From NCBI GenBank assembly GCA_023920165.1, contig CP089275.1, positions 372,001 through 436,000 on the forward strand: a stretch of 64,000 nucleotides of DNA, in the 5' to 3' direction. This DNA comes from Curvularia clavata (Eukaryota). Shown here in pieces: positions 1 to 64,000 of this stretch. Each line of letters opens with the position of its first letter. Position 1 is the first letter of the stretch. The notes below the pieces were generated by a model. That model made no database searches. It saw nothing but the letters and a program-made list of their open reading frames with translations, and was not told where the DNA came from. Made by a program: the position numbers and the translations under genes.

Positions 1-899
1 GGTAGCGATATCATAATGCAGCTCGACGACGTGATTGTAACTACGTCGCCGGATCATGCGCGCATGAAGGAGGCTATGGAGCGCTCGGTGCGTTGGCTCG
101 ACCGATGCATTCAGGCACACAAGTACCCCGAGAGGCAGAACCTTTTCTGTATCATACAAGGAGGCCTGGATCTGGAGATGCGGAGAGAGTGCACCGCCGA
201 AATGGTCGCACGAGACACTCCTGGTATTGCGATCGGAGGTCTGTCTGGCGGAGAAGAGAAGGACTCGTACTGCAAGGTTGTCAAGACATGCACGGAGCTG
301 CTTCCTGAGAAGAAGCCGCGATATGTCATGGGTGTTGTATGCTGCCTTGTTTGACCCGGTTGAATCAACTTACTGACCACCGTAGGGCTACCCGGAGGAC
401 CTTGTAGTCTCTGTAGCACTTGGTGCAGATATGTTTGACTGCGTGTGGCCAACGCGAACCGCTGTACGCCATTCTCCCCTTTATCCTTTCTACTGCATCA
501 CTAACCACCACCCAGCGCTTCGGTAACGCCATCACATCCCGTGGCTCCCTGAACCTGCGCAATGCCATCTACTCTGAAGATTTTGGCCCCATTGAAGAGG
601 GCTGCACCTGCACTTGCTGTCGTCCCACATCAGCGGGTGGTCTGGGCATCACGCGTGCCTATATCTACCATGTTACGGCAAAGGAGACGGCCGGTGCACA
701 TCTCCTTACCATGCACAATGTACACTATCAGCTGAGCTTGATGAAGCGTGCGAGAGAGGCCATTCTTGCGGATAGATACCCGCAGTTTCTAAAGGAGTTT
801 TTCAACGACCTCTATGATGGAGATAAGGAGAAATATCCCAAGTGGGCGGTCGATGCACTGAGAGGTGTTAATGTTGATCTTCTCAGTGATGAAGCTTAG
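1..899 (+). CDS. Queuine tRNA-ribosyltransferase catalytic subunit (TGT/QTRT1), 5' end outside the window
   Basis: Motifs [42 protein letters not shown], Zn site CTCTCC...HN. Introns 337-385 and 464-515 restore the frame; stop at 897-899. Confidence 0.95.
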
Positions 900-1511
900 G
901 GTTTGGTTGATTGGGACTATATAGAGTTGGTGGTAGAGAAAGCTATATCGACCAATTTGACCTATCCTTTTTCGCACATGCGGCTCATCTTGGGCACTTC
1001 TCTTAAGAAGACTTACCAACACATCATCTTAGATGATGTCCAGCCCGAAAAGAGAAGTAACTGCAATGTCTGCGTGTAGGCTACAAGTAGACCTTGGGAT
1101 GTTTACGGCCCTTACTAACAGGGTTGCAAGAGCTTAAATCTATTAGCTCTCCTTTCTCTAAAATGGGCTGGGGTGATTCAATCCCATAAGAGCATGGCGG
1201 TGTGACTCGACGAGGTGTATCGATAGATGTGTTGCTATCATCGACCGTAGACGGTCACCTCGGTGTTCTGATTGGCGTGTCAGGACAGACGGCAGCTGCG
1301 GAACGGTTAGGTCTCAAAGTCCTTATTCATTGGCTTCCCGAACTGACAAAAGGCGGTATTTCCAAACCAGAGGTGGTTGTTGAGGTTCGGTATATAAGAG
1401 TTTCTAGAGGTAAGGCAGTGTCTGGTACCGATTACCAGTCGACAACTGCATCATCGCGAGTGGACGTGAGTTGATTGTGGTCCCACGTTTGCAATGAGGA
1501 CACGCAGCGCC

Positions 1512-1518
1512 TATAAAA
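1512..1518 (+). promoter_or_regulatory. TATA box of the small secreted protein gene
   Basis: TATAAAA about 125 nt upstream of ATG 1638. Confidence 0.5.
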
Positions 1519-1637
1519 GGATCGTTCTCGCAACTCTACCATCCGTTCAGCTATACAACAGCATAGCCATCACTTCTATGAAGCAACCCAACTCTGACCC
1601 CATCCAACCCCTTTACTAAAGCACCACGATCCAGAAA

Positions 1638-2131
1638 ATGGGTTAGTAAAAAACAAAATCCCCAACAGACATTAAAGCCAGAACCTAACCCACCAAGAAC
1701 TCTTCTTCCTCCTCCCGCTCTCCCTCCTCCTCACTACCGCCCTTGCCCTCGACAAACCCAGACCCCGCCCCGCTTACTCCCGCAAACCCTTGGAATCCCA
1801 ACCCTTCCCCACCCGCTTCATCTTCAAAGGCGAAATCCTCAACTCATTTAACGACCTCGAATTTGAGAAACGCTTAATCGCAGCGACCACGCAGGCGCAA
1901 TGCCACAATATGGGTGGCTGGGCATGGAAGGGATGGTGGTACCGAAGAAAGTTTTCCTTCTCATGCGAGTGTGCAAGTAATTGGGAGCCAGAGTTTACTA
2001 TTGGTGATGATTTGACGTGGACGGGGACGGCGAAGCCCAATGGTAATTGTACGACTACTAGACCGAGGACGCAGGGGATGAGTTTGAAAATAGAGGACTG
2101 GCATAAGGGGGATAGGGATTTCGGTATCTGA
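1638..2131 (+). CDS. Small secreted protein, effector candidate (about 145 aa, 4 Cys)
   Basis: A 4-nt first exon ATGG, then intron 1642-1697 (GTTAGT...CTAAC...AAG), gives signal peptide MELFFLLPLSLLLTTALA in frame with ORF 1790-2131. Confidence 0.75.
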
Positions 2132-3078
2132 TGGTAGTAGGTTCAGGGCTGGGCTATATTTGTAGCTGAAGCAGATATAGAGATGGAATGTTTTATTACT
2201 TGGGACTCCTTTTGATGAGCCTGCAAACATATTCTTCAACTTCCCTCGTCCGCAAAAGATGACATACTACCATCCTTGCATGCAGCATGAGCTTTCCTCG
2301 TGTAGGTCTCAGGCATGATGCTTACTTCTGTCCGCCTCATAAATCAACTTCAGCTTTCGACATCAGTGGCAAAGCATTTTCTTACTCGTGCGGGCTGGTG
2401 CTGAGCTGGAACTTGGGTGGAGCAGCAGCGCCGCTGCTAGGTCTACCTTTGATAGAGAGCTTTGGCGTAATGTGGATCTCTCTGGCCATACATGTTGTTC
2501 TGATTATCTTCAATATTGTTCCACAGGTGCTACCAGTGAAGGGTTTTGCGACACTCATCGTAACAAAAATTATATTTCGCATTTGCCGAACAGAAGAAGC
2601 AAACCCCAGGTAAATCAATTCCCGAACTGCGGCTCTATTTAAGTATACCCGCATCATCCATTGGTTCATGTGGAAGAGTCTTCTATTTTGCTTAGACTTC
2701 CTACTCTTCGATTCCGTGGATTATTCATAGCCTACTACTGGCGTTTGTTAGACTCGCTATGTTTTGCAGCACTGCTAGAGTAACGATGTACGATATCGAT
2801 ACCTATGCAGAATACGCTGCTAGTGCTATTGCAGCACTCCCTCTCTCGAAAACACTGGCGGTCTTTTTTGCCACGGGCAACGCAAGATATGTATCATGCG
2901 CTCAGCTTCCAACGGGCTAGCAGTTTGTCGGAGTTCATGCGCTAGCACTGAGTTGCATTACTTCGGCTTTGCTGAGATGAAGAAGGAGAATATGAGCGGG
3001 GCCCGTTCATGAGAATAGATATTTATCGTATGCCATTGTGGCTCTAACCCCAAAACTTCTGGCCCTAGGCGAACTTCC

Positions 3079-3804
3079 CTAATCCAAGCTGGGTGCCAGA
3101 GCAATGGCTGAGAACCGTAGGTCCCCACCTTTTTCACTCTCAATCCTCATCAGTCTTCCAATCCCCTTCTCTAGGGCCGCAGGGCTAAGCACATCCTCAT
3201 CTTCGCGTAGCGCACCTCGATCAAGCGGACCCTTGCGATCACCTTCAAGCTCCCACAAATGCCCATCTTCTCCCTTGACGAACGCAACAAAATGCTGGCC
3301 ACGATGATCATCTCTCCGAGGCGGAGTATCACCAAGCTTCGCTGCCTCAGCATGGGCCTGCTCAAACGCATCCGAATCCTCGAGAACTTTGGCTCGCTCC
3401 CACATGGACTTTGGCAGCGCGCTAGTCCGGATCTGATCGAGAGTCGAGGAAGGCTTGATGTGTTTCGAGGCCGAAGTGTTGAGCAGACAGTGAACTAAGC
3501 CTATGCTGCCACAGGCATCACCGATTGTCTGCTTGAACCAGATAACGGGCTCATCCTCTCCCTTTCCTGCATACTCGGGTTTATCCTTGTCCTCTGTCGT
3601 GCGCTCTTCATGCCATGTGGGAGTATGCGGTATGATGACGAGCAGTGCCAAGGCGGGTCTGGGAATAAAAGCCAGCAAGTCCGGATCAGTCAGGGAATAG
3701 ACATCGTGGAAAGAGAATGCGGATGTATCGAAACCAAGCTCTTGTGCGAGGTAGTTCATAACCTCTGGATTGTTCTCCAGCATGATAAATTGCTTTTTAG
3801 CCAT
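3079..3804 (-). CDS. Ubiquitin C-terminal hydrolase (peptidase C12, UCH-L3/Yuh1-like)
   Basis: LENNPEVM, FKQTIGDACGSIGLVH (catalytic Cys), HFVAFV...LWELEGDRKGP; single exon from MAKKQ. Confidence 0.93.
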   Translation of the reverse strand: MAKKQFIMLENNPEVMNYLAQELGFDTSAFSFHDVYSLTDPDLLAFIPRPALALLVIIPHTPTWHEERTTEDKDKPEYAGKGEDEPVIWFKQTIGDACGSIGLVHCLLNTSASKHIKPSSTLDQIRTSALPKSMWERAKVLEDSDAFEQAHAEAAKLGDTPPRRDDHRGQHFVAFVKGEDGHLWELEGDRKGPLDRGALREDEDVLSPAALEKGIGRLMRIESEKGGDLRFSAIALAPSLD

Positions 3805-4519
3805 GGTGAGAGTTTTGTGAGCTTCAGTAATACTATGAGGAGAAAATTGGGTACTTTTCACAGTTGCATGGGAATATGAAGATGTTATAGAAAAGCCGCC
3901 AAGGGAGAAACATAAAGGTTCGCTGTAGGCAGCCGAGACGCGTGTCGTGGCTACCACTCCAGATTTACCAGGATCATAAAATTACCAGGCAACAACCCTC
4001 TCCACTATTTACACATCTGCAGGGTCAGTCAAAGGGCGTGCAGGACGGAGCCCCGGTCCCGGTAACTTCGACCCCGCACTATGCTTGAGCTGGCCGCGGG
4101 GCCTTCACTCGCAGGACGAAGCCGTCCTATTACCAAACCCGCAACGCAAGACGGGCATGCACTTCAGGGAGCGGCCTTTGCCAAATCACCAGCAATCCTC
4201 TTTTACATGCATAGACCTCAATGCTTCTCTCTGTGCCGCGAAAAGAGACGGTTCTCCATGTCTGCAACCCAAAACACCCTTGCATTTCCTCCGGCTCTCC
4301 GCAGCAATGAAGTCCAGTAGCTGATGTATGAGCTGAGAATCATCAACGTCCATGAGATTCGCAGACATGTATAAAATGACTCCTTCTCATAACTGCAAAC
4401 ATGCATTTCAGTCACTTTCGATTTGATCTTTTTCCTCCCCTCCGTCTACTATCCGCTGAATTGAATCTTCATATACAACAAGTCGACTCAGGACTCCAAT
4501 CCACAACACCACCACCACC

Positions 4520-5159
4520 ATGGACGACGAAGCCCGCCAGGCCCTAGCCACCATGAAGATGCCCCGGCGCCCCATCAACTTCGTCCCCGCCACATCTGGC
4601 GAAATCCTCAAATTAGGGCACATCACGTGCCGCATCATGGAAGACGGGTCACGAACCGACAACCGCATTGGCAGCGCAGAATTCACACTTCCACCAAACA
4701 CTGCCGGACCACCTGCGCATTGGCACGAGATGCACGACGAGACATTTCTCATTACCGAGGGGGTAGTCCGAGTACGTTGCCATCTTTTCCCCCCTCCTCA
4801 CCTCCCCCTCTTTCATTGCGCATTAAATATGGTAATATTTCGAGGACCTGATTGACTGAACGCCCCAAACCAAACAACAGTTCCACGCGCCCGACGGCCA
4901 GATCATAGATGCGCATGTAGGCGACTACGTGACTGTTCCGATTCGAGCACCGCATACATTTTCCAATCCGACGGATAAGCCTGCCAAGTTCTTCAACACG
5001 TACACGCCTGCTTTTTACATTGATTATTTTAAGATCATGGCCGAGGTGAGTAAGGAGGATACGAAGATGATGAAGGAGAAGAATTTAGCGGCTATGAGTC
5101 GGTTTGCGACGATGCCGGCGAAGGAGATGATGATGGAGGAGCAGAAGAAGGGGAGTTAG
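4520..5159 (+). CDS. Cupin (RmlC-like) domain protein
   Basis: GPPAHWHEMHDETF and GDYVTVPIRAPHTFSN cupin motifs joined across intron 4772-4880. Confidence 0.88.
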
Positions 5160-5764
5160 GTAAGAGAAAGACGGGAGAGAGAGAGAGAGAAAAGGAAAAG
5201 GTGAAAAAAGGGTAAACGTTTCCTTTGCTACAAGGCAGTCTGAATCAGAATGTTCATATATATATATATTGCTTCCAACGCAGTAGGCAGGCGGAATATG
5301 TAGTGAAATGTCCAGATGAGGATGAAAAGCAGAAAGACTATGGAGAAACAAGAAATTGGTTAGACAATTATCATCAAAATCAGTGTCAACAATTCCACGT
5401 CATTAGGATAGTTAAGCATAAAGTTTTTTTTTTGCAGATTGTTCCGTAGCGACAACACTATTTGTCTTGAAAAATCCCCCCCATATACAAGCTAGCTTCA
5501 TATACGCATATATATATATGTATGTATCTATACACGCACAACAACCCTTACAAACGCAACACTGGAATTCGGAAAAGAAAATTGGTATCATAAATAAAAT
5601 GTACAAGAAAACAAAGGGCTAAAACCCCTACGATGATCGGTACCAAAGTGTTTCCTAAAATTGCCCTCTCTCTAATTCCCTGAAATCGTCTCTGGAAAGC
5701 AAAAAAAAAAGGCAAGTGTGCTCTAGAGAGCCTGGGTGTAGCGAATCGGTGGGCCGATGGTGGG

Positions 5765-7781
5765 CTAAGCAACCATAGCCTGGTTGGGATAGTCGGTGTT
5801 TTTGCCGTCTGATCCGGGTAGCCTTGGATTCGCATGCGCCAGGCCTGATTGCGCGGCCTCCTTGAGTTGCACCTCGACGTTTCGCTCATGTTCGCGCTCT
5901 GGCGGAGTGGTGCGGGACGGGGTTGGGCGCGCATCATGGAGTGCGTCCTGATGCTGCGCGGGTTGCGTAGACGGTTCGAGGTTTTGATGGTGAGATGGTT
6001 GGTGTTGTGGGGTGTGTTGGCCATTGCTGTGTGAGGCGTGTGAGGGCGTCATTCCATGGTGGGATGGACTCTGCATAATCGAGGGACTGGCCGTACTCGC
6101 TCGGTCGCCGGCTTCGTGATCACTCGTTTCGCTTTGGCCGTTGCTGGTGGTTCCCGGAGGGTAGGTGTAGCCGCCACGCAACTCGCCTTCGCGAACTTCC
6201 TTCCATGAGCATTTTGCATGCTTCTTAGTGCATCCCATGCATGCCGTGAGGTTCTTCAAGCAGTCCATGTGTAGTCTTCTGCAACGGTCGCAGGGCGGAA
6301 CAATGCGCTCGCCCTTGGCCAGACTCTCCATCCTTTGCACCATCTCGACTTTGAAAGGGCCCCCGTCATCTTTCTCGGGTTGTTGACTGGCGCGTTGACT
6401 GGACGCTGGTAGGAGATTGGAAGGCGTGTTTGGTATGGGGACAGGCGAGTTCATCATAGTGTGCAGCTCCGACTCATTGAGAGGATGCGAGGGCCTGGGA
6501 ACGGGCTGTTGGGTGCCAGGAGGTCCTTCAACTGGCTTTTGAAGTGCTCTGGATGGAACTGCCGAGGGTGGAGAGGGGTGAGATGCGGTATGGCTGCCAA
6601 CAGATGGTCTCCGCACTTCGGCGCTGCTGGAGGGAGGCTGCGATAGCATGCGCCGGTCATTTACGGTATGAAACTTGGACAGGAGCTCGTGTCGGGTTGA
6701 CGAGGAAGAGCCATGGCCGCGACTATGACTGTGACTGTGGCTGTGGCTGTGACTGTGAGAATGGCCGTGGCCGTTGGATTCATGGTGCGGACGCGCATTG
6801 ACTGCTACAAAGCCACTGCCACCGGGTGATGGGTGAGCGGGTTGGCCGTGTGGGGGACCATGTGCCTGGCTGTGTCCTGGAGTCGACGCGTTGGAGTTGC
6901 TCCCATTCATAAGAGCAACATTAGAAGGACTGGTAGGTCTGGCGATTGGAGGCGCTGGGACTGCAGTTGCTCTGCGATCGAGGATTGCTTGTTTGCGGCC
7001 TTTTAGCCGGTGGTTGAGCTGCCTTGTGCGAGCAGCGACTGTTGCAATTAGTTAGAAGAGCCGAGCAAAGGGTTTGCGAAATCCAGGTCCAATGTCGCCC
7101 AAGGCGATGTAACGGAGGGATCATCGACTTACCCTGATCAGCCAAGGAGCATATTTGGCTCAGATTCTTTTCGAGAATCTCTATCGTGCCCAATTCCTTT
7201 TCCTCGTCTTCGATGATGGGCTGGGGCGGAATCATCTTTTGGGGGATGCCCGAAGAGATGAGGACAAAGTCTTCTTCTGAAATCTGGACCCGGCACTGCT
7301 TGGTGTAGAATTGGCAGACCCTCACGCCCTCGCTCATCTGGTCGAGCTGAAACTGTTCTGGCTTGTTGCGCGCAAACTCGACCACGTCGAGCCACGAGAC
7401 GGTGGTGCCGTCCTTGCCGTGGCTCTTGAGGACGCGCGGGGGACCGTCGAACAGTCGCTCGAAGCGCTTGATCAGAATGGGGCCAAGCGGGCGGGCGCCG
7501 AGGTTGCAGGCCATGCTCTCGTGGCGGTCGAGCACGCCCTGGTAGTCGCTGAGCAGCGAGAGGATGTTTGGCAGCGTGTCATCGTTTGTGATGAGGGGCA
7601 GGTCGTTCTCGTTGTGCCTGGCCAGGTAGTTGATCTGCAGATGGTTGTGCTTGGCGGTTTTGGGGAGTGGCGCAGGCGCCAGGTGCATGTCGTGCGAGGG
7701 ACTGCGTTTGCGCTTGAGATCGGTGGGCAGAGGCGAAGCATGGTGGGGGGGATTCGAGGCCATGGCGTCGTTGGTGGCCAT
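5765..7781 (-). CDS. Putative transcription factor with an internal Zn(II)2Cys6-like cluster
   Basis: Intron 7132-7039 joins ORFs 6921-7781 and 5765-6910; CDRCRRLHMDCLKNLTACMGCTKKHAKC = CX2CX6CX6CX2CX6C; His-Ser repeat. Confidence 0.85.
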
Positions 7782-8673
7782 ACCTGCGTGGTGTGTATGC
7801 GACGGGGGTGCTGTGTCTGTCTTGGTGGGCGAAATGGAGCAAAGAGCGGCTTGATGGCGAGCGAGACGGAGGCTAGTGAGCAGCCAACTCAGCTAAGCAG
7901 GGCGCGCCGGAGCGGTGCGCAGTGGACGCGAGAGGGAGACGAGCAGGGGCTGCAGACTACCGGCGGAGACACATGTCGCATAGACCGAGTGTCGAGTGTC
8001 GAGTGCTGCAGCAGTGGGAGGCAGATGGTTGGGGGAAACAGGCGAGGAGAGTTGAGGTGAAGCGGAGCGGCTGGCGGCCGGTGGCTGAGGAAGTGGGAAG
8101 GCCGAGAAACAGCGCCAGCAAGGGAAGGGAGGAGGGGGGTGCGCGTGGGCGCCGGAAATAACGCCCTACACAGTCCGAGTTCCCTCAACTAGTCAATCAG
8201 GGCCCGGCGGCGTGCCGTGTTCTCGACCTGATAAGAGACAAGGGACCGGAGACGGTGTGAGCAGCTGCTTCAGGTTGTGCCGCATCGTGGCTACAAGTCA
8301 AGCACATTCTAGAGTATGTACGTGTGCGGGTAGTCGTTGTCAGTGTCAGGAACTGCCTAGCCGCGGCGCCACAGGCCAATCGCACCACTGCCCTTGTCCA
8401 GCACCACTATCGCGCTTGGCAACAAATATAAGCAATATCGCCATCGCATACAAGGTCTAATAGTCCAGGGTCTTGTAGCGCACTCGAGCGTGGAGGCGCC
8501 GAGCAGCCGTCTGGTTTTGTAGTATGTGTGGACGCGCAGCCGGCATGGTGGAGGGGCGCACGGACCACCCGATTCGTCACCGTCCAACTCTCATTCCTTT
8601 GTAGCTCCAGCCTGCGCGTTAGTCGACCTTTTTACAATTGCCCAGACGCGTCACTTTGTCCAACGCTAACACA

Positions 8674-9213
8674 ATGTCTGAGCGAGGCGCATTTCGCGGC
8701 CGAGGCGGCGGCCGGGGAGGCGACCGTGGCGGAAGGGGCGGCGGTCGAGGAGGCGGTGGTGGTGGTGGGGGATCCCACGCTGGTGGACAGACGGAGAGGC
8801 CCAAGAAAGAGAACATCCTCGACCTCAGCAAGTACATGGACAAGCAGATCACCGTCAAGTTCAGCGGAGGCAGAGAAGGTAGGCCGCTTCACCAGAGACG
8901 GAGCAAGATGCGAGCCGTCACTATGCAAGCAACAAGTTGACTGATCCATCCCCGCAGTCGTTGGCACATTGAAGGGCTACGACCAGCTCATGAACCTCGT
9001 TCTCGACGAAGTCAAGGAGGCGCTTACAGGTATGCTGCAAATCTGCCCTCTACGCCCAATCCTCAGCTATACCTAACCATACCAGACGAGGAAGGCAACA
9101 TTCGATACCGCAAACTCGGCCTCATCGTCGCCCGTGGCACCCTGCTTGTCGTCATCTCTCCCGTAGACGGCAGCGAAGAAATCGCCAACCCTTTCTTGCA
9201 AGAGGAGGAATGA
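8674..9213 (+). CDS. LSM7: U6 snRNA-associated Sm-like protein LSm7 with RGG-rich N-terminus
   Basis: KKENILDLSKYMDK.I.VKF.GGREV.GTLKGYDQLMNLVLD, RKLGLIVARGTLLVVISPVDG; introns 8879-8957 and 9030-9085. Confidence 0.96.
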
Positions 9214-10432
9214 TTGCCCAAAGTCTCTGGCAATTGTGTCGAGGATAGCAGCACCACGTTTGTGCCGTCGAGACGGCGAGCGAAGAGCAATCTGTGACGT
9301 GGACAAAGCCAATGCCGCGATCCAGGGGCTCGGAATAGGGTACGAAGCCCGTTACGATACCCGCGAGGGACATGGGTCACCAAGACCATCAGTGTAATGC
9401 TGGGTCAACGGAGTGTAGGCCTGTCTGCCATGGCCATGGCTACACCCAAGGTTGAAAATAAAAGAAAAATCAGCAGAGACCGACACCAGACTTGCCTGTG
9501 ACCGTCTTGTTGTATAAGCCTGAGCACCACTCACAGGGACGCTTAGGAGTGCTAATCTGCCCAAGTCATCTGTATAGGATTTTGGGCTACAGCCGAGTAC
9601 TGCAACGTTTCCCATAGCGACCCCTATGCATGGATGTGATGAGAGGCTGTGCGGCGCCTGTGGCTGAGACACGCCGTGCAGCCGGTTGCAGCCCAGGCGT
9701 CTGCCTCAGTCGCGTGTCATGACTCTGCTCTCCGTCTGGGCTGTAGATACATACATACAGAACGTACAAGTATATGTCCAAGTATAAGAGGCCAGAGTCA
9801 ATGCAAAACGCTTGCTACGCACTTCTTGTTGAATGACCGCCTTGGCTTCCTTGTCAGTCTTGGACACACACAACATGCAAGCTGCAAAGACAAGCAGTCC
9901 AGCGCGGTCAAGCAAAAAGCACGCGCCCCTGGTGTTCGCGCGCGAAATGACAAGGTGGCTGTGCTATATAGTTGCGGCGTCGGCTACCCACATTGCAACA
10001 CGGACTCGCATGTGTGCCTGCGCCAGGCCAGGCACCAGTTTATTGACACCACCACATAAGCCCAGCCTCGCTCCCGTATCAACCCATTGTCCCCCTGATC
10101 CCTCCTGCCTTGTCCATCTCAGCACTGCATACGTCTTCTCCAGAGCGACATATAGACGAACAAAGCATTCCCACCTTGTCATCCTTACAGCCCACGACCT
10201 AGTAGTCACTTGGGCCATCTTGGACCCCGTCATCACGGCCCGCAGATCATCCATCGGACCGAACTGCTCTGAATCCCCCATTTGGGCAGCTCCGCACACA
10301 ACGGCCGACTTATTGTTTCGAGCCGCGACATCCATGCAGCTCCGTGAGCGAGTCTAGAGGCCGGCCACTCTCACATTGGACCCTGCCCGGCTGCTTTCCG
10401 TCTCATATCCCAATACCAAACTGCACCCAAAC

Positions 10433-11494
10433 ATGGCATTCGAGATGGACACGGCCGATACTTCGGCATCGCCATGGCTAGATTCACTATCTAGCTTCGT
10501 CGCTACAAGAACGCGCATGGAGATTTGGTTAACCCTGGCGGCAGTATTGCTGCCGTTATTCCGCCTCATCATCACCCTGCACCGTCGCAAAATCCACCAA
10601 CGAAATCAAAAGCCCTTTCCCTTTCTGGAACTTCCCCAGGAACTCCGAGACATGGTGTACGAATACTTTCTCGATGACCCCGTGTATCCTGCCCCAGCAC
10701 GACAATCACACCAGACCACTTCCGCTGTAGCAACGTGGATGAGACCAGGGCGCTGGACACTGACGGCACCCTCCACACCATCCCCCTCACAACGAGGCAG
10801 CAAATGGATCTTCCTTGCTAACAAGCAGATCTATTCCGAGTACATGGACATGCTATGTAAACGCCGAACATTTTACCTGAATGTATCGCCACAAACTTAT
10901 ATTCCCGCTGATACCTCTACCAATACCACACCCCCTTCCTCTGCCTCCCAAACCCCATCACACGATGCGCCCGTCTGGACCATCTCGCCCGCCACACTCT
11001 CCAAAATCCACCACTGCTCTCTCAACCTCATTACTGCCTCCTCCATGCTCGGCGTCACAGACCCACGCTCCATGACATCCTCATCCTGGACCCTGGGCCG
11101 CCGCATGCGCGAACAACTCAAGCACATGTCGTCCATCCAGTCCTTTACCCTCGACGCCAAAGCCCTCGGCGACCCCCTGTGGAATCCTTTATGGATATGG
11201 TACCACGCCTCGCAGTCGCTCAAGCTGCTCGGCACAGACATTTCCGACACAGTGCCCAAGGGCCCCCAGCTCAGCCAGATACATTTTTCCCTCGATACGT
11301 GGTCTCCTGGTGAGAATTTCCTCAAACGTCTCCCGGATCAGGGATGGACCTGGTATTGTACGAGGGGTCATGTTGTCGCTGCAGACTCGGGCTATGAAAT
11401 GACAGTCAGAGAGTTTTGTGCAAAATTGTACAAGGACTGTAGGGTTTGTCGAGAGGATAGGGGCGAGGAGTATGAGGATGAGGAGGTGTTGTAG
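10433..11494 (+). CDS. Hypothetical protein with an N-terminal hydrophobic helix and F-box-like motif
   Basis: Long single ORF; PFPFLELPQELRDMVYEYFL is a fungal F-box-like signature; a TM-like stretch IWLTLAAVLLPLFRLIITL precedes it. Confidence 0.75.
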   Translation: MAFEMDTADTSASPWLDSLSSFVATRTRMEIWLTLAAVLLPLFRLIITLHRRKIHQRNQKPFPFLELPQELRDMVYEYFLDDPVYPAPARQSHQTTSAVATWMRPGRWTLTAPSTPSPSQRGSKWIFLANKQIYSEYMDMLCKRRTFYLNVSPQTYIPADTSTNTTPPSSASQTPSHDAPVWTISPATLSKIHHCSLNLITASSMLGVTDPRSMTSSSWTLGRRMREQLKHMSSIQSFTLDAKALGDPLWNPLWIWYHASQSLKLLGTDISDTVPKGPQLSQIHFSLDTWSPGENFLKRLPDQGWTWYCTRGHVVAADSGYEMTVREFCAKLYKDCRVCREDRGEEYEDEEVL

Positions 11495-11729
11495 GTAGCT
11501 TGGGTGTAGACTTGGTTTTGTTGTATTTTTTTTTGTTCTTATTGATCTAACGAGTTGGATTCTCTTACTAAGGGCCCCCGGAGTTGGAATCACAGGTAAA
11601 CTATCTTGGTGGCGTAATAACATGGATTGGGTTGACTTCATCTTAGTCCCATCTTATTCTCATATCGTCTCATCTTATATTTCAGATACTTTTATCGAAA
11701 CAACAACCGTGTTTCCATCCTATGCATCC

Positions 11730-13119
11730 TCATTCTTTGCGCGCTATCCAGAACGACGGGCGATAAGTACTTTGTAGCATGCTCCTCGTATTAGTAATAT
11801 ACCCCGTCTCAATCGTGTTTGTCTCCTGCTTCTCGATACTGAAGCCGAAATGCTGCACCAGCGCAATCACTTCTTCGTTTGTAAGTTCAAACGACCCCGG
11901 GTCGCCTATCCCTGCATCTCCTTCTCTTCTCTTCGCTTCCTCTTCTTCATCATCGTCGCCATGGTCTTTACGTCCCGGCGGCGGGTGCCACAGCAAGGGA
12001 CCAAGGTTAATCCATACACCCCCGGGCTTGAGGCAGTTGGCCACAGCTTCAATGTACCGGATGAGATTCGGGGCGGTATCAATAAAAAAGACGGTCGTTA
12101 CCGCGTCAAACGCATCCGCATAGTCTGATCGACCGTACACGACGCAGAAGTCGCCCATGGACATGCTCATGCGCTCCGAAGCAGGAACTTGCGAGGCCTG
12201 GTCTTTTGCGAGTTCGGTTGCCGGATGCACATCCGGTATCTTGATGGTACGCAGTTGATCAGCACGTGAGACGTGGTTGGAGCTGCTGAGTGCCCAGGGT
12301 GCGAGAGAGAATTGGCCCGCATGCTTTGTTTCGTTGAGCACGAGGGCGCTGGCCATGAGCATGTGGTACGAAATCTCGTTGCCCTCGACGCTGAATCCCG
12401 CACGGCAAATGTCGAAGACGAGACGGCCTAGCCCAACGCCTGGGACAAGGACGTGGAATTCACTGCGGTCCTGTTGCTGCTGCTGCTGCGAAGCCGAACT
12501 AGTGTCTTTACTCCGTGACGTGGCTTCCTGCTCAAGGGCAGCTAGTACAGGTTCAAAGCAAGCTTTTCTTTCCCCTTTACCTTCCTCGCTCCATTCCCGG
12601 TAAAACTGATTGACGCAGCTTCTCGCCTTCTCCAGATCGTTTGCGTTCGCCCGGCTTCCCGGATGCTTGGCTATCAGCGCATCGAGAACTATGTCAAAGA
12701 CTTTGAATTCATCTCGCGCATACTTTTCTGGTACTATCGAAGCTACCCATTCGCTGTCGAGCGTGGGTGCCAGGAATGACTTGAAGCCAGCGGTGAAGAT
12801 GGCTTCGGCCAGAATAGCGTTAGAGTCAATTAGGTCATCTATTGCGGATAAGGTAGAAAGCAGGGAGAAAGGAGGGCGTGAGAGTAAGGTCCAGTGGGCG
12901 GAGGGGAGCGAATAGAAGGCTTGACGGCGTGTATGGGTGGCATTGTAGTGCGCGTGTCGGCGGTACGAGCTAAGTAGGGACTGTCAGTGGATGTATCGTG
13001 TGGATTCATTATATGTCGTGACTTGAGTTGTAAATTGGGATGTACCGGAATGAGTCCAAGACCGAGACCATAAGTCTTTGTTCCTCAGGATCAGACATGG
13101 GGTCGTAGTCGTCCTGCAT
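11730..13119 (-). CDS. N2227-family methyltransferase (carnosine N-methyltransferase-like)
   Basis: QFYREWSEEG, VLVPGVGLGRL, EGNEISYHML, GDF, TVFFIDTAPN, WINLGPLLWH; intron 13045-12970; start codon tentative. Confidence 0.9.
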
Positions 13120-13510
13120 CTCCTCCTCTTATCTTGCCACTGTGTTCGTCTATAGATCTCTTGAAGACGTTATTTTGATTGATAAGCTCGGACAATGTTT
13201 GCTTATATCAGTCTGCTCTTTGACTTGCAGCTTTATCTATAGAAATGCAGATGGCTCCTCCTATGGTAGTTAGCAGATGCAAGCCAAGAGACCAAATTCC
13301 TGTTTTGTCCTATGCAAGACAGGGATAGTTTCTCCGGTGGATGGTATCTGGCGGGTACTGGTTTCATTAGGTGAAGCTCCATTTCCACGGTTGATAATGC
13401 GAAGTACGGTGGATACCTAGGTAAATACCCCACCACCCCCACTTGACCCTTTGTCTACATACTTCCATCGCCGCCGACTTTCCCTGCACCTTTACTGTAC
13501 ACGCTGCGCC

Positions 13511-14009
13511 ATGTCTGCCGCAAATACCGAAACCAGCGCGTCCAATGCGCCCATAGAAATCTCCTTTCCTTTGCCTAGGGCACCCGCTACAAACATGCAC
13601 CTGCAACTCACAAACAACGGTCCAAATCTCGTCCTCTTCCTTACCACCGCTACCTCGGAATCCGCGTCCTCTGCCCCCCTGGGGTCATTTGTATATGCCA
13701 TGCCAAACGTAGGTCTTTGATGCCTCTACATATGTTTAGGTATTATTATCACGACCAATTGCTAACTGTAACGCACAGAAAATTAAGCCGGCTGACACGC
13801 TGAGCACGCCGCTCTTTACACACGGCGCGACGCTCGACTTTACAACACGACTATCCAAGGTGCTTGCGCGAAGGACGGGCAAGCCGGTATATGTGGGAAA
13901 CTCATCAAGCTTTGCCAGCGCGGGCATGGGTGGCACAGTCGAGGAAGAAATGGAAGGGTTCCGAAGAGTGGTGGAGGTGGTCATGGACGTGCTAAAGGAC
14001 AAGAATTAA
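13511..14009 (+). CDS. Proteasome assembly chaperone 4 (PAC4/PSMG4-like)
   Basis: LGSFVYAMP, STPL, FTTRLSKVLARRTGKPVYVG, EEEMEGF; one intron at about 13709-13778. Confidence 0.8.
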
Positions 14010-14272
14010 GACTACATCTACTGAGCACACGGAGGTTCTGAAACACCATTCAGCAGGCTAACATGCAGCTGAGTGACGATGAGCATTTCGCTGTGGGTGA
14101 TGCTGATGAGGTTCATGGTTCACGGTCATGCACGGCCAGAGCTGCGGACAAGGTGTGGAGCATTATTGTCATTGATGGTGCTAGAGACACTCATATTGCT
14201 CGGCTCGATACCATTCCCTCCTCATCGATCCACCCATAGGCATCAGAGCCTTATTTCATACTCGAGAGCAGC

Positions 14273-14578
14273 TTACAACTGTCCGAGCCTCTCCTCGGCG
14301 CTCTGCTTAGCTTCGTCCGAGACGTTAGGGTTCTTCAAAGTAGCCTTGAGGCCACCGGCAACGTTGTTGGGGTTCTTGTTCTCATCGCTGGAAGACTTGG
14401 TCGTAATGTCGCCGCCGTTCTCGAGGTCCTGGAGAACCTCCTTGGAGTGCTGCTTAGCCTCATCCGAGGTGTCTGGTAGAAATCAGTAACTGCATGGAAG
14501 ACAAAGAGAGGAAAACCAACTGGGGTTGTTGAGGTTAGCCTTGTGGCCTCCGATGACGTTTCCTGGGTTGGCAGACAT
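14273..14578 (-). CDS. con-6: Conidiation protein Con-6 family
   Basis: Two NP.NV.GG.KA.L.NPN.SDEAK repeats; intron 14520-14473. Confidence 0.9.
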
Positions 14579-15630
14579 GGTGATTTTTGGTGGTAAAGTT
14601 GGAAAAGTGGTGTTGGTTGGAAGTGTAGAGTGAAGATGTTTGAGTTGCTGAGTTGATGGTTTGGACAAGACGAAGAACTCAGGCCTTCTTATACATGTCT
14701 GTCTGAGAGACTGACAATCACGACACTCCATGTTCTGAATACCATCATTCTTCCCATCGTGCGATCTGCCCTCATCCCCTGAACGCCGCTACGTCAACGA
14801 TCGGACTGCTCGACCTTGGACAACGGAATTTCAGATCGACCACCTCACAGGGTAGCCTGGAGCCTGGTACACAATGCGATGGCACTAGCCCCTTGTATTT
14901 TATGAAGACATCATGACCTAGAGATCATCGACCCCACAGCCCAGGCACACAAGTCTCGTCGATGCATTACAGCCAATGCCATGCCATTGAGCCGTTAGCA
15001 CGTAGATGGCGCATATGGGGAAGTTTCAGGTACCCATCCACCCATGCATGGACAACAACAAATGCCATGTCGTCCCTGGCCGGCCGTCTCCCCTAGCGGG
15101 ACCCGCTTTCTATGCGCGATCCAGATCTCGCATGCAGATCTAGATACGCGTACTGGGATGACGGCAAGGCTAAAGCTAAAAGCAAGGGCGTGGCTTGAAC
15201 TCTGTCGCAGAGCATTTGTCGTAATGTGAGAATGGCATATGGAATCGATGATGAATAGGCATGGTTGATGTCATTCAGGTGCGTGTGCATGTGACTTGGC
15301 GTTTGCGCGCACCGCGGAGCACCCAGCACGTCATCCTACTCCTGCAATATGCTACACTACCATCTGCGATGCCATTTTGGCCCCAACTATATTCTTTTTC
15401 TTACTCACCGCTACAAGTGCCACCATCAGCTATAACTGTCTTCTCAGTAAGCCGGCAGCATAGGAGGCGTATAACACAAGCCACATTGCTTTTTCATCCC
15501 GACCGTCATCACGCTCATCATGCTGCCCGCTTGGGCCACGCTGACGCTCTGCACACCGACTTCACGTAAGGAAGAGCATGCCACTGACGTATCGAACACA
15601 TAGTCATGGCATCAATCCATTTGCCATTTT

Positions 15631-16766
15631 CTACTCTTGGGGATTGACGACAAGCTTCCCCTTGATCTTCCCGTCGAACACGTCCTGGCTCGCTTGCTGC
15701 AACGCCGACAACCCCCCTTCGACCTTGGTAAATCTCACAGGATCAACTAGGCCCTCTGACAGTACCTTGGGCAGGTACTCTTGGTACCACCAGTCCCGCC
15801 ATTCAGAGTATTCCTCCTTTTGTGCAGCCTGTGAGAAGGCCGTGTATGTGAGTTCAACATTTGGGGGCACCTCAATAGCGCTGGGAAGAACACTGGCAAA
15901 ACTACCTCCTGTCGGCTCGAGAAGAGATGCCATTGCTTTCTGGGAAGCTGCGTCGCCGCTCGCTGTGAAAAGATACTTGTATGGTCCCAAACTACGCAGC
16001 TTGTCGACTGCGTCAGCATCCTTGTAGTTGAGAACCTCGGTCGCTCCAAGCTTCATCTGGCGCTCAACGTCTCGCGGCGAGGCCGTGACAATTACCGTGT
16101 ACCCGGCCTGGTACCGTTCAGTCACATGTTTTGTCTAAAAGGGCGGACATGGAGTCATCAACTTACCTGTTTCGCGAACTGGACTGCATAAGAACCAACT
16201 GCGCCTCCAGCACCCCAGATGAGTACCTTTTCTTCCTTGCTGCCGCTACCAGGCTTCCCCATTCCGAGGAAGACGTGCAGCGCCGCGACTGCGGTTTGCA
16301 ATGGAAAATCAATCAATACAGCTTGTTCAAAAGCGACGTCACCAATCTGCATGCGTGTCAGTGTAAATGATGTCGCAACTTCAGCCTTCCTCGATACACG
16401 CACCTTTGCTACAGTCTTGGAGTCGCATGCAACTAGCTGTTGCCAGGTACCAGTCCGTCGATTGTCGCTGGCATTGACATACGCTTTGGTGTCGAAGACT
16501 ACTCGGTCACCAACGGCGAGCCCTTGCACATCTTCGCCCACTGCTTCGATAATGCCCGCGCCGCTGGTGCCAAGAACAGCTGGGCATTTGAGGCTTGCTG
16601 CTGGCCCGTAACCTGCAATCAGCATCTTGGCATCGAGCGGTTGCAGTGCAATAGAATAATTCCGGATCACGACCTCGCCTTGGCGGGCGTGGAAGTCCTC
16701 TGCGTCTGCTATCTCGAGCGCCCTGCCGGGGCCATTTAGGAGCGCAGCGCGATGAGAAGTGGCCAT
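15631..16766 (-). CDS. MDR-superfamily (GroES-like, Zn-ADH fold) oxidoreductase, enoyl-reductase-like
   Basis: PAVLGTSGAG.IEAVGEDV.GLAVGDRV, VLIWGAGGAVGSYAVQFAK, GKLVVNP; two short introns. Confidence 0.9.
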
Positions 16767-18948
16767 GGTTTGGACTGCGAATCTTTCAGAGGGATCGTCT
16801 GGAGGTATCCAATCTGTCGAACTATCTCGTAGTCGTCCGGACTTTTTCTAATAATTGCTGACGTGGGTGCCACCGTTCTTCGATCTTTGTATCTGCATCA
16901 CGCACAAACTTTGTTCGTCTCTAGAATCGCTAAGGTATTTGCGATCAACTACTTATCAAATCCCTCTTGTGGGCGTTGCTAAGATATGCGCCGCGATCAG
17001 ATAATCCGTTGGGCATCTTGAGTAAGCGACGGACGCAAGGAACAGGCTGGGCTGGTTGCTTGACAACCTGTGCGTCAGCAGGCTTGTGGCTGATAAAGTC
17101 CGTTAAATGTCACGTTTCCTTTCGGGCTAAAGCTAATTAAGGGCACCTCCAAGGCCCGATTGACTAGGCCCCTGCGCATCTCCACGACGCTATCCGCTGC
17201 GCCAAGATTCTTTGGGTGGAGGAAATCATGATTGAAATCAAATCACCATGAGAGGAACATTGGCTTTTTGCAACGTGCATCCTATGCCTGGACCTGTGTT
17301 GGCTGGCTCGCTAGATTCTGCCCCACACAAAGGCCCTAGTACAGGTTGCTTTGTATCTTGCAGCTGGCCTGTCTGGGACTCTGAAGCAAATGCCAGCTGC
17401 GACGCACACCTCAAGGCTTGCCGCGATATAACCTCTAAGATCCAGTGACTAGCCGCTTTCTTGACACCTGATCGCGCCGCCGGCCTCCGTTTTGGGCAAA
17501 CTTCTAGAAGGACATTTGGCTGGCAGGGCGTTATCCCTGGTCTTTTTCGTTACTTACCACCCTAGTTTGCAAGCGAGCGCAACCCAAGTGCTGACAAACC
17601 CTCCGACTGCATCATCATCGAGCCTTGGGAGTTGTGCACGCATCCTTGCATGGGGGAGCGATGACTTCATGGCACACAGATTGGGTTGCTAAGTCCCGCA
17701 TGACAGCATTCAACTGGCTTGGGCTGCGGGACTTGAGTGCCAGCTGAGTAACCCCCCTGATCCGGCAACTAACTACATCTCGTGTTAACACAGCTAATAT
17801 TAGCGACTAGTTAACATTCTCCCTTTACTATTCGTCCGTGCGCTAGACTCGATCTTCGCCGGTACGAAATACTATCGACCGGTCCTCCGTGGACCAATCG
17901 ATTGTGAATTGATCCAAAATGGATGGTCGCTTATCCCAATGGCTTGGTCGGTCATGCCGTCCTTAGTGTTCACCACACGGTACACGCGCCATACTTGCCA
18001 TGACAGAGTCACACAACAACGTTTAGTCACGTTTTTTTTGCGCACCTAGGCCTGGACCGGCAACCTACTATGTCTCGCTATTTGATATGCTTACCAGAGA
18101 AACGACAAAGCAGCTTTCTATGAAGGGCCGTTTCATGCGAGAAGACACCAGAACAAAGCCTCGCTGCATATATATGCTGCTTGCGGCAGCCCCTGGCAGC
18201 GATGAAGTATCCCAGAAATCGGCGCTACTGCCGATACTACCATCGCTCAGACAAATTCGGACTGGCATACTCTGTGGACTGGTCTACAACCCTGGTAGCA
18301 TACTTTGAGCCTTGTGCAGAGCGGCTCGAAATAAGCATCTGACACACCAACAGCCCTACAGCATTCCGCTGCACTCTGCCGACCGTGCATTCCGAATACT
18401 TGGAGAAGAGTGTGGCCCGGACGCCACACATCTAAAAAAGGCATCCGCACACGCTCCTACCCCATTCACCGGCGCCGCTGCGAGTGTGACCGTCTCCAGC
18501 TTAACGGGTCCCGGTCCACGAGCCCAGACCAACTTTGGTAGCAACGGACTCCAATACTCAACCTTGCTGCCCTAAAAGAAGGACGCTTTGACCTCATAAT
18601 ACCTGCGGTGAACCACTTCCTTGGATGATGCGATACTTGGCCGGCTTAAGACATCTTCTCTATTCTGGCATCTGGTCTACTGTTACCGATTCTTAGTGAT
18701 CGTGAAATCGGACTTCAATGCCATCGGTATTGGGGGCTTGTGTGGTTGTCGACGAGAATATAAGAATTGGGAAACCTTCAATTCAAGGCATCATCACCAT
18801 CCACAATATCAACATTCATCCACCCCTCCAACACTACGCACTCTCACCAAAATCTCCCAGCCATAAAACGTCAACAAAATACGCCACACATACTTGGAAA
18901 TATATTTTCAAGTCTGACAAACACCGATCCCCTTCAATCCTCTGATAT

Positions 18949-19464
18949 ATGGGTGATCGCCCTCCCGAGACTTCAAGCGCATCAAACTCCACAAAGCCCA
19001 CTACTCACAACGATACTTCCGGAACTAGCTCTCTTAGCAGCTCTTCCACAACACAAGACTTTACGGAAACTCCTCAATCTATCGCTGAACAACCTGTCTC
19101 TACGCCAGTGATTGTCATTACAGATTCTCACACTCCCTCACCCGACTCTACTCCTAGTCAAAGCCACTTTGCAGCTGCACGCCATCGATCGAGAGGTACC
19201 TCTTCTTCACCGCAATCCCCTAGGAGACAACGCTCGCCACTATCATCGGAACGCCTACAGCGCTCCCATTCTCAACCCGCCGAGGAAACTCACAACAGCA
19301 CTGCAGTCACAATGTCTTCTTCTGCCTCTTCTCCTTCAGCTACCTCTACTGCTGGCAGCAATTCCGGATCTGGCCAGAGCTACCAGCTTCCATATGCTCC
19401 TTTCCCGTACCCAATGCCCGCTCAGCCCCGCGGAGGCCAGCAACAAGGAGGACAGGGCAAATAA
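18949..19464 (+). CDS. Ser/Thr-rich low-complexity hypothetical protein
   Basis: 171-aa ATG-initiated ORF in otherwise gene-free DNA; no recognisable domain. Confidence 0.5.
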   Translation: MGDRPPETSSASNSTKPTTHNDTSGTSSLSSSSTTQDFTETPQSIAEQPVSTPVIVITDSHTPSPDSTPSQSHFAAARHRSRGTSSSPQSPRRQRSPLSSERLQRSHSQPAEETHNSTAVTMSSSASSPSATSTAGSNSGSGQSYQLPYAPFPYPMPAQPRGGQQQGGQGK

Positions 19465-19937
19465 ACGCTTGAGAGCAGTCCCTTCGTAGCCATGTCATTC
19501 GGCTTAGTGTCTATATTCAGTTCCTAAAATCCGGCAGGCATCGGCGGTCCGCGGCGCAGTCACCATCTCCTCTTTATCAATCGCATTTTTTGGTCCAGGG
19601 TTTCCGGGAAACTATTGTTTACATGTTGGAATTCGCATGCACTGGATAGACTGCATCTTCTGGCGTGGGAAAATATCCTTTTTCTTTTCCTCTTCGGTAC
19701 TTTCCGGCATCATTTCATGGTGGTACTTTGTCACCCATCACGGTCTCTATCTCATGCATTCCTGGCGTTTCTGCTACTATTCCTTTCCTCCACGTCATCA
19801 CAATCCTTTGGCTTAGTATCATGCGCTGCACGTTGTTATCTGCTTGTTTTGGTTTAGACTGCATAACTGGCGTTTGCTCATTTTTCTTGTCCTTCTTTCA
19901 CGATCTTGGTTTTATGCCGTGTCTCCTGCACGATCAG

Positions 19938-19996
19938 GCCACTAGCTCATTGATTAGTCTACTAGCCACTAGCTCATTGATTAGTCTACTAGCCAC
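19938..19996. repeat. 27-bp perfect tandem duplication
   Basis: GCCACTAGCTCATTGATTAGTCTACTA x2 plus a partial GCCAC. Confidence 0.9.
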
Positions 19997-20952
19997 CTCT
20001 AGCACAGATGGAGCGTGGTTCAAGAGGTGCCGGGGCCTTTTACAAGGGACACATGTTCACTCTTTTCTCGTATCGGTATATAGGTATTGAATAGATCTGC
20101 TCTCAAGTTTCTATTTTCCCCATTGCTGGGCGTTTCAAGATGCTGGCAGTTGCTTTGACATTGACCAAGTGAAGCCGAGCATGTGCAGAATCGTGATCCA
20201 GTTTGTGAGAAATGTACAAGAAAGGTCATAGCCCAGCTCCACATGACTGGCTATTTTTAGTACATTCGGCGCGTAATGCACGGAAAGGCTCCGCGCAGGT
20301 GCAGGGAACGGCACTAGCAGCCACCAATACTGGCAATACGATGTCACTCTTGACTCCGTAGACCATGTAATGTCGCTCTGGATTTGGCTGTGCCCAGATG
20401 GCACTATTTGCAATGCTACGCAGTAAATGATAAAGTCTCGCGCCGACTACTCGTCCAGCCACAACAGGACGCGGCACGATCCGAAGAGAATGCAACGTTG
20501 CTGCACGATCCCGACATAACGCAGTCGGCGCACCGGCGCACTGCTCGATTAGATGTACTTGTCACTGTCATGTCGCTGTCGTGTCGCTTTCGGTGGTCAC
20601 AGAGACAATGCAAGTAGATGGAAAGGTAGGAGTTCATGGTTGACAGGCGGAGCAAGACACCTCCGCGATGACTAAGCAACAGCCGTTGAATAGCGTCATC
20701 CGCGCCAACTTGGCTCTCTCGGTGGTCCACGCGACAACGCGACAGACAGCGACACTGACATTTGCTTTTCCAAGCTCCTGGAACCACGCATCGCTAGCCG
20801 CAGCGTCGACAAAGCCGTCGCCGACCAGTTCACGACGGTTTGCCTGCTTCCTTGACCCATAACCCCCGTATCATCGTATCGGGCCTCGCAACCCAGCGCG
20901 CTCACCCTTTCTCCATCCGTCATCACACCTTCATCACATCACCACCGCCACC

Positions 20953-22078
20953 ATGGCACCCTCACGGTCCCGCGCCTCACTGCTCTCGCTTTTCGCCCTT
21001 GCATCATTTCTCCCACACGCAACATGGGCGTTCGAATGCAAGGACATTCTTGCCGATGGTACACACTTCAACTTTAAAGAGCTCGGCGGTCCGCATGTCG
21101 TGCACTGGGAAGAGTCGGACTTGGAAAAGGAGCTCAAATTCAAATACAACTTTACCCTGGACATTTGCAATGCTCTCAAATGGCACAAGGGCGGATCTCT
21201 CGATACCGAGTGTCACCACGGTGCAAGGGTGTGCGGCATCCGAGAAATGTTTGACCTGAACAAGGACAACGGCTCGACCATCACGCCCATCGACATCGCG
21301 GGAACATACGCGCTGCAAAACGGACGGAAAATCGATGCCAAGTTTGAGGATCTAGGCCGTCTGAAGAGCAACTCCGACGCCAGAGAGGGTGTCCGAGCGA
21401 CCTTGAATGGTGGCAGGTTTCCTTTTGACGACAAAAAGGAGGGCATGGACCAGCGCGCTATCATCGACTTTGTGTGCGACAAGGACAGGACAGGCCTCGA
21501 GGGCGATGAGCTGGATAACAGTCCACACGAAGACGGAGACAAGGACGAAAAGGAGGGTGACGACAAGGACAAGAAGGGCGATGACAAGGACAAGAAGGGC
21601 GACGACAAGAAAGAAGAGAAACTGAAGAAGCGAGACGAAAACTCCAAGGGCAAGTGTGGAGATAGCGACGCCAGTCTGCGCTTCTGTGGCTACGAGGTGG
21701 AGAAGGAGGTCAAGGACAAGAAGATTCGCACGCTGAGGTTGGAGTGGCGAACCAAGTACGCCTGTGCAGACACGCCTGATCCGGACAGCGGTTCTCACTG
21801 GGGCTTCTTTGGCTGGTTCTTTATCATGTATGTGCCTTCCCCCCTTTCCCTTTCAAAAAAGCAAGACTAACCATAGTTACAGTCTCTTCCTTGCAATCGC
21901 TGCTTACCTCATTTTCGGCTCCTGGCTCAACTATAATCGCTATGGCGCTCGTGGGTGGGATGCTTTGCCCCATGGTGATGCGCTCCGCGATATTCCCTAC
22001 GTTGCCAAGGATTTTGCGAGAAAGGTGCTAGACACAGTGCAAGGAGGTGGTCAAAGGGGTGGTTATGCTGCTGTATAA
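20953..22078 (+). CDS. ATG27: Autophagy-related protein 27 (type I membrane protein, M6PR-like lumenal domain)
   Basis: Signal peptide, F.LDIC..L, C..G.RVCG, LRLEWRTKYAC, WGFFGWFFI.LFL, YNRYGARGWDALPHGD, C-terminal RGGYAAV; intron about 21828-21882. Confidence 0.93.
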
Positions 22079-22485
22079 ACAATGGGCGTGCTAGAAGAGA
22101 ATGAGGAGAGTAGGGGAGCGAGTCGTTGGGAGGTTGTCGCTTCTGCCCTTTGGGGGAAGGGGAGTCAATAAGGCTATTTGTATGTTCAGGTGGGGGGGTT
22201 TCTCCCTGAAGGCCGGGGGTATCGTGTAAAGCAGATACAAAGCATCATTAGGCGTAGGAGTTTTGGAGAGGTATTTGGTTCGTTTAGCGGAGGCATCTTC
22301 AACATCGCTCACAATAGATATTTTGTTTCGACACCTTTGGTTTGGAGCTTGTGCTATGTGTATGTATCGCTTTCAACTCCCTTTTGCTTCCTGCAATTGT
22401 ACTATTGATTTTGCTAGCTGGCTTGGAAAGCCTGGGCAGGATAGATTGCAGCGTACTTCGCCGTCCTGGAATGAATGAGACAAAT

Positions 22486-22593
22486 GACCGCATTTTTTGT
22501 CCTTTGATGATAATCATATCTTCTCGAGGGCCGAGAAGTATCTTTTCTAGCTTGCCGAGAGACGTGGGACGTGGAGGACATCCGCAATTTTCC
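22486..22593 (+). repeat. Degenerate dispersed repeat, copy 1 (copy 2 at 33582-33700)
   Basis: Shared colinear blocks GACCGCATTTT, TTTGATGATAATCA, GCCGA.AAGTA, GAGGAC.TCC.CAATTTTCC. Confidence 0.7.
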
Positions 22594-24052
22594 GTCCTCC
22601 GCGATAGGGGGTTCATGCGAGAATCAAATCATCATGTTCGAGAATCCATCTCTTAGCTAATCTGCTTGGAAATACATGCACAACTGCCGTGAGCTCATAC
22701 CTCTCTTGCTGGACTGTGGGTGGACTGACGGTGTGGAAACGCAAAACGTCGACGATTGGTTCTGGCGTATGTTGCCTTGCATGATATTATATCTAGGAAC
22801 GACTATATCGGTTAAGCGAGTATCATGTCGGCTAGGATTTTAGATGTGGTCCGTGTGGGTAGGTCTGGCGATGGATGCCGTACTAGTCATGACTACATGG
22901 TTGATAGTGGAGACGTTGTCTACTTGGGTCCGATGTACGCTCCTATTTTCTTCGACCTTGCCGATCAGAAAATAACTCAAAAAAGCTGTTGGGAATATGG
23001 CCCTTGTAATTGATCTTCTCTGCTCACTAATTATTCAACATGTGCACTTTTCAAACGCATCTGGTACTCTTTTCATGACGTCTAGTAAGGTCTTTTCTTT
23101 TTCGTAGCTACACCCAGTAGCCGTGCATTCATTCCAGTAACCTCACTTTGGTTTAATAACGTCGAGCAATGTAGAGGCTTGAATCTACAGAATAGGTTCA
23201 AAAGTACTCTGTGTAGACCTACGCATCAGCCAAATCGTTTAGCTAGAGGCCGGGCGATAAGAGACGTGCCCTTGTGCTTCCTTGGCATGCATGTACAGGG
23301 AAACAGTAAGGTTCGGCCCTTCTATTAGCCAGCCTACTCATCAATGTGAATATGGTAACTTTGCCTATTCTTCTCTCCCGGAATACAGAAATCTTAATTT
23401 GCTTTTGAGTCACGAACTACTCAACAATCTAGTAAACGTTTTTATTTTTCAAACATAGATTCTATATTGTTCCCAGCTAAGTATTAGCCTGTTACTGAAT
23501 TGTAGATACTTGCAAGCGAGCAGCCAAGCAATGATCGGACCGAGCTACTTGCGTGGGGGACCCCAGATAACGGAAGCCCGGAAGACCATGGCTATTCTTA
23601 CAAAGGTCTCTTAGCTTATTGTGATGTTGCCTACAAGATAACACAGATAACTACTTTGATAGACGTAAATGGTGTTTGGAAGTTTCCATTACGGGACATG
23701 AATGTGATGTTACGGCAGGACTTGTCTGTTTGGTCCGGACCTCATCGCAGGATCAAGCTCCCGGTATCGAGCACTAACGAATATGGGTCCTTGAAGAATT
23801 TAATGTGGGGTATACAACAGGGTGGCCTGTCTATACTGTTCATGTTGAAGGTGGGTTCCGTGGGGAATATTAAAACAAGTTAGCTCAGGTACAGGCGTGC
23901 GCGAGTCAGTACATCGGGATATTCAACTTGGCGACAATGTATTTTTCTACATAAAAGGCCTGAGTTGGCTTCTGAGCAGTTTGTATCACCAAGCAGCTTT
24001 CGTCTTTCTCTCGAGCCAAAGACTTATCCTGAGAGAACCGCGGTTACCAAAA

Positions 24053-27000
24053 ATGCGTTTCTCCAGCGCCACCCTCGTTGCCTGCTTAGCGCTCATCGTC
24101 CCGGGCAATGCCTTCTCAGAAAAACAGTTCGACCGGAACATTTTTGAGAGGCAGACGGAAGGATCTTGTTCAGGGGAACAGCCTCCTTCTTTTGCTCCAC
24201 ACAAGAACTTTTGGGGTGGGTTAACAGCAGCGGAGACTAGGGATGTATTGGCCCTTCTGCATAGTGACGCCGTTGGATTCAACTTAACGGATGCAAATAA
24301 TGCTACAAGGTGAGTTTGACCTGCATAAATATCTGAGATACAGCGAATGCTAACCTAGTATGTAGTCGGGATAACAAAATGTACGTGTTAAACAAGCTAG
24401 CTGATTGCGTATCCATCAAACAAGACTGACCCGTTCTTCAGCATGTCAGTTGAACTCATGATGCCGAACAAGACAGACATCCTTCCTCTGCTATCCAACA
24501 GCAGCGGAACTCCGACTAGGTACGCCTTAGCTGCAATAATGTTTGGAGTTCCAGAGGCGGCCTATCTTCAGGAGTTCAAAGTTGGCCCTCTCCCAATCAC
24601 CAATGCGTCGGCTGTGCTACCCTTCACGTTCGCCAACACCAGAAAGAACCCAAAGATTCCAGTTGTAAACCCAGACGCAGAGGACTATGGTGCGTTTAAT
24701 CTACAGAATATGAAGGAAGCGGAAGATGTAACAAAGAAGCTTTGGAACCTTGTGAGTTTGATGTGATTCTCCACCCCTATGTATAAGTGGCTAATACGAG
24801 CATAAAAAGACGGTTGAGGACGGCCTCCAAGTACCTCTAGCTTTCGCTGCTCCAATTACGGTGTCTGAAGGCCAGGTAATTATGTGGCAAGGCTTCAATG
24901 CCCCAGTCACGAGCATCTACGATACAATCTCTCTTCTGCCGTTGGGCCTTTATATGAGAACGGACATCACCGGTCGCGATCCTAGCAAATGGAAGGTGAC
25001 TGGTTGGGTTTACAACAACGAGTTCTATCCAACTCTGGATGACTTCCGCAAGGTTATCAACGAACCAACCTTTAAGCCTTTGGGAATGAATGTAGACGAA
25101 CCTTGGGCGCATACGCGAACACATGGAGACTCGATGCCTCTTGATAACCTCCCACCACCTGCGCCAGTCCAAGCAGGCAAGGAAAGATTTACGGTTGACG
25201 AGGAGGAAAATTACGTGACCTGGAGTGAGTAACATCCGAGTCTTGCATTCAATGCTCAAACGGTTCTAATGATTTCCTAGTGGATTTCTCGTTCTATGTC
25301 AGTCTTACTCGCGACAACGGCTTGCGGCTCTACGATGTCCGTTTCAAGGGCAAGAGAGTTCTCTACGAGGTGAGCTAGGCTTTACATCACTTATTTAGTA
25401 ACACGACTAACTGGTATCTAGCTTGGACTAGACGAAGCCATCGCACATTACGCGTAAGTCAATACTCGATGCACTAATATGTTCACAACATGCTAACATA
25501 CTAAATAGGGGGATCGACCCTGTACAATCAGGCACATGGTATGGCTTGAAGTCTCTGGCGACGTATGGAAATTTTGCTAAAAGGGTTACCTCAGTTACTT
25601 TGACAGCATGAACGGCTTTGGGCCCACGATGATCTCCCTTGTCAAAGGTGAACAATAAGACTTTAGTGGGCTGTTAAACACAATACTGATCTCAATTCGT
25701 CTAGGCTACGACTGCCCAGCTTATTCCCATTTCCTTAACGTGTCTCAAACTACCGGAGAGACTACGTACACACAAAAGGATGCCTTATGTAAGTGTTGCC
25801 CTAGATCTTGAAATGAGAATCAGAGCACTGATTGGCCAAGGCATGTTCGAAATTGACAAAGGATTCCCTATCCAGCGTCACTCCTGGGCTGGTCATACGA
25901 CTGTCACTAAGAACATTGCTTTCAACGTTCGTGCCATTTACACTATTGGCAATTATGACTACATGATCACATATCAATTCTCTCTCGATGGGTCGATTGA
26001 GATCGCGGTTCGGGCTTCGGGATACATCTCGTCGGCCTTTTACGCCCAAAACGAAGACTATGGTTTCAAGATCCATGATAGCCTCTCTGGATCCTTGCAT
26101 GACCATGTCATTACCTTCAAGGCTGACTTTGATATCTTGGGAGAAGCTAATTCCCTGCAGAAGGTTGCGATTGTGCCCACCACTGAGACGTATGATGAAT
26201 CCCCTCACTACCCAAAAACGAAACGAGCTGTATTAACTTGCGCAAAGGTACAAATGGTCTGGAAATCGGACGCACAAGACCATGAAGGCTGTCAAGAGCT
26301 TCATTGAGAGTGAAGACGAGGGGAAGATTAACTGGTCGCCTAATGGTGGCACAATGTACGCTGTTGTCAACAAGGACCAGAAGAACAAATACGGCGAACT
26401 ACCCGGTTACAGATTTTTCCCAGGTTTGTCGTTACTCGTTTAAATAAGCCATGACCTTTGCTGATCGTTGCAGCGTCCGGTGTTGCCTATCTTACGGTTG
26501 AGGATTCGGACGTCACTCAAAATGCTGCTCACCACACCACCCATCACTTCTACGCTACTCAACAGAAGGATAACGAGATTTATGCGGTAGGCGCATTCAA
26601 TTCTCTTACGCCTGAGGATCCTCAGGTGGACTTCAATGAGTACTTCAATGGAGAGTCTCTCGTACAGGAGGACATGTAAGATTGATTCACCCCCCGCAAA
26701 ACATCATAGTCTAACATGATCAGCGTCGTTTGGTTCAATCTAGGCATGCATCATATGCCTCATACTGGAGATTTACCCAATACTGTTTTCTCCACAGCGC
26801 ATTCTTCCATGACAATTGAGCCCTTCAATTATCTACTAGGGGATCCTTCGCAAGCCAGCACCCAACAGGTTTTGATAAATACAACCGAGGGTCAAGCAGA
26901 GATCACTCGTTATGGTGCTCAAGAAGCTACTTGTCCAGTAGATACAGTATGTTACTTCAGTGTGTTCGGACAGAGATTGATGCTGACGATCTTACTCCTA

Positions 27001-27093
27001 CAGAGCCAGCTGAACCCGGACCTCTCCCAGTACGCAAATACTATCAGTGTGCTGAAGTATCCATTCGACGGATCAAAGCCGGACCGCGCTTAG
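24053..27093 (+). CDS. Secreted copper amine oxidase (TPQ-dependent)
   Basis: Signal peptide; TIGNYDY (TPQ precursor Tyr), SLHDH and GMHHMPH Cu ligands, GYDCP; 13 introns reconstructed, including a 15-nt exon at 24366-24380. Confidence 0.93.
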
Positions 27094-28914
27094 GTACTTT
27101 ATCAATTGGAAGGGTCATGAGACTGAGGATGTCTTGAACCTGAAATTGTGCGACATACGCCGCATGAAGTAGAAATTGGCCTCGAGTCTGGATGCTGTCG
27201 AATATGTAGAAGGCATGTTGGCCTTGATTGTACAGGCGAAGATCAGTACTACTTCGGTCAGTTCGCGTGTTGGGTTGGCCTCCTACCATACATTTTGGCT
27301 CACCACAAATGGCAAAAATCCTTAATTTGCAGCCCAATTCCAAGTTTTATGATTGTCAGCACCCGCAGTTCGCAGTTTGCAACGTGTCAGACAAGATTGC
27401 TTCTTACATAGGTGCCCTACGTAGCAAATAAATTCTCAGCCCATAATTTGATAGCGCGCAGGCGCTTTTTACCTTACTCGTTCCGTCGGTCTAATACCTC
27501 GCATCAATCTATAGATCCCGAAGCGTGAGAGCAGTTCTAACTGTTGCTTTCAAGTAGAAAACGACAGTATAACGTGACATGGTTCGACGTTCTTCTCCCG
27601 CAATTTAACGTTCCGTAGTACGTCTCGAACAAACGTTTGAATCCTTGCCGTCCATGGAAGCGGTAGGTTCTTTTTGCTTCGTCTAGCCGAGGCCGACTCG
27701 GTGACACTACTACCCCACAAACCAGACTACCGGCTACTTTGACAGCGCACCGACATCAAGTAGATAAAGTGCTCCTCCGTACACGAGGCTGGTGATTACC
27801 TGCTCTTCCATTAGGCCTGCGCCGAGCGTTTGGCTATTATGCCGAGGCTGAATACCTTCCGATTGTTCTTCCATCACCAGGTATCATCTTGACAACGTTG
27901 CGCAGTTTTCGTGCACTTACGTCATGCGCGCCTAAAAAAGTTGCATGAGAGAACTGCCGAACGCTCCCCTTGTGACAGGCGGGCATAGTTGATATAGCCC
28001 AATTTACCAATTTACTACTTTTGGTGTGTTCCCCACTCCGCGACACACATGGCAGATACATGCGGAGATTTTGTTACAAACAGAGTCAGTGATGTGCGTG
28101 CACAGTCGATCACCTTCCCTGTTTGAGATGTTTCGGAAACAAAGCGCGGTAGTAGGTTAATTAATCCAACGCGCGGCGTCATTTAGGATCCATGCGTCCC
28201 ATGCGCTGATTCATGCTGTTTTTGTGAGCACTCTTTGACCTGCGAGTTTTTTTTCTCCAAGTCCATGGCTTACGTGATTTGGCTCTTATTTTTGACATTT
28301 TGTGACTACTTGTACTTGTAAGATCAGTGAAACAATGAACACATATGTCACTTGAACGACGTGCTACAATTTTACTTTGGACTTAGACTGAAGGGGTTGT
28401 TGGCCCGTTCTTATTAGCAGGGATTGAGCCAAGAGAAGCTTCTGAAACGGGGAAGTGCCAGACCTTCCCTGTTGTTCTTTCAACGTCGATTGGGTTTATG
28501 CTCTACGCTGGCCTACCGTTCCTTGTCAGAAACGGCTGACATCTGAGTTGCTGATAACACTCTTTGCAGCGGAACTATAGAATCAATATTGTTCCAGGCC
28601 CATGTAAAGAAGAGATAGGGTGTAATAATGGCTCTCAAATGCCGCACAAAAGCAGAAGATACTCGGAAAAACTCTCTAGTGGCTAAGTTACTGGTTGTGG
28701 GGTAAACTCGTATTATAGTACTTGCAGATCCGTGCGCAACCTATGTAGAGTGTTTTGATGAAGGGTGAGTTCACCAACAACGGCGGGTACGGAGATCGGT
28801 CCTGACCATGCCTAGCACCTGAAAGGGTCTCCTTTGGAGGCCAGAAAAACATAAAAGGAGTAAAGACCCGCACAAGAGGTCTGCCGCTAGACTTGCACAT
28901 CACCTCCTTCCAAC

Positions 28915-29841
28915 ATGCATGCCACAACTACTCTACTCGGCGCTATCGCTGCCATCTGTGCAACTGCCAATGGCGCTCTCACTCGCGTCAACGACTTTGG
29001 GTCCAACCCAACGAACCTTCAGATGAACATATATGTTCCCGCGAAGCTGGCCACTAAGCCCGCCATTATCCTTGCCGTGAGTTTTTTGCAATTGTTGACA
29101 AATGTTCCAAACTGACTCATGTAGCTGCACCCCTGTGGAGGCTCTGGCGAGGGATATGCGCAAATGACAAAGTACAACAGCCTCTCGGAGCAGAAGGGCT
29201 TCATCACCATCTTTCCTTCGACCAAAAAAGACAACAATTGCTGGGAGGTCAATACCGCGAAGGGACTTTCTCATGAGAAGGGCGGTGATAACCAAGGCCT
29301 AAACAACATGATTCAGTACACTATCAAGAAGTACTCGGCCGACCCTGCTAAGGTCTTCGTCACTGGTAGCAGCTCTGGATGCATGATGACCAATGTCATG
29401 ATGGCCACCTACCCAGAGGTCTTCTCCGCAGCAACATGCTACTCCGGCGTGGCAGCAGGCTGTGTCGCAGGCAGCCCTGGCGCCAGTCCTAGCACCGCCG
29501 ACCCCCGTTGTGCCAACGGCCAGGTCATCAAGACCCAACAAGAGTGGGTTGCGCAAGTCAAAGCCATGTACCCAGGCTACACCGGCAGCTATCCTCGCAT
29601 GATGACCTACCACGGCACCGCCGACACCCTCGTCAAGATCCCTAACCTGGGCGAGCAATTGAAGGAATGGAGTGGTCTCCTTGGCGTTTCCTACACCAGG
29701 AACGTTACAAACACCCCTCAGAATGGTTACACCCAGATGATCTATGGCGATGGTACGAAGCTTGTAGGAATCAGTGCGGCAGGTGTTGGACACACGGTGC
29801 CCGTGCATGAGACTGAGGACTTGAAGTGGTTCGGGCTGTAA
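28915..29841 (+). CDS. Secreted CE1 acetylxylan/feruloyl esterase (PHB depolymerase-like family)
   Basis: Signal peptide, FGSNPTNLQMNIYVP, LHPCGG, VTGSSSGCMM nucleophile elbow, HGTAD, GVGH; intron about 29077-29124; no CBM1. Confidence 0.93.
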
Positions 29842-30118
29842 ATGTTACGGTTTTCAACTCCTCAAGCAAGCTCACTGCGAGTTGAAATCAGAGTAGTGGA
29901 TGGGACTGACTAGCAGAAGACACCTTGTAAATAAGTCTGCGTTGGTCATTTTGCTCTGGTGGCATGTATATAGTTTCAAAATTTGGGTTTATCAACCCGT
30001 ATCTTCGATCCCAATACGGGAGCGCTTTCCAAAAGGCTGCTTGGTATATTTTCACGGAAAATTTACGACATCATAGTGAACAATTTACTATTCTGCACCT
30101 TCGTTGTATGGCTCAACC

Positions 30119-31729
30119 TTAATTCTCAACATCATTGGCAACACCCATTACCATGTCAAGATCTTTCTCAGTCCTTTGCCACTCTTCCCTTACTACGTCC
30201 AGTACCCATTTTCCCCTAGGCTTTAGACAGAACTTGAACGGCTTTGGCTCGGTCATGAACCCTACAACTACCATCGACCATGGATCTATGTCCTCGCCCT
30301 CACATACTTCCACATCGAATGCCCAAAGTAGATGCGCAACGTTCAAAAACGTTCCGTCAGTAGCTACACGCTTCCCCTGACATATTCTTCGACCTTGACC
30401 GAACACGGGAAGAGGCAGGTCGCTACGAACTTTCCCATCACGAAGCCAGCGTTCGGGTACAAATTCTTCGACATCACCGTGAGATGAGTCAAACACTTTC
30501 TTGTCGCGACCAACGGCCCACGCATTTGCCATGATTGTGACGCCTTTCGAAATTTTCGCGCCAGCATATTCGTCGTCTCGATCAGCGCGTCGCGGAATGG
30601 ACCCCGGGGATATAGGCCGCCAGCGAAATAGCTCATGGGTAGCGGCGTCAATATAGGCTAGGTCTTTTCGGTCTGCGAATCTTGGGAGACGGTCGCGGCC
30701 GACGACCTCGTCCAAAACTCGATGCGCATGAGTCAAGAATTCACGATTCCGGACAGCCGCGACAAATAGCCAGAGCATCTGACGAGGTGATGTTTCCATG
30801 CCACCTTGAATTGACGTCGCAAGCGTAAAAGCAAGGTCCAGATCCGCCACCGGGTTGTCCGCGGGAGCGTGTTTTGATGCGGTTGCAATAGCTTGTTTTG
30901 TAGCATTCCAACCTGGTGCGTCTTTACCATAATTGAAGAGGCGCATATAAAGATCCACTTGCAACGAGTAGAGTTTATTGGCATACTTCTGCCACGGGGA
31001 GATCGACGTGGGCAAACGGCGCAGAAACGGCATGAGATCTGGGAGCTGAGGATTTGCCGCAAGATGAGTGACTTTTGCTTGGATATTCATGATTTCGTGA
31101 AGTACCGGATCCTCGAAACTAGGGATACGAAGGCCATAATGGAGCGCTAAGATAACACTGGATTGAGTACGTTCGAGCAGTGGGTAGAGAGTTTTTGTAG
31201 TAATTGTACGACCGTCAATGGAGTTTCTAAGAGCGTTGTTTATATCAAAAAGCAGCTGCTTAGCTTCAAGTTCCATGAGCGGTTGATACTTGTCAGCTGC
31301 AGGGGCACCCAGACTTGGCGATAGGACACGGTGGTGCAGCTTGAGATGTTCATCGTAGTCATGCATGAGTGTGAATCGAGAGCGCCCTGGCTTGGCCCCG
31401 GTAATCATTTCCATGGTTACGGAAGCTGGTCGGTTACTGTACCATTGACTGCGGCGACTGAAAAGTTCGGTAACGGCTTCTTGCGAGTTGAGAACGACAA
31501 TGGGCATAATCCCAAAGAGTCTCGTAACAATTATCGGCCCATTTCGTTCAGACCATGCGCTCCAGTTTACCATCGGCCTTTCGACTGGGGAGCTATGAAG
31601 ATCGCCAATGAGGGGCAGCTTGAGAGGTGGCTTCTCCTGTGCAGCGCGGCGATTCTTGTTGTTGATGTAGACGTAAATCAAAGTCAGTGCGCCCACTACC
31701 AGAAAGACAACCGCGGTGGAGTTGGACAT
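30119..31729 (-). CDS. Cytochrome P450, intronless
   Basis: N-terminal anchor, ELFRWRP (ExxR), FVPERW, FGQGRRICQG heme motif. Confidence 0.95.
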   Translation of the reverse strand: MSNSTAVVFLVVGALTLIYVYINNKNRRAAQEKPPLKLPLIGDLHSSPVERPMVNWSAWSERNGPIIVTRLFGIMPIVVLNSQEAVTELFSRRSQWYSNRPASVTMEMITGAKPGRSRFTLMHDYDEHLKLHHRVLSPSLGAPAADKYQPLMELEAKQLLFDINNALRNSIDGRTITTKTLYPLLERTQSSVILALHYGLRIPSFEDPVLHEIMNIQAKVTHLAANPQLPDLMPFLRRLPTSISPWQKYANKLYSLQVDLYMRLFNYGKDAPGWNATKQAIATASKHAPADNPVADLDLAFTLATSIQGGMETSPRQMLWLFVAAVRNREFLTHAHRVLDEVVGRDRLPRFADRKDLAYIDAATHELFRWRPISPGSIPRRADRDDEYAGAKISKGVTIMANAWAVGRDKKVFDSSHGDVEEFVPERWLRDGKVRSDLPLPVFGQGRRICQGKRVATDGTFLNVAHLLWAFDVEVCEGEDIDPWSMVVVGFMTEPKPFKFCLKPRGKWVLDVVREEWQRTEKDLDMVMGVANDVEN

Positions 31730-32089
31730 GCTGGTAGCCGATCTTGAAACCTAGCCAAATTATGGAAAACTCACTCGGTTGGAAGACATACCGAAAAAAC
31801 GTGGCTATTGCCTATGGATGCGCCCAGTATTGCCGAGGACGATCCTCCACCAGCCCCACTCTGATTTAGTAGGCGAAATGGCAACGACACGTCTCATAGC
31901 TTGTAGGTACACGTTACTACATACCTATACGCTTCCATTTTTGTTTTTTGAGAAAATCATAATAAGCTATGCAGAATCCTATGAAGCTTGCCTCTATCTG
32001 AGAGATGAAATTGCATATGCAGTAGGCAATGAATACTCAGGGCTAGGAGAGACATGGATTGTATTGTACGAGCTGCGATTCACTAGCTA

Positions 32090-32995
32090 CTCCTGAGGTA
32101 CGAGCACCACGCGGCTTTCTCTGGATTCAAGGTACCGTGGTACAATCAATTCTAAGAGAGCGTGTAGCGGCCTGATGTCATGATAGATGGACGGCGCCCA
32201 CATGTTTTGGATATTTTCCATGTGTGCAGCACTCTGTTACAGTCGGACAGTAGTTTCCAATTCGAACATCCAAATGAATGCACCTTTCCCTCTCTTGCAT
32301 AGGTGATATCAACTAGATTCGCTATTGAATTGTACTTCAATTTGTAGTAGAAGAGACTCAGAGTTGACGGACGCCCATTCGCGAGGTAGGATTATCTGGC
32401 GAGCCACAGGACGGGAGACTGTAGTTAATCCATTTCGTGAGTCGAGCGGCAACTTTTCTGGCATTCGGTTCATTATGTGTGCTGTAATTCTGCCTAATTC
32501 AATCGCCATATCGCGATCTTTGCATAGTTCCTCTGTGATGAGGTTTGATCCACCATGTGCGACTGGCACAACGAACAAGTCGATTGGTTGCGGATGCGAG
32601 TCACGCACATTGTAAACTGGTACGCACCAACACCTCGAGGTCGATCCATCGTCTAGTTCGTTGTCATATAGAACGACCTCGTCCTCTATCAGCTCGTAGA
32701 AACGTTTCGCGCTATCATACAGTGACAAGTCGAGTATGTGGATGGAAATGTTATTGTAGACTGTCGTTCGTTCGTGCCGCGATCCTGGCTTTACCCGAAG
32801 CCCATAGTCATTAACGAGTTTGAGGAAGCTGATGATGATGGTTGTGGTCTCGTCCAACTTCATGTCGATATTCACACGGTCCAGCCCCAGTGAGCTGACC
32901 TGTGTTGCCACTTCTTCTGAGGTCTGAGGCCATAAAAAATGATCGACGCGACCTCCGCTTGACCCCGTCCTTCGCGCCCAACTGTCCTCTCGCAA
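32090..32995 (-). pseudogene. Hypothetical ORF, probably disrupted
   Basis: 228-codon open frame without a clear ATG; protein-like sequence continues in frame past TGA (32309) and a TAA; no family recognised. Confidence 0.35.
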
Positions 32996-33581
32996 TCTCC
33001 AGGCAGACTATAGGTCCACCCCTGGATAAGACACGAATCGAATTGCATATGCTAATAACGTACACGAGAGTGTCATATCACGCACCAAGTAGGCGATTCA
33101 ACGTCTCGAGGTGTAATAGGAGTGGTGTAGGATACAAAAGCCAAAATGGTGATGAGAACATGCATGTATTTGAGGACCGATTCCTTATAGGCGATGTTTG
33201 ATTATTGATAGTTTGAATGATATAATATATAGTACATCATATCATGTCGCCTGGCTATCCAAAGGACAAGAGTAAGATACGCTCTATGTCTGCCAAGCAC
33301 CAAAGTCCTTGCTGTAACTCTTCCAACGACACAAAATGTTCACTAAACGCTAACAACCTGCTGTATGTGTGTATTCATCTCAGCTCCGTTTGAGTCATAC
33401 ATTCGTGTCATGGATTTTTGCTAGATTAGATAGCTTGGCTAATGTGAAGCAGGGCGGATTATAGCCATTCTACAGTGAATGAAATAAAAGAATAGTCTCA
33501 GGATCACAACAGGGGAAAGAATGAGGGAAAACGTCTCGTATAATTGCATCAGTCATACTTTGCCCACTGATTTTTAAAAAC

Positions 33582-33700
33582 GACCGCATTTTCACCATTT
33601 GATGATAATCACATCTCCGCCAGTGCCGAAAAGTAACACATGCTAGAATTGTTATTTTTAGCCTTCGTTTGGTGAGAGACGAGGACGTCCACAATTTTCC
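33582..33700 (+). repeat. Degenerate dispersed repeat, copy 2
   Basis: Same blocks and orientation as 22486-22593. Confidence 0.7.
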
Positions 33701-35261
33701 ACCCACACAGTGCAAGAGGCGTCAAACTTAGCGGTTTGATTTCCTGTGCAATCATACCGAGCGTAAGGACATTCGACGGATCAAAACCGCCTCTCGCGCA
33801 TGGGAAAGACTAAATACGAAGGAAATAAAGTAAGCTTCGGTAACTAGTTAGTGGTATCCGGCAGTACCGGATGGCTGGACACCAGTAAGAGTAGTGAAGC
33901 ACCGCCATGCATATGCACGAGGCATAAGCTCGCTGCTTGGCTACATACTATCGTCGCATAGTCATTATGCTATCCCGCCTCATCATATGTATATACCAAA
34001 TTCGAGTCTCGATAACTTTTTCACGTAATATTGAGAAGGCTATAGAATATTTACAGATTGACGATCGTACTGTCGCCCCACGATAGTCGTGCCGATGCCG
34101 AGTTGCACCGCCTAAGAAAGTAGCGCCGACACTTATCCTATCTTGTCGTTTGTCGATTTTACTTCGGTGATTGGAAATACTCAGCCCTCCGACCTCTTTC
34201 CAAAAGCTCCTCCCAATCAAGCTTAGTGCTGATGGTATTCTGATATCCTACCAAGTACTTCGTCGGCTAACAAGCGTTCTAGATTGGTGACTGCCGAAGC
34301 TGCAACGGCTCGATTACCGGTTACCAGGGAATGCCAAATCGATCGACATTTTCTCTGGTGGTCCTATCTACGCGGTTGTCTAGACTCGCCTGAAACCACA
34401 TCAACAACTGCTACAAACGACGTCATGGAGGCCTAGATAACCAGGCGATGCGTGGGGAACATGTAAAGATCGAACTTCTCGTTCCCCTTGACAATTTGTG
34501 AAGTACCGTTTCTGATTTTGCCAGCTGATTTGCCTTTTCTTCTCTCACGATTTCTCACTGCATCCATATCTTTCCCGATCCATTGACGGACCACAGAATC
34601 GTCCCGTCCGCATTTGTGCAATGAAGCAAGCTAAAAAGCACACAGGCACATACGCGGGACGGCCACTCTACGGAGGTAATCCTCCTGCATTGTTGTTTTG
34701 ACAAGAGTCCGAGCTATGGCTCAGAAAAACTCCAATTGTACACGCTTCGACTGTGGTGTCTCGTATTCACATGGCTGGTTACCAAAAGCAAGGGCGCATT
34801 TTAGAACTTCGATAGCAATTCAGCGTTATTCGTTGCATTCAAAGGAGTTCACTCGGGACATAGAACTCAATATCACTAATAATAACTTCCTGAGATCACT
34901 AGAAAAACAGCCCGGGAACCTGGATGCAGGCATCCGATGTATGGACATGAATCAGGCGAGTCTGACCTCGAAAGTCTGGGATTGTACCCGTAAGTAGGCA
35001 TGGCGCACAGGCATTCTGTTTCTGGATCCATACAACAACATACGATTGCAGACTGGGCACCGCATACCCTTGGGAAAGATACACGGTTATAGATTAACCC
35101 AGGACAGAGTGAGCTGTAGTGCTTACTTGGTCTTTAACAAGCCGGCTTCCATAGCCGATTTTGACTATGCCGCGAACAATGATCATGACGACGAAGCTAG
35201 CGATTTTGGAAGGACATGGAATGCGCGTCAAAAAGAACGCAGCATGGCTTGCGATTCGCAG

Positions 35262-35269
35262 TATAAATA
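35262..35269 (+). promoter_or_regulatory. TATA box of the knottin-like gene
   Basis: TATAAATA about 85 nt upstream of ATG 35350. Confidence 0.55.
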
Positions 35270-35349
35270 CCTGATCCCCTGGGACATGTCGAAGTCCATC
35301 ATCTCATCGTCTATCAAAACACCCATCGAAAAGAAATCCAATCTCCACC

Positions 35350-35703
35350 ATGAAAGTCATCGCAACCATTGCTGCTATCCTCGGCGTTGCGTCCGCTATC
35401 GCTCTCCCTGCGGAGCTTCAGGAGCGCCAATGCACAAACAACGGGCGTGAGTATATCCTCTTCCTAAGACGTGTCAACCTGCTAAGAAGATGACAGTCTC
35501 CTGTTCGTTCCCAAACCCCACGTGCTGTTCCGGATACTGCCATGGTATGCATTTTCCTACACTAGTTTGATTTTAACTATTGAGTATGTTACTGACATTT
35601 CCGGGCAGCCATCCAATGTGGTGGCGATGTTTATAATTGCGAACCGCCGGGCACGGCCTGCGTACAAGGAAAGAAGGGTACGAAAGGCGGCAATGGCAGT
35701 TAG
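35350..35703 (+). CDS. Small secreted 8-Cys knottin-like prepropeptide (79 aa)
   Basis: Exons 35350-35446, 35497-35544 and 35609-35703 give MKVIATIAAILGVASAIALPAELQER-QCTNNGLSCSFPNPTCCSGYCHAIQCGGDVYNCEPPGTACVQGKKGTKGGNGS. Confidence 0.88.
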
Positions 35704-37191
35704 GAATAATGTCTTCAGCGAATAAGGGAACAATGTTGAATCCACTACAACTTTCGTCGTGTCCTTCTAATCACCAGAACACTGGACAGTAAACGTGCAA
35801 GCTTCATGGCTGTACTTAATCTACATAATTACAGTCCACTTTCACACTAGAAGGAAACTGATTGAGTCGCGTTTTCATAAAAACGTTGATTTCTTGCTCA
35901 AATCTTACTGTAAATGCCGTTCTTTGTGTTTGCCCAAGTTTCTTGGAATCAGGAAAGTCCTAACATGCGCAGTGTTCATCTGCCGATACAGTCCATATAT
36001 CTCGGACAGCTTGCTAATTCGACATTCTAGCAGTGCAAAGATAGATACAGTGTAGCGTGGGTTGAAATCACTGCAAGATAGGTGGTCAGATAGTGACGAT
36101 GTCAGCGATCTACTGGTCTATTGGGTACCGGGAGATCGACAAAACATCCCTTTCAAAAGCTTACCACGTACTAGCTATTCTTTTAGGCAGGTAACAGGTA
36201 ACAGCTCATAAATGAGCCTCTGACCAAGATCAGGGCACAAGTTTAGTGGCAGCTTGATTGGCTGTTCCGTCATTCTTGAGATATATTCATACTACCGGGA
36301 AGACAATGAGCCCACGCAAGCCAAAGAAACTACTTCGCTTCCGCAACAAACAACTACCATGTCCTGTTTCACGTGATGGTCCCAAACAAGGGCATTCATG
36401 TGGGGGTCTCCAAAGCAATACCTATCATTTCCATCAGCCACAGCACAATCGCGACATGCCGCCACGATATGTCGTGCTTTCTAGCGGCCTTAGCAGCAAG
36501 CATGAGAAGCAGTCTAGCAAACGGATCACAATGCCCATCCAACGAAACCGCGACATGCAACGCAGAGGAGAGACAAAAGGGAAGAAGTCTGATGCATATG
36601 GTTGGGGGGCGCTTCGGGTGGTCGGCCTCGGCCCTGCTAGTGCTGGGCTAGTGAGGGGCACACCTAACCCCACCAGGGACGCCATCTTTCCTGTTCGCAG
36701 CCAGCCGTGACATCACGTTTTGTTCGTCCCCAAATCACGGTGCTGTATGGAAGTGTCCACTAACCGACTCCCATGCGACGCCTGCATCAGGGCAGCCGCT
36801 CTGCCTGCATATGCCCCGTGTCCTTGCTGACTGACCTGGCAGTTTCCAGCCACTGTACAGCGTACGTTTCGCGGGATTTCTGGGGCCACTAGTATTCCTT
36901 ACGCCGTGCTGGTAGGGATTCCACGCTCAACAGCAATTGTGGATTTCGGCATACGTACCATCAGCGATCGGCAATTTCCTTTTGTTCGGTTCCTGGTGTA
37001 TAAGAGTCTGCTAGTGCCCCTCTTATTTCCCCTCTCTATGAAAAACTAGGTTTGCACGCTGTCTGGATTGGAATATATCTCGACACTTCTCTTCGCTACC
37101 ATTGCCCACCGAGAGCTTTGCAAAGCACTTGTTTTACTTACTGTAGGATACTTGGAATACAGATCCTGCAATATAGTCGACAGTTGCTACA

Positions 37192-38855
37192 ATGTCGAGC
37201 AAACCGATTTTCGTGGCGACTCATCCGCGAGCATGCTCGACGGCCTTTGAGCGGGTAAGCTGGTCACCACTTTTCCCTTTTTCTGCTGTGGAACAGGCTT
37301 CTCACAGTTACCAAGGTCTTTATGACACGCCACGACACACTCCAATGCGTACATGAGCCATTTGGCGACGCTTACTATTTTGGTCCTGAACGCCTGGCTG
37401 AGCGCTATGAAAACGATCCAAAAGCTCGCAAAGAGAGCGGTCATGAACATAGCACTTACAGGACCGTATTTGACCACATTGCCCAAGAGAACTCGGAGGT
37501 TCGTTTGCTAATATTCTTTTTACCTTTTCGCTTTACTGCTGCTCTCCTTTTCATCATGTCTTGTATCCAGATTCTTCTACCATTAATCCAATTTTTTTCA
37601 TCACAGTCCCAGATTTGCTTTTGCGTGTTTCCACATTTTGAATGCTCTTCACTACACCAGCATTTTTTCTTTATCGGTAACCCCCGAAGCTACGTGTTCC
37701 ATATATCCGCCCATTTGCACCTGGCATTATCATGACAGCCGAGACCCAGACTGTTTATCTCATTCTGATTTTCCGGATCCTGAAAATGGGATGTCTTTCC
37801 TTTCCATTGGCGATGCAACATAAAAGCTTTTCTTATCAACATTCCACTTCTGAGCCTGACCTCAATTTTGTCGTTTTCGCAAAATATAAATTTTGAAGCC
37901 CAGCGAGACCTGTGCCACAGGTAGAGCCTCATGCTCACCTTAACCTAGGGAAAACGCGCCTTCATCAAAGACATGGCCCAATACTGGATCCCACCGAGCG
38001 GCAAGCCGGCCACCATTGCGCCATCTCTGTCCAACTATCGCCGCGGTGTAGGAACGAACACAACGGAGCTTTCCCCTGTAAACACACGATCGGATCCATC
38101 CAAGCCACCGTACCCATACGACACGGAAGGCGAGCCAGGAAACCCAACCGTGATTCCCAAGGACCTGCTTGCGACATATCACTTCACCTTTTTGATCCGC
38201 CACCCAAAATACAGCATTCCATCATACTACCGATGCACGATACCACCGCTAGACGCCATGACAGGTTTCTACAACTTCCGGCCCGACGAAGCCGGCTACG
38301 ACGAGCTGCGGCGTCTGTTTGACTTTCTGCGGGCAGAAGGCCAGATTGGGCCGAAATTCGCTGGCGAAAAGGGCATCGACCACAATGACCAGGCCAACGG
38401 ACACACGGGCGGCGTGGAAATTTGCGTCATTGACGCGGACGATTTGCTTGATAACCCGAGTGAGATGATCAAGGCGTTTTGCAAGACGACGGGTATCGAG
38501 TGGGACCCAGGAATGCTGCAGTGGGACTCAGAGAAGGACCAGAGAATCGCCAAGGAGGCATTTGAGAAGTGGAAGGGCTTCCACGAAGATGCGCTGGATA
38601 GTGATCGCCTGAAGGCGAGGACGCATGTGAGTTTTTGTCCCCCCGTTCGTGTCTTTTTAAGTCCAAGATTTTTTGTTTTGCATTTCCAGGGTAACTAACA
38701 AGCGGATTTAGAAAAAAGAGCCCAAGTCCGATGAGCAGATGTTTGCAGAGTGGAAGGAGAAGTATGGTGAAGAGGGTGCCAAGGTGATTCGGGATACGGT
38801 TGCGGAGAATGTGGAGACGTACGAGTACTTGAAGCAATTTGCTATCAAGCTCTAA
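37192..38855 (+). CDS. P-loop/sulfotransferase-like fold protein of unknown function
   Basis: THPRACSTAFER, VHEPFGD, FIKDM, TFLIRHP, VIDADDLLDNP, W.GFH.DA; introns 37255-37315, 37499-37948 and about 38627-38711. Confidence 0.88.
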
Positions 38856-39221
38856 AGTAGGGGGGAAGGCACCGAACAAAATCCTTTTTTTGAAGGTATG
38901 ACCTTTTGATTCTGTTTTCTTGCGTCTACGGTCGAGATGTGACGCTATAGAGCGATACAGCAAAAAATGCACGAGATATAAATACATGATGTGCCCCACC
39001 GTAATGCGCAAAACCCCAAAAATCGTACATGGTTTGGAAACGGTAAAAGCTGAATCCCCAAATGCGCCTAATAATGTACCATGCAAAAGGTATAAGCAAT
39101 TGGAAAAGAAAAGCAAGTCCTACCTTCTGACACCGTTTCCACAGAACACCTGCGCTAGCCTAAAACAACGGAAGAGTACGAAATTAAAACAAGTGGAAGA
39201 AGAAGCGAGATAAAAGCTACG

Positions 39222-40274
39222 TCATGTATTATTACGAAGCTCACCGAGTTCAATCTCTCGTCTCCTCTCCTCACGACTCAAATTCCTCGAGTGACTACTT
39301 TGGCCACGGGTACTCTCGGCACGGTTGTCGCTTCTGCCTCGATCCTGCCACTGCAGCCAAGCCTGCTGTTCGCCGAGACTCCGTGGCCTACTATTTGCCC
39401 TCTCGCGGTTCCTATCGGAGTGTGCCTGGGCTGGTGAGCCTACCAGCTCTTGGCTATGTGCTTCTCTTTCGATCTGCTCTGGGTCTTCTGGAAGATCAAT
39501 CCTAAAGGTGCTGTTTGCGTCTGGGCTGGGTCTCGAGTCTGATTTGTGTAGGAGAAGGGCCATTTGTTGGTTTACGCGGTCGTCTTCGGTGTACACGACG
39601 GGCGGGGGTTGCGAGGGCGTGTGGACGGCGGTTGGGTACATGTTTGTGACAAAATTGTTGTAGTAGGATTGCTCTGACCATACGTTGGTGCGGGCGTCGG
39701 GCTGTTGCAGCACGGGCTTGTTGAGGTGGCGGAATGTGTGGATGCATAGGGCTGCGTAGGTGAGGGTTGCGGCGGCACTCAAGACTGTGCCGGTTGTGGC
39801 AGAGGTGCCCCACTGGTATGCGCGCGACGACAGGAAGTTGTAGGCGATGGAGATGAGGCCGAGGGCAGAGGAGGTGAGAGCAGGTCTGTACAGTCGTCAG
39901 CATTTTGCTTGGTGTTGTAGAGCCTTTGTGGTTGCGCACAGGAAGACGCCTTCAGCCTGGAAGCGCTTATTGCGACAGGCGAAGCAGAGCAGCGCCGTGA
40001 ACGAGTAACCGGCGGTCAGCAACGCGACGACGAATACCGAGAGAACAGCGTCTGTGAAACGTAGCTGGGCGTCTTTGGCGTACAGTCCGGGCAGAATGAG
40101 ATAGCTGAGGGTATGTTTTAGTTTACATGTGACTGAGACAGACTACTGTACGCACCCTCCTAGTATCATCCATGAGGCTGCCAGGGCAATCAGGCGCCAG
40201 TACCACGGCGTGCTCTCGCTTTCCTCCTGGCCATAGCTCTGGATAGTGACATAGCTGTTGTTGGCGGAGCGCAT
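39222..40274 (-). CDS. Hypothetical membrane protein (about 4 TM helices, disordered C-terminal tail)
   Basis: Introns 40155-40105 and 39939-39886 join hydrophobic segments (LAASWMILGGYLILP, VFVVALLTAGYSFTALLCF); start tentative. Confidence 0.78.
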
Positions 40275-42549
40275 TGGACTGGCGGTTTTGCGCCTGAGAT
40301 AGTGGGGAGCGGGCAGCGGCCTCGTCGCGCACTTCAGACGGTTGCTGACGTCTTGCCCGCGAGCAGTTGGGACAAGATGCTCATGCAGGACGCGAGGATG
40401 CGGGCAAACGAGCGACTGAGGCAAGTGCCTTTAGGTAGTATTCCCGTCTTGTCTGGTCTTTTCTTCAACACAGCCAGACGCGCACAGCACGTCGCTTCGG
40501 TCCGACCAGGTGCAGATGCAGCCGGGAGTGCACGGCGCAACGGTTTCCACGCAGCGGGCGGGCCACGAACAAAGACAAGCAGCGAGCGACGGGCGTCAAA
40601 GGGCTTACGGGCGAGAGAGTTTGCAGTCGGTGTACGAGTAGGAAGAGTGCAGCAAGGAATTTGCAGAGACACAGGCTGAGCAAAGACGAGCAAGGCACCA
40701 GCGTGCCGGTACTGTGCTAAGGCGGAGGACGACAGCTGCATACACACTCAGCCACTGGACCGTCATCACCGCCCCATGCATGCGAACAACGCCCCGGTCG
40801 ACACGAGACGCCAGACTCTGCTGCAACGCTCCCTGCGCCTGATCGCGGAGCGCAACCAGCCTCTCTTTGTTCGCTCTTGTGCGCGCCAGCCTAGCCTTGC
40901 ACCAGCCTCTGGATTCCCCACTGCCAGCCAGCCAACTTGCCTCGACCGTGCCGCAATTCGTCTCTGTGTGCGGCTTATTTAGCCAGTAGCCTGCCCGTTG
41001 CACCGCTGACGGCCTGCTGTCATCGTATTCTTTTTTCGGTAGACGCTATACTATCGCCGCCCTGGACCATGACGTCTGGCTCCTCCATGCCTGAGCGAGT
41101 CGTCAACGACGTTACCGCCATGCATGTGAGAGCAGCTCAGCACCACTTTCTAGTTGCGGCTGTGTTGAGCACAACCATTGGCCCTTGCTCTCCGCCCGTT
41201 GCCACACCAAGTGGCTGTTCAACAGCTCTGTGGCTTTCTCCGCCGGCTCTCGCGTCTCCGTGCCTCTGACTATTGCCAAGTCAGTAACCAAAACTGGTCT
41301 GAGCTGGTCCACGATGAATTTCTATTCTTGCACTCTCCGCTCCCCGTTGGCAAGCACTAGTCAGCAAGACATGCCTGTGGCCCGAGCTCCTCTGGGACTC
41401 CCGAACGCGCTAACTCCCCAAATGCGGGGACACCGACACTAGAAAATCCTCAACTCAATTGAAGTCAGGATCTTGGCCTTACTGACCCCTCTGAAATACA
41501 CTGTATCTTTTTCAGCTCACAAGCTTATTACCATCAACCAGGATTTCTCAAATAGAAATTTCCAGTCATATAATGAACATCGTGACGGCTGCCATCTCTA
41601 TATAAACCCATTTTTGGACTACCGCCTGCTAAGCTATACTAAATCTCCTACTACAGTTGTCAGTTCTACGTGAACCTCCTGTACGACGACAGCGTACTAG
41701 ACTATACAGGACACTCGCCCATGGGGTACGTCAAGCCTAGTCTAATAAAGTGGGTAGAAAAGGGACCTAGCTCTGCGCTACAGTTTTCTGACACTGAGGT
41801 ATACCTAGCCATACGACATGGTGGTACCTTTTACGTTTACAACTCTATCGGCATGGCTTCGCGATAGGTAAGGGAGGGTATACGCTTGATTCTAACAGGA
41901 TAGTCGAAGTTAGACATTTTTACGATGAACTTGCCGAGCACTTATTCCTCCTATAGAATGATACACCACTGGTCCTGTGCTTTTGCTCATATTGATGTTC
42001 TCCCGTATGTACGATGATGGGACCTCGACCGAGGAACCTCGCCATGATCTGCAAGAGAGTAATAGGACAGAGGAATACCTGGCGGAACGCCTTTTGCTAA
42101 GACCTGACTTGCCGTATCTATGCCTATCGAGTGCTATGGTTAGTTGAACAGAGAACTAGCAAGGCCACCCACTGCCACGCGTCAAAACACAAATTGCCCA
42201 ACAAGGGCGTTAGCTGGAACAAAAGTCACAGAATTTGTTAGCGCGGTGTGCCGTATTAGGTATAGTCGTGGTGTACCATGATTCAGCTAGATCATACAAT
42301 AATTATGCTAAGATAAGTTGCGATTAAATCTATCCTCTGGGTGGTCTGGAATTAGCCTGTCCGTTGGACCGTAAAACTTCGTCCGTGTGATTCACGTATT
42401 CCACCTTTCTAATGTTCCTAAATCATTCTTGCTGTTTCAAGGGTGACTAAAGCTCGTTCGACAACACCTATAAAGTTGAAGACATCGTTATACATGGCGA
42501 GTATAGGAAATCAAGTTCAACAAACACTTCAATACAAGGACGGAATTTC

Positions 42550-43695
42550 ATGGCAAACTTCAGCATTTTGATCCACGGTGCGACAGGTGAGACAGGAGGT
42601 GAGATTATTGAAGGGCTGTTGAATGATGGTAGCTATGTACGTTGCATAAACGTCCACCGACGTGTGTCTTCTAAAAGCCAACACAGAGCATCTCAGCACT
42701 CGTGCGACCTCAATCGGCGGAGAAGCCAGCTGTCAAGGCACTTGAGACTCGGGGTATCAAGATCGTGCTCGCAGACACAGCCAAACAAAACGCGGAAGAG
42801 CTTGCTACCTTACTCCACGGATACGATGCCATTCTCAGTGCTGTGGCAGCAGAAGCTCAGCTAGAGCAACTCGTCCTCGTTGACGCAGCTGCAAAGGCGG
42901 GAATAAAGCGCTTCGTGCCCTGCGGGTTCACCACTGTCTCACCCCCAGGCGGTGTGATGGACCTCCGCAACCAAAAGGAGCGTGTTCATGAGCGGATATG
43001 GTACCATCATATACCATACACCATCATCGACGTAGGCTTCTGGTATCAGTTTTCGTGGCCGGTGGTACCATCAGGCCGCTTGGATCATGCGAACCTGCTA
43101 CCGAACACCACCATCTACGGCGATGGGAACGCCCCCAATATACTGACCGATAAACGCGACATTGGAACCTTTGTCGCACGAATCCTTAAAGACGAGCGAA
43201 CACTAAACAAGCGCGTCTTTACGTGTTCTGAGGTCCTCAGTCAAAACCAAGTTTATGCCCTCATGGAGGAAAAGACTGGGGAGAAGATTCAACCCTCTCA
43301 AGTAAGTGAGACCCTGGCCCTTGTATTCATTCCGCCTGCCATTTGTATTAACACTCTGAAAGAAATCTGAAAAAGAAACTATGGCCATGATGGTCGAAGC
43401 AAAGGCAGCACACGAGGCTGACCCAACCAACCCGATCAAGTATTTTGGCTTTTTGGATACGCAATATGCTGTCAGCAAGTATGTACTTCGGGACAGTTCT
43501 CCAGAAAACGCAAAGTATCTGGGCTATCTTGACGCTCGGGAGCTTTATCCGGACCTAAAGCCCATCTCTTTTACCACATTTTTGGACGATTTGTTGGCCG
43601 GGAAGGCGATGTTTCATGCAAGCAAGTATCGGGAGATGAAGGCTGTTTTAGAGGGTTCTGTTTATAAGAGCAATGTCGACAATATAGAAATCTAA
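42550..43695 (+). CDS. NmrA-like / isoflavone reductase family NAD(P)-binding protein
   Basis: GATGETG Rossmann motif, AGIKRFVPC, PYTIIDVGFWYQ, DIG.FVARI; two introns. Confidence 0.92.
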
Positions 43696-44619
43696 TAATA
43701 CGTTGGAATTGGGTGATGGACTCAGGAGCCTCTGGAGGTATGGCAATCTACTTATGCAGAGAGTAGTGCACAGACTACAACAGATAAAACCTAATGCAGT
43801 TAAGAACCACAGCAGACTGCACACAGTGCTCCAAAGTCTAATGTCCCTTTAACGTTACTATGGCGCCCCATGAAGTCTTGTACCACACAGATAGCGTCAC
43901 AACGCAGTGAGAATTTTCCTAGGTTCGTCGAGAGTCTGAGTGATGTGCACATCACGGCATGTTTGCGGCATGGTATGCCTTGAAAAAGGAAGAGTTGATT
44001 GGTATCATGCCTCCACTAAATCCCTCGACCAATCTACACGTAACTTTGCAGTTAAAGACTTTACCATCACACTTTGGGCAATATAGTCGCAGTCCTAGTA
44101 CCTATTGTAAATAGATCACATCATTACTATATGATGGCATACACGGGGCCTCCTTATACTGGCTAAAATTGGCAATCACTTCCGCTAGAAGTAGCAACCG
44201 GGATATGAATCCCGGATGATCAGAGCGTCACCCATAGCCTAGTAAGCAACTATACATTCTGAGCGATGCTATAAAATCCTTAGGCTTGTATCAACGCATC
44301 ATGTGGATTACGACGTTAACATATGTTATATAACGACTCTATAATAGACAAGACTCGCTTTCGCTATAAAGATGTATATTATCTCTCAGATGTTAGACAT
44401 ATTAAACTTGAGCTACATGATAATAGAAGTCTTTGAAACCAGGCTCTCTAATCGATTTTTCTACAGCGAAAGTGACTGTTTGTAAGTGAACAGATCGCTA
44501 CACTGATGACTACTGATTGTAAAACGAGATTCACTAGCCCCTGATGCAACCAACTCTGTTTTTCTTCGCAGAACCACTCACTGTACCAACACAGACGTCG
44601 TTCCTGAGACTTTTAATGT

Positions 44620-44992
44620 ATCTTGCCATTACTCGAACGTCAGCCTTTATAGGCGTAAATCCTCGTATAGACTCTTTAAAAATACACTTAACTACAGCCT
44701 CCTCTTCAACCTTATTTGAGCGCTTCGAATTTGGTTCGCAGTCGCGTTAGAGGCGCTTTCCAGCGCGTTAATTAGATAAAGTCTTTTGTGGGACGCTATA
44801 GATAGAAGTAGCACGACTTAGACTTTGAATATGTTTAGACTGGAAATTAAAAAGAGCAATCTGAAGATCTGATTTAGTATAAGGAGTTTGAGTAGCACGT
44901 TGTTAAGACATAACGCGTTGTAGTGTTGACGTCGACGCGCTAGTAAGGCGCTGGCGACTCTTTTGGGTTGGCGACTCGTTTGTGAACTATGT
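44620..44992 (-). mobile_element. Fot1/pogo DNA transposon 5' remnant, RIP-mutated
   Basis: TA + ACATAGTT terminus with repeated GAGTCGCCA; from ATG 44911 reads MS*QRATQ...RATSIYSVPQKTLSN*RAGKRL*RDCEPNSKR...EEEAVV...RGF.P..ADVR.MA (HTH region with TAA stops). Confidence 0.85.
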
Positions 44993-45224
44993 TAACTATA
45001 GGATATTCTAACAAAACTAAGTCTATTTCATTGTGTTATGAAGTGAGTTAATGTAATGACTTCTAGCACCCTATAGTTCTCTGTCAGGGCCCAGCTCGTA
45101 ACAGATAAATATTTTGGTAGGGGCTTGACAAACGTCGGCAACCCGTCCATGAGATACGTCAGTTCTTCTTAGCGCGACGTATAGACACTCCAAACCTATT
45201 TACTAGTCTAAATATACATGTAGT

Positions 45225-46445
45225 TTACTTTTCATCTAGTAATGCGCCCCTCTTCCAAGGCTGAGTACTTGGGAAATCAACTTTGCAGGGAACTGCATCC
45301 TGGTCCCAATATAACGTGGCATGTCTGAACCATGCTGCATATGTTCCATCAGCAACATCCGAACCCTCATTATCCCTCCAAAGACTCCCCAACGTCTCCT
45401 TGTACACGGCCAATATCATTCCATGTGCCAATTTGAAGCCCCAGCTTTTCTGTAGAACTGTCTGAATGATTTCTCTTGCCTTCTTCTGCTGGTCATCTTC
45501 TTTTGCCCCTCGCTCTGGCATCTTCTGTGACATTAACTCGAATTGCGCCCTCCCATTCCAGCCAGTCAAGTCGTTAATGAGCTGGCTTCCGCTCATGAAG
45601 TCAATTCCATATACATGATTCTTAACATAGTCTGGACCATTCCATCCTTCCACTTCGTCGACAAGACCCATAACCATACTGACGACCTGGCCTTGTATGA
45701 TGTAGTCTGTCAACATCTTTCCAGCTTCCTCTTTATTGATCGTAGGCTTGCCTTCTTCCCTTATCTCAAAGGACCCACCCTGTAAAGGAACACCTTTTAG
45801 CAATGGATGTGCGTGCAGTCCCTCGGTATCTGTTCGGCCTTCCCAAAGTTTAAGGAAAAGTCTATGGCAGCGACCGAAGAATTGATTGCCTCTGTTGCAG
45901 GCAAGGAAGTAATTTGTAAGATTCCTTCCATGCTGTTGTGGGCCTCTGTAGCTCAGAACTTCGTAACCAGAAGAGTGGTCTCCGATTGTTTTATTCCACA
46001 GACGATCTATATCGCCAATCTGTATCATCCCGACGTCTGCGTAAATGCCACCATATCTGAGTAACAGAGGCCAGCGGACAAGATCAGATGTGTGCTGCTT
46101 CGCGTATTTTCCACCTATCATGCCATGCACAAAAGCATCGGGAAACAAGGTCCGGTCTTCTATTTCTAGAAAATTTGCGATATTTAAGGCATCGCTAGGT
46201 TGGCAACTAACCACTCGGATCGTCCAGCCCTTTTTCGAAAATCGGCGATGCCAGGTCCGAACGTTGCGCTTCGTGTAAGGGTGTAAGGCGCTAAAGCCAG
46301 CATGCCAGAAGAACCATACGTTCTTCTGGCTGACGACAGGCCTCATACTCTGCAGCTCGGAATCGATCTCTATATCTGGCCGGAGATCGAGGCTTTGATG
46401 CGGAATGGCATGGCAGCCCTCAGGGATAAGGTGGTAAAAGTCCAT
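45225..46445 (-). CDS. Capsular polysaccharide synthesis-like glycosyltransferase (DxD-type, GT32-like)
   Basis: KNVWFFWHAG, NVRTWHRR, QHTSDLVRWPLL..YGGIYADVG, NYFLAC; intronless from MDFYH. Confidence 0.85.
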   Translation of the reverse strand: MDFYHLIPEGCHAIPHQSLDLRPDIEIDSELQSMRPVVSQKNVWFFWHAGFSALHPYTKRNVRTWHRRFSKKGWTIRVVSCQPSDALNIANFLEIEDRTLFPDAFVHGMIGGKYAKQHTSDLVRWPLLLRYGGIYADVGMIQIGDIDRLWNKTIGDHSSGYEVLSYRGPQQHGRNLTNYFLACNRGNQFFGRCHRLFLKLWEGRTDTEGLHAHPLLKGVPLQGGSFEIREEGKPTINKEEAGKMLTDYIIQGQVVSMVMGLVDEVEGWNGPDYVKNHVYGIDFMSGSQLINDLTGWNGRAQFELMSQKMPERGAKEDDQQKKAREIIQTVLQKSWGFKLAHGMILAVYKETLGSLWRDNEGSDVADGTYAAWFRHATLYWDQDAVPCKVDFPSTQPWKRGALLDEK

Positions 46446-46642
46446 CTTGTGATACAAAAGTTGATGTGCTAAGGTGCGTGTGGCTAATTGAACCATCTCA
46501 GGACGGTTCAACACTGATATATGTAGTGACAGTGAGTTAATATGACTCATGCTGAGCAATGCCAAGCAAGGACCCCATCTACCGTGTGCGTGTGTACAAA
46601 TAGAAAAGTCTCCACACAAAGATAAGAACAGACGAATAATTA

Positions 46643-47240
46643 ACGTAGTGGATACCTAGGGTAGTCGCGCAGCCCACCAAACCTTCGCACCTCTATCAGC
46701 ATATAGCTTCACCATAATACGACCATCGCAATATATATCAGTATAATAGATAGATTAGTTACTAGTTAACTATAGTATCTTTCTTACATGTACGCGCATT
46801 ATGGCCAGTCTCTCTACACCCACTGCAGCGCGCTAAAGCCTATCAGCTGATACCTCATCGCTCTCCTCCATGGCGCTGTTCATAAGCAATGCTGATCTGT
46901 CTCACGTTGCGCTAGTAGATCCTCGCCTTCTCCCTTTATAAACACCCCTCGCTTCTATATCTACTTTTTTTTTTACGCTGGCTACGCTTTATCACTATCT
47001 TTTTAGCCTGCTAGAGACCCTCTGCTAGAACAGCTAGTGGAGTAGGTGTACGCAGCTTCACGTCAAGCTTTGATAGAACACTATCTAGCTAGAGAGGCAT
47101 AAGGCCTGCGCCACAGAAGGCAGAGCAGATACCAGCTGAGGTAGACGATCGATCGAAGGCGGCCTTAAACGCTGGTAGAAACTCGAGCTTAGTAATGTGG
47201 TTGATGTGGTTGCGTATCAGGCTCTCCACCTCACGGCTAG
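46643..47240 (-). mobile_element. Fot1/pogo DNA transposon 3' remnant, RIP-mutated
   Basis: HITKLEFLPAFKAAF...GL.P...VLSKLDVKLRTPTP and terminal zinc knuckle RCSGCRETGHNARTC; ends ACGT+TA at 46641-46646. Confidence 0.88.
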
Positions 47241-47758
47241 GTGTAGCTAGCGCGCATCCGTGATTCTGATTAGCTCGCGTCGGATTTTGGCTGCGAAAAT
47301 GGAACGGCAAGCCCATGACTGCAGACCTGGATGCTTCAGGACTGCCTGATTCCTATGGGGATTACTCACGACCCTTAATTGTGGACTCTGTAGCCTAGCC
47401 AGCCGGTAAAGCCAGACATGTCATGTGATGGTCCTAGGCTTACACTTAGCGTTACGAAACGACAACAAAGCAGAAGAAAAAAGAAGCAGAAAAAGCTGCA
47501 GTTGAGATAGCTGCTAAAACTCTGTAATCCATGTGTAAAGAGTGGCAATTGTAATTAGGTTGACTGAAATAAACCCGATCTTCTGAGGGGTGGCCAATTT
47601 CATCATGTGGTCGGAAACCCAACCCTATGTGGCTGGGAACTAGATAGGCTAGCTTATCCCAAAGTTCCTTGAATGTCGATCCATCCATCTTCCCCGGACC
47701 CCAGACTAGCGCATGTCAATGGCTGACAGTTTACTGTGTAGTTTTAAAGCCCACATTG

Positions 47759-47803
47759 CGGGATCGTTCCCGTCACTTATCTACCGTGCCGGGTCCACGG
47801 CCG
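47759..47803. promoter_or_regulatory. Two CGG-N8-CCG Zn2Cys6-type sites with an intervening GATA site (CTTATC), permease promoter
   Basis: CGGGATCGTTCCCG 47759-47772; CGGGTCCACGGCCG 47790-47803. Confidence 0.65.
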
Positions 47804-48054
47804 ACCCCCGCATTTGATCTTATGCGACACATTGATCCCTACTGGGTCGCCTTAAACAGGCTAGCCGTATCAGACTTGTGCAAGATGCCCTGTGCAGGAA
47901 CCTGACCAGGCAGTCCTTCGTGAAGGATATGTATACAGGGCCTTGGACCGCAATTTCCAATCTTTTATCTCGACACTCTCTATGCCTCTTTCACCTCTTT
48001 ACTATCCAATCTTGTATACACCCAGTCTTGTATAATATTTTGGGCCCTCTGACG

Positions 48055-49972
48055 ATGGAGGATAACAAGAAAGAGAAGGTCATCGATATCTCGACCGCTG
48101 GGGACCTCTATCTAGTCGAGACAACGGGCGAGCCTATAGCGGGCCATGTCGGCAATGCAGACGAGCTCCAGCGACATCTGGGAAATCGTCAGCTGCAATT
48201 GATTGCTATTGGTATGTATTTACTAGGTTATCGCAAGAGCCGACGTGAAAAAACGGTGGAAAAGTCTCCGAGTTCTTGCAGGGGCACTTCACTTTGCCAA
48301 TTCTGAGATGTTTACTGACATGTCTCAGGTGGATCCATCGGAACAGCAACCTTCGTCTCCATCTCCAGTGGTCTGCTCAAGGGCGGGCCCGGTTCCCTCT
48401 TCCTCGCCTACACCATCTACACCTGCATGTTGGGATTAGTCAACAACTGCCAAGCCGAAATGAGCTCCTATATGCCCGTTACTGGTGGTTTTATTCGCAT
48501 GTCTGGTAAATGGGTCGACGAGGCTTTGGGCTTCATGATTGGTTGGAGTGAGTCCTGTGTTCGCGGTGAACTAATTGACTATACTAAATTACTGCAGACT
48601 TCTTCATTTACGAGGCCATTCTTGTGCCCTTTGAAATTACCGCACTGAACCTTGTCTTGTCCTTCTGGCGCGATGATATACCCGTGGAAGCCGTCGTGGC
48701 GGTATGCATTGTGCTCTACTTCTGTATCAACGCATTTGTTGTCAAGTGGTACGGAGAGTGCGAGTTTTGGCTTGCCCTTGGAAAAGTGTTCCTCCTCCTT
48801 ATGCTCTTCTCTTTCACCTTCATTACTATGGTCGGCGGCAATCCCAAGCATGACGCGTATGGCTTCCGCTACTGGAAGAATCCTGGCTCTTTCGCTGAAC
48901 ACATTACAACGGGTCCTCTCGGCCGATTCGAGGGTTTCCTTGGTGCCCTGTGGAGTGCAGCTTTTACCGTCGTCGGCCCAGAGTATGTGTCCATGGTTGC
49001 CGGCGAGGTCAAGAGCCCGCGAAAGTACCTCAAGCAGGCGTTCAAGGCAACATATGCGCGTTTCGGTCTATTCTTCATCGGTAGTGCGCTCTGTGTCGGT
49101 ATTGTTATCCCGTACAACAATACAACTCTAGTCGATATCTTCAACGGCAAGGCCGGTGGCGCCGGAACTGCGGCGGCCTCTCCATACGTCATCGCCATGA
49201 ACAGTACTTCTCCCTTCTAAATCCTAACACGAGTACTCTAAAGCTAATTTCTTCTCTAGACCTGGGCATCCATGGCCTTCCACATCTCACCAACGCCCTC
49301 CTCGTAACCTCGATTTTCTCCGCTGGCAACGCCTACACCTACTACGGTACGCGCTCCCTCTATGGCCTCGCCATCGAGGGCCAAGCGCCTCGCTTCCTGA
49401 GAAAATGCACCAAGGCCGGCGTCCCCATCTATTGCCTCTGCATTACGACCCTGTTCCCCTTCTTCGCCTTCCTCAACGCCTCCTCGGGCTCGGCCAAAGT
49501 TCTGACCTGGCTCACCAACATCATTACCGGCGCCCAAATCATCGACTACATTGTCATCTGCATCAACTTCATCTTCTTCTACCGCGCGTGCAAGGCGCAG
49601 GGCCTCGACCGCCGCTCGCTGCCATATTTCGGCCGCTTCCAGCCGTGGTCTGCATATATCCCACTGGCGTTTTTGACGTGTGTGGTTACGTGCTACGGAT
49701 ATACGACGTTCCTCCCAGGGAACTTCACGGTTGACGACTTCTTCACTTACTACATGATGCTGCTGGTGGACCCGGTGCTGTTCATTGGCTGGAAGCTGTG
49801 GAAGAAAACAAAGTTCATTAAAGCGAGCGAGGCGGATCTGGTATGGGATAAACCGATTATTGATGCTTATGAGGATGCACTAGAGGAGGAGAAAGTAGGG
49901 TTCTGGAGGGATGTGGGGAATATGTTTGGGAAGTGCTTCATGAAGAGGAAGAAGGTGGACGAGGAGAAGTGA
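48055..49972 (+). CDS. APC/YAT-family amino acid permease (proline-permease-like)
   Basis: LQRHLGNRQLQLIAIGGSIG, AEM, YGECEFW, GFRYWKNPG, SPYVIAM, TRSLYGLA.EG.AP; introns 48212-48328, 48548-48597, 49204-49259. Confidence 0.95.
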
Positions 49973-50389
49973 GGGACGGAGTGGATGAGGTCCATGACTT
50001 TGTGGAGCTAAACAGAGGATCCGGTGGCATAATTACATTGTATACCTAAATGGGACGTTTGACGTCCACGGAAATCACACGGTTTCAATCCTATAAATGG
50101 GTTCCGCTCGCTACTCTTGCTAAGCATTGAATTTGACCAGAATGCTCCGACCAGGGCTCTACACTTTCGCAACATTGCATCCCACCCCATGGTAAACTTT
50201 TGAAGAACTGGATTTGAGGTCCTCGTGCGGAGCTAGCTTTGATTAGGCACAATGTTCGCTGCTCGCAGCCACCCAATCCGCCAGCCCTCAAGTCCTAGCG
50301 CGGGAACGACGCATGTCACGCATCACAATCAGCGCGGAGCCTCCGATTGCCAGCCTGCATCTCTCCGCGTCCGCGAATATGCGGCCACT

Positions 50390-50403
50390 CGGGTGGCATT
50401 CCG
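50390..50403. promoter_or_regulatory. CGG-N8-CCG site, aminotransferase promoter
   Basis: CGGGTGGCATTCCG. Confidence 0.65.
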
Positions 50404-50568
50404 GGCATACAGCTCGAATCCCACATACATTGCCCCGACGCCCAACACGGCTAGAGCATAGTCCAGTATACATGTATACATATATACAAGTGCAAAATCC
50501 GTGTGTACCTCCTGTTTCCGCGACATCTTTGTAGCGACTTTCTATCAGGGCTTTCTGCAATTACAAAC

Positions 50569-51900
50569 ATGTTCCGCAGCGTTCCCCCCAGCCCCGCAGA
50601 CCCCGTGTATCTCCTCTCGCAGCAGGTACGCGAGGACACGGCGCCTGAGAAAGTTGACCTTGGCGTTGGCGTGTATAGGAATGAGAGGGGGCTGTATCAC
50701 GAGCTGAGGGCGTTGGGGGCGGTTTGTACGCCAGTCAAAATTGGTAATTCAAGTCTAATCACAAAGGGCACAGGCAAAGCGTATCCTCGCACAGCAAGAC
50801 GCGAATCACGACTACGAAGTGACAACGGGCAGCGCGGCGTTCCTGACTAACGCTGCAAAAGTGCTATTCGGATGGGAGGCAGATATTCTGTCTTCGGGGA
50901 GAGTGACTTCTGTACAGGCCATCTCAGGCACGGGTGCCATCCACCTCGGCGCCCTCTTCCTCGCCCGTACGCCCTCATTCCAAGGAAAGAAAGTCTACAT
51001 CGGGACCCCAGCGTGGGGAAATTACGTACCGCTGTTCAACCTCGTTGGCTTCGAAGTGGTGACGTACAGGCACTACGATGTCTCGACCGGAACAGTGGAC
51101 TTTGACTCGGTGCTTACAGCGACGAGAAGCGCAGATGCAGGGAGCATATTCGTGCTACAGGGATGCTGCCACAACCCATCTGGTGCCGACTTCTCGCTCG
51201 CGCAGTGGGATAGGCTCGCCGATGAGATGCAGGCGAAGAAGCTGTTCCCGCTGTTCGACATGGCATATCAGGGGCTAGGTGCGTCGCTGGATGAAGATGC
51301 ATATGGTCTGCGATTGTTTGCGGGCAGGAACTTGGAACTCCTCGCTTGTCAGTCTTTTTCGAAGAACTTTGGATTGTATGGGGAGAGGGTAGGTGTGCTG
51401 CATGCTGTGAGTCAGGATGCGGATGTTGCGGCGAGGGTGTATGAGAGATTGAGGTGCTTGATTCGGTGGGAGTTCTCGTCCAGTCCGGCGTATGGCGCGC
51501 GACTAGTGAACATTATACTCAGCGACAACGAATTGCGACAGGACTGGCAAACAGAATTAGCGCAGATTCAGAAGCGGCTTGCCGACAATAGAAAAGCACT
51601 GCACGCGGAGCTGGTTGAGAAGCGTAGTGTGAGTATTTCCCATTGCCCTCACTTGATGGCATTTCGCTGATTCGAATATGTCCAAAGGCTCCAGGCAACT
51701 GGAGCTCGATCCTCTCGTCAAATGGCCTGTTCTGTTTCCTTCCGCTGAGCCCCCAGCAATGCGAACGGCTTGCCGCTGAGTTCCACATCCACATGCTACG
51801 GAACGGGCGCATCAACGTGGCCGGGCTGAACCGGAGCAACATGGATCACGTAGCTTCGGCACTCGTGAAAGTGATGAGCTCACCGTTCTCACGCTTGTGA
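50569..51900 (+). CDS. Class I PLP aminotransferase (aspartate aminotransferase family) with PTS1 -SRL
   Basis: KVDLGVGVYR, SGTGA, HNPSG, DMAYQG, SFSKNFGLYGERVG (PLP Lys), GRINVAGL; introns 50722-50773 and 51629-51687. Confidence 0.95.
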
Positions 51901-51969
51901 GTCTACATGTTAACAAGCCAGATAGCTCGTAATGGCGATATCTGGGCAGCACCGATGCAATGTGAGGAT

Positions 51970-52007
51970 CGGGAGCGTGCCCGACATGTTGCTCGGATGG
52001 GCAGCCG
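51970..52007. promoter_or_regulatory. Two CGG-N8-CCG sites upstream of the Zn2Cys6 regulator
   Basis: CGGGAGCGTGCCCG 51970-51983; CGGATGGGCAGCCG 51994-52007. Confidence 0.65.
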
Positions 52008-52340
52008 GTGGCCCATGCACGCGCTAGAATTAAAAGTGCCGTAATAGTATGCTGAGGGAACAATATCCCGCAAGTAGATTCAAACTTGCAGGCTGCATAT
52101 CAGATGACGTGTGAATTCGAAGGACCTCTCGTGAGGGAGCGTTTGTTGAAGGAAACGGAGAACTGTAGAAAGCTCAGATTAGAGAATGAGTCGCGCTAGA
52201 TAGCCACATTCCACTAGCGTTGGACTTCCCCGCAAATTGCCATCTCGTAACGTGACGCTTGACCTCATCTCAGGCCACGCCGCCTATAGTTGTATACCGT
52301 GAGTTCGTTGCATTGCTGCAGCTAGCCATGTGACACGTTT

Positions 52341-55104
52341 ATGACTGCAATGCAGACGATGCCCAACTCGAGCGAACAGCGACGCGCTTCTAAGCGATCT
52401 TCCAACGCGTAGGGAACCCTTCCGATAGACGTGCATCCGCTTATCAGTGAAGGTGCTCACGGTGTCGACGGCAGAAGATCAAGTGCTCGGGACTGGAGCC
52501 TTGTTCAAACTGTACCAAGAGGAACTTGAGCTGTGTTTTTGACGATCGGGACAATAAGGTGCTGGTCACGCAGGGGTGAGTCAGGCCTTGTTTAATTTTG
52601 TTGAGATCAACAGGCACGATTCTGCTATCTGTCCCGAATCAGAAACCTATGTCGCCTTTTGGAATGCAATGGCAATCTGCAAACTGACTGATTAATAGTT
52701 ATCTCTCTGACCTGCAACAAAAGGTCGCTCGTTTGGAGCGAAGTTTGAGTCACATAGAAACTAACCCTGCCTTGGCCCGTGAATCTCGGGAGCATGGCGA
52801 GGATCAAGTTCAGGCTGGCAGCTTCCACCGGGAACAATCTCTTCAGCCCCCTCGTTGTGGTGACCGTGAACCGGGGGAGACCTCTCGATCGAGTCCTACA
52901 GAGACGCGGGACAACTCTCCAAAGACAGATCAGGGGAATGGGGAAAGCCATGAATTGACAAACCCCTTGCTTGAATCGCCCTCCAAGTTCATGGCCGCTT
53001 CATCCGGGAGGTCATTCTATTTAGGGACTTCCTCCAATTGGTCTTTCCATGGCCAGGTGCTGAATGTAGTTCATCAGCATATCCGCAGAACCCCTCTGCC
53101 CGGAACAGACTTCCTGTTCGATGGGTCGGCGTACGATCTTCCTTGGGTAAGTTGTCATAACTTGATACATTGAAGGCCTTGGCTTTGTGTACCTTGCTGA
53201 CTTGCATGCGATTCCCAGGACGGCACTCGTAGTGTGCTAGAGACAAATGCTCCTGTCATTCCAAGTATCGATTACGCCATATTTCTTGTCAATGCTGTCA
53301 AGTTCCATTGTGGTCAGTTGGTACATTTGTTTGATGAAGAAGAGTTCAACGCCAAGATGTATGCGTTCTACGGGAATGCAGAACCCAACAAGCCTCAGGA
53401 AGGCTTGTGGTATGTTCAGTTTCTACTAATCATTGCCTTTGGAAGGACACTTGTACAACGCAAACACCGAGCATCTAAGCCGCCTGGAGCCGATTTCTTC
53501 GTACACGCTCTTCAGCTACTACCTGATACCAGCCGATTGTGCCGAGAACCACTCTTGGCATCAGAGATACTATGCGGTATCGCTCTCTATCTGCAAGCAC
53601 TAGACTCGCGCAACGCTGCACATGTAACAGTAAGCTTTGTCTGTTTACAAATTTGTAACAATCACTAAGTATCATCAAGATAGGCCAAGCGATGCGAATA
53701 GCATTAGCAGAGGGTATGCACACGGACATGCCAGTTTCAGAACTAGGAGAAGCCTTCGTTCAGCGATGTCGCAAGATCTGGTGGTCCATCTATATTCTTG
53801 ACAGGCAGATGAGTTCGCAGATGGGCGTACCGCAGTCCATACGGGACGATGAGATAACGTGCCAGCTCACACACTTTCCTGGCTCGGTTCAGCGGACAGC
53901 GGCGTTGAAGATGCAGATCAGGCTCGCGCGTATATACGCGGATATAGCGAGGAGTAAGTCGGCTGAGCTCTGGTCACGGACATTATCCAACACGATGGCG
54001 ATCAAATCGGGCATAGGTCCGTTCCAGGCTAACAATACGCAGGCGTTTATGGCCCGAAAGGTCGGCTTCGTAAGAAGTTTGTCATTAGTATCAAGGCTCT
54101 GCTCGACGACATGGCAGCAATCGCAGAGGAACTACGAAATTCCTTCCCTTTGCATTCCGATGAGCGGCTCGGTGGTATATCAAGAATGCCTGCGCATCTG
54201 CATCTAATGTACTATCAGGTATGTCAATACTCCATGTGTGCTGCGTGAATGTAATATCTACCAAGTTTATCGCGCCGTACATGCATGTCTGAACTCAATG
54301 GAGCTGCTACATTGCGTTCCCCGCTGATCATTTTGCGTAGACAATCGTTGTAACAACGAGACCACTACTGTTTTGTTGTCTGAAGAAAGTGTTCGAGTCT
54401 CCAAAAGAAGTGGGACCGCTGGTATCGTCTCGCAAGATCAGGCCTCTGCTAAGCATGTCATTGGATGCTTCACAGAAGATTCTCAACATCCTTGAGAGCC
54501 TGCAAGAGCAGGACTTGTTAGGTATAACTAGTGTAGCGTATTGACAAGTCCATCAAAACTGACAGATTAAATAGAGACTTTTCTTCCATGGGACCTCGAC
54601 TCCCTCTTTGTGTCCACAATGGTTCTCGTCTTGATACGATTCGTCGATGATACCCTTTCCGAAAACAGTTCCGCCTGGATAAGCAAGGCCTTTGCTTTCC
54701 TCGATACCATGATATCAAACGGGAACAAAATTGCCGAATCCAGGGCTGCTGAGTTGCGTAAGCTGGAGGAACTGCTATCCGAGTACTCTGTAAACCGGAC
54801 TCGCCAGCAATACACGACACCTCTTCTACCTCAACAACAGCAACCCGTGGGTCAGTACCAACCACCACCAGATAGGAACTTGATGCGCTCCGACATGCAA
54901 TCGCCGCAAATCATGATGAATTCCGAAGCTATGGGGATGTATACTGCATTTAGCGACGAGAGTAGCGGATTCGGCGACGATTTGACTGCAGAGCAGATTC
55001 TTGCTGTGGCGGAGTCAATGGATCTGGGTACGACTGATTGGCTCAACACGCTCGCGACTATGGATACATATCAAATGGTGGATCCACAGGAGCATCACAT
55101 CTAG
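52341..55104 (+). CDS. Zn(II)2Cys6 transcription factor with fungal TF middle domain (Put3/PrnA-like)
   Basis: CSRCRRQKIKCSGLEPCSNCTKRNLSC after intron 52409-52452; YLGTSSNWSF; RCRKIWWSIYILDR..S..MG.P; about 7 introns; start may be 52341, 52350 or 52359. Confidence 0.92.
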
Positions 55105-55417
55105 AATGTTATTATATCGATCTGGGAGTTCATGAAAACGGCGAGAGTTAAGTAACAAGGTCTTGGGATGTTCTTGCAAGTGTTCGGCTCATGGTGCATC
55201 CAAAACACATACAATGCAGAAATTAACCATAAGAGATGTGGCGTGTAGTAAGATGATACGGAGCAGGCTCTGCAGGGGAGACCTTTGGTTTGTTTCGGCA
55301 CATTTGTCACAAGCAAGGAGTTCTCAGTCATGTCAAACTCGACAGTCAATTTTCAGAAATAAAACGATAGTCTAATTCGCGCTCCAATCTGGGCTATCCA
55401 ACCATGAACCCACAACA

Positions 55418-56799
55418 CTACAACTTCGCCCTGACCGGTTGCTCGGACAGATCGCGGAGCTCTCTGACATCTCCCACTCGCCAGCTCACGTCGGCTTCTT
55501 CAATCGTCTCGCCATTGACGGGCTTCGGTTCCCTCCACCGCCACCTCTTGATCGGCTGCTGTCCGCCCGACGCGTTCAACAGGTCACGCACCCAACTACC
55601 TACGATAGGGAACATCTTGAAACCGTGACCGGAATCGCCGGTCATGACCATAACCGAAGCCGATGTCTTGGGCACGTAGTCGATGATGAAATCCGAGTCA
55701 TCGGTATCAGCGAACCAGCACAGTGACTTCTTGACCAACGGTCGGTCCGCAAGGTGTGGCAGTGTCTGACGGAGGAGCTCCTTCATCTTGAGCTCATCCT
55801 CGTACGGTACAAAGCGGTTGACTTCTTCCGGCGCTTTCGACACACCACTTGAAGGATCCGTATTGATGTAGCCGCCGCCCATCGGGCACAGCTTGAGGAG
55901 GTTCGTCTTCGGGTCTGGCTCGAAAAAGAAGCCCAAGTCACGGGCATATACAACGGGAATACCGCGGAGCGCCGCAGTCTCGTCGTCAGTGAGGCGTACA
56001 TGGCCGACAGACCACGACTTTGCTGAGACATTGGTGCTCAGCTCCGGCAGAATCTTGTGCGCAGCAGCTCCTACTGCAACAATAATGAGGGATGCAGGGT
56101 GCACGCGACCATCCTGGGTTCGTACACCAGTGCCCCGCCTCCCCCGACTGGTGTTCTCATAGACAACTTCCTCAACCGCGCCGACCTTCTCACCGAGGAA
56201 AAACCTCACACCGTTAGACCTCGCAGCACGATAAACACCACGCAGCGCATTCGCAGAGTGCACGTAGCCGTCATATGTGTTTATATAGCCTCTCCATCCG
56301 GGCAGAGCGCCAGTGAACTGCCAGCATGCTTGAAGGAGATCTTTACGGTCACTAACCTTACGGACGAAAGGTCTTATGACGGAGCTGCGCTCTGCCGCTG
56401 CTTGAAACCGCTCCATTGTGTCGACGGCCTTTTGGGGAGCAGCTTCCGAGCAGCAGTTTAGAAAACCGACACGGTGGAAGTAGGGGGCGTAGAAGGGTGT
56501 TTGCCATTCTTTCATTGCTTCCTGATTCCTGGGTTAGATGGGGGTGTTTTTCTTTTTCAGCAAACGCAATTTGAGGGGGGGAGGCATACGATTGCAAGAT
56601 CAGTGTACCAGTCGTCCTCATACTCTGCTCGTGCAATCTTATTGAGATCGTTTGCAGCGGACCAACGCGAAGGAATCTCTTCGTCCTTCTCGAAAACAGT
56701 GATGTTGGTGTATCCGTTTCTTGAGAGCTCGAGCGCTGTGGATAGACCAAATGCACCGCCGCCAATAATAGCAATAGGTTCGCTCCCAGGAAGAGTCAT
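55418..56799 (-). CDS. FAD-dependent oxidase of the sarcosine/pipecolate/fructosyl-amine oxidase family with PTS1 -AKL
   Basis: IIGGGAFG, SAANDLNKI, LCWFADT (flavinylation Cys), GDSGHGFK; intron 56589-56522. Confidence 0.93.
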
Positions 56800-57070
56800 T
56801 TTGAGTAGCTGTAACTATTCAATGAAACTGCGGTGCAGGAATGTGTCGCAGAGATGTCCCTACTTTGTAAACAACACGTCGCGAAGCGATTTTGCAACAA
56901 TCTCAACTACAATCAGGCGATGCTTGGCCGGCATCGGAATTACCGGAATAGGAACTGACGATATGCAATTGCGGGGAATTGACGCAGGTAGTGGGGCAAC
57001 GCGAGCTGGTGCCCTACGGGAGGCCTGCCGATGTATTGTCTATCATCATGCACATGCATTGAACTACTGA

Positions 57071-57181
57071 CGGAATGCTTACCGTATGGCTTCAAATTGA
57101 TCCCATGATAGCATACCGTTAACGGAGGCCACGATGCGCTTCTGGAACAAGGCAATGAATACGAGATCGGGCAATTAACCG
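57071..57181. promoter_or_regulatory. Two CGG-N8-CCG sites in the divergent oxidase/membrane-protein promoter
   Basis: CGGAATGCTTACCG 57071-57084; CGGGCAATTAACCG 57168-57181. Confidence 0.65.
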
Positions 57182-57335
57182 AAAGCTCAACACATCAGCC
57201 AGTGACCATTTTGGTCCGCGTTACATACACGTAGACTTGGGCGATTGGATGTATGTGCTTGAGAATTTGTGGACATCTTGGTTTGATATAGTTGGAATTG
57301 GGAAACTGGCCTTTTTTCGCTTCATCACTGTTCTC

Positions 57336-58239
57336 ATGACGGAGCTTGTCGAAACTCAGAGCATCACTCGAGGTTGGCGAAACAGTCGACTTCCTAGCTA
57401 CCTAGCCGGCGATGTTTCTGCAGCTTGCCTCTCAGCTACACTCATATCGCCCATTCTCACGGCGATAGACAAGTGGGTCCCCTTTCACACTTCTCCATTT
57501 TCATATTGTAACCTCTCATAGAGCTGTCGTCGAAAATGTCTCCTCAACCACGCGGCCCCTCTCAACCGCACTGAAAGAAAACATACTCTGCACCATCCGC
57601 TACCCAAAGTCATTCTTTGCTGCAAAACCCTTCTTCTACATGTGGATGCTCTATGCAGCCACCTACACTACTGCCAACAGCCTGAACACCCTCACTAGCA
57701 TCTCCATGAGCAAGTCCTCAGAATTCCTTGCCAATTCACTCATCTTCATCGCAACGTGCACCGTCAACGTTCCACTCGGGGTCTACAAAGACATCTGCTT
57801 CGTGCAAACGTTCGGCAGGCGGCCCCCAGGACCCGTGAATACGCCTCAAACTAAACCACCGCTTCCCCCTCGATCTCCCACCAAATTTCCCAAAGCTGTA
57901 GCAGCAACTTTCCTCGCTCGCGACGCCATTACCATCCTGGGCTCCTTCACCCTCCCGCCCATGCTCACACACCGCATCCCCATCGCCGATCCCGCGGCGC
58001 AAATGGCGGCGGCGCAGCTGCTGGTGCCAGTCCTGTCGCAATTAGCGGCAACGCCTGTGCATCTTCTGGGGCTGGACTTGTATTCGATTCCTGGAAAGGG
58101 AGAGAGAGGAGAACGGGCGCGGCGGATACGAAGAGGATTAGCAGGGACGACGGCGGTGCGATGTGCTAGAATTGTGCCAGCGTTTGGGGTGGGGGGAATT
58201 GTGAACACGGGGTTGAGGGGGTGGTTCAGGGGGGAGTAG
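57336..58239 (+). CDS. Uncharacterised membrane protein, mitochondrial-carrier-like (resembles the S. pombe SPBC365.16 family)
   Basis: SPILTAIDKAVVEN, LYAATYTTAN, GVYKD, FLARDAITI, TPVHLLGLDLY, RIVPAFGVGG..N; intron 57473-57521; family call from memory. Confidence 0.8.
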
Positions 58240-58855
58240 AGGATGGTGGTATGAGGGCAGAGAGGTTGTGAGGGTTCGAATTGAATGTTGATAATATGTG
58301 GGGACGGCGATTAAACAACCGTTGTGTTTGTGGCCAACATCCAGCTTCTAGATAGGCACGTTCCAGAACAGCAGCTTCTTTGGAACTACGACTGTGTTAC
58401 ATTGTTTTTTATGTTTATGCACCTTCATTCTTGGTGAGTGGCTCAGATATGAAGCACACTTAGAAAACCGGGGATAAAGAACATTCAAAAGCGGCAATAG
58501 CAGATCATTTCTACCAAGTGTATATCGCGTAAGAGCAAGCCGCATTAGGCAATGGAACAAGTATGATTACGAATGTGCTAGTAGCCAAGCTAGGTATGCA
58601 TACCACGAGCACTAGGATATTCGAAACTGGGCAGCCATCTCAAGCTTCAGGCACCAATAAAGCCAATGGAGCTTCTCGATATCGATTCATTCGCTTCAGT
58701 GTTCGTTGCATACTAGATGCAGACGATTCGATAGTCGGTTCCAGAAGGCTACCATCGGCTTCTACAGGGCTAGAGACAAGAGTAACCGCCCGGATCATTA
58801 TTCCGTTATCGATCACGCACTACACGTATAAGCTAAAACGCGGCGCTCTGCGAAT

Positions 58856-58869
58856 CGGCTGCCTGTCCG
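58856..58869. promoter_or_regulatory. CGG-N8-CCG site, proline dehydrogenase promoter
   Basis: CGGCTGCCTGTCCG, with TTATC GATA-type sites nearby. Confidence 0.65.
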
Positions 58870-59120
58870 TTGTATGACTACTTATCGGGAGCAGCATGCG
58901 TTGCTCATGGGTTAGCCTACTTTGTCTACGGAAGCACAGATCTCGCTGGAGAAGCAGATGCGGGGTTGTCGTTTTCAGGTGCCTGTGTATGGCTTGGTGG
59001 GGTATACAGCAAGTATATGAAGATGGTTATTTTATTGTAATGGTCCGCCATTTGGTCTCGAGGCTACCTTGCCCATTGAACGTTTCTTCGCTCAACTAAG
59101 AGACGCTACCCGGAATAACA

Positions 59121-60653
59121 ATGCTACCATATAGGATCGGTGTGGCGACCACAAGGAGATTGGCAAAGAATAGGTTGGCCACTGTATCTTGCCTCCAGGT
59201 TCGGTGGCACACTGGTGTCATTCCACCGACGAGGAATGTCGGAGCACACACAGGAATGAGCAATGATACAACAACAATATCGCGGACGACAAAAGTATTC
59301 TCTCAAGAGGTAGCAGCATCAGATGCACCATTGTAAGTATGATTATGGCCCCTCGTTCTGGCCTGCACAAGCAGTGGGAACAACTCAAAAACCTCCACTG
59401 ACAAAATCATGAGAGCAAAAATGCCTCTTGAGATGTTCCTTCGATCTTTTTTCATAGCCACCATATCTTCTAAGAGATACCTTTTGATACCCTCCTTGAA
59501 ATTGTTGTCATTTTTCGCGAAACCAGGCAGGAGCTACCTTTTCAACGTGGATCGGAATCCCGTCCTCCATGGAATCCTCAAGAAGACTTTCTATAACCAG
59601 TTTTGTGCGGGCGAGTCGAAGCAGGAGACGAAAGCTTGCTGCAAGTCTTTGAACAACCTCGGTTTCAGAGGAGTCATCCTCACATACGCCAAAGAGATGG
59701 TGTTCAACCACAAGAGCAAAGCATCGAGCGTCCACGCTGAACAAGCAGCAAAAGCAGAGACCGTATCAGCACATGATCCCGTGATCGAAGAGTGGCGCGT
59801 AGGAACGCTCGCCACGGTCGACATGATCGACAAAGGCGACATCCTCGCACTCAAGACTACCGGTGGCGGGCCCGCCGTGGGAGAGGCCTTCCACAGAGGC
59901 GAGCTGCCGCCACAGCAGATGATGGATGCCCTCGACGAGATTGCAACCAGGTGCAAAGAACGCGGAATCCAGATCATCGTAGACGCCGAGTCGCAGTACT
60001 TCCAGAAAGGCATCGCTCGCACGGCGCTCGAGCTGATGCGGAAGTTCAATCGCGAGCCCAAAGTCGTCATCTACAACACATATCAGGCGTACCTAAAGAA
60101 CCAACCCAGGTATCTCCAGCAGCATCTCGCTGAGGCAGAGAAAGATGGCTTCACTCTCGGCTTGAAGCTCGTTCGAGGCGCGTACATGTTGTCTGACGAC
60201 CGGTCTCTGATCCATGATACAAAGGAGGACACTGACGCAGCATACAACGGCATCATGGAGGGTGCCCTCCAGCAGAAGCTCTGGGATTTTGGTGTCTCGC
60301 GACCGTTCCCGGCGCTCAACCTATTCCTTGCTAGCCACAACAAGAAGAGCGTCATCACGGCACAGCGATTGCATGTGCAGCGGGAAAAGAGTGGATTGCC
60401 TACAGTGCCGGTTGCCTTCGCACAGCTGCATGGTATGTCGGATGAGGTTGGTTTTTCGCTTCTGAAGGAACAGTGCGCAGACGGAAAGGCACCAGATGTT
60501 TTCAAGTGCTCAACCTGGGGGAGCATGGGGGATTGCGTGGCGTATCTTTTGCGGAGAGCGGTAGAGAATCGGGATGCGGTGTTGAGGACTAAGGATGAGT
60601 TCGATGCATTGAAGAAGGAGTTCTGGAGACGGATGGGACTTAGGAGAGCGTAG
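59121..60653 (+). CDS. Proline dehydrogenase family (PRODH), divergent paralogue with mitochondrial-type presequence
   Basis: FYNQFCAGE, VDAE, YNTYQAYLK, KLVRGAY, ASHN, AQLHGMSD, YLLRRAVEN; Arg-rich, acid-poor N-terminus; intron from 59333. Confidence 0.95.
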
Positions 60654-61081
60654 GAGACAGGTTTCACGTCATAAGCGCATGAAACAACATGAATAAAGTC
60701 ATAAGATTGATATTTGTTTGTTTCCCAGATCTTTGTGGGTTTTGTAATCAGCAGTGTTTCTCTTCGCTCCGACTCATTCCCGTCTCTGAGCAGCTATACA
60801 CAGCTGTACGTTGTAGGTCATTCTTGAGACTGTCTCACAAGCACGGAAATGTAATCGTCTATTCGTGTATGTCGGGCCCTATGTCTTCAAGCGACTCGGG
60901 CTGAATATCCCCAAACCAAGAGGTTGCCATGAATATCTGTGTTCTTGGAAAGACATCCGCCTATTTAGATACAGAAAGCGTCTGACTCATCCATACACAT
61001 TGCTAGGCATCATCATCTCTGCGGATCGATGGTGTCATGAACGATAATAATGCATCGCGATGTGGGGCAGGGGCACCCAAT

Positions 61082-61095
61082 CGGCGAGGCAGCCG
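61082..61095. promoter_or_regulatory. CGG-N8-CCG site, P5C reductase promoter
   Basis: CGGCGAGGCAGCCG. Confidence 0.65.
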
Positions 61096-61224
61096 TTGCT
61101 ACTTCGGCCGAAGGGTAACGCCGGCTCTCAGCAGAAACGATACACAAAACGTATCACCGAACTTGCGTAAAGTATTATTTCTCCTTGTTTGTAGAAACTT
61201 ACCAAACGATAATACAAGAACAAC

Positions 61225-62199
61225 ATGGCTGGCTCTACTCTGTGCATTCTTGGCTGCGGTAAATTATAAGACCCCAACGATAAAATCACCATCTCACATA
61301 GAACCCCAGGCAATCTAGGAACATCCATATTGGAAATTTTAATCGAGGCCCCAGAAGGCTCCGGAGTCTGTTTCACGCATTTCATAGCCTGTGTATATAG
61401 TGCTGCATCGGAAGAACGGTTAGCAAAGCGCTTTCCCAAGGAGAAAGAGTCTGGGAAACTTGTCATCTCTCGCAACCAGAACGCACGTGCAGTCTCAGAT
61501 GCCTCAGTCGTGATTCTAGGCGTGGATCCCGCAGACGTCGAAGCAACTCTAAAGGACGACGGCGTCGCAGCGGGTCTGAGGGGCAAACTTGTTATCAGTA
61601 TTGCCGCAGGTTGGTCGCGCGAAAGCCTACAAAAGATCATCTCCTCTGCCCAAGGATCACCAAGCAGAGATGAGAGAACATGGGTCCTCCGCACCCTTCC
61701 CAACGTGGCGGCGCAGGTGTCCCAATCGCTCACTGCAATCGAAGACCCAGACCCAGACATGCCTCACAAGCACATCAAAACTTGCGAAGCCATCTTTAAC
61801 CAGCTCGGCCGCACGGTGCAGCTCGCTCCGAAACTCATGGCTCCCGCATCTGCCGTGGGTGGCTCGACACCCGCCTTCTGGGCCATCATCTGCGACGCCT
61901 TTATTGATGCGTCTGTTGCAGTGGGCGTCCCTAGAAAATCTGCGCAAGAGATGATATATCAGAGCATGCGGGGCTCGGCGGAGATGTTGCAGAGTGGAAT
62001 TCAGCCAGGGGAGTTGCGGGATATGGGGACGAGTCCGGAGGGGTGCACAATTGGGGGGATTATGGTTATGGAGGAGATGGGGGTGAGGGGGGCGTTAGGA
62101 AAGGCGCTGAGGGAGGCAGTCACGCTTGCACGTTTGATGGGCAGCGAGAGGGAAGGGCTGCATATTAATGATACGAGGGAGAATACGGGTAGGCAGTGA
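61225..62199 (+). CDS. Pyrroline-5-carboxylate reductase family (divergent paralogue)
   Basis: LGCGNLG across intron 61259-61309, VISIAAG, RTLPNVA, GSTPAF, TSPEGCTIGG. Confidence 0.93.
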
Positions 62200-63173
62200 G
62201 TGGCTGAGAGTTAGAAAAATGAGGGATGATCCCAAAAATGGGTAGGCGATGTTCAACCCTCGCTTTGAATATGAGAACGACTTGCTATTGTTCACTAGTT
62301 GAACCATATTTTTCTTTTATTCAAAAGACTCTCAAGCCACATGCGACATGACACTGCACGAGAACAAGTAGGCATACGATAAAATAACGATACAAAGAAA
62401 GAACATTGAACACAAGAATCTAGTTTGAACCTCAAACCTAGTTTCTAGCTTTAATTGGCCTCTTTTACTTGCACTTGAATAGTCAATTCTTAGTCTAGAA
62501 ACTGCTCCAGTTTTCTTAAAAACAAATAACAGTGGAGCTATGATCTCCAAGCACGCTGCAGTGAAGCCATGTCGTTACCTCCTACTCCTGCACTGTCTTA
62601 ATATAGGAGGCGAGTGCGACCAGCTGGTTGTTCGGCATGATAACTTTAACTCTTCGGCTTTACACTGAGTTCTCTTTTCAGTGTAAGACAGGAGATATCC
62701 TACTCACCATGTGCAGCATTGCCTGGCGACTCACTAGTAGCCTTTACTCATATTATTCTTATTCTTGCAGGTCTAGAGGCTTTCTGAAATTATTACTTAA
62801 CATATAGTCATGTGCAACTTTTCTGATCTCAAACACCAGAAAACGAAACTAACAAAGATCATGGACACAATCTCGGAAAATATAAACTGCCTAAAAGCTT
62901 ACCTTTCCCCCACGATATCCACTCCAAAAACATCTATGGAAGTAGGGAGAAAGACGTGGTAGATTAAAGATCATAAAGATCAAGTATGTATGGTGTCACC
63001 CTCGACTGTTAAATTTCTAGAACAAGCTCAGCGACAATAACCTTCTCAGAGTAAAGTAGTCAGGCGATCACTCTCTGTTATTCATGGAACAATACCAACT
63101 TCGCTGTTCCTTGCCATCCCCCTAATCCTTGTATGAATCAGGCTTACTCCGGGCCTAATCTTGTTCCACTTGC

Positions 63174-63640
63174 TCAATCCGAACATGAAATCGACCCAAA
63201 TTCATTCTTCGTCGCTTCACACTACGTAGAATGCACGTAACCCTTCAGACACGCCAGACTTGTGGTAAATTTCCAATTCATGATTCTCGACGACTCAATC
63301 CCACCACAGTGCGTGCGCAACGCTGTGCTTCCACGGCCCTTGAGATTGTCCCAGAGGCTGCTGAACTAGCCAGGGAATAATGCATTTTATTAACCGTCGT
63401 AATTTGAATCGATACAAATCTGGGGAGAGCATTGGGCAACCAGAGGGAGAAGAGATGTAGAACGGGACGGGAAAATATCTGTTACGCACTTCTATAAACG
63501 TGTTCCGTCCAAATGTCCCAGTTCAAGAGAATATTGCTATCCTAGTCGACGGTAGTAGAACATGAAGCTACGGCCACGGTTTCAGTCATGGCGACAAGGG
63601 CCACAAGGATAGAAGAGATGGAGAGAGTATTGAAGCACAT
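63174..63640 (-). pseudogene. Small secreted Cys-containing protein pseudogene
   Basis: Signal peptide MCFNTLSISSILVALVAMTETVAVASC; distal frame SLWDNLK...HCGG...WKFTTSLACLKGYVHST*CEATKNEFGSISCSD; TAG at 63542-63544 and 63222-63224. Confidence 0.7.
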
Positions 63641-64000
63641 CTTAGCAGTGGCGTTTAACAAAGCTCTTTTGTGGTTTTTCAAATTGGGCTTCTGAGAAGG
63701 CGGTTCAAGTACACGAATTTTGTGAGTGGAAGAGTGTCTGGCAGGTAGAATTAGAGCTTTAGGGATAGAAGTAGGAGCCTGTGGGATCACTGATTCCTTC
63801 TTAGATAGATCAACATATACAAATATATGCGTCTCTTTTGTAGTGTGCATACGTTTCTGATGCTAGAGCTCCCAATCCGTAGGTGTCGTCAAGTTCACCT
63901 TAGTAGGGCGCCTGTTGCTAGCATCGAAAGATGTCATAGTGTAGGACCAATAGTCGAGACGTAGATAGAGAGAGATAATCAAATAGAGTAATCAATTGAG

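Follow-up and report, generated by a model that had tools for sequence, protein, structure and literature searches.

Which imino acid would a fungus break down with a cluster that joins a proline dehydrogenase (PRODH) to a P5C reductase, an aminotransferase, and a flavoprotein oxidase? We addressed this question in a stretch of 64,000 nucleotides from Curvularia clavata (GCA_023920165.1 CP089275.1:372001-436000), the whole of which is called the window below. An earlier note on this DNA had described a contiguous permease, aminotransferase, transcription factor, oxidase, membrane protein, PRODH, and P5C reductase with one upstream motif in common, and had proposed that they degrade a proline analogue rather than proline. 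All seven genes were recovered there, contiguous at 48055-62199, with hand-built models and searches of Pfam, NCBIfam, and PDB sequences (Table 1). On balance, we think it probable that the cluster is a fungal imino-acid utilization regulon in its Pleosporales form, most likely serving L-proline and, probably, trans-4-hydroxy-L-proline from plant wall proteins.

Gene families, splicing, and the common promoter motif

Table 1. Genes and CGG-N8-CCG sites of the cluster, numbered from the first letter of the window
Feature	Position	Strand	Details
g1, amino-acid permease	48055-49972	+	4 exons, 564 aa
g2, class I aminotransferase, aspartate/aromatic-type	50569-51900	+	exons 50569-50721, 50774-51628, 51688-51900; 406 aa; C-terminus -SRL
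g3, Zn2Cys6 transcription factor	52350-55104	+	8 exons, 733 aa
g4, FAD oxidase, fructosyl-amine oxidase/sarcosine-pipecolate oxidase family	55418-56799	-	exons 56590-56799, 55418-56521; 437 aa; C-terminus -AKL
g5, six-helix SLC25-like membrane protein	57339-58239	+	exons 57339-57472, 57522-58239; alternative ATG 57249 less likely
g6, PRODH, basic N-terminal presequence	59121-60653	+	exons 59121-59332, 59414-60653; 483 aa
g7, divergent P5C reductase without presequence	61225-62199	+	exons 61225-61258, 61310-62199; 307 aa
2 CGG-N8-CCG sites	47759-47772, 47790-47803		upstream of permease gene
CGG-N8-CCG site	50390-50403		upstream of aminotransferase gene
2 CGG-N8-CCG sites	51970, 51994 (span 51970-52007)		upstream of transcription-factor gene
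3 CGG-N8-CCG sites	57017, 57071, 57168 (span 57017-57181)		divergent oxidase/carrier promoter
CGG-N8-CCG site	58856-58869		upstream of PRODH
CGG-N8-CCG site	61082-61095		upstream of P5C reductase gene

The permease matches Pfam AA_permease on three exons (E values from 4e-15 to 2e-44) and TIGR00913; the specificity residues of PrnB are S130, F252, S253, W351, and T414. The transcription factor has the array CX2CX6CX5CX2CX6C close to its N-terminus and a Fungal_trans domain (2.9e-11). The aminotransferase belongs to Pfam Aminotran_1_2 (2.5e-53) and matches NF006719 (1e-90) and AspAT/TyrB sequences of the PDB (1e-66 to 1e-57). For comparison, 21 related loci were compared, the L-numbers denoting diverged fungal metagenome contigs. 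The -SRL tail is present on all three distinct cluster aminotransferases, those of the window, L002, and L011/L012.

PRODH matches Pfam Pro_dh (2.8e-48), and its homologues are named proline dehydrogenase or proline oxidase; phmmer found no match for it among PDB sequences. The P5C reductase comprises an NAD(P)-binding domain (PF03807) and a dimerization domain (PF14748; P5CR_dimer, 1.6e-29). It matches TIGR00112 at 7e-54 (183 bits on the second exon alone, for a cutoff of 196.75), and, in the PDB, 3gt0 (1.8e-24) and human PYCR1 (2.7e-15). The canonical substrate loop of P5C reductases reads S-P-G-G-x-T; in the window and in 7/7 related loci it reads SPEGCT. Many public gene models fuse PRODH with the P5C reductase.

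The oxidase matches Pfam DAO (PF01266), a family-level match over the whole flavoprotein. It is of the same family and length as Amadoriases I and II and the sarcosine, pipecolate, and saccharopine oxidases, and its relatives carry the automatic source names "sarcosine oxidase/L-pipecolate oxidase" and "L-saccharopine oxidase." Its best PDB match is Amadoriase I (2e-49 over 331 residues), followed by Amadoriase II (1.5e-44) and monomeric sarcosine oxidase (1e-7 to 2e-9), and the cluster oxidase retains the Cys that aligns with the one in the "CW.ADT" stretch of Amadoriase I. The two proteins differ in a glycine-rich stretch, which is SGHGFK in the cluster oxidase and SGNGAM in Amadoriase I, and the neighbors of the cluster oxidase are proline enzymes, not sugar-amine genes. 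A PTS1-like end ([SATPH][KR]L) was found on 61 of 65 full-length homologues.

The gene models were compared with the GT..AG joints of spliced contigs from four public runs of related fungi. These runs were not recorded as RNA, yet their contigs behaved as transcripts; condition labels were coded, and depths were not used for ranking genes. Joints confirmed 12 of the 16 modelled introns: 3/3 in the permease (runs X1 and X5), 7/7 in the factor (six of these in four runs), 1/1 in the oxidase (X1, X9, and X11), and 1/1 in the reductase (X9 and X11). Splicing of the aminotransferase was only partly confirmed, by one run in which the joint of intron 2 has five odd letters between its sides; contigs of two of the four runs are unspliced through this intron. 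Contig pieces of PRODH start at 59414 (X11) and 59421 (X9), and orthologue comparison together with a splice joint at 57250 favors the start of the membrane protein at 57339. For related fungi, these contigs show transcription of the cluster, with splicing that largely follows the models.

The common upstream motif reported by the earlier note is CGG-N8-CCG, and 47759, where that note began the locus, is its first copy in the cluster. Ten copies lie in 4.0 kb of cluster 5' intergenic DNA, with at least one in 6/6 regions (binomial p 5e-7). Only this spacing is enriched there (N6 0, N7 1, N9 1, N10 0, and N11 2), and Put3-type CGG-N10-CCG sites are absent from the cluster promoters. The whole window holds 23 copies, compared with 11.2 +/- 3.2 in 100 shuffles, none of which reached 23. 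In five diverged loci, with four to six regions each, the motif occurs in 24 of 26 5' intergenic regions (binomial p 2e-4 to 4e-3). We infer that the cluster's Zn2Cys6 factor is a candidate regulator acting on CGG-N8-CCG. GTATAC palindromes were also considered; they occur near four promoters (7 of the 12 in the window) and were dropped because 15 of 100 shuffles reach 12.

Related loci and the origin of the Curvularia/Bipolaris cluster

The same arrangement of genes, together with the motif, was found again in the diverged fungal contigs. The seven-gene order is the same in L002 and L011/L012, six genes are present in L008 and L009, and five plus a P5C dehydrogenase are found in L019. A core of carrier, PRODH, and P5C reductase is widespread, and in named genomes, including Penicillium argentinense, the oxidase, carrier, and PRODH genes carry consecutive locus tags. 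The oxidase is consistently present, in Pleosporales as well as in Penicillium and Aspergillus. The distant locus L015 encodes the carrier, PRODH, P5C dehydrogenase, and P5C reductase, without the oxidase within the 9 kb seen.

Two further genes join the cluster in relatives. A P5C dehydrogenase, with yeast Put2 as its best PDB match (1.5e-145), is encoded in L019, L015, L009, and L013. A DHDPS/HOGA-family gene lies directly upstream of the permease in L009, and in L011/L012 and L002 its tail can be seen where the flanking sequence ends. The encoded DHDPS-like protein matches human HOGA1 at 1.7e-16, and several further aldolases and synthases in this family at least as well. In L009, L019, and L015, CGG-N8-CCG also precedes the genes for P5C dehydrogenase and the DHDPS-like protein. 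In the window, no Aldedh ORF was found at 1-47.8 kb or 62.1-64 kb and tblastn gave no match for a P5C dehydrogenase; no DHDPS-like gene was found in the window either.

The prn cluster of Aspergillus nidulans has been described as five genes, prnA, prnX, prnD, prnB, and prnC, with PrnA sites of the form CCGG-N-CCGG or CCGG-N6/7-CCGG (PMC5983819). Here too, a Zn2Cys6 activator, a YAT-family permease, and a PRODH are clustered for imino-acid use; prnA, prnX, and prnD lie in one orientation (PMC5983819), and likewise the factor, a gene of unknown function, and PRODH in the window. The prn cluster contains its P5C dehydrogenase (prnC), whereas the window cluster lacks one and its relatives L019, L015, and L009 have one. 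The oxidase, SLC25-like carrier, P5C reductase, and aminotransferase are extra to prn, as is the DHDPS-like gene of the relatives. PrnA-type sites of either form number 0 in the six cluster 5' intergenic regions, compared with 10 CGG-N8-CCG sites. In both gene make-up and factor site, then, this is not the canonical prn cluster, in agreement with the earlier note.

Taken whole, the cluster of the Curvularia/Bipolaris lineage falls within Didymosphaeriaceae (AU p 2e-83), a placement indicating that it was acquired by horizontal transfer. In B. maydis, the closest named relative with the cluster, we found two PRODHs, the cluster copy and a second, native copy, so that the cluster PRODH is not the sole one there; it was a sole copy that the earlier note had named as contrary to its proposal. 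The native PRODH locus is of the same kind as the cluster locus and is modelled as a P5C reductase fusion in B. zeicola.

A six-helix membrane protein beside PRODH

The product of the fifth gene gave no Pfam or NCBIfam match, nor any Pfam match at E up to 10. It belongs to a large family that has no Pfam model (746 homologues in the search; 1281 representatives). Its AF2 model (pLDDT 85.4, pTM 0.81) has six long helices, predicted to form a carrier-like barrel of six transmembrane helices. Carriers were 7 of the first 10 Foldseek matches listed (ranks 1 to 11), with a best E value of 0.011. VIA-align gave UCP1 a Z of 12.8 over 250 aligned residues, a value in the grey zone for helical proteins, followed by carrier 8bqs_DS (Z 11.5) and AAC (Z 8.4).

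The protein therefore resembles SLC25 members (UCP1 and the ADP/ATP carrier) in length, in its six long helices, and in its best whole-length structural matches, but it differs from them in sequence. None of 30 family members matches the Mito_carr signature, the family profile found no carrier in the PDB at E up to 10, and, when the carrier alignment was cut into thirds, hhalign comparison of these gave probabilities below 1%, so that no threefold sequence repeat is detectable. The description "carrier-like" in the earlier note is thus supported by the predicted fold and not by the sequence, which represents a separate, uncharacterized family. We also considered PrnX, which we take to be ornithine-cyclodeaminase-like, as an identity for this protein. 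This was set aside because PrnX is a 40-kDa protein (PMC5983819), compared with about 31 kDa here, and because its name appears on none of the 120 homologues listed.

The carrier gene adjoins PRODH in 15 of 21 loci, and four of the other six are too short to tell. Because of this linkage and the SLC25-like fold, the protein is predicted to lie in the inner mitochondrial membrane. How proline enters mitochondria in fungi was raised as an outstanding question, with the importer unidentified, in a 2023 Candida preprint (10.1101/2023.01.17.524449); a 2025 preprint assigned mitochondrial proline transport to SFXN1, in human cells only. We tentatively suggest, as a possibility that falls short of probable, that the PRODH-linked protein founds a highly diverged, unrecognized branch of mitochondrial carriers and is the missing fungal mitochondrial transporter of proline (or of proline/P5C or hydroxyproline), and that the regulon is passed from one fungal family to another in its entirety, together with the carrier gene.

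Candidate substrates and pathway

We postulate that the permease would import the imino acid and that the Zn2Cys6 factor would bind CGG-N8-CCG before every gene and switch the set on. Passage through the inner mitochondrial membrane would then be the task of the SLC25-like protein, perhaps by exchange against P5C, and PRODH would oxidize the imino acid to P5C or 3-hydroxy-P5C. P5C dehydrogenase, encoded inside the cluster in relatives and presumably elsewhere in the genome here, would yield glutamate or 4-hydroxyglutamate. The -SRL aminotransferase and the DHDPS/HOGA-like aldolase, the latter in the cluster in relatives, could take 4-hydroxyglutamate to pyruvate and glyoxylate. The peroxisomal oxidase may provide a side entry for an N-substituted or cyclic amine; neither a proline nor a hydroxyproline route needs it, which counts against our preferred explanation.

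A reductase that remakes the substrate is likewise odd in a catabolic set and counts against the same explanation. In yeast arginine breakdown, extramitochondrial P5C is reduced to proline by Pro3, imported, and re-oxidized by Put1 and Put2. The cytosolic P5C reductase may similarly salvage P5C formed outside the matrix or lost from it, reducing it back to the imino acid. The logic proposed for reductase, carrier, and PRODH is the same as in yeast, the difference being that the PUT genes are unlinked and the cluster genes are linked.

The mammalian mitochondrial pathway for 4-hydroxyproline uses PRODH2, ALDH4A1, GOT2, and HOGA1. The pan-cluster contains all four enzyme families, two of them (PRODH and the aminotransferase) in the window and two (P5C dehydrogenase and the DHDPS/HOGA family) in relatives, although the match is at family level only and the four were never together in one locus seen whole. 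The cluster aminotransferase ends in a peroxisomal tail and has no mitochondrial presequence, and the DHDPS-like protein is not specifically HOGA1-like. The hydroxyproline branch does not appear to be a fixed part of the cluster, since the window has neither a P5C dehydrogenase nor a DHDPS-like gene and the aminotransferase is missing from L008, L009, and L019. The proposal that the substrate is a proline analogue and not proline can therefore be kept in part: hydroxyproline gains support as a candidate because the additional genes, under the same motif, complete the mammalian four-enzyme set, whereas the exclusion of L-proline is not supported. The PRODH is 57-71% identical to general PRODHs of Alternaria, Penicillium, Aspergillus, and Colletotrichum and forms one group with them, so L-proline is probably also a substrate. 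Given this grouping and the widespread carrier-PRODH-P5C reductase core, the cluster looks like the lineage's proline utilization locus, and not like a pathway that excludes L-proline.

The same grouping would also fit a plain L-proline utilization cluster equivalent to prn or PUT. Its working parts would be permease, factor, carrier, and PRODH; the remaining genes, for aminotransferase, oxidase, reductase, and DHDPS-like protein, would be passengers or serve to redistribute nitrogen, and hydroxyproline would be no substrate. A Put2-type P5C dehydrogenase does join the cluster in relatives, and the aminotransferase and DHDPS-like gene are variable members. We nevertheless consider this reading unlikely: the supposed passengers have the same CGG-N8-CCG sites and have stayed in position and orientation while the proteins diverged by 30-50%, the aminotransferase retains its -SRL tail, and L-proline breakdown requires no such aminotransferase and no aldolase.

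Less likely still, the pathway would serve solely a modified imino acid (for instance pipecolate or an N-methylated or N-glycated proline) and not L-proline, with the peroxisomal oxidase committing the substrate and PRODH and P5C reductase acting on its products. The constancy of the oxidase, whose family holds fructosyl-amine, sarcosine, pipecolate, and saccharopine oxidases, is in keeping with this idea, as are the altered reductase loop conserved in 7/7 loci and the second PRODH of B. maydis. That second PRODH, however, is a native copy of the same locus kind and not a separate housekeeping type, L015 has the core enzymes without an oxidase in the stretch seen, and we saw no enzyme for post-P6C steps or for demethylation products; nothing beyond the oxidase's family speaks for these substrates, which the earlier note had also listed. 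The proline-P5C cycle is established in animal and plant work, and a cytosolic P5C reductase, the carrier, and mitochondrial PRODH could form such a redox shuttle, passing electrons from cytosolic NAD(P)H to the respiratory chain while the carrier exchanges proline for P5C, with nutrient use secondary. Enzymes that reduce and oxidize one and the same metabolite pair do stand together with the carrier in most loci, and the PRODH-P5C reductase fusions of public gene models would suit a shuttle; its three genes, though, lie under the same motif as an uptake permease and as the P5C dehydrogenase of relatives, which would drain the cycle, and we judge the shuttle very improbable.

The cluster offers a defined cis-element, CGG-N8-CCG, together with a candidate regulator. 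Our literature search found no paper describing how fungi would degrade the hydroxyproline of plant wall glycoproteins, and the cluster is likely to represent such a route. It is also a clean case of a primary-metabolism cluster moving horizontally between Pleosporales families. Because a carrier-fold protein stands beside PRODH in most loci and in several named genomes, mitochondrial proline import in fungi is now testable with a single gene.

Seven adjacent genes and their upstream motif

The DNA of the window is fungal in character, with short GT..AG introns, and the Pfam domains in its stop-to-stop frames from 47.8 to 62.2 kb are AA_permease, Aminotran_1_2, Fungal_trans, DAO, Pro_dh, and P5CR_dimer with F420_oxidored. 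Seven gene models were constructed manually across this region, which has a G+C content of 0.47 to 0.57, versus 0.41 to 0.47 in the flanks at 44 to 47 kb and 62.2 to 64 kb.

Manually modeled cluster genes and neighboring genes (positions in the window)
Feature	Position	Strand	Length	Remarks
Carnosine-N-methyltransferase-like gene	11733-12983			unrelated upstream neighbor
Copper amine oxidase	24400-27100			unrelated upstream neighbor
Cytochrome P450	30122-31750			unrelated upstream neighbor
Glycosyltransferase-like protein	45228-46655	minus		adjoins cluster
Permease	48055-49972		564 aa	manual model
Aminotransferase	50569-51900		406 aa	manual model; C terminus SRL
Zn2Cys6 factor	52350-55104		733 aa	manual model; CX2CX6CX5CX2CX6C cluster
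Oxidase	55418-56799	minus	437 aa	manual model; C terminus AKL
Membrane protein	57249 or 57339-58239			manual model; two candidate starts
PRODH	59121-60653		483 aa	manual model; basic N terminus
P5C reductase	61225-62199		307 aa	manual model

Contigs from four public sequencing runs of related organisms, mostly 90 to 99% alike, aligned to the cluster region in a transcript-like manner, and their GT..AG joints covered all three permease introns, all seven introns of the factor, and the introns of the oxidase and reductase genes. The aminotransferase is the weakest-supported model; the joint of its intron 2 occurs in one run only, with five odd letters between. Contigs from runs X1 and X5 extend unspliced across this gene (50668 to 52148), while neighboring genes are spliced in the same runs; these contigs could represent retained introns, antisense RNA, or DNA carry-over.

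Contigs from two other runs, X9 and X11, join positions 57250 and 57300 with 13 other letters between, and the 5' end of the mRNA for the membrane protein (the “carrier”) therefore differs from a plain reading of the genome, owing to a small intron or to an indel in the related organisms. We chose 57339 as the carrier start because the start methionine of orthologues corresponds to it and because the stretch after 57250 is skipped or replaced in these two runs. At the other end (58215 to 58290), the frame stops 11 codons short of the Bipolaris maydis protein, the tail of which (…VEDGGMRAERL) is present in the window in another frame, past a run of six G; the earlier end is either a true one-base difference or a homopolymer error.

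The motif CGG-N8-CCG occurs 23 times in the window (11.2 ± 3.2 in shuffled sequence), a count reached in none of 100 shuffles. The cluster's 5' intergenic DNA, 4.0 kb in six regions, contains 10 copies, the first at 47759, where the earlier note began the cluster, and none of the regions is without one (binomial P, 5e-7). Other spacings are rare in the same DNA (N6, 0; N7, 1; N9, 1; N11, 2), which also holds no site with the Put3-type spacing N10 and no PrnA-type CCGG-N-CCGG. PrnA sites, along with five genes and a 40-kDa prnX, are ascribed to the Aspergillus nidulans prn cluster in one published account (PMC5983819). In five diverged loci from relatives, CGG-N8-CCG precedes genes in 24 of 26 5' intergenic regions (P values from 2e-4 to 4e-3). 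The earlier observation of seven clustered genes under a common motif is confirmed. GTATAC palindromes were also seen in the cluster promoters (7 of the 12 in the window, at 47931, 48014, 50040, 50466, 50474, 52292, and 59002), the total count in the window being no higher than in shuffles.

Conservation in relatives and a probable horizontal origin

Scanning metagenomes with an alignment of the carrier family yielded 21 fungal loci, several of them near-duplicates, in which gene order was read by tblastn with the window models. Protein identity to the window ranges from 36 to 81%. Loci L002 and L011/L012 have the full order of permease, aminotransferase, factor, oxidase (minus strand), carrier, PRODH, and reductase; L008 and L009 have the same order without the aminotransferase, and L019 has the factor, oxidase, carrier, PRODH, and reductase. 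The carrier adjoins PRODH in 15 of the 21 loci; of the remaining six, four do not extend far enough to show the neighborhood. Consecutive locus tags place the same neighborhood in Paraphaeosphaeria minitans, P. sporulosa, Kalmusia, Neocucurbitaria, Alternaria gaisen, Plenodomus lindquistii, B. maydis, Penicillium argentinense, and Aspergillus wentii.

Two further enzymes accompany the cluster in relatives. The aldehyde dehydrogenase adjoining the factor in L019 was identified as a P5C dehydrogenase because yeast Put2 gives the best PDB match (1.5e-145); L015 has such a gene between PRODH and the carrier, L009 has one upstream, and L013 has one at its edge. A DHDPS-family gene lies immediately upstream of the permease in L009, and its tail is seen where the flanks of L011/L012 and L002 end. 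Among PDB entries, its product is best matched by an uncharacterized Coccidioides protein (1e-93), and the match to human HOGA1 (1.7e-16) is on par with those to other aldolases of the family. Both genes are preceded by CGG-N8-CCG sites in the related loci; neither was found in the window, which stops 1.8 kb past the reductase. Directly downstream of the reductase in L002 (15382 to 17017 of that locus) is an FAD-linked oxidase of the D-lactate/glycolate dehydrogenase type (FAD_binding_4 plus FAD-oxidase_C), which could be relevant to any glyoxylate or glycolate derived from hydroxyproline.

At least 18 public gene models fuse PRODH and P5CR, judging by Pfam domain columns (630 to 700 aa; e.g., P0270, P0274, P0278, P0292, P0295, P0296, P0300, P0302, and P0311), and P0496 (799 aa) merges PRODH with the carrier. 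In the window, a spacer of 571 bp containing a copy of the motif lies between the PRODH stop codon and the reductase gene, and each of the two genes has its own transcript contigs. Since PRODH, P5CR, and carrier are separate genes here, the merged PRODH models are probably annotation errors, although real fusions elsewhere are possible.

The window oxidase is identical (100%) to a Curvularia clavata protein and 98.4% identical to that of B. maydis, and it is closer to Didymosphaeriaceae (92 to 93%) than to other Pleosporaceae (68 to 71%). A maximum likelihood tree of 34 rows places the three Pleosporaceae copies inside Didymosphaeriaceae (supports 100/97, 100/96, and 100/100). Constraining them to Alternaria, Stemphylium, and Decorospora, a group chosen after the tree was viewed but matching NCBI taxonomy, cost 289 log-likelihood units (AU P, 2e-83). 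The PRODH tree agrees, and B. maydis has a second, native PRODH that groups with those of B. oryzae, B. sorokiniana, and B. zeicola. Carrier identity is 93% to B. maydis, 78 to 80% to Didymosphaeriaceae, and 49% to Alternaria; across oxidase, PRODH, and carrier of Curvularia clavata and B. maydis, identities are 78 to 93% to Didymosphaeriaceae versus 49 to 71% to other Pleosporaceae (P0128, P0129, P0258, P0262, and P0399). The agreement of the two trees and the carrier pattern indicates horizontal transfer of the whole cluster, which seems to have passed in one piece from a Didymosphaeriaceae-like donor to the Curvularia/Bipolaris lineage. In Curvularia kusanoi, the oxidase (P0164) groups with Didymellaceae (Macroventuria and Didymella; 100/100), apart from other Pleosporaceae, a placement that reflects either another case of incongruence or a contig foreign to that assembly.

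Enzyme families and the probable substrate

The aminotransferase belongs to the AspAT/TyrB type (PDB sequence matches, 1e-66 to 1e-57; NF006719, 1e-90). The oxidase is nearest to fungal fructosyl-amine oxidases in a PDB sequence search (Amadoriase I, 2e-49; Amadoriase II, 1.5e-44) and remote from monomeric sarcosine oxidase (1e-7 to 2e-9). A PTS1-like C-terminal tripeptide, [SATPH][KR]L, ends 61 of 65 full-length homologues (SKL, 36; AKL, 16; TKL, 4; PKL, 2; ARL, SRL, and HKL, 1 each). Its family, peroxisomal tail, and constancy argue that the oxidase would feed the cluster's route from some N-substituted or cyclic amine.

Catabolism of a proline analogue had been proposed in the earlier note, with hydroxyproline or pipecolate as the candidate. 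The mammalian route for 4-hydroxyproline uses PRODH, P5C dehydrogenase, an aspartate-type aminotransferase, and a HOGA-family aldolase. These four enzyme types all occur across the window and its relatives, which supports the hydroxyproline candidate, but the PRODH is no special paralogue. It has no relative by sequence among PDB entries, is 57 to 71% identical to PRODHs of Alternaria, Pyrenophora, Penicillium, Aspergillus, and Colletotrichum, and falls in the same tree group as general fungal PRODHs. Given that grouping, the cluster is best read as the proline utilization locus of this lineage, extended to hydroxyproline. The interpretation in the earlier note is supported in part.

The reductase is a diverged ProC (TIGR00112, 7e-54; human PYCR1, 2.7e-15), with SPEGCT in the substrate loop, conserved in seven of seven related loci, versus SPGGTT in the aligned Bacillus enzyme. 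Yeast reduces P5C formed outside the matrix to proline, which is then imported and reoxidized. The cluster reductase would match this logic, returning P5C from outside the matrix to proline for import and reoxidation; alternatively, it may be part of a proline-P5C shuttle. Searches of a literature collection covering a minority of subscription journals turned up nothing relevant to a fungal gene cluster for hydroxyproline or to one joining PRODH and P5CR.

A carrier-like protein family linked to PRODH

Neither Pfam nor NCBIfam gives a match to the membrane protein, even with E relaxed to 10. Its family comprises 746 proteins in 90% clusters (1,281 representatives at 50% identity and E up to 1e-3), and the organisms named among the 120 matches listed are all ascomycetes of Pezizomycotina. 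One member, the 799-aa P0496 noted above, is a merged model of PRODH and membrane protein. Mito_carr was found in none of 30 sampled members, hhalign found no threefold repeat, and the family profile matched nothing among PDB sequences at E up to 10.

An AlphaFold model from an alignment of 23 sequences is confident (pLDDT, 85.4; pTM, 0.81) and has six long helices. Foldseek placed UCP1 at the top (E 0.011; TM, 0.58), and seven of the first 10 rows listed (ranks 1 to 11) are mitochondrial carriers. VIA-align, an independent search, gave UCP1 at Z 12.8 (250 residues; rmsd, 4.8), a Tetrahymena carrier at Z 11.5, and the bovine ADP/ATP carrier at Z 8.4, Z values that for helical proteins are suggestive rather than proof. 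Although by sequence definition it falls outside the SLC25 family, the modeled fold suggests that the protein may work like an SLC25 carrier and may descend from one. The mitochondrial proline importer is called a major outstanding question in a preprint (10.1101/2023.01.17.524449), and proline transport in human cells is ascribed to SFXN1 in another study (PMC12236812).

In loci L017 and L018 (10001 to 10847), a remoter member, 38 to 39% identical, has no gene of the cluster within 10 kb of it; unlinked branches of the family therefore exist and may carry other substrates. We regard the PRODH-linked carrier family as the most interesting part of the cluster.

What the first reader, a model, noticed from the sequence alone, without database searches (positions are those of the whole stretch)
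47759..61095. CGG-N8-CCG motif in all six upstream regions of the cluster (9 copies), including the regulator's own
Copies start at 47759, 47790, 50390, 51970, 51994, 57071, 57168, 58856 and 61082. Spacers are also related: CGGCTGCCT is shared by 58856 and the reverse complement of 61082; GGCAGCCG by 51994 and 61082; GCATTCCG by 50390 and the reverse complement of 57071. Six fixed bases occur about once per 4 kb at uniform composition and these regions total about 3.6 kb, so about 1 copy is expected (the spacer length was chosen after inspection). Established: Zn2Cys6 dimers bind inverted CGG triplets with factor-specific spacing (Gal4 N11, Put3 N10, Ppr1 N6). Inference: this is the site for the embedded TF, with autoregulation and a specificity different from Put3.
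Basis: partly seen in the sequence, partly recalled or inferred. Interest (0 to 1): 0.8.

Follow-up and report, generated by a model that had tools for sequence, protein, structure and literature searches.

The report
Conserved promoter motif of fungal proline-type cluster
A 14-base palindromic motif (CGG, eight bases, CCG) sits in front of every gene of a fungal amino-acid breakdown cluster and is kept in the same places in many distant relatives, so it is very probably the docking site of the regulator gene encoded inside the cluster.

Summary
CGG-N8-CCG occurs 10 times, not 9 (57017 was missed), in the six upstream regions (4,336 bp) of a seven-gene cluster. Shuffles give 0.6, and every other inverted spacer from 0 to 20 gives 0-2. 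CGG/CCG density there is ordinary.

An independent test used orthologous clusters on metagenome contigs whose coding DNA is only 64-83% identical. In 29 promoter regions (22,954 bp) N8 occurs 45 times against 1-7 for other spacers, and 27 of 29 regions carry a site. A more distant set gives 21 sites in 13 of 13 regions.

The consensus is the palindrome TCGGGAGG|CCTCCCGA. The embedded Zn2Cys6 factor keeps an invariant zinc cluster and linker in all these lineages. That linker has the same length as Put3's, yet Put3-type N10 and PrnA-type sites are absent.

Best reading: this is the homodimer site of the cluster's own activator, which controls a prn-like, probably (hydroxy)proline-type, catabolic regulon and probably itself. 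Binding is inferred, not shown. N8 spacing is already known for ClrB/ManR, so this is a new member of a known kind.

The parts
47759..47772 (.). CGG-N8-CCG site, 296 bp upstream of the permease ATG
47790..47803 (.). CGG-N8-CCG site, 265 bp upstream of the permease ATG. A CCCCGC block (reverse of GCGGGG) follows it.
48055..49972 (+). Amino-acid permease gene (4 exons, 564 aa, PF00324)
   Evidence: A contig of run X7 is spliced across intron 49204-49259.
50390..50403 (.). CGG-N8-CCG site, 179 bp upstream of the aminotransferase ATG
50569..51900 (+). Aspartate/aromatic-type aminotransferase gene (3 exons, 406 aa). It is absent from all 32 metagenome loci. It is fused with the regulator in the public models P0001 and P0036.
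51970..51983 (.). CGG-N8-CCG site, 371 bp upstream of the regulator ATG (candidate autoregulatory site)
51994..52007 (.). CGG-N8-CCG site, 347 bp upstream of the regulator ATG
52341..55104 (+). Zn2Cys6 transcription factor gene (8 exons, 736 aa). The zinc cluster is in exons 1-2 and PF04082 in exons 4-5.
   Evidence: All 7 introns are joined out in one contig of run X7. Ortholog P0003 has the same junctions.
54008..54021 (.). CGG-N8-CCG copy inside intron 5 of the regulator gene; probably chance
   Evidence: The genic rate in orthologs is at background.
55418..56799 (-). FAD oxidase of the fructosyl-amine / sarcosine oxidase family (2 exons, 437 aa, C-terminal AKL)
   Evidence: A contig of run X7 joins across its intron.
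57017..57030 (.). CGG-N8-CCG site in the divergent oxidase/unknown-gene promoter. CGGGAGGCCTGCCG is close to the palindromic consensus.
57071..57084 (.). CGG-N8-CCG site in the divergent promoter
57168..57181 (.). CGG-N8-CCG site in the divergent promoter, ending 68 bp before the unknown gene's ATG
57249..58239 (+). Conserved Ascomycota gene of unknown family (2 exons, 313 aa), syntenic in orthologous clusters
58856..58869 (.). CGG-N8-CCG site, 265 bp upstream of the proline dehydrogenase ATG. It aligns with GCGAnTCGGCTGCnnGTCCGAG in 7 orthologous promoters.
58960..58966 (+). GCGGGGT block conserved in all 8 aligned proline dehydrogenase promoters. Reading it as a CreA-type site is from recall.
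59121..60653 (+). Proline dehydrogenase gene (2 exons, 483 aa, PF01619)
59861..59874 (.). CGG-N8-CCG copy inside the proline dehydrogenase coding sequence; probably chance
61082..61095 (.). CGG-N8-CCG site, 143 bp upstream of the P5C-reductase-like gene
61225..62199 (+). Pyrroline-5-carboxylate-reductase-like gene (2 exons, 304 aa; PF14748, PF03807)

Best explanation
CGG-N8-CCG, with extended consensus T-CGG-G/A-A/T-G-G/C | mirror-CCG-A (ideal form TCGGGAGGCCTCCCGA), is the upstream activating sequence of a conserved fungal catabolic regulon.

The Zn2Cys6 factor encoded inside the cluster (52341-55104) most likely binds it as a homodimer. Each zinc cluster would read one CGG triplet, and the conserved 14-residue linker plus coiled coil would set the 8-bp spacing.

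Through one to three sites per promoter the factor would co-induce seven genes: the permease, the aminotransferase, the FAD oxidase, the unknown membrane-like protein, proline dehydrogenase, the P5C-reductase-like gene, and itself (positive autoregulation). In relatives the same motif fronts a P5C dehydrogenase and a DHDPS-family gene.

The pathway is a prn-like route for a proline-type imino acid. Across all relatives the gene set fits 4-hydroxyproline best: proline dehydrogenase, P5C dehydrogenase, aspartate aminotransferase and a DHDPS-family aldolase.

Shown: the motif, its spacing specificity, its promoter restriction, its conservation together with the factor, and the spliced gene model. 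Inferred: who binds it, dimer binding, activation rather than repression, autoregulation, and the substrate.
For: Window: 10 N8 sites in 4,336 bp of upstream DNA, against 0.61 in shuffles. Every other inverted spacer gives 0-2. No dyad class reached 10 in 2,000 shuffles.

Independent test on orthologous clusters (coding DNA 64-83% identical between lineages, 67-72% to the window): 45 N8 sites in 22,954 bp of promoter, against 1-7 for other inverted spacers. Shuffles give a mean of 3.85 and a maximum of 12. 27 of 29 regions hold a site, against a shuffle mean of 3.55. Genic DNA has 14 sites in 56,275 bp and flanks have 11 in 49,097 bp.

A distant cluster type has 21 N8 sites in 9,183 bp, in 13 of 13 regions.

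Sites keep their place and partly their sequence, as in the proline dehydrogenase site. Half-sites are symmetric (n = 110; T at -1 in 61%), which fits a homodimer.

The factor gene lies in the cluster in 14 of the 18 representative loci analysed. The other 4 are short contigs of 1.8-5.9 kb that end before its position. Its CxxC...C cluster and its FD(D/E)xxxK(V/I)LVT linker have one length in all three groups (orthologs).

The DNA-binding domain matches Lac9 and Put3 structures. PF04082 and PF00172 are present.

A contig of run X7 is spliced at all 7 predicted introns and starts at 52292, about 285 bp downstream of the two sites in the regulator's own promoter.

Zn2Cys6 dimers on inverted CGG repeats are established knowledge. 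ClrB binding to CGGN8CCG needs both triplets.
Against: No binding or expression-dependence data exist for this factor.

The DNA-binding domain has the same Cys-to-coiled-coil length as Put3, which reads N10. Linker length alone therefore does not predict N8.

Another Zn2Cys6 factor with N8 preference (ClrB type) exists in these fungi.

In lineages where P5C dehydrogenase is divergent from the regulator gene, the sites upstream of the regulator could serve only the dehydrogenase.

In the window the two such sites lie 70-107 bp past the aminotransferase stop codon. One unspliced X7 contig runs over them (50668-52148), so they may lie in a transcribed 3' region.

Group B regions were delimited after I had seen the site positions. 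Several group A lineages are related (74-83%), so the 29 regions are not fully independent.

The substrate assignment rests on gene content only. The window itself has no P5C dehydrogenase or DHDPS-family gene.
Confidence: 0.8

Rival explanations
1. The motif is a real cis-element, but a different, unlinked Zn2Cys6 factor with N8 preference binds it (for example a ClrB/ManR-like or a broad-domain regulator). The embedded factor would act through another sequence, such as the conserved direct CGG-N7-CGG repeats.
For: CGGN8CCG is the published site of ClrB/ManR/CLR-2, and another C6 factor shifted a fragment containing it. Orthologous promoters carry a second conserved dyad, direct CGG-N7-CGG: 28 copies against 3-13 for other direct spacings. 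PrnA is reported to use direct repeats as well.
Against: The motif travels with the embedded factor through three divergent cluster types, including a site in front of a newly inserted gene (the aminotransferase). The direct N7 repeat is absent from the window's six promoters (0 copies). The cluster has no link to cellulase or mannanase genes. Outside the cluster promoters the motif is at background.
Confidence: 0.12
2. The factor binds the sites but acts as a repressor, or as a constitutively bound switch like Put3, and it does not regulate itself.
For: Nothing here shows the direction of control. Put3 is DNA-bound with or without inducer (the review read contrasts this with PrnA). Sites near the regulator gene can be ascribed to a divergent neighbour in 4 lineages.
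Against: Sites upstream of the regulator persist where the upstream neighbour is a tandem gene's 3' end (window, L001, L003). Pathway-specific Zn2Cys6 regulators of catabolic clusters are activators as a rule (established knowledge, e.g. PrnA).
Confidence: 0.15
3. The enrichment is a by-product of chance or base composition (CpG-rich promoters) with no function.
For: The spacer was chosen after inspection. Six fixed bases make a short motif.
Against: In 0 of 2,000 shuffles did any of the 63 dyad classes reach 10. Triplet density in the promoters equals the background. The pre-specified N8 was then confirmed in independent DNA: 45 observed, against a shuffle mean of 3.85 and a maximum of 12.
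Confidence: 0.01

Closest known systems
ClrB / ManR / CLR-2 sites (CGGN8CCG) in Aspergillus and Myceliophthora cellulase and mannanase promoters
   Same: Identical core: inverted CGG triplets 8 bp apart, bound by a Zn2Cys6 factor, with both triplets needed (passages of PMC13267753 read).
   Different: The regulon differs (plant polysaccharide enzymes, not clustered with the regulator). The factor here is embedded in an amino-acid catabolic cluster. Its relationship to ClrB was not tested by sequence.
Put3 of Saccharomyces cerevisiae (proline utilisation activator, site CGG-N10-CCG; structure 1ZME)
   Same: The DNA-binding domain aligns without gaps over 39 residues, with the same cysteine spacing and the same length up to the K(I/V)(V/L)V(S/T) strand. 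The target set includes proline dehydrogenase and, in relatives, P5C dehydrogenase. Databases auto-name the orthologs 'proline utilization trans-activator'.
   Different: The spacing is N8, not N10. N10 is at background and absent from the six promoters. The genes are clustered with the regulator. Orthology was not tested.
The prn cluster and PrnA of Aspergillus nidulans (prnA-prnX-prnD-prnB-prnC)
   Same: The architecture matches: a Zn2Cys6 regulator, a gene of unknown function, proline oxidase, an amino-acid permease and (in relatives) P5C dehydrogenase, with divergent promoters. The PrnA facts come from PMC5983819, section 9 passages. The proline dehydrogenase promoter also has a GCGGGG-type block and, in relatives, a GATA block, similar to the CreA/AreA control described for prn.
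   Different: PrnA binds CCGG-N-CCGG and CCGG-N6/7-CCGG. The first form has 0 copies in the window. This cluster adds an FAD oxidase, a P5C-reductase-like gene and an aminotransferase. Aspergillus species have a separate ortholog of this factor (663-755 aa). Whether the unknown gene is related to prnX was not tested.
Gal4 / Ppr1 / UaY-type inverted CGG repeats
   Same: The same logic applies: a homodimer, CGG half-sites, and factor-specific spacing (established knowledge; structures listed).
   Different: The spacing differs (N11, N6). Here one distant lineage also keeps N7 palindromes with the same half-site, CGGATG-N-CATCCG, which hints at some tolerance in spacing.

Membership tests
Zn2Cys6 (Gal4-type) binuclear cluster transcription factor | CX2CX6CX5-12CX2CX6-8C motif near the N-terminus | tested here: met
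   Exons 1-2 give ACSRCRRQKIKCSGLEPCSNCTKRNLSC. PDB matches are Lac9 at 4.4e-5 and Put3 at 1.3e-4. Orthologs carry PF00172.
Zn2Cys6 (Gal4-type) binuclear cluster transcription factor | Fungal-specific middle homology domain (PF04082) | tested here: met
   Exon 5 ORF scores E 2.9e-11. All listed full-length orthologs carry PF04082.
Zn2Cys6 (Gal4-type) binuclear cluster transcription factor | Dimerisation through a coiled coil after the linker | not tested
   A heptad-like YLSDLQQKVARLERSL follows the linker. The palindromic half-sites fit a dimer. No fold or complex was run.
Inverted CGG-Nx-CCG upstream activating sequences | Two inverted CGG triplets at one fixed spacing, enriched in the promoters of co-regulated genes | tested here: met
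   N8 = 10 against 0-2 for other spacers in the window. 45 against 1-7 in orthologs. 21 against 0-4 in group B, apart from N7 = 10.
Inverted CGG-Nx-CCG upstream activating sequences | Bound by the cognate factor, with both triplets required | not testable with these tools
   Needs EMSA, DAP-seq or ChIP.
Put3-type proline utilisation activators | Binding site CGG-N10-CCG | tested here: not met
   N10 has 0 copies in the six upstream regions. The window has 11 against 11.4 expected, all outside those regions. Orthologous promoters have 6 (background).
Put3-type proline utilisation activators | DNA-binding domain and linker of the Put3 type | tested here: inconclusive
   There is a gap-free 39-residue alignment to 1ZME with equal linker length, but the E-value is only 1.3e-4 and Lac9 scores better.
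Put3-type proline utilisation activators | Controls proline dehydrogenase and P5C dehydrogenase genes | tested here: inconclusive
   Sites lie in front of proline dehydrogenase in the window and of a Put2-like P5C dehydrogenase in relatives (E 1.5e-145 to 4OE4). Control itself was not shown.
PrnA / prn cluster | CCGG-N-CCGG inverted or CCGG-N6/7-CCGG direct sites | tested here: not met
   CCGGNCCGG has 0 copies in 64 kb. Direct CGG-N7-CGG has 0 copies in the window's promoters but 28 in orthologs. The full four-base CCGG form was not counted.
PrnA / prn cluster | Clustered regulator, proline oxidase, permease, P5C dehydrogenase and a gene of unknown function | tested here: met
   Gene content and synteny were established. 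P5C dehydrogenase is present only in relatives, not in this window.
ClrB / ManR / CLR-2 regulon | CGGN8CCG in the promoters of cellulase or mannanase genes, with the factor orthologous to ClrB | not tested
   The core motif is the same. The target genes here are amino-acid catabolic genes. No sequence comparison with ClrB was made.

The most novel reading that the evidence does not exclude
This is an undescribed catabolic regulon, widely conserved in Pezizomycotina, for hydroxyproline or a related imino acid. It runs parallel to the classical prn/PUT system. A Put3-like factor governs it, and an unchanged-length linker reads N8 (and N7 in one lineage) instead of N10. That would make it a natural test case for how Zn2Cys6 dimers set half-site spacing. 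It would also show how a gene newly inserted into a cluster (the aminotransferase) acquires the cluster's site.
Probability: 0.45. Interest if true: 0.6.

Novelty: new member of a known kind. Interest (0 to 1): 0.5.

Why it matters
The result gives a ready, testable regulon: one factor, one 16-bp palindrome, and 66 conserved sites in relatives in addition to the 10 here.

The fungal cluster has no description in the literature I could search. Its gene set suggests that plant-associated fungi can break down hydroxyproline-type imino acids, which are abundant in plant cell-wall proteins (recalled).

It also pairs a Put3-like DNA-binding domain with a different spacing, which is useful for the old question of what sets spacing in Zn2Cys6 dimers.

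It corrects a public gene model that fuses the aminotransferase to the regulator and drops the zinc cluster.

The kind of element, and the N8 spacing itself, are already known, so a specialist would find this solid rather than surprising.

Tried and rejected
Whole-genome background: no genome is held for this window, so the count against all promoters could only be done against the 64-kb window and the flanks of related loci.

Earlier scan notes: none exist for this place.

Sequencing runs: no RNA holder is listed. The variant table was cut (1,113 rows not shown), so I could not test whether substitutions in close relatives avoid the triplets. Run X21 covers only 5 of 30 bins.

Unknown gene: Pfam finds nothing for either exon. 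The Atlas gives only unnamed Ascomycota clusters, one of them auto-named 'mitochondrial carrier'. Its relation to prnX was not tested.

Literature: searches for a fungal hydroxyproline or proline cluster with such a regulator found only bacterial, archaeal and yeast work. 'CGG-N8-CCG' in other spellings gave 0 papers, and 'CGGN8CCG' gave 4. Subscription journals are not covered.

Composition, chance, Put3-type N10 sites and PrnA-type sites were each considered and rejected.

No protein-DNA model or dimer prediction was run.

The PDB match of the DHDPS-family gene does not distinguish a 4-hydroxy-2-oxoglutarate aldolase from other family members.

Full report
**What is in the region**

The window is fungal DNA. 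Pfam scans of open frames, hand-checked splice models and contigs of a public run give seven genes between 48.0 and 62.2 kb:
- an amino-acid permease (48055-49972, +);
- an aspartate/aromatic-type aminotransferase (50569-51900, +);
- a Zn2Cys6 transcription factor (52341-55104, +; 8 exons, 736 aa);
- an FAD oxidase of the fructosyl-amine/sarcosine oxidase family ending in AKL (56799-55418, -);
- a 313-aa protein of no known family (57249-58239, +);
- a proline dehydrogenase (59121-60653, +);
- a pyrroline-5-carboxylate-reductase-like gene (61225-62199, +).

One contig of run X7 is joined across all seven predicted introns of the regulator gene, with GT..AG ends. It is also joined across the oxidase intron and one permease intron. 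The annotated ortholog P0003 has the same exon junctions through the zinc cluster.

Exon 4 of the regulator is 100% identical to an NCBI protein labelled Curvularia clavata (P0001). That public model fuses the aminotransferase to the regulator and lacks the zinc-cluster exons.

**The observation**

There are 12 copies in the span:
- one in intron 5 of the regulator;
- one in the proline dehydrogenase coding sequence.

The six upstream regions total 4,336 bp.

A scan of spacers 0-20 in three orientations gives 10 for inverted N8. Every other inverted spacer gives 0-2, everted repeats 0-2, and direct repeats 0-4.

In 2,000 dinucleotide-preserving shuffles N8 averaged 0.61 with a maximum of 4. 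The best of all 63 dyad classes never reached 10. This deals with the fact that the spacer was picked after inspection.

CGG+CCG density in these promoters (24.4 per kb) equals that of the rest of the window (23.6 per kb). The rest of the window has 11 N8 copies in about 48.5 kb, in line with the other spacers there. The excess (23 against 11.2 expected) is therefore the cluster's promoters.

**Independent test in related DNA**

A search of metagenome contigs with the oxidase's large exon returned 32 loci. tblastn with the window's gene models shows the same gene order in most of them: reductase-like, proline dehydrogenase, unknown gene, oxidase, regulator, and then permease or a divergent aldehyde dehydrogenase.

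By oxidase DNA identity the loci fall into three sets:
- group A, about ten lineages, 64-83% identical to each other and 67-72% to the window;
- group B, a distant set (oxidase 46% at protein level);
- a third type, L031/L032.

For group A I used 13 of the 19 loci. I left out the near-duplicates L006, L007, L008, L010, L011 and L015, and took only one region from L027, which is 96% identical to L002.

In 29 gene-bounded promoter regions (22,954 bp, window excluded) inverted N8 occurs 45 times, and all other inverted spacers 1-7. 27 of the 29 regions hold at least one site. The two misses are regulator-upstream stubs on contigs that end after 526 and 241 bp.

Shuffles give 3.85 sites on average (maximum 12 in 300) and 3.55 regions with a site. 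Genic DNA of the same loci has 14 sites in 56,275 bp. Flanks outside the clusters have 11 in 49,097 bp, and two of those lie between two further candidate members in L003.

For group B and L031 I used 5 of 13 loci. The 13 regions (9,183 bp) hold 21 N8 sites, with every region hit. I delimited those regions after seeing the site list.

Promoter DNA at this divergence does not otherwise align, yet sites keep their place. There are two sites 150-390 bp before the oxidase ATG in eight lineages. The proline dehydrogenase site reads GCGAnTCGGCTGCnnGTCCGAG in most lineages.

**The site**

Fifty-five sites, read as 110 half-sites, give this consensus:
- T at -1 (61%; G only 5%);
- CGG;
- G/A (44% / 27%);
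- A/T (47% / 30%);
- G (52%);
- G/C.

The ideal site is the palindrome TCGGGAGG|CCTCCCGA, and several natural sites come close to it. The symmetry fits a homodimer.

**The factor**

The zinc cluster and the stretch that follows (C-x-FD[DE]-x-x-[NQ]K-x-LVT, then a heptad-like YLSDLQQKVARLE) have one length in groups A, B and L031. The same holds in named orthologs from Pleosporales, Aspergillus and Colletotrichum.

Against solved structures the domain matches Lac9 (4.4e-5) and Put3 (1.3e-4). The Put3 alignment has no gaps over 39 residues, so the distance from the last cysteine to the coiled coil equals Put3's.

Put3's N10 site is nevertheless absent from the six promoters and sits at background in the window. 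PrnA's CCGG-N-CCGG does not occur at all (PrnA facts from passages of PMC5983819).

**Mechanism proposed**

The embedded factor binds the palindrome as a dimer and co-induces the seven genes. It probably also induces itself.

Regulator-upstream sites are found in 8 of 10 lineages. These include three in which the upstream neighbour is only the 3' end of a tandem gene: the window, L001 and L003.

In the window these two sites lie about 285-320 bp before the start of the spliced regulator contig.

None of this shows binding. That step is inferred from co-inheritance of the factor and the site and from what is established for the family.

**What the cluster does**

In relatives the motif also fronts a P5C dehydrogenase of the Put2/ALDH4A1 type (1.5e-145 to 4OE4) placed divergently from the regulator, and in L003 a DHDPS-family gene. 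A Xylaria gene model fuses the regulator to a proline-racemase-family domain (P0118).

The combined gene set comprises:
- proline dehydrogenase;
- P5C dehydrogenase;
- an aspartate-type aminotransferase;
- a DHDPS-family aldolase or deaminase;
- an FAD amine oxidase;
- a reductase;
- a permease.

From recalled pathway knowledge this resembles 4-hydroxyproline breakdown in animals and in bacteria. I rate a proline-type imino acid as the substrate at about 0.7 and hydroxyproline specifically at about 0.45. The window itself holds no P5C dehydrogenase or DHDPS-family gene.

The aminotransferase is missing from all 32 loci. It is next to the regulator in the window and in a Didymella record (P0036). 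Its promoter has one site, so a gene added to the cluster carries the cluster's motif.

**Comparison with what is known**

CGGN8CCG is in print as the ClrB/ManR/CLR-2 site (passages of PMC13267753). It is also mentioned for GliZ (PMC4006717) and BcSpd1 (PMC9280406). Neither the kind of element nor the spacing is therefore new.

The architecture parallels the prn cluster of Aspergillus nidulans, but the site differs.

My searches found no description of this cluster or of its regulator's site. They cover open-access papers and preprints only.

**Verdict**

Binding remains to be shown.

This is a new member of a known kind and of moderate interest. It gives a clean regulon prediction, a likely new fungal catabolic pathway, and a Put3-like domain with a different spacing.

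Noticed in passing
window 50569-55104: The public protein P0001 (1063 aa, labelled Curvularia clavata) fuses the aminotransferase to the regulator and omits the zinc-cluster exons. A Didymella record (P0036, 1025 aa) has the same domain pair. A spliced contig of run X7 and the ortholog P0003 support two separate genes, with a 44-nt first intron in the regulator.
   Followed up: yes
L004:4004, L005:7810, L025:8716, L013:3600 and others (list): A second conserved dyad, direct CGG-N7-CGG, occurs 28 times in orthologous promoters against 3-13 for other direct spacings. An example is GCGGCTTGGATCGGGTTATGC upstream of proline dehydrogenase, with similar blocks upstream of the reductase-like and regulator genes. 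The window's six promoters have none. It may be a second factor's site or a second binding mode.
   Followed up: partly
window 58960-58966; L001-L027 proline dehydrogenase promoters: GCGGGGT is conserved about 100 bp downstream of the N8 site in all 8 aligned proline dehydrogenase promoters, and its reverse (ACCCCGC) lies upstream in 6. GAGATAAGG is conserved in 6 relatives but not in the window. From recall these look like CreA-type and GATA/AreA-type sites, as in the prn cluster.
   Followed up: partly
L016:9452, 9496; L019:9463, 9507; L020:8907; L022:9442: The distant cluster type keeps N7 palindromes CGGATG-N-CATCCG in the dehydrogenase/oxidase divergent promoter. They sit next to N8 sites built from the same half-site (CGGATGGGCATCCG). 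N7 = 10 against 0-4 for other spacers.
   Followed up: partly
window 46600-47650: Contig depth in runs X3, X5 and X21 is 10-20 times that of the neighbouring DNA, with many short pieces and loose ends at 46770, 47005 and 47239. This is a dispersed repeat between the glycosyltransferase gene and the permease promoter.
   Followed up: no
window 54572-56520: One X7 contig runs without a break from the last exon of the regulator gene through the convergent oxidase gene. Either the two 3' ends overlap or the assembly merged them. Another X7 contig (50668-52148) is unspliced over the aminotransferase gene and passes the two sites upstream of the regulator.
   Followed up: no
window 55418-55429: The FAD oxidase ends in AKL. 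From recall this is a peroxisomal targeting signal type 1, while proline dehydrogenase has an N-terminal extension exon (59121-59332). The pathway may be split between compartments.
   Followed up: no
window 18220-18233: An N8 copy outside the cluster has consensus-like flanks on both sides (aatCGGCGCTACTGCCGat). It lies about 700 bp upstream of an open frame at 18946-19461 with no Pfam match. It could be an unlinked target or chance.
   Followed up: no

Follow-up and report, generated by a model that had tools for sequence, protein, structure and literature searches.

A predicted carrier-fold membrane protein encoded next to PRODH in Curvularia clavata: a candidate mitochondrial importer of proline-type imino acids

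A two-exon gene in a 64,000-nt stretch of Curvularia clavata contig CP089275.1 (the whole of which is called the window here) encodes a protein of 284 amino acids. The gene is real and transcribed. Its product is best explained, on the basis of predicted structures, as an integral membrane protein whose six helices are arranged three times two, as in SLC25. It is most likely an organellar transporter dedicated to one pathway, and this transporter probably brings a proline-type imino acid into mitochondria, both being candidate roles suggested by fold and genomic context. The initial annotation had proposed a carrier-like protein of an uncharacterised family that moves an imino acid or its pyrroline intermediate across the mitochondrial inner membrane. 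What it had observed was confirmed with small corrections. Its interpretation was supported in part, with regard to the carrier-like fold, the uncharacterised family, the regulon context and the PRODH neighbourhood. The sideroflexin alternative found no support.

Proline entry into mitochondria is a long-standing gap. An unannotated carrier-fold family tied to PRODH and P5C dehydrogenase (P5CDH) by synteny, both conserved and rearranged, by a shared promoter motif and by one annotated fusion offers a concrete candidate. Members of this eukaryote-wide family occur as far afield as oomycetes, alveolates and an ichthyosporean, and findings from a single fungus would therefore provide an annotation for more than a thousand protein clusters. 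It would also show the extent to which the carrier fold can drift from the textbook motifs.

Gene model and transcription

The start codon was read from the window sequence at 57336, and scripted splicing of the two exons (Table 1) gave a coding sequence of 855 nt with a single terminal stop, close to the product of about 285 residues first estimated. Public sequencing runs aligned to the window were presumed to be RNA, their type being guessed, and the spliced contigs were consistent with this. In the contigs of three of the four runs (X1, X5 and X6), 49 nt were skipped and 57470 was joined to 57520. The 2-nt offset of this junction from the GT..AG intron would fit the K-to-R codon difference between AIDK in the window and AIDR in relatives such as the Bipolaris orthologue P0003. 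Contig depth was unsuitable for ranking expression, and the absence of contigs from uncovered parts, such as 58232-58585, carries no information.

A start at the in-frame ATG further upstream, at 57249, was dismissed, because the orthologues begin at MTELVE and the X5 and X6 contigs have 13 other letters replacing 57251-57299. The first Met was the same in the orthologues. The protein matched 746 database proteins at E<=1e-3, the best with 93% identity, and its homologues formed 1348 clusters at 50% identity.

Table 1. Positions of the carrier-fold gene and its neighbours in the window
Feature	Position	Strand	Remarks
Amino-acid permease (AA_permease)	47836..49972	+	bounds approximate
Aminotransferase, AspAT/TyrB type	50569..51670	+	N-terminus without presequence-like extension; 3' end approximate
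Zn2Cys6 transcription factor	52454..55104	+	Cys6 motif 52454-52534; Fungal_trans 53659-54204
Oxidase, FAD, fructosyl-amine oxidase-like	55418..56799	-	Pfam DAO; PDB 4wct E 7.8e-49; exons 56589-56799 and 55418-56520; intron 56521-56588, joined in 4/4 runs; ATG 56799
Intergenic region, oxidase / carrier-fold gene	56800..57335		536 bp; CGG-N8-CCG at 57017-57030, 57071-57084, 57168-57181
Exon 1, carrier-fold gene	57336..57472	+	N-terminus and most of helix 1, including SPILTAID; from translation, orthologue Met and spliced contigs
Intron, carrier-fold gene	57473..57521	+	49 nt, GT..AG; from sequence and contigs of X1, X5, X6
Exon 2, carrier-fold gene	57522..58239	+	helices 2-6; stop TAG at 58237-58239
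PRODH	59121..60653	+	Pfam Pro_dh E 2.4e-48; 881 bp downstream of carrier-fold gene; exons 59121-59332 and 59414-60653; 81-nt intron 59333-59413, joined in X2, X5, X6
P5C-reductase-like gene (P5CR)	61270..62199	+	Pfam P5CR_dimer, F420_oxidored; PDB P5CR matches; 5' end approximate

Predicted fold and sequence signature

Where several hydrophobic helices had been claimed, six hydrophobic stretches were found (about residues 22-50, 77-91, 111-140, 170-196, 200-235 and 255-277). Both Pro-kink motifs, SPILTAID and TPVHLLGLD, were present as quoted in the initial annotation, in exon 1 and exon 2 respectively, and the third long helix bears one more motif of this type, NVPLGVYKD. Two independent AlphaFold models, one of the 93%-identical P0003 (pLDDT 87.1, pTM 0.82) and the other of a distant family member with ~30% identity (pLDDT 90.8), both consisted of six long helices. 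In a Foldseek search of the PDB with the P0003 model, the top ten matches were all UCP1, ADP/ATP carriers or Tetrahymena complex-IV chains, and the best match was 8hbv_A (E 1.3e-2, prob 1.00, TM 0.59). A second structure search, not based on Foldseek, aligned this model with UCP1 over 249 residues (Z 12.2, rmsd 4.6), and chains of the carrier/UCP1 kind or of Tetrahymena complex IV took four of the five top rows. The model of the distant member also gave four top chains of the same kind (Z 12.4, 10.7, 8.7 and 8.6, with the next row at 6.7) and aligned with UCP1 over 240 residues at Z 12.4, although Z values near 12-13 can, by the tool's own caveat, arise between unrelated helical bundles. The six-helix, three-fold pseudo-symmetric barrel that marks SLC25 was seen in both predicted structures. 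The term carrier-like was thereby borne out, in that SLC25 carriers were the best structural matches of two predicted models in searches that included Foldseek. In a language-model search, the closest Atlas cluster with a name was one with Mito_carr; because the score was only 0.75, this match serves as a lead only.

The protein resembles SLC25 members such as UCP1 and the ADP/ATP carrier in its length class (~280-300 aa), in the arrangement of six long helices in three pairs, and in the short helices between helices 1 and 2 and between helices 5 and 6. In the clade of the window gene, a proline also occurs ~20 residues into every odd helix, as in SLC25. Where SLC25 has the matrix helix of repeat 2, this clade has a low-confidence Pro-rich loop (about 145-169). 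The protein, of ~31 kDa, lacks an N-terminal presequence, as mitochondrial carriers usually do.

The likeness to SLC25 did not extend to the sequence. None of 49 family members matched PF00153 (Mito_carr) even at E<=10, and at E<=0.1 the exon-2 product was likewise without a Pfam family. When PDB sequences were searched with a profile, no carrier and nothing relevant came up, the sole match being to SH2 (E 2.6) and attributable to chance. The three homologous repeats of ~100 aa that define SLC25 were visible as architecture only, and hhalign found no mutual recognition among the three repeat sub-alignments (probabilities 0.1-0.3%). The motif PX[DE]XX[KR] of helices 1, 3 and 5, which forms the matrix salt-bridge network, occurred in 0 of the 49 members. 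For [FY][DE]XX[KR] of helices 2, 4 and 6, which forms the cytoplasmic network, one such string was seen, in a single member of the 49. With both gating motifs missing, the known alternating-access salt-bridge mechanism cannot be assumed. The sideroflexin alternative likewise found no support: the sideroflexin / tricarboxylate carrier (Mtc) Pfam was absent even among the weak matches of the 49 members, leaving no Pfam match of any kind. No canonical carrier was detected by regex in the 445 kb of DNA searched, and the remainder of the window had none either.

The family instead has an invariant polar set of its own, with P..D-R on helix 1, TY..N on helix 2, N..KD on helix 3, RD..T on helix 4, Q..Q..TP..D on helix 5 and R..R..G..N on helix 6. 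Exon 2 encodes the family motifs TYxxAN, NVPLGVYKD, RDAIT, TPVHLLGLD and RCxRIVPAFGVG. The pattern N-x6-KD was retained in all 49 members, P-x5-D-[RKQ] in 46 and TPxHLLGLD in 45. From fungi to alveolates, ~25 residues inside the six helices are invariant, and most of them are polar or charged. An invariant Arg-Asp pair, R179-D180, lies in the middle of helix 4. In SLC25 members that carry amino acids, an R-[DE] pair on helix 4 marks contact point II, as Robinson and Kunji reportedly proposed in 2006. R179-D180 may be the counterpart of this contact point II of the ornithine, aspartate/glutamate and glutamate carriers; unlike those members, the family has no detectable sequence homology to the amino-acid-carrying SLC25 group.

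The family proved to be uncharacterised, as had been claimed. It had no Pfam match, the source names of its members were all hypothetical, orphan or automatic, and literature searches yielded no paper on it and no description of a divergent carrier family of this kind.

Pathway neighbourhood and shared promoter

In the window, the oxidase lies at -1.0 kb, PRODH at +1.2 kb and P5CR at +3.0 kb from the carrier-fold gene, which is directly upstream of PRODH as first described. The first PRODH exon is basic, with no acidic residues over about 60 aa, and its N-terminus looks like a mitochondrial presequence. The oxidase ends in AKL, a PTS1-type tripeptide that the initial annotation did not mention. 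The divergent promoter was also as described, with the two ATGs at 56799 (-) and 57336 (+), but it contains three CGG-N8-CCG sites rather than two. The contigs on the carrier side start at 57061-57134, and therefore the two distal sites may be in the 5' UTR. In the window as a whole there were 23 such sites, compared with 11.2 expected, and this number was reached in none of 100 shuffles. The motif was present in all 11 orthologous promoters, including those in which the divergent partner switches from the oxidase to P5CDH. Together with the conserved synteny, this agrees with the view that the gene is embedded in the regulon. The Zn2Cys6 factor of the cluster likely reads these sites.

Across the loci L001-L021, PRODH, P5CDH, the oxidase or P5CR was present in 16 of 21 (13 of the 17 distinct metagenome loci), a count that covers the available contig DNA, with two of the misses being contigs of < 2 kb. 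Many of these rows are related Pleosporales-like contigs and not independent events. The window has the order oxidase <- -> carrier -> PRODH -> P5CR. In L016 the order is oxidase .. P5CDH <- -> carrier; in L017 it is PRODH .. P5CDH <- -> carrier, with P5CR convergent; in L018 PRODH is convergent. The PRODH neighbourhood noted at first therefore recurs in at least three gene orders, and a Put2-like P5C dehydrogenase is the gene that diverges from the carrier in two loci (L016 and L017). The P5CDH matched the yeast Put2 structure 4oe4 at E 5.9e-132. One lineage within the linked clade (L014, L019 and L020) had no pathway gene within 10 kb.

In the family tree, all pathway-linked rows fell into one clade (support 100/99), and the window gene, with both its pathway neighbours and its promoter CGG-N8-CCG, lies inside it. 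The 20 rows of two other clades were never linked to pathway genes; these clades sit among housekeeping genes, for example those of a GPN-type GTPase and a WD40 protein. The long, fully supported stem of the linked clade suggests a specialised paralogue. Species of Penicillium, Talaromyces and Aspergillus are among the fungi with a copy of the cluster type.

The arrangement can be likened, by description, to the prn cluster of Aspergillus nidulans, where prnX, a proline-induced gene of unknown function, also adjoins PRODH under a pathway Zn2Cys6 activator (PMC5983819); the ~31 kDa of the protein described here is a point of difference. A literature search for AN1730 (prnX) returned unrelated papers only.

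Proposed role and alternatives

The best explanation, to which we give about an even chance, is that the gene encodes a carrier-fold, pathway-dedicated paralogue that moves an imino acid to mitochondrial PRODH and P5CDH; transport itself, the organelle, the substrate and the direction are what we infer. The clade of the window copy would have become a pathway-dedicated paralogue of the eukaryote-wide family, whose own invariant polar set would have replaced the canonical carrier motifs. Through CGG-N8-CCG, and probably by the Zn2Cys6 factor of the cluster, the gene would be co-regulated with the amino-acid permease, the peroxisomal FAD amine oxidase, PRODH and the P5C-reductase-like enzyme, and in other lineages also with the Put2-like P5C dehydrogenase. 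The imino acid, proline or a close analogue, would leave the cytosol and cross the mitochondrial inner membrane to reach PRODH and P5C dehydrogenase, both facing the matrix, and a product such as glutamate or P5C might be exchanged for it. The candidate substrates considered, from the fructosyl-amine-oxidase-like enzyme, the AspAT-type transaminase and the P5CR-like gene, were proline, hydroxyproline, pipecolate and N-substituted prolines. No relevant described fungal hydroxyproline, pipecolate or Amadori cluster was found in the literature.

The proposed physiological role is shared with the current candidates for mitochondrial proline transport, SFXN1 and TbMCP14. A 2025 preprint describes the mitochondrial proline transporter as one whose molecular identity 'remains unknown', and it points to SFXN1, whose loss reduces mitochondrial proline permeability (PMC12236812). 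Depletion of TbMCP14 reduces proline-dependent ATP production (PMC4422618). SFXN has a different fold and belongs to a different family, and the carrier-fold family showed no Pfam match to it. A wider proposal, which is possible though doubtful, sees in the signature-less family as a whole the organellar transporter of proline-type imino acids that has so far been missing. The cluster clade would then be the paralogue that feeds PRODH and P5C dehydrogenase, and the invariant D-R, K-D, R-D, D and R..R residues would form a gating and binding system unlike the SLC25 salt-bridge networks.

Some SLC25-fold proteins are peroxisomal, as in the case of PMP34/Ant1. Because the oxidase has a PTS1-type end, [SA]K[LI], in 9 of 9 orthologues and would be peroxisomal, a peroxisomal membrane carrier that supplies it with amine substrate or exports its product is a live rival. 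The divergent promoter common to both genes and the retention of the oxidase-carrier pair in 9 distinct loci point the same way. However, L017 has no oxidase in 7 kb upstream and 1.2 kb downstream, yet it has PRODH, P5CDH and P5CR, and the short contig of L018 has PRODH only. A mitochondrial-type P5CDH is the divergent partner in L016 and L017, and in P0208 (Paramyrothecium) the carrier part is fused or adjacent to PRODH. Overall, we consider a peroxisomal site unlikely.

A mitochondrial function other than transport is unlikely to a similar degree. The protein could serve PRODH or P5CDH as a membrane partner, as an anchor or as an assembly factor, or it could be a modified carrier resembling an insertase or a scramblase, akin to MTCH2, SLC25A46 and Ugo1. 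These modified outer-membrane carriers share with it a carrier fold and degenerate signature motifs, and carrier-fold proteins without gating motifs, such as MTCH2, are not always transporters. The loss of both salt-bridge network motifs fits such a role. The modified outer-membrane carriers act in insertion, fusion or lipid handling and not in catabolic gene clusters, and we found no sequence similarity to them. The annotated fusion also favours a partner function: P0208 is a protein of 799 aa in which Pro_dh (199-491) precedes the carrier-fold part (522-779). It may be a merged gene model, and it was the only one that a targeted search for further PRODH fusions returned; 21 of 22 long family members had no Pfam domain beside the carrier part. 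Non-transporter membrane factors are required in yeast proline catabolism, namely the MCUR1 homologues Put6 and Put7 (PMC7519068). Against a non-transporter stand the ~25 invariant in-helix residues, which may mark a conserved central binding cavity. The targeted fusion search also returned two long proteins with PF10558 or PF04479, which may be merged gene models.

It is quite unlikely that the protein has a job unrelated to the cluster, in which case the neighbourhood would be synteny inherited in a few related orders and the motif would serve the partner gene only. This would accord with the close relationship of most linked loci, with the unlinked L014/L019/L020 lineage, and with the housekeeping surroundings of the two other clades. 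On the other hand, the link survives at least three gene orders and partners, the motif is retained when the partner changes from oxidase to P5CDH, and the long stem of the linked clade suggests specialisation. Finally, that this is not a real protein-coding gene had nothing in its favour and can be dismissed as far as sequence evidence reaches, given the spliced contigs, the hundreds of conserved homologues and the confident models.

Gene model and predicted fold

The initial annotation had placed a gene of about 285 aa at 57336..58239, with several hydrophobic helices and the motifs SPILTAID and TPVHLLGLD, and translation bore this out. The gene has two exons on the plus strand, the spliced CDS of 855 nt encodes a computed 284 aa, and the product contains both motifs and six hydrophobic stretches. 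The third long helix carries another motif of this type, NVPLGVYKD. Of the four public sequencing runs examined, three (X1, X5 and X6) gave contigs that lacked exactly 49 nt at the intron. The introns of the neighbouring oxidase (56521-56588) and of proline dehydrogenase (PRODH; 59333-59413) were likewise spliced out. That these runs are RNA is a guess, with which the splicing at three introns agrees. The aligner's joint fell 2 nt left of the GT..AG intron, probably because relatives have AGA (Arg) where the window has AAA (Lys); the window product reads AIDK and the Bipolaris maydis orthologue P0003 reads AIDR. In the database search, the closest protein was a hypothetical protein of B. maydis (93% identity). 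The window DNA is fungal.

The stop codon (TAG, 58237-58239) comes directly after a G run. The C-terminus of the B. maydis orthologue is about 11 residues longer (..VVEDGGMRAERL), and EDGGMRAERL followed by a stop is present at 58239-58271 in a different frame; thus, a small indel cuts short the non-conserved tail in the window copy. An upstream in-frame ATG at 57249, which would lengthen the protein by 29 residues, is probably unused; annotated orthologues begin MTELVE. Runs X5 and X6 have 13 other letters in place of 57251-57299, a net difference of 36 nt.

Positions of the gene, its cluster neighbours and the invariant residues of the family
Feature	Position	Strand	Basis or remark
Amino-acid permease	~47.8-50.0 kb		cluster gene
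AspAT/TyrB-type aminotransferase	50.6-51.7 kb		cluster gene
Zn2Cys6 factor	52.45-55.1 kb		cluster gene
FAD oxidase	55.4-56.8 kb	-	cluster gene
Carrier-fold gene, start ATG	57336	+	read from sequence
Carrier-fold gene, exon 1	57336-57472	+	translation
Carrier-fold gene, intron (49 nt, GT..AG)	57473-57521	+	sequence and spliced contigs
Carrier-fold gene, exon 2 (TAG at end)	57522-58239	+	translation
PRODH	59.1-60.65 kb		cluster gene
P5C-reductase-like gene	61.3-62.2 kb		cluster gene
P5CDH, divergent partner of carrier-fold gene	L016:7980-9498; L017:4549-6404	-	Put2-like, Eurotiales-like contigs
Invariant residues, helix 1	P39, D45		P0003 numbering
Invariant residues, helix 2	T93, Y94, N98		P0003 numbering
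Invariant residues, helix 3	N128, K135, D136		P0003 numbering
Invariant residues, helix 4	R179, D180, T183		P0003 numbering
Invariant residues, helix 5	Q211, P215, Q219, T223, P224, D231		P0003 numbering
Invariant residues, helix 5-6 linker and helix 6	R244, R259, R262, G268, N274		P0003 numbering

The structure of P0003, 93% identical to the window product, was predicted from a 49-sequence alignment (pLDDT 87.1, pTM 0.82). The model had six long helices, and additional short ones separated helix 1 from 2 and helix 5 from 6. In contrast to the known carriers, a Pro-rich low-confidence loop (~145-169) occupied the place of the matrix helix of repeat 2. The comparison with the SLC25 fold proposed in the initial annotation put carrier-type chains on top. 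The ten best Foldseek matches in the PDB were UCP1 (twice), four Tetrahymena complex-IV chains, which we take to be carrier-family proteins, and four ADP/ATP carrier entries. The first was 8hbv_A (E 1.3e-2, probability 1.00, TM 0.59), and no match reached E<=1e-3. The phrase 'mitochondrial carrier fold' occurs in a paper on the Tetrahymena supercomplex. A search independent of Foldseek ranked UCP1 first (Z 12.2, 249 residues aligned, rmsd 4.6), followed by a Tetrahymena chain (Z 11.1), a nuclear-pore chain (Z 9.0), a second Tetrahymena chain (Z 8.3) and the bovine ADP/ATP carrier (Z 8.1). The search tool warns that helical bundles can attain a Z near 13 through arrangement alone. Therefore, the fold test was repeated with L023, an intronless member only about 30% identical, whose alignment consisted of 25 sequences, mostly of distant members. 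This model (pLDDT 90.8) again gave UCP1 (Z 12.4, 240 aligned), Tetrahymena chains (10.7 and 8.7) and the ADP/ATP carrier (8.6) as its four top rows, after which Z fell to 6.7. The carrier fold of the family is thus well supported for a predicted structure.

A family separate from Mito_carr

The sequence features of SLC25 were missing. Among 49 aligned family members, PX[DE]XX[KR] occurred in none and [FY][DE]XX[KR] in one, and neither PF00153 nor any other Pfam family matched even at E<=10. The exon-2 product matched no Pfam family, the three repeats did not recognize one another in hhalign, and the family profile found no relative among PDB sequences. Therefore, we did not assign the protein to Mito_carr; it represents a carrier-fold family in its own right. 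About 25 positions, nearly all polar or charged and within helices, were invariant over its taxonomic range. Halfway along helix 4, the invariant Arg-Asp pair is reminiscent of the R-[DE] of contact point II in amino-acid-carrying SLC25 members, to which it may correspond.

A word-indexed search returned 746 proteins at E<=1e-3, and an exhaustive search returned 1348 cluster representatives (50% identity), of which 352 matched at E<=1e-30. Names and taxa were taken from the best 120 of the 746 and the best 150 of the 1348 matches. Among these, the source names were 'hypothetical', 'Sequence orphan' or an automatic 'Mitochondrial carrier (domain-containing) protein'. The fungal members came from Ascomycota, Mucoromycota (Umbelopsis) and the chytrid-grade Hyaloraphidium, and the others from oomycetes (Pythium, Aphanomyces), a stramenopile alga, Chromera and apicomplexans (Eimeria, Rhytidocystis); one further record has the prefix CFRG, presumably the ichthyosporean Creolimax. 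Two long members, P0347 (Endocarpon, 531 aa) and P0348 (Fusarium beomiforme, 674 aa), carry precomputed PF10558 and PF04479, respectively, and may be merged neighbouring genes.

The carrier fold itself is of a known kind, and its assignment here is not new because automatic pipelines already name some members 'mitochondrial carrier'. Our literature searches turned up no description of the family, which the initial annotation had called uncharacterised, of its motif set or of its link to proline catabolism. A 2025 preprint states that the mitochondrial proline transporter is of unknown identity and implicates SFXN1 (PMC12236812), and TbMCP14 was put forward earlier for this transport in trypanosomes (PMC4422618). 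Another study describes prnX beside PRODH in A. nidulans as an unknown, dispensable gene of 40 kDa (PMC5983819); like the window gene, it is a function-unknown gene adjoining PRODH.

Association with proline-breakdown genes

The carrier-fold gene lies within a seven-gene block. Window 1-46655 is seemingly unrelated to this cluster, with a tRNA-guanine transglycosylase fragment, a UCH peptidase, a carnosine N-methyltransferase-like gene, a zinc alcohol dehydrogenase, Atg27, a copper amine oxidase (24.8-26.3 kb), an esterase, a P450, an NmrA-like gene and a glycosyltransferase.

Scanning metagenome contigs with the family alignment gave 47 loci, in which neighbours were sought by tblastn with those of the window. 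At 36% identity or more, 16 of 21 loci held at least one of PRODH, P5C dehydrogenase (P5CDH), the oxidase and the P5C-reductase-like gene (P5CR); after identical pairs were merged, 13 of 17 distinct loci did so. PRODH itself, the neighbour singled out in the initial annotation, was present in 11 of the 17. Of the loci lacking pathway genes, L003 and L013 lie on contigs shorter than 2 kb; L014, L019 and L020 form one lineage, with unrelated genes only for up to 10 kb on either side. At 34% identity or less, none of 23 loci (L022-L044) had any of the four genes. In the maximum-likelihood tree, every linked row fell in a single clade of 21 rows (support 100/99) on a long stem, and the two remaining clades (13 and 7 rows) were without the link. 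One of these has genes for a GPN-type GTPase and a WD40 protein next to it. In L034, L038, L042 and L046, from a second fungal clade about 30% identical, the gene is always tail-to-tail with a GPN-loop GTPase gene and near a WD40 gene; these contigs are closely related, and the adjacency may be plain synteny.

The link is more than one frozen arrangement. The order was PRODH, a divergent P5CDH-carrier pair and convergent P5CR in L017; a Zn2Cys6 factor, the oxidase and a divergent P5CDH-carrier pair in L016; and convergent PRODH in L018. L021 was arranged as in the window, plus P5CDH 6.5 kb upstream. L016-L018 group with Penicillium, Aspergillus and Talaromyces proteins. The L017 aldehyde dehydrogenase matched the yeast Put2 structure 4oe4 at E 5.9e-132. 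The 64-kb window itself has no Put2-like P5CDH at or above 45% identity. An MFS sugar-type transporter gene lies directly downstream in L016.

In P0208 (Paramyrothecium foliicola, 799 aa), Pro_dh (199-491) leads directly into a carrier-fold part (522-779), which forms a long branch outside the linked clade. This single record may reflect either a genuine fusion or two gene models merged into one, and a targeted search for PRODH fusions found none beyond it. Its annotated name is 'carbapenem antibiotics biosynthesis protein carD'.

Promoter motif, compartments and proposed role

The divergent promoter shared with the oxidase, claimed in the initial annotation, was confirmed as a 536-bp spacer, but it contains three CGG-N8-CCG sites rather than two. 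The window has 23 such sites against 11.2 expected, a number reached in 0 of 100 shuffles. More sites lie upstream of the permease, aminotransferase, Zn2Cys6 factor, PRODH and reductase-like genes. Orthologous spacers held 1-3 sites each in 11 of 11 examined, including both with P5CDH in place of the oxidase, at a background of about one per 1-4 kb in these loci. Judging by other factors of this type, the cluster's Zn2Cys6 factor probably reads the sites. Contigs on the carrier side, which are unable to define transcript ends, start at 57061-57134, so two of the three spacer sites are possibly in the 5' UTR. Twelve of the 23 sites, located within 47759-61095, are inside the 14.5-kb cluster, with pairs at 47759/47790 upstream of the permease and 51970/51994 upstream of the transcription factor.

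Both PRODH and P5C dehydrogenase work at the matrix face of the mitochondrial inner membrane. The PRODH N-terminal exon is basic, without acidic residues, and the aminotransferase begins directly with a mature AspAT-like start. By their sequences, the permease, transaminase and reductase-like enzyme would be plasma-membrane or cytosolic. The oxidase, nearest to fructosyl-amine oxidases (4wct, E 7.8e-49), ends in AKL in the window (55418-55430), and its ends fit [SA]K[LI] (AKL, SKL or SKI) in nine of nine cases (window, L002, L004, L008, L009, L011, L012, L016 and L021). By the PTS1 rule, such a tripeptide directs proteins to the peroxisome, which points to a peroxisomal oxidase. The cluster thus seems to be spread over peroxisome, cytosol and mitochondrion.

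A pathway over several compartments would need an organellar carrier, for which the carrier-fold protein is the obvious candidate: its gene stays with those of PRODH and P5CDH in rearranged loci. The carrier interpretation of the initial annotation is partly supported, by the models for the fold and by synteny for the PRODH neighbourhood. We consider it about an even chance that the protein is a transporter for the cluster pathway at the mitochondrial inner membrane. If so, import of the imino acid would have roughly double the probability of P5C or glutamate movement. The peroxisomal signal of the oxidase speaks for a peroxisomal carrier and the company of PRODH and P5CDH for a mitochondrial one; the peroxisomal location is unlikely. 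A membrane role other than transport is equally improbable. A function unrelated to the cluster is slightly less probable still. The candidate substrates of the cluster would be proline, hydroxyproline, pipecolate or an N-substituted proline freed by the oxidase.

Follow-up and report, generated by a model that had tools for sequence, protein, structure and literature searches.

A proline dehydrogenase with Cys at the substrate gate as the candidate entry enzyme of a proposed clustered hydroxyproline pathway in Curvularia clavata

We analyzed a window of 64,000 nucleotides from Curvularia clavata (contig CP089275.1, positions 372,001 to 436,000), in which a gene of the proline dehydrogenase (PRODH) family sits in a nine-gene cluster extending from 47.7 kb to just past the window end. 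The PRODH gene (59121–60653, plus strand; PF01619) consists of two exons (59121–59332 and 59414–60653), and the intron between them (59333–59413) was placed from spliced RNA-type contigs of close relatives, with GT..AG present in the window. The 483-aa product starts at a predicted start codon at 59121, and its Arg-rich N-terminus is a probable mitochondrial presequence. The open reading frame (ORF) scored 165.5 bits against PF01619 (cut-off, 27), and its AlphaFold model (pLDDT 84.8) matched PutA/PRODH folds best (Z 26–29), placing it in the family by profile and by barrel fold alike.

Upstream of PRODH lie an amino acid permease (47702–50086, the span covered by spliced contigs, plus strand; PF00324, TIGR00913; three introns), an aspartate-aminotransferase-type PLP enzyme (50569–51900, plus; PF00155, PRK09257), a fungal transcription factor (52289–55104 with an approximate 5′ end, plus; spliced contigs), putatively of the Zn2Cys6 type on the basis of PF04082, an FAD oxidase of 437 aa (55418–56799, minus; intron at 56522–56589 from spliced contigs), and a conserved fungal membrane-type protein (57237–58239, plus). 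By PF01266 and PDB relatives, the oxidase (DAO family) belongs to the sarcosine/pipecolate/fructosyl-amine oxidase group; its closest solved structures are those of fructosyl-amine oxidases, and it has a GHGFK motif, which we take to be that of sarcosine and pipecolate oxidases. The membrane-type protein had no Pfam or NCBIfam match and fell in Atlas ‘sequence orphan’ clusters at 0.91–0.94; it is possibly an organellar carrier. Downstream of PRODH are a separate pyrroline-5-carboxylate reductase (P5CR) paralogue (61225–62199, plus; PF14748, TIGR00112; intron at about 61259–61309), other P5CR-like genes being present in the genome, and, past the window end, a DHDPS-family aldolase (L015:1232–2200, minus, 231 bases past the end) and a P5C/glutamate-semialdehyde dehydrogenase (P5CDH; L015:2728 to about 4554, plus), whose partial frame scored 603.8 bits against TIGR01236 (cut-off, 613.6). 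A second P5CDH (about 54%) is unlinked, on C1. A span of about 17 kb holds the PRODH, P5CDH, aminotransferase, and aldolase families, which are those of the animal 4-hydroxyproline route.

A PRODH–P5CR fusion at this locus was considered and rejected: PRODH has a stop at 60651, and the reductase begins with a spliced exon of its own. One contig crosses the PRODH stop into the 3′ UTR (60421–60889), and no PRODH–reductase joint was among the joints listed in three RNA-type runs. Many annotated PRODH–P5CR fusions (P0005, P0009, P0013, and others) seem to be gene-model joins, and several fused database entries lack the YLLRR helix, as expected of gene-model error.

Several other features were observed around these genes. 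In a DNA run, contig depth was very high over a TA-rich, repeat-like stretch at the left edge of the cluster (46750–47240), and the long shared contig of that run starts at 47211; the stretch is possibly a decayed mobile element. Directly after P5CDH, a short ORF (L015:4744–5223, minus) without a Pfam match resembles, by eye, a transposase helix-turn-helix remnant, and between the reductase and the aldolase, a small ORF (63542–63850, minus), also without a Pfam match, has a signal-peptide-like stretch. Outside the cluster are a single-exon gene that is cytochrome-P450-like by eye and the sole member of its 90% cluster (30119–31729, minus) and a capsule-polysaccharide-synthesis-type gene (45225–46619, minus).

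Positions 60501–60521 read TTC AAG TGC TCA ACC TGG GGG in the frame of the Pro_dh ORF, giving F-K-C-S-T-W-G before the YLLRR helix. The Cys codon (60507–60509, plus strand) is residue 367 in the ORF counted from the ATG at 59409 and residue 436 of the spliced protein, and residues 364–370 form a strand in the model. A preliminary description had noted this Cys and aligned it by eye with Tyr540 of Escherichia coli PutA; the codon was read directly, and the alignment held. The PutA sequence (1TIW/1TJ2) here is RIYAPVG...AYLVRRLLEN, with S in place of that Y in the Y540S chain 3E2Q, and the ungapped spacing of C367, Y379, R382, R383, and E386 equals that of Y540, Y552, R555, R556, and E559. A phmmer alignment to Geobacter PutA likewise placed the window Cys over the PutA Tyr. 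Profile alignments at this strand were ambiguous by one or two residues, and a register with Tyr540 under F365 (HMMER, with a two-residue gap in wild-type PutA) was rejected because Tyr-bearing fungal relatives fix the column: their Tyr falls in exactly the Cys column, between a fixed K and WG, which settles the register. On these alignments, we consider it confirmed that Cys occupies the Tyr540 position and that the Tyr typical of proline-specific PRODHs (PutA, Put1, and PrnD type) is missing. The other pocket residues are all kept: D192 and L340 correspond to Asp370 and Leu513 of PutA, and Y379, R382, R383, and E386 to Tyr552, Arg555, Arg556, and Glu559. The preliminary description had also relied on Tyr540 as the residue that enforces proline over hydroxyproline in PutA; this role is reported in the available text of PMC3718742, and PDB 3E2Q is, by its entry title, PutA Y540S bound to trans-4-hydroxy-L-proline.

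We investigated the distribution of residues at this gate position. Among the 120 closest homologues, which span Dothideomycetes, Eurotiomycetes, and Sordariomycetes, the column was Cys in 118, Ser in two, and never Tyr. Human hydroxyproline dehydrogenase PRODH2 has Ser here, and the small gate residue of animal HYPDH/PRODH2 is thus matched by all 120. We regard the Cys as a clade trait and, given its frequency of 118/120, as neither chance nor a sequencing change. Among 151 divergent rows (the third PRODH copy of this genome and 150 representatives chosen at 50% identity, a few of the rows being poorly aligned fragments), the column held Cys in 55, Tyr in 50, Ala in 8, Leu in 4, Asn in 2, Phe in 1, and Gly in 1, with 30 gaps, and Tyr and small residues interchanged at least nine times on a 73-row tree (70 of them database rows picked by hand because the taxon was named or the coverage good; built without the motif columns). 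Distant non-clade PRODHs at loci L077, L078, and L080 have Leu at the gate (AKLIPYG). In the same tree, which contained no PRODH2 sequence, the window PRODH nested inside fungal PRODHs with a nematode-containing outgroup, and the gate change therefore looks independent of that in animals.

Three PRODH loci were found in this genome, and all carry Cys: the window copy, a native copy (C6:2760.9–2764.0 kb; 66%; FKCTTWG), and a distant third copy (C2:5510.0–5511.5 kb; VKCMTWG), in which Asp370 is replaced by Gly and Tyr552 by Phe. Next to the C6 copy is a P5CR-like gene that has diverged and carries a long TCAC microsatellite at the 5′ end, and the GAE type of the third copy recurs in other Dothideomycetes. 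No Tyr-type PRODH was found in the genome by profile and protein searches, including Tyr-type queries, or by a DNA pattern, with the top candidates scored; all seven DNA-pattern matches were not PRODH. The genome is thus likely devoid of a Tyr-type enzyme. On the tree, Tyr-bearing sequences, some auto-named PrnD, form a group with the third copy (SH-aLRT 97), suggesting that the likely housekeeping orthologue has also lost the Tyr, and Cys by itself is therefore no mark of a hydroxyproline enzyme. Since all three copies carry Cys and no Tyr-type copy was found, some Cys-type PRODH of this genome probably oxidizes proline, although the Gly and Phe of the third copy mean that its own proline activity is not assured. 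The claim of the preliminary description that the pocket is enlarged for 4-hydroxyproline or a larger ring is consequently upheld only in part: the position, the Y540S precedent, and the gene context favor it, but the residue alone is insufficient, being labile and present in all three copies.

In an alignment, the cluster aldolase keeps Lys196, Tyr168, and Asn78 of HOGA, has Thr at Ser198, and lacks Arg138 of DHDPS (active-site residues as given in the available text of PMC3188589), and its GTNAE, YNFPG, and GVKLT motifs stand against GSNGE, YSVPA, and GMKDS. Other DHDPS-like paralogues of the genome share these features, with G-S/T-N-x-E in all four examined and K-x-T in three of the four, so the HOGA-type residues mark the 4-hydroxy-2-oxo-acid aldolase class and not HOGA itself; the cluster aldolase is predicted to belong to this class. 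Its closest solved relative is PDB 3QFE (E = 5e-137), a putative DHDPS-family protein deposited without an assigned reaction.

The cluster genes share a promoter motif. CGG-N8-CCG occurred in all seven cluster promoter regions, with 13 sites in the window (47759, 47790, 50390, 51970, 51994, 57017, 57071, 57168, 58856, and 61082, together spanning 47759–61095) and past its end (L015:2392, 2478, and 2600), compared with an average of 0.76 and a maximum of 5 sites under a Markov null. The best of 48 patterns covered all seven regions in 1 of 2000 null trials, and other CGG-N-CCG spacers gave 0–2 sites across the seven regions. Exact sharing of 7- and 8-mers among the cluster promoters was at chance level. 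CGG-N8-CCG was also found upstream of 20 of 24 orthologous PRODHs (any other spacer, at most 5/24), which belong to the 33 clade loci described below and are not all independent, and before one of seven out-of-clade controls. Elsewhere in the genome, a weak single site preceded the C6 copy and another the unlinked aldolase on C1, and none preceded the third PRODH or the unlinked P5CDH. The PrnA binding sites given in the available text of PMC5983819 are CCGG-N-CCGG and CCGG-6/7N-CCGG; the PrnA-type spacings of 1, 6, and 7 gave 0, 0, and 2 sites, respectively, against the 13 at spacer 8. The absence of the motif at the distant PRODH and the unlinked P5CDH, together with a spacing unlike that of PrnA, suggests a regulon distinct from that of proline use. 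The Zn2Cys6 factor of the cluster probably acts through this motif.

Linkage was also seen in other fungi. PRODH and the aldolase were on same-size contigs, judged by eye, in 12 of the 12 named species present in both match lists, and the five pairs looked up, from three Dothideomycetes and two Sordariomycetes, were 1–6 accession numbers apart. In Bipolaris maydis, EMD94611 and EMD94610 are adjacent. The oxidase and PRODH were on same-size contigs in 20 of 24 named species (by eye), the four misses being multi-member or multi-contig clusters. In a metagenome set, 33 of 49 fetched loci belonged to the clade, many of them short and some duplicates; within the fetched DNA, the companions were the reductase (17), oxidase (14), regulator (11), and membrane protein (11), and more rarely P5CDH (5), aminotransferase (5), permease (4), and aldolase (2). 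The five loci with 10 kb on both sides contained the oxidase in five, the regulator in five, the reductase in four, P5CDH in three, the aminotransferase in two, and the aldolase in one. At one locus (L065), the cluster was rearranged and comprised P5CDH, the oxidase, the regulator, the membrane protein, the aminotransferase, and the aldolase. The aldolase is thus a looser companion than the oxidase (2/33 vs. 14/33 loci) and may lie beyond the fetched flank in some loci. None of the top 120 aldolase matches was Alternaria-named, and some lineages therefore seem to have dropped the aldolase from the cluster. Of all results, its patchy presence speaks most against a fixed four-step unit.

The C-termini of the oxidase, aminotransferase, and aldolase are AKL, SRL, and ARL, respectively, all PTS1-like. 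Strict PTS1 was found in 99/120 oxidase, 28/120 aldolase, and 0/120 PRODH homologues, and SRL in three of five aminotransferase loci, two of which are duplicates. This pattern suggests a route that starts in the mitochondrion and has its second half in the peroxisome; given the aminotransferase and aldolase endings, glyoxylate may be released in the peroxisome. In close relatives, all seven genes from the permease to the reductase are covered by contigs, several of which are spliced; these contigs come from three runs guessed to be RNA and bear on splicing only, not on levels or conditions. Transcripts of the convergent regulator and oxidase genes (52289–56799) assembled into one contig in the three runs, suggesting overlapping 3′ ends. 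In Aspergillus fumigatus, the available text of PMC2526178 reports poor growth on hydroxyproline and induction of neither annotated proline oxidase (log2 0.41 and 0.21). This counts weakly against hydroxyproline as the substrate, neither oxidase being established as an orthologue.

The phylogeny bears on the origin of the cluster. The window PRODH and a B. maydis protein nested within Didymosphaeriaceae (support 100/97 and 100/99), and the C6 copy grouped with B. oryzae and B. zeicola (100/99). Over 247 columns, the window PRODH was 92.7% identical to that of Paraphaeosphaeria and 67.2% identical to the C6 copy. An AU test rejected a Pleosporaceae clade holding both copies (p = 1.8e-111); the group tested follows taxonomy, but the test came after the first tree had been seen. 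The aldolase and oxidase were likewise closest to Didymosphaeriaceae (91–92%). B. maydis holds both PRODH copies, and within 40 kb around the C6 copy, we found no cluster gene beyond the P5CR-like one. The nesting of the window copy in Didymosphaeriaceae, with the native copy elsewhere, suggests horizontal transfer, most simply read as acquisition from Didymosphaeriaceae coupled with loss by decay of the native cluster, the direction being based on taxonomy and one gene tree.

We propose, with a probability of roughly 0.6, that the window PRODH is a hydroxyproline-oxidizing enzyme and the entry of a clustered, co-regulated fungal hydroxyproline pathway. In this probably mitochondrial paralogue, loss of the Tyr gate would allow 4-hydroxy-L-proline to be oxidized, probably with some proline activity left. 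The permease would take up the substrate, the Cys-type PRODH would convert hydroxyproline to 3-hydroxy-P5C, and the P5CDH of the cluster would yield 4-hydroxyglutamate, from which the aminotransferase would form 4-hydroxy-2-oxoglutarate, to be cleaved by the aldolase to pyruvate and glyoxylate. The likeliest role of the oxidase and reductase would be that of an upstream arm, making hydroxyproline from an N-substituted or otherwise modified imino acid or restoring it from stray 3-hydroxy-P5C. The residue and its register, the families of the genes and their clustering, the promoter motif, the transcripts of relatives, and the position in the tree are observed, and from these all substrates, compartments, and regulatory links are inferred. 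Hydroxyproline is strongly favored by the context, namely P5CDH, the aminotransferase, the HOGA-like aldolase, and the shared promoter motif. Against it stand the oxidase and reductase, which the animal pathway does not need, the labile gate residue with Cys in all three PRODHs of the genome, and the strict PTS1 on just 28 of the 120 aldolase homologues.

The constant presence of the oxidase and reductase could instead mean that PRODH acts on a different imino acid, for example pipecolate, 4-hydroxypipecolate, or an N-substituted compound resembling saccharopine: a peroxisomal oxidase would form a cyclic imine, the reductase would convert it to a stable imino acid, and this would be imported and re-oxidized by a wide-pocket mitochondrial PRODH. 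The most constant companions in the 33 clade loci are indeed the oxidase, regulator, and reductase, the oxidase accompanies PRODH in 20/24 named species, and its automatic database labels read ‘sarcosine oxidase/L-pipecolate oxidase’. Moreover, according to the available text of PMC12899673, P5C reductases produce pipecolate from P6C, and pipecolate is a better substrate of E. coli ProC than either 4-hydroxyproline, both of which are used weakly (140 vs. 55 and 27 per M per s in the oxidative direction). Yet we consider this reading unlikely, as the 4-hydroxy-2-oxo acid required by the aldolase is not obtained from plain pipecolate, the dehydrogenase belongs to the P5C (TIGR01236) type with only 115 bits against the piperideine-6-carboxylate model, and the remaining ring contacts, Asp192 and Leu340, are unchanged.

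It seems less probable still that the window PRODH is a broad proline/hydroxyproline dehydrogenase serving mainly proline, in a prn-like cluster of regulator, permease, PRODH, and P5CDH with accessory genes. The four prn-type functions are present (compared with the available text of PMC5983819), and such a role would fit a genome with no Tyr-type PRODH found and a third copy whose own proline activity is not assured; this third copy, however, groups with Tyr-bearing PrnD-type sequences and, like the unlinked P5CDH, lacks CGG-N8-CCG, the PrnA-type spacings are nearly absent, and the aldolase is not needed for proline use. We also considered whether the Cys might simply be tolerated and barely affect specificity, any altered substrate choice resting on other residues. 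The column also holds Ala, Leu, Asn, Gly, and Phe, and its repeated changes on the tree are in line with tolerance; against this, the clade column is Cys or Ser in 120/120 and never Tyr, and Y540S in PutA is a precedent for an effect, which makes mere tolerance very improbable. Hydroxyproline oxidation remains the preferred reading.

The cluster as read here would work like the vertebrate hydroxyproline pathway, with a gate change that looks independent. The available text of PMC8779045 describes that pathway as PRODH2, P5CDH, AspAT, and HOGA1, with all steps mitochondrial. The fungal cluster contains the same four enzyme families (PRODH2/HYPDH, ALDH4A1, AspAT, and HOGA1), with a small gate residue, as the Ser of PRODH2, and HOGA-type active-site residues. 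Unlike the vertebrate genes, the fungal genes are clustered with their own regulator, permease, P5CDH paralogue, and an extra oxidase and reductase, and the endings of the aminotransferase and aldolase suggest peroxisomes instead of an all-mitochondrial route. The PRODH resembles E. coli PutA (1TIW, 3E2Q) in fold (Z 26.7) and pocket residues, but it has a natural Cys at 540, is monofunctional, shares about 18% identity, and reads KLVRGAY where PutA has RLVKGAY. Like the Aspergillus nidulans prn cluster (prnA, B, C, D, and X), this one groups a Zn2Cys6 factor, permease, PRODH, and P5CDH; in contrast to prn, its PRODH is apparently of a different clade (in a tree without A. nidulans PrnD itself), it adds the aminotransferase, aldolase, oxidase, and reductase, and it carries CGG-N8-CCG instead of PrnA spacings. 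The ORFs scanned included no gene resembling prnX.

No description of this cluster, or of a genetic route for fungal hydroxyproline use, was found in the literature searched, which largely excluded subscription papers, and the available parts of PMC13234024 and PMC10647483 contain nothing on the substrate. The present analysis contributes the motif common to the promoters, the transfer, the pattern of PTS1 endings, and the finding of no Tyr-type copy. Taken at its widest, the proposal would be that of a widespread, self-regulated fungal cluster for hydroxyproline or plant-derived N-substituted hydroxyproline, with an independent HYPDH-like loss of the gate, a split between mitochondrion and peroxisome, an oxidase/reductase entry arm, and transfer as a whole from Didymosphaeriaceae to Curvularia and B. 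maydis after decay of the native cluster; we put this forward tentatively, at somewhat less than even odds.

Plant wall glycoproteins and collagen are rich in hydroxyproline. With candidate genes, a regulator, and its putative site, fungal hydroxyproline use becomes directly testable, and the many natural Tyr, Cys, Ala, and Leu variants can be used for probing the Tyr540 specificity rule. The case is also a warning that the gate residue alone is unfit for annotating substrate. The cluster is a well-supported case of catabolic genes transferred between fungal families, and its enzymes are possible surrogates for human HYPDH and HOGA1, which are hyperoxaluria targets.
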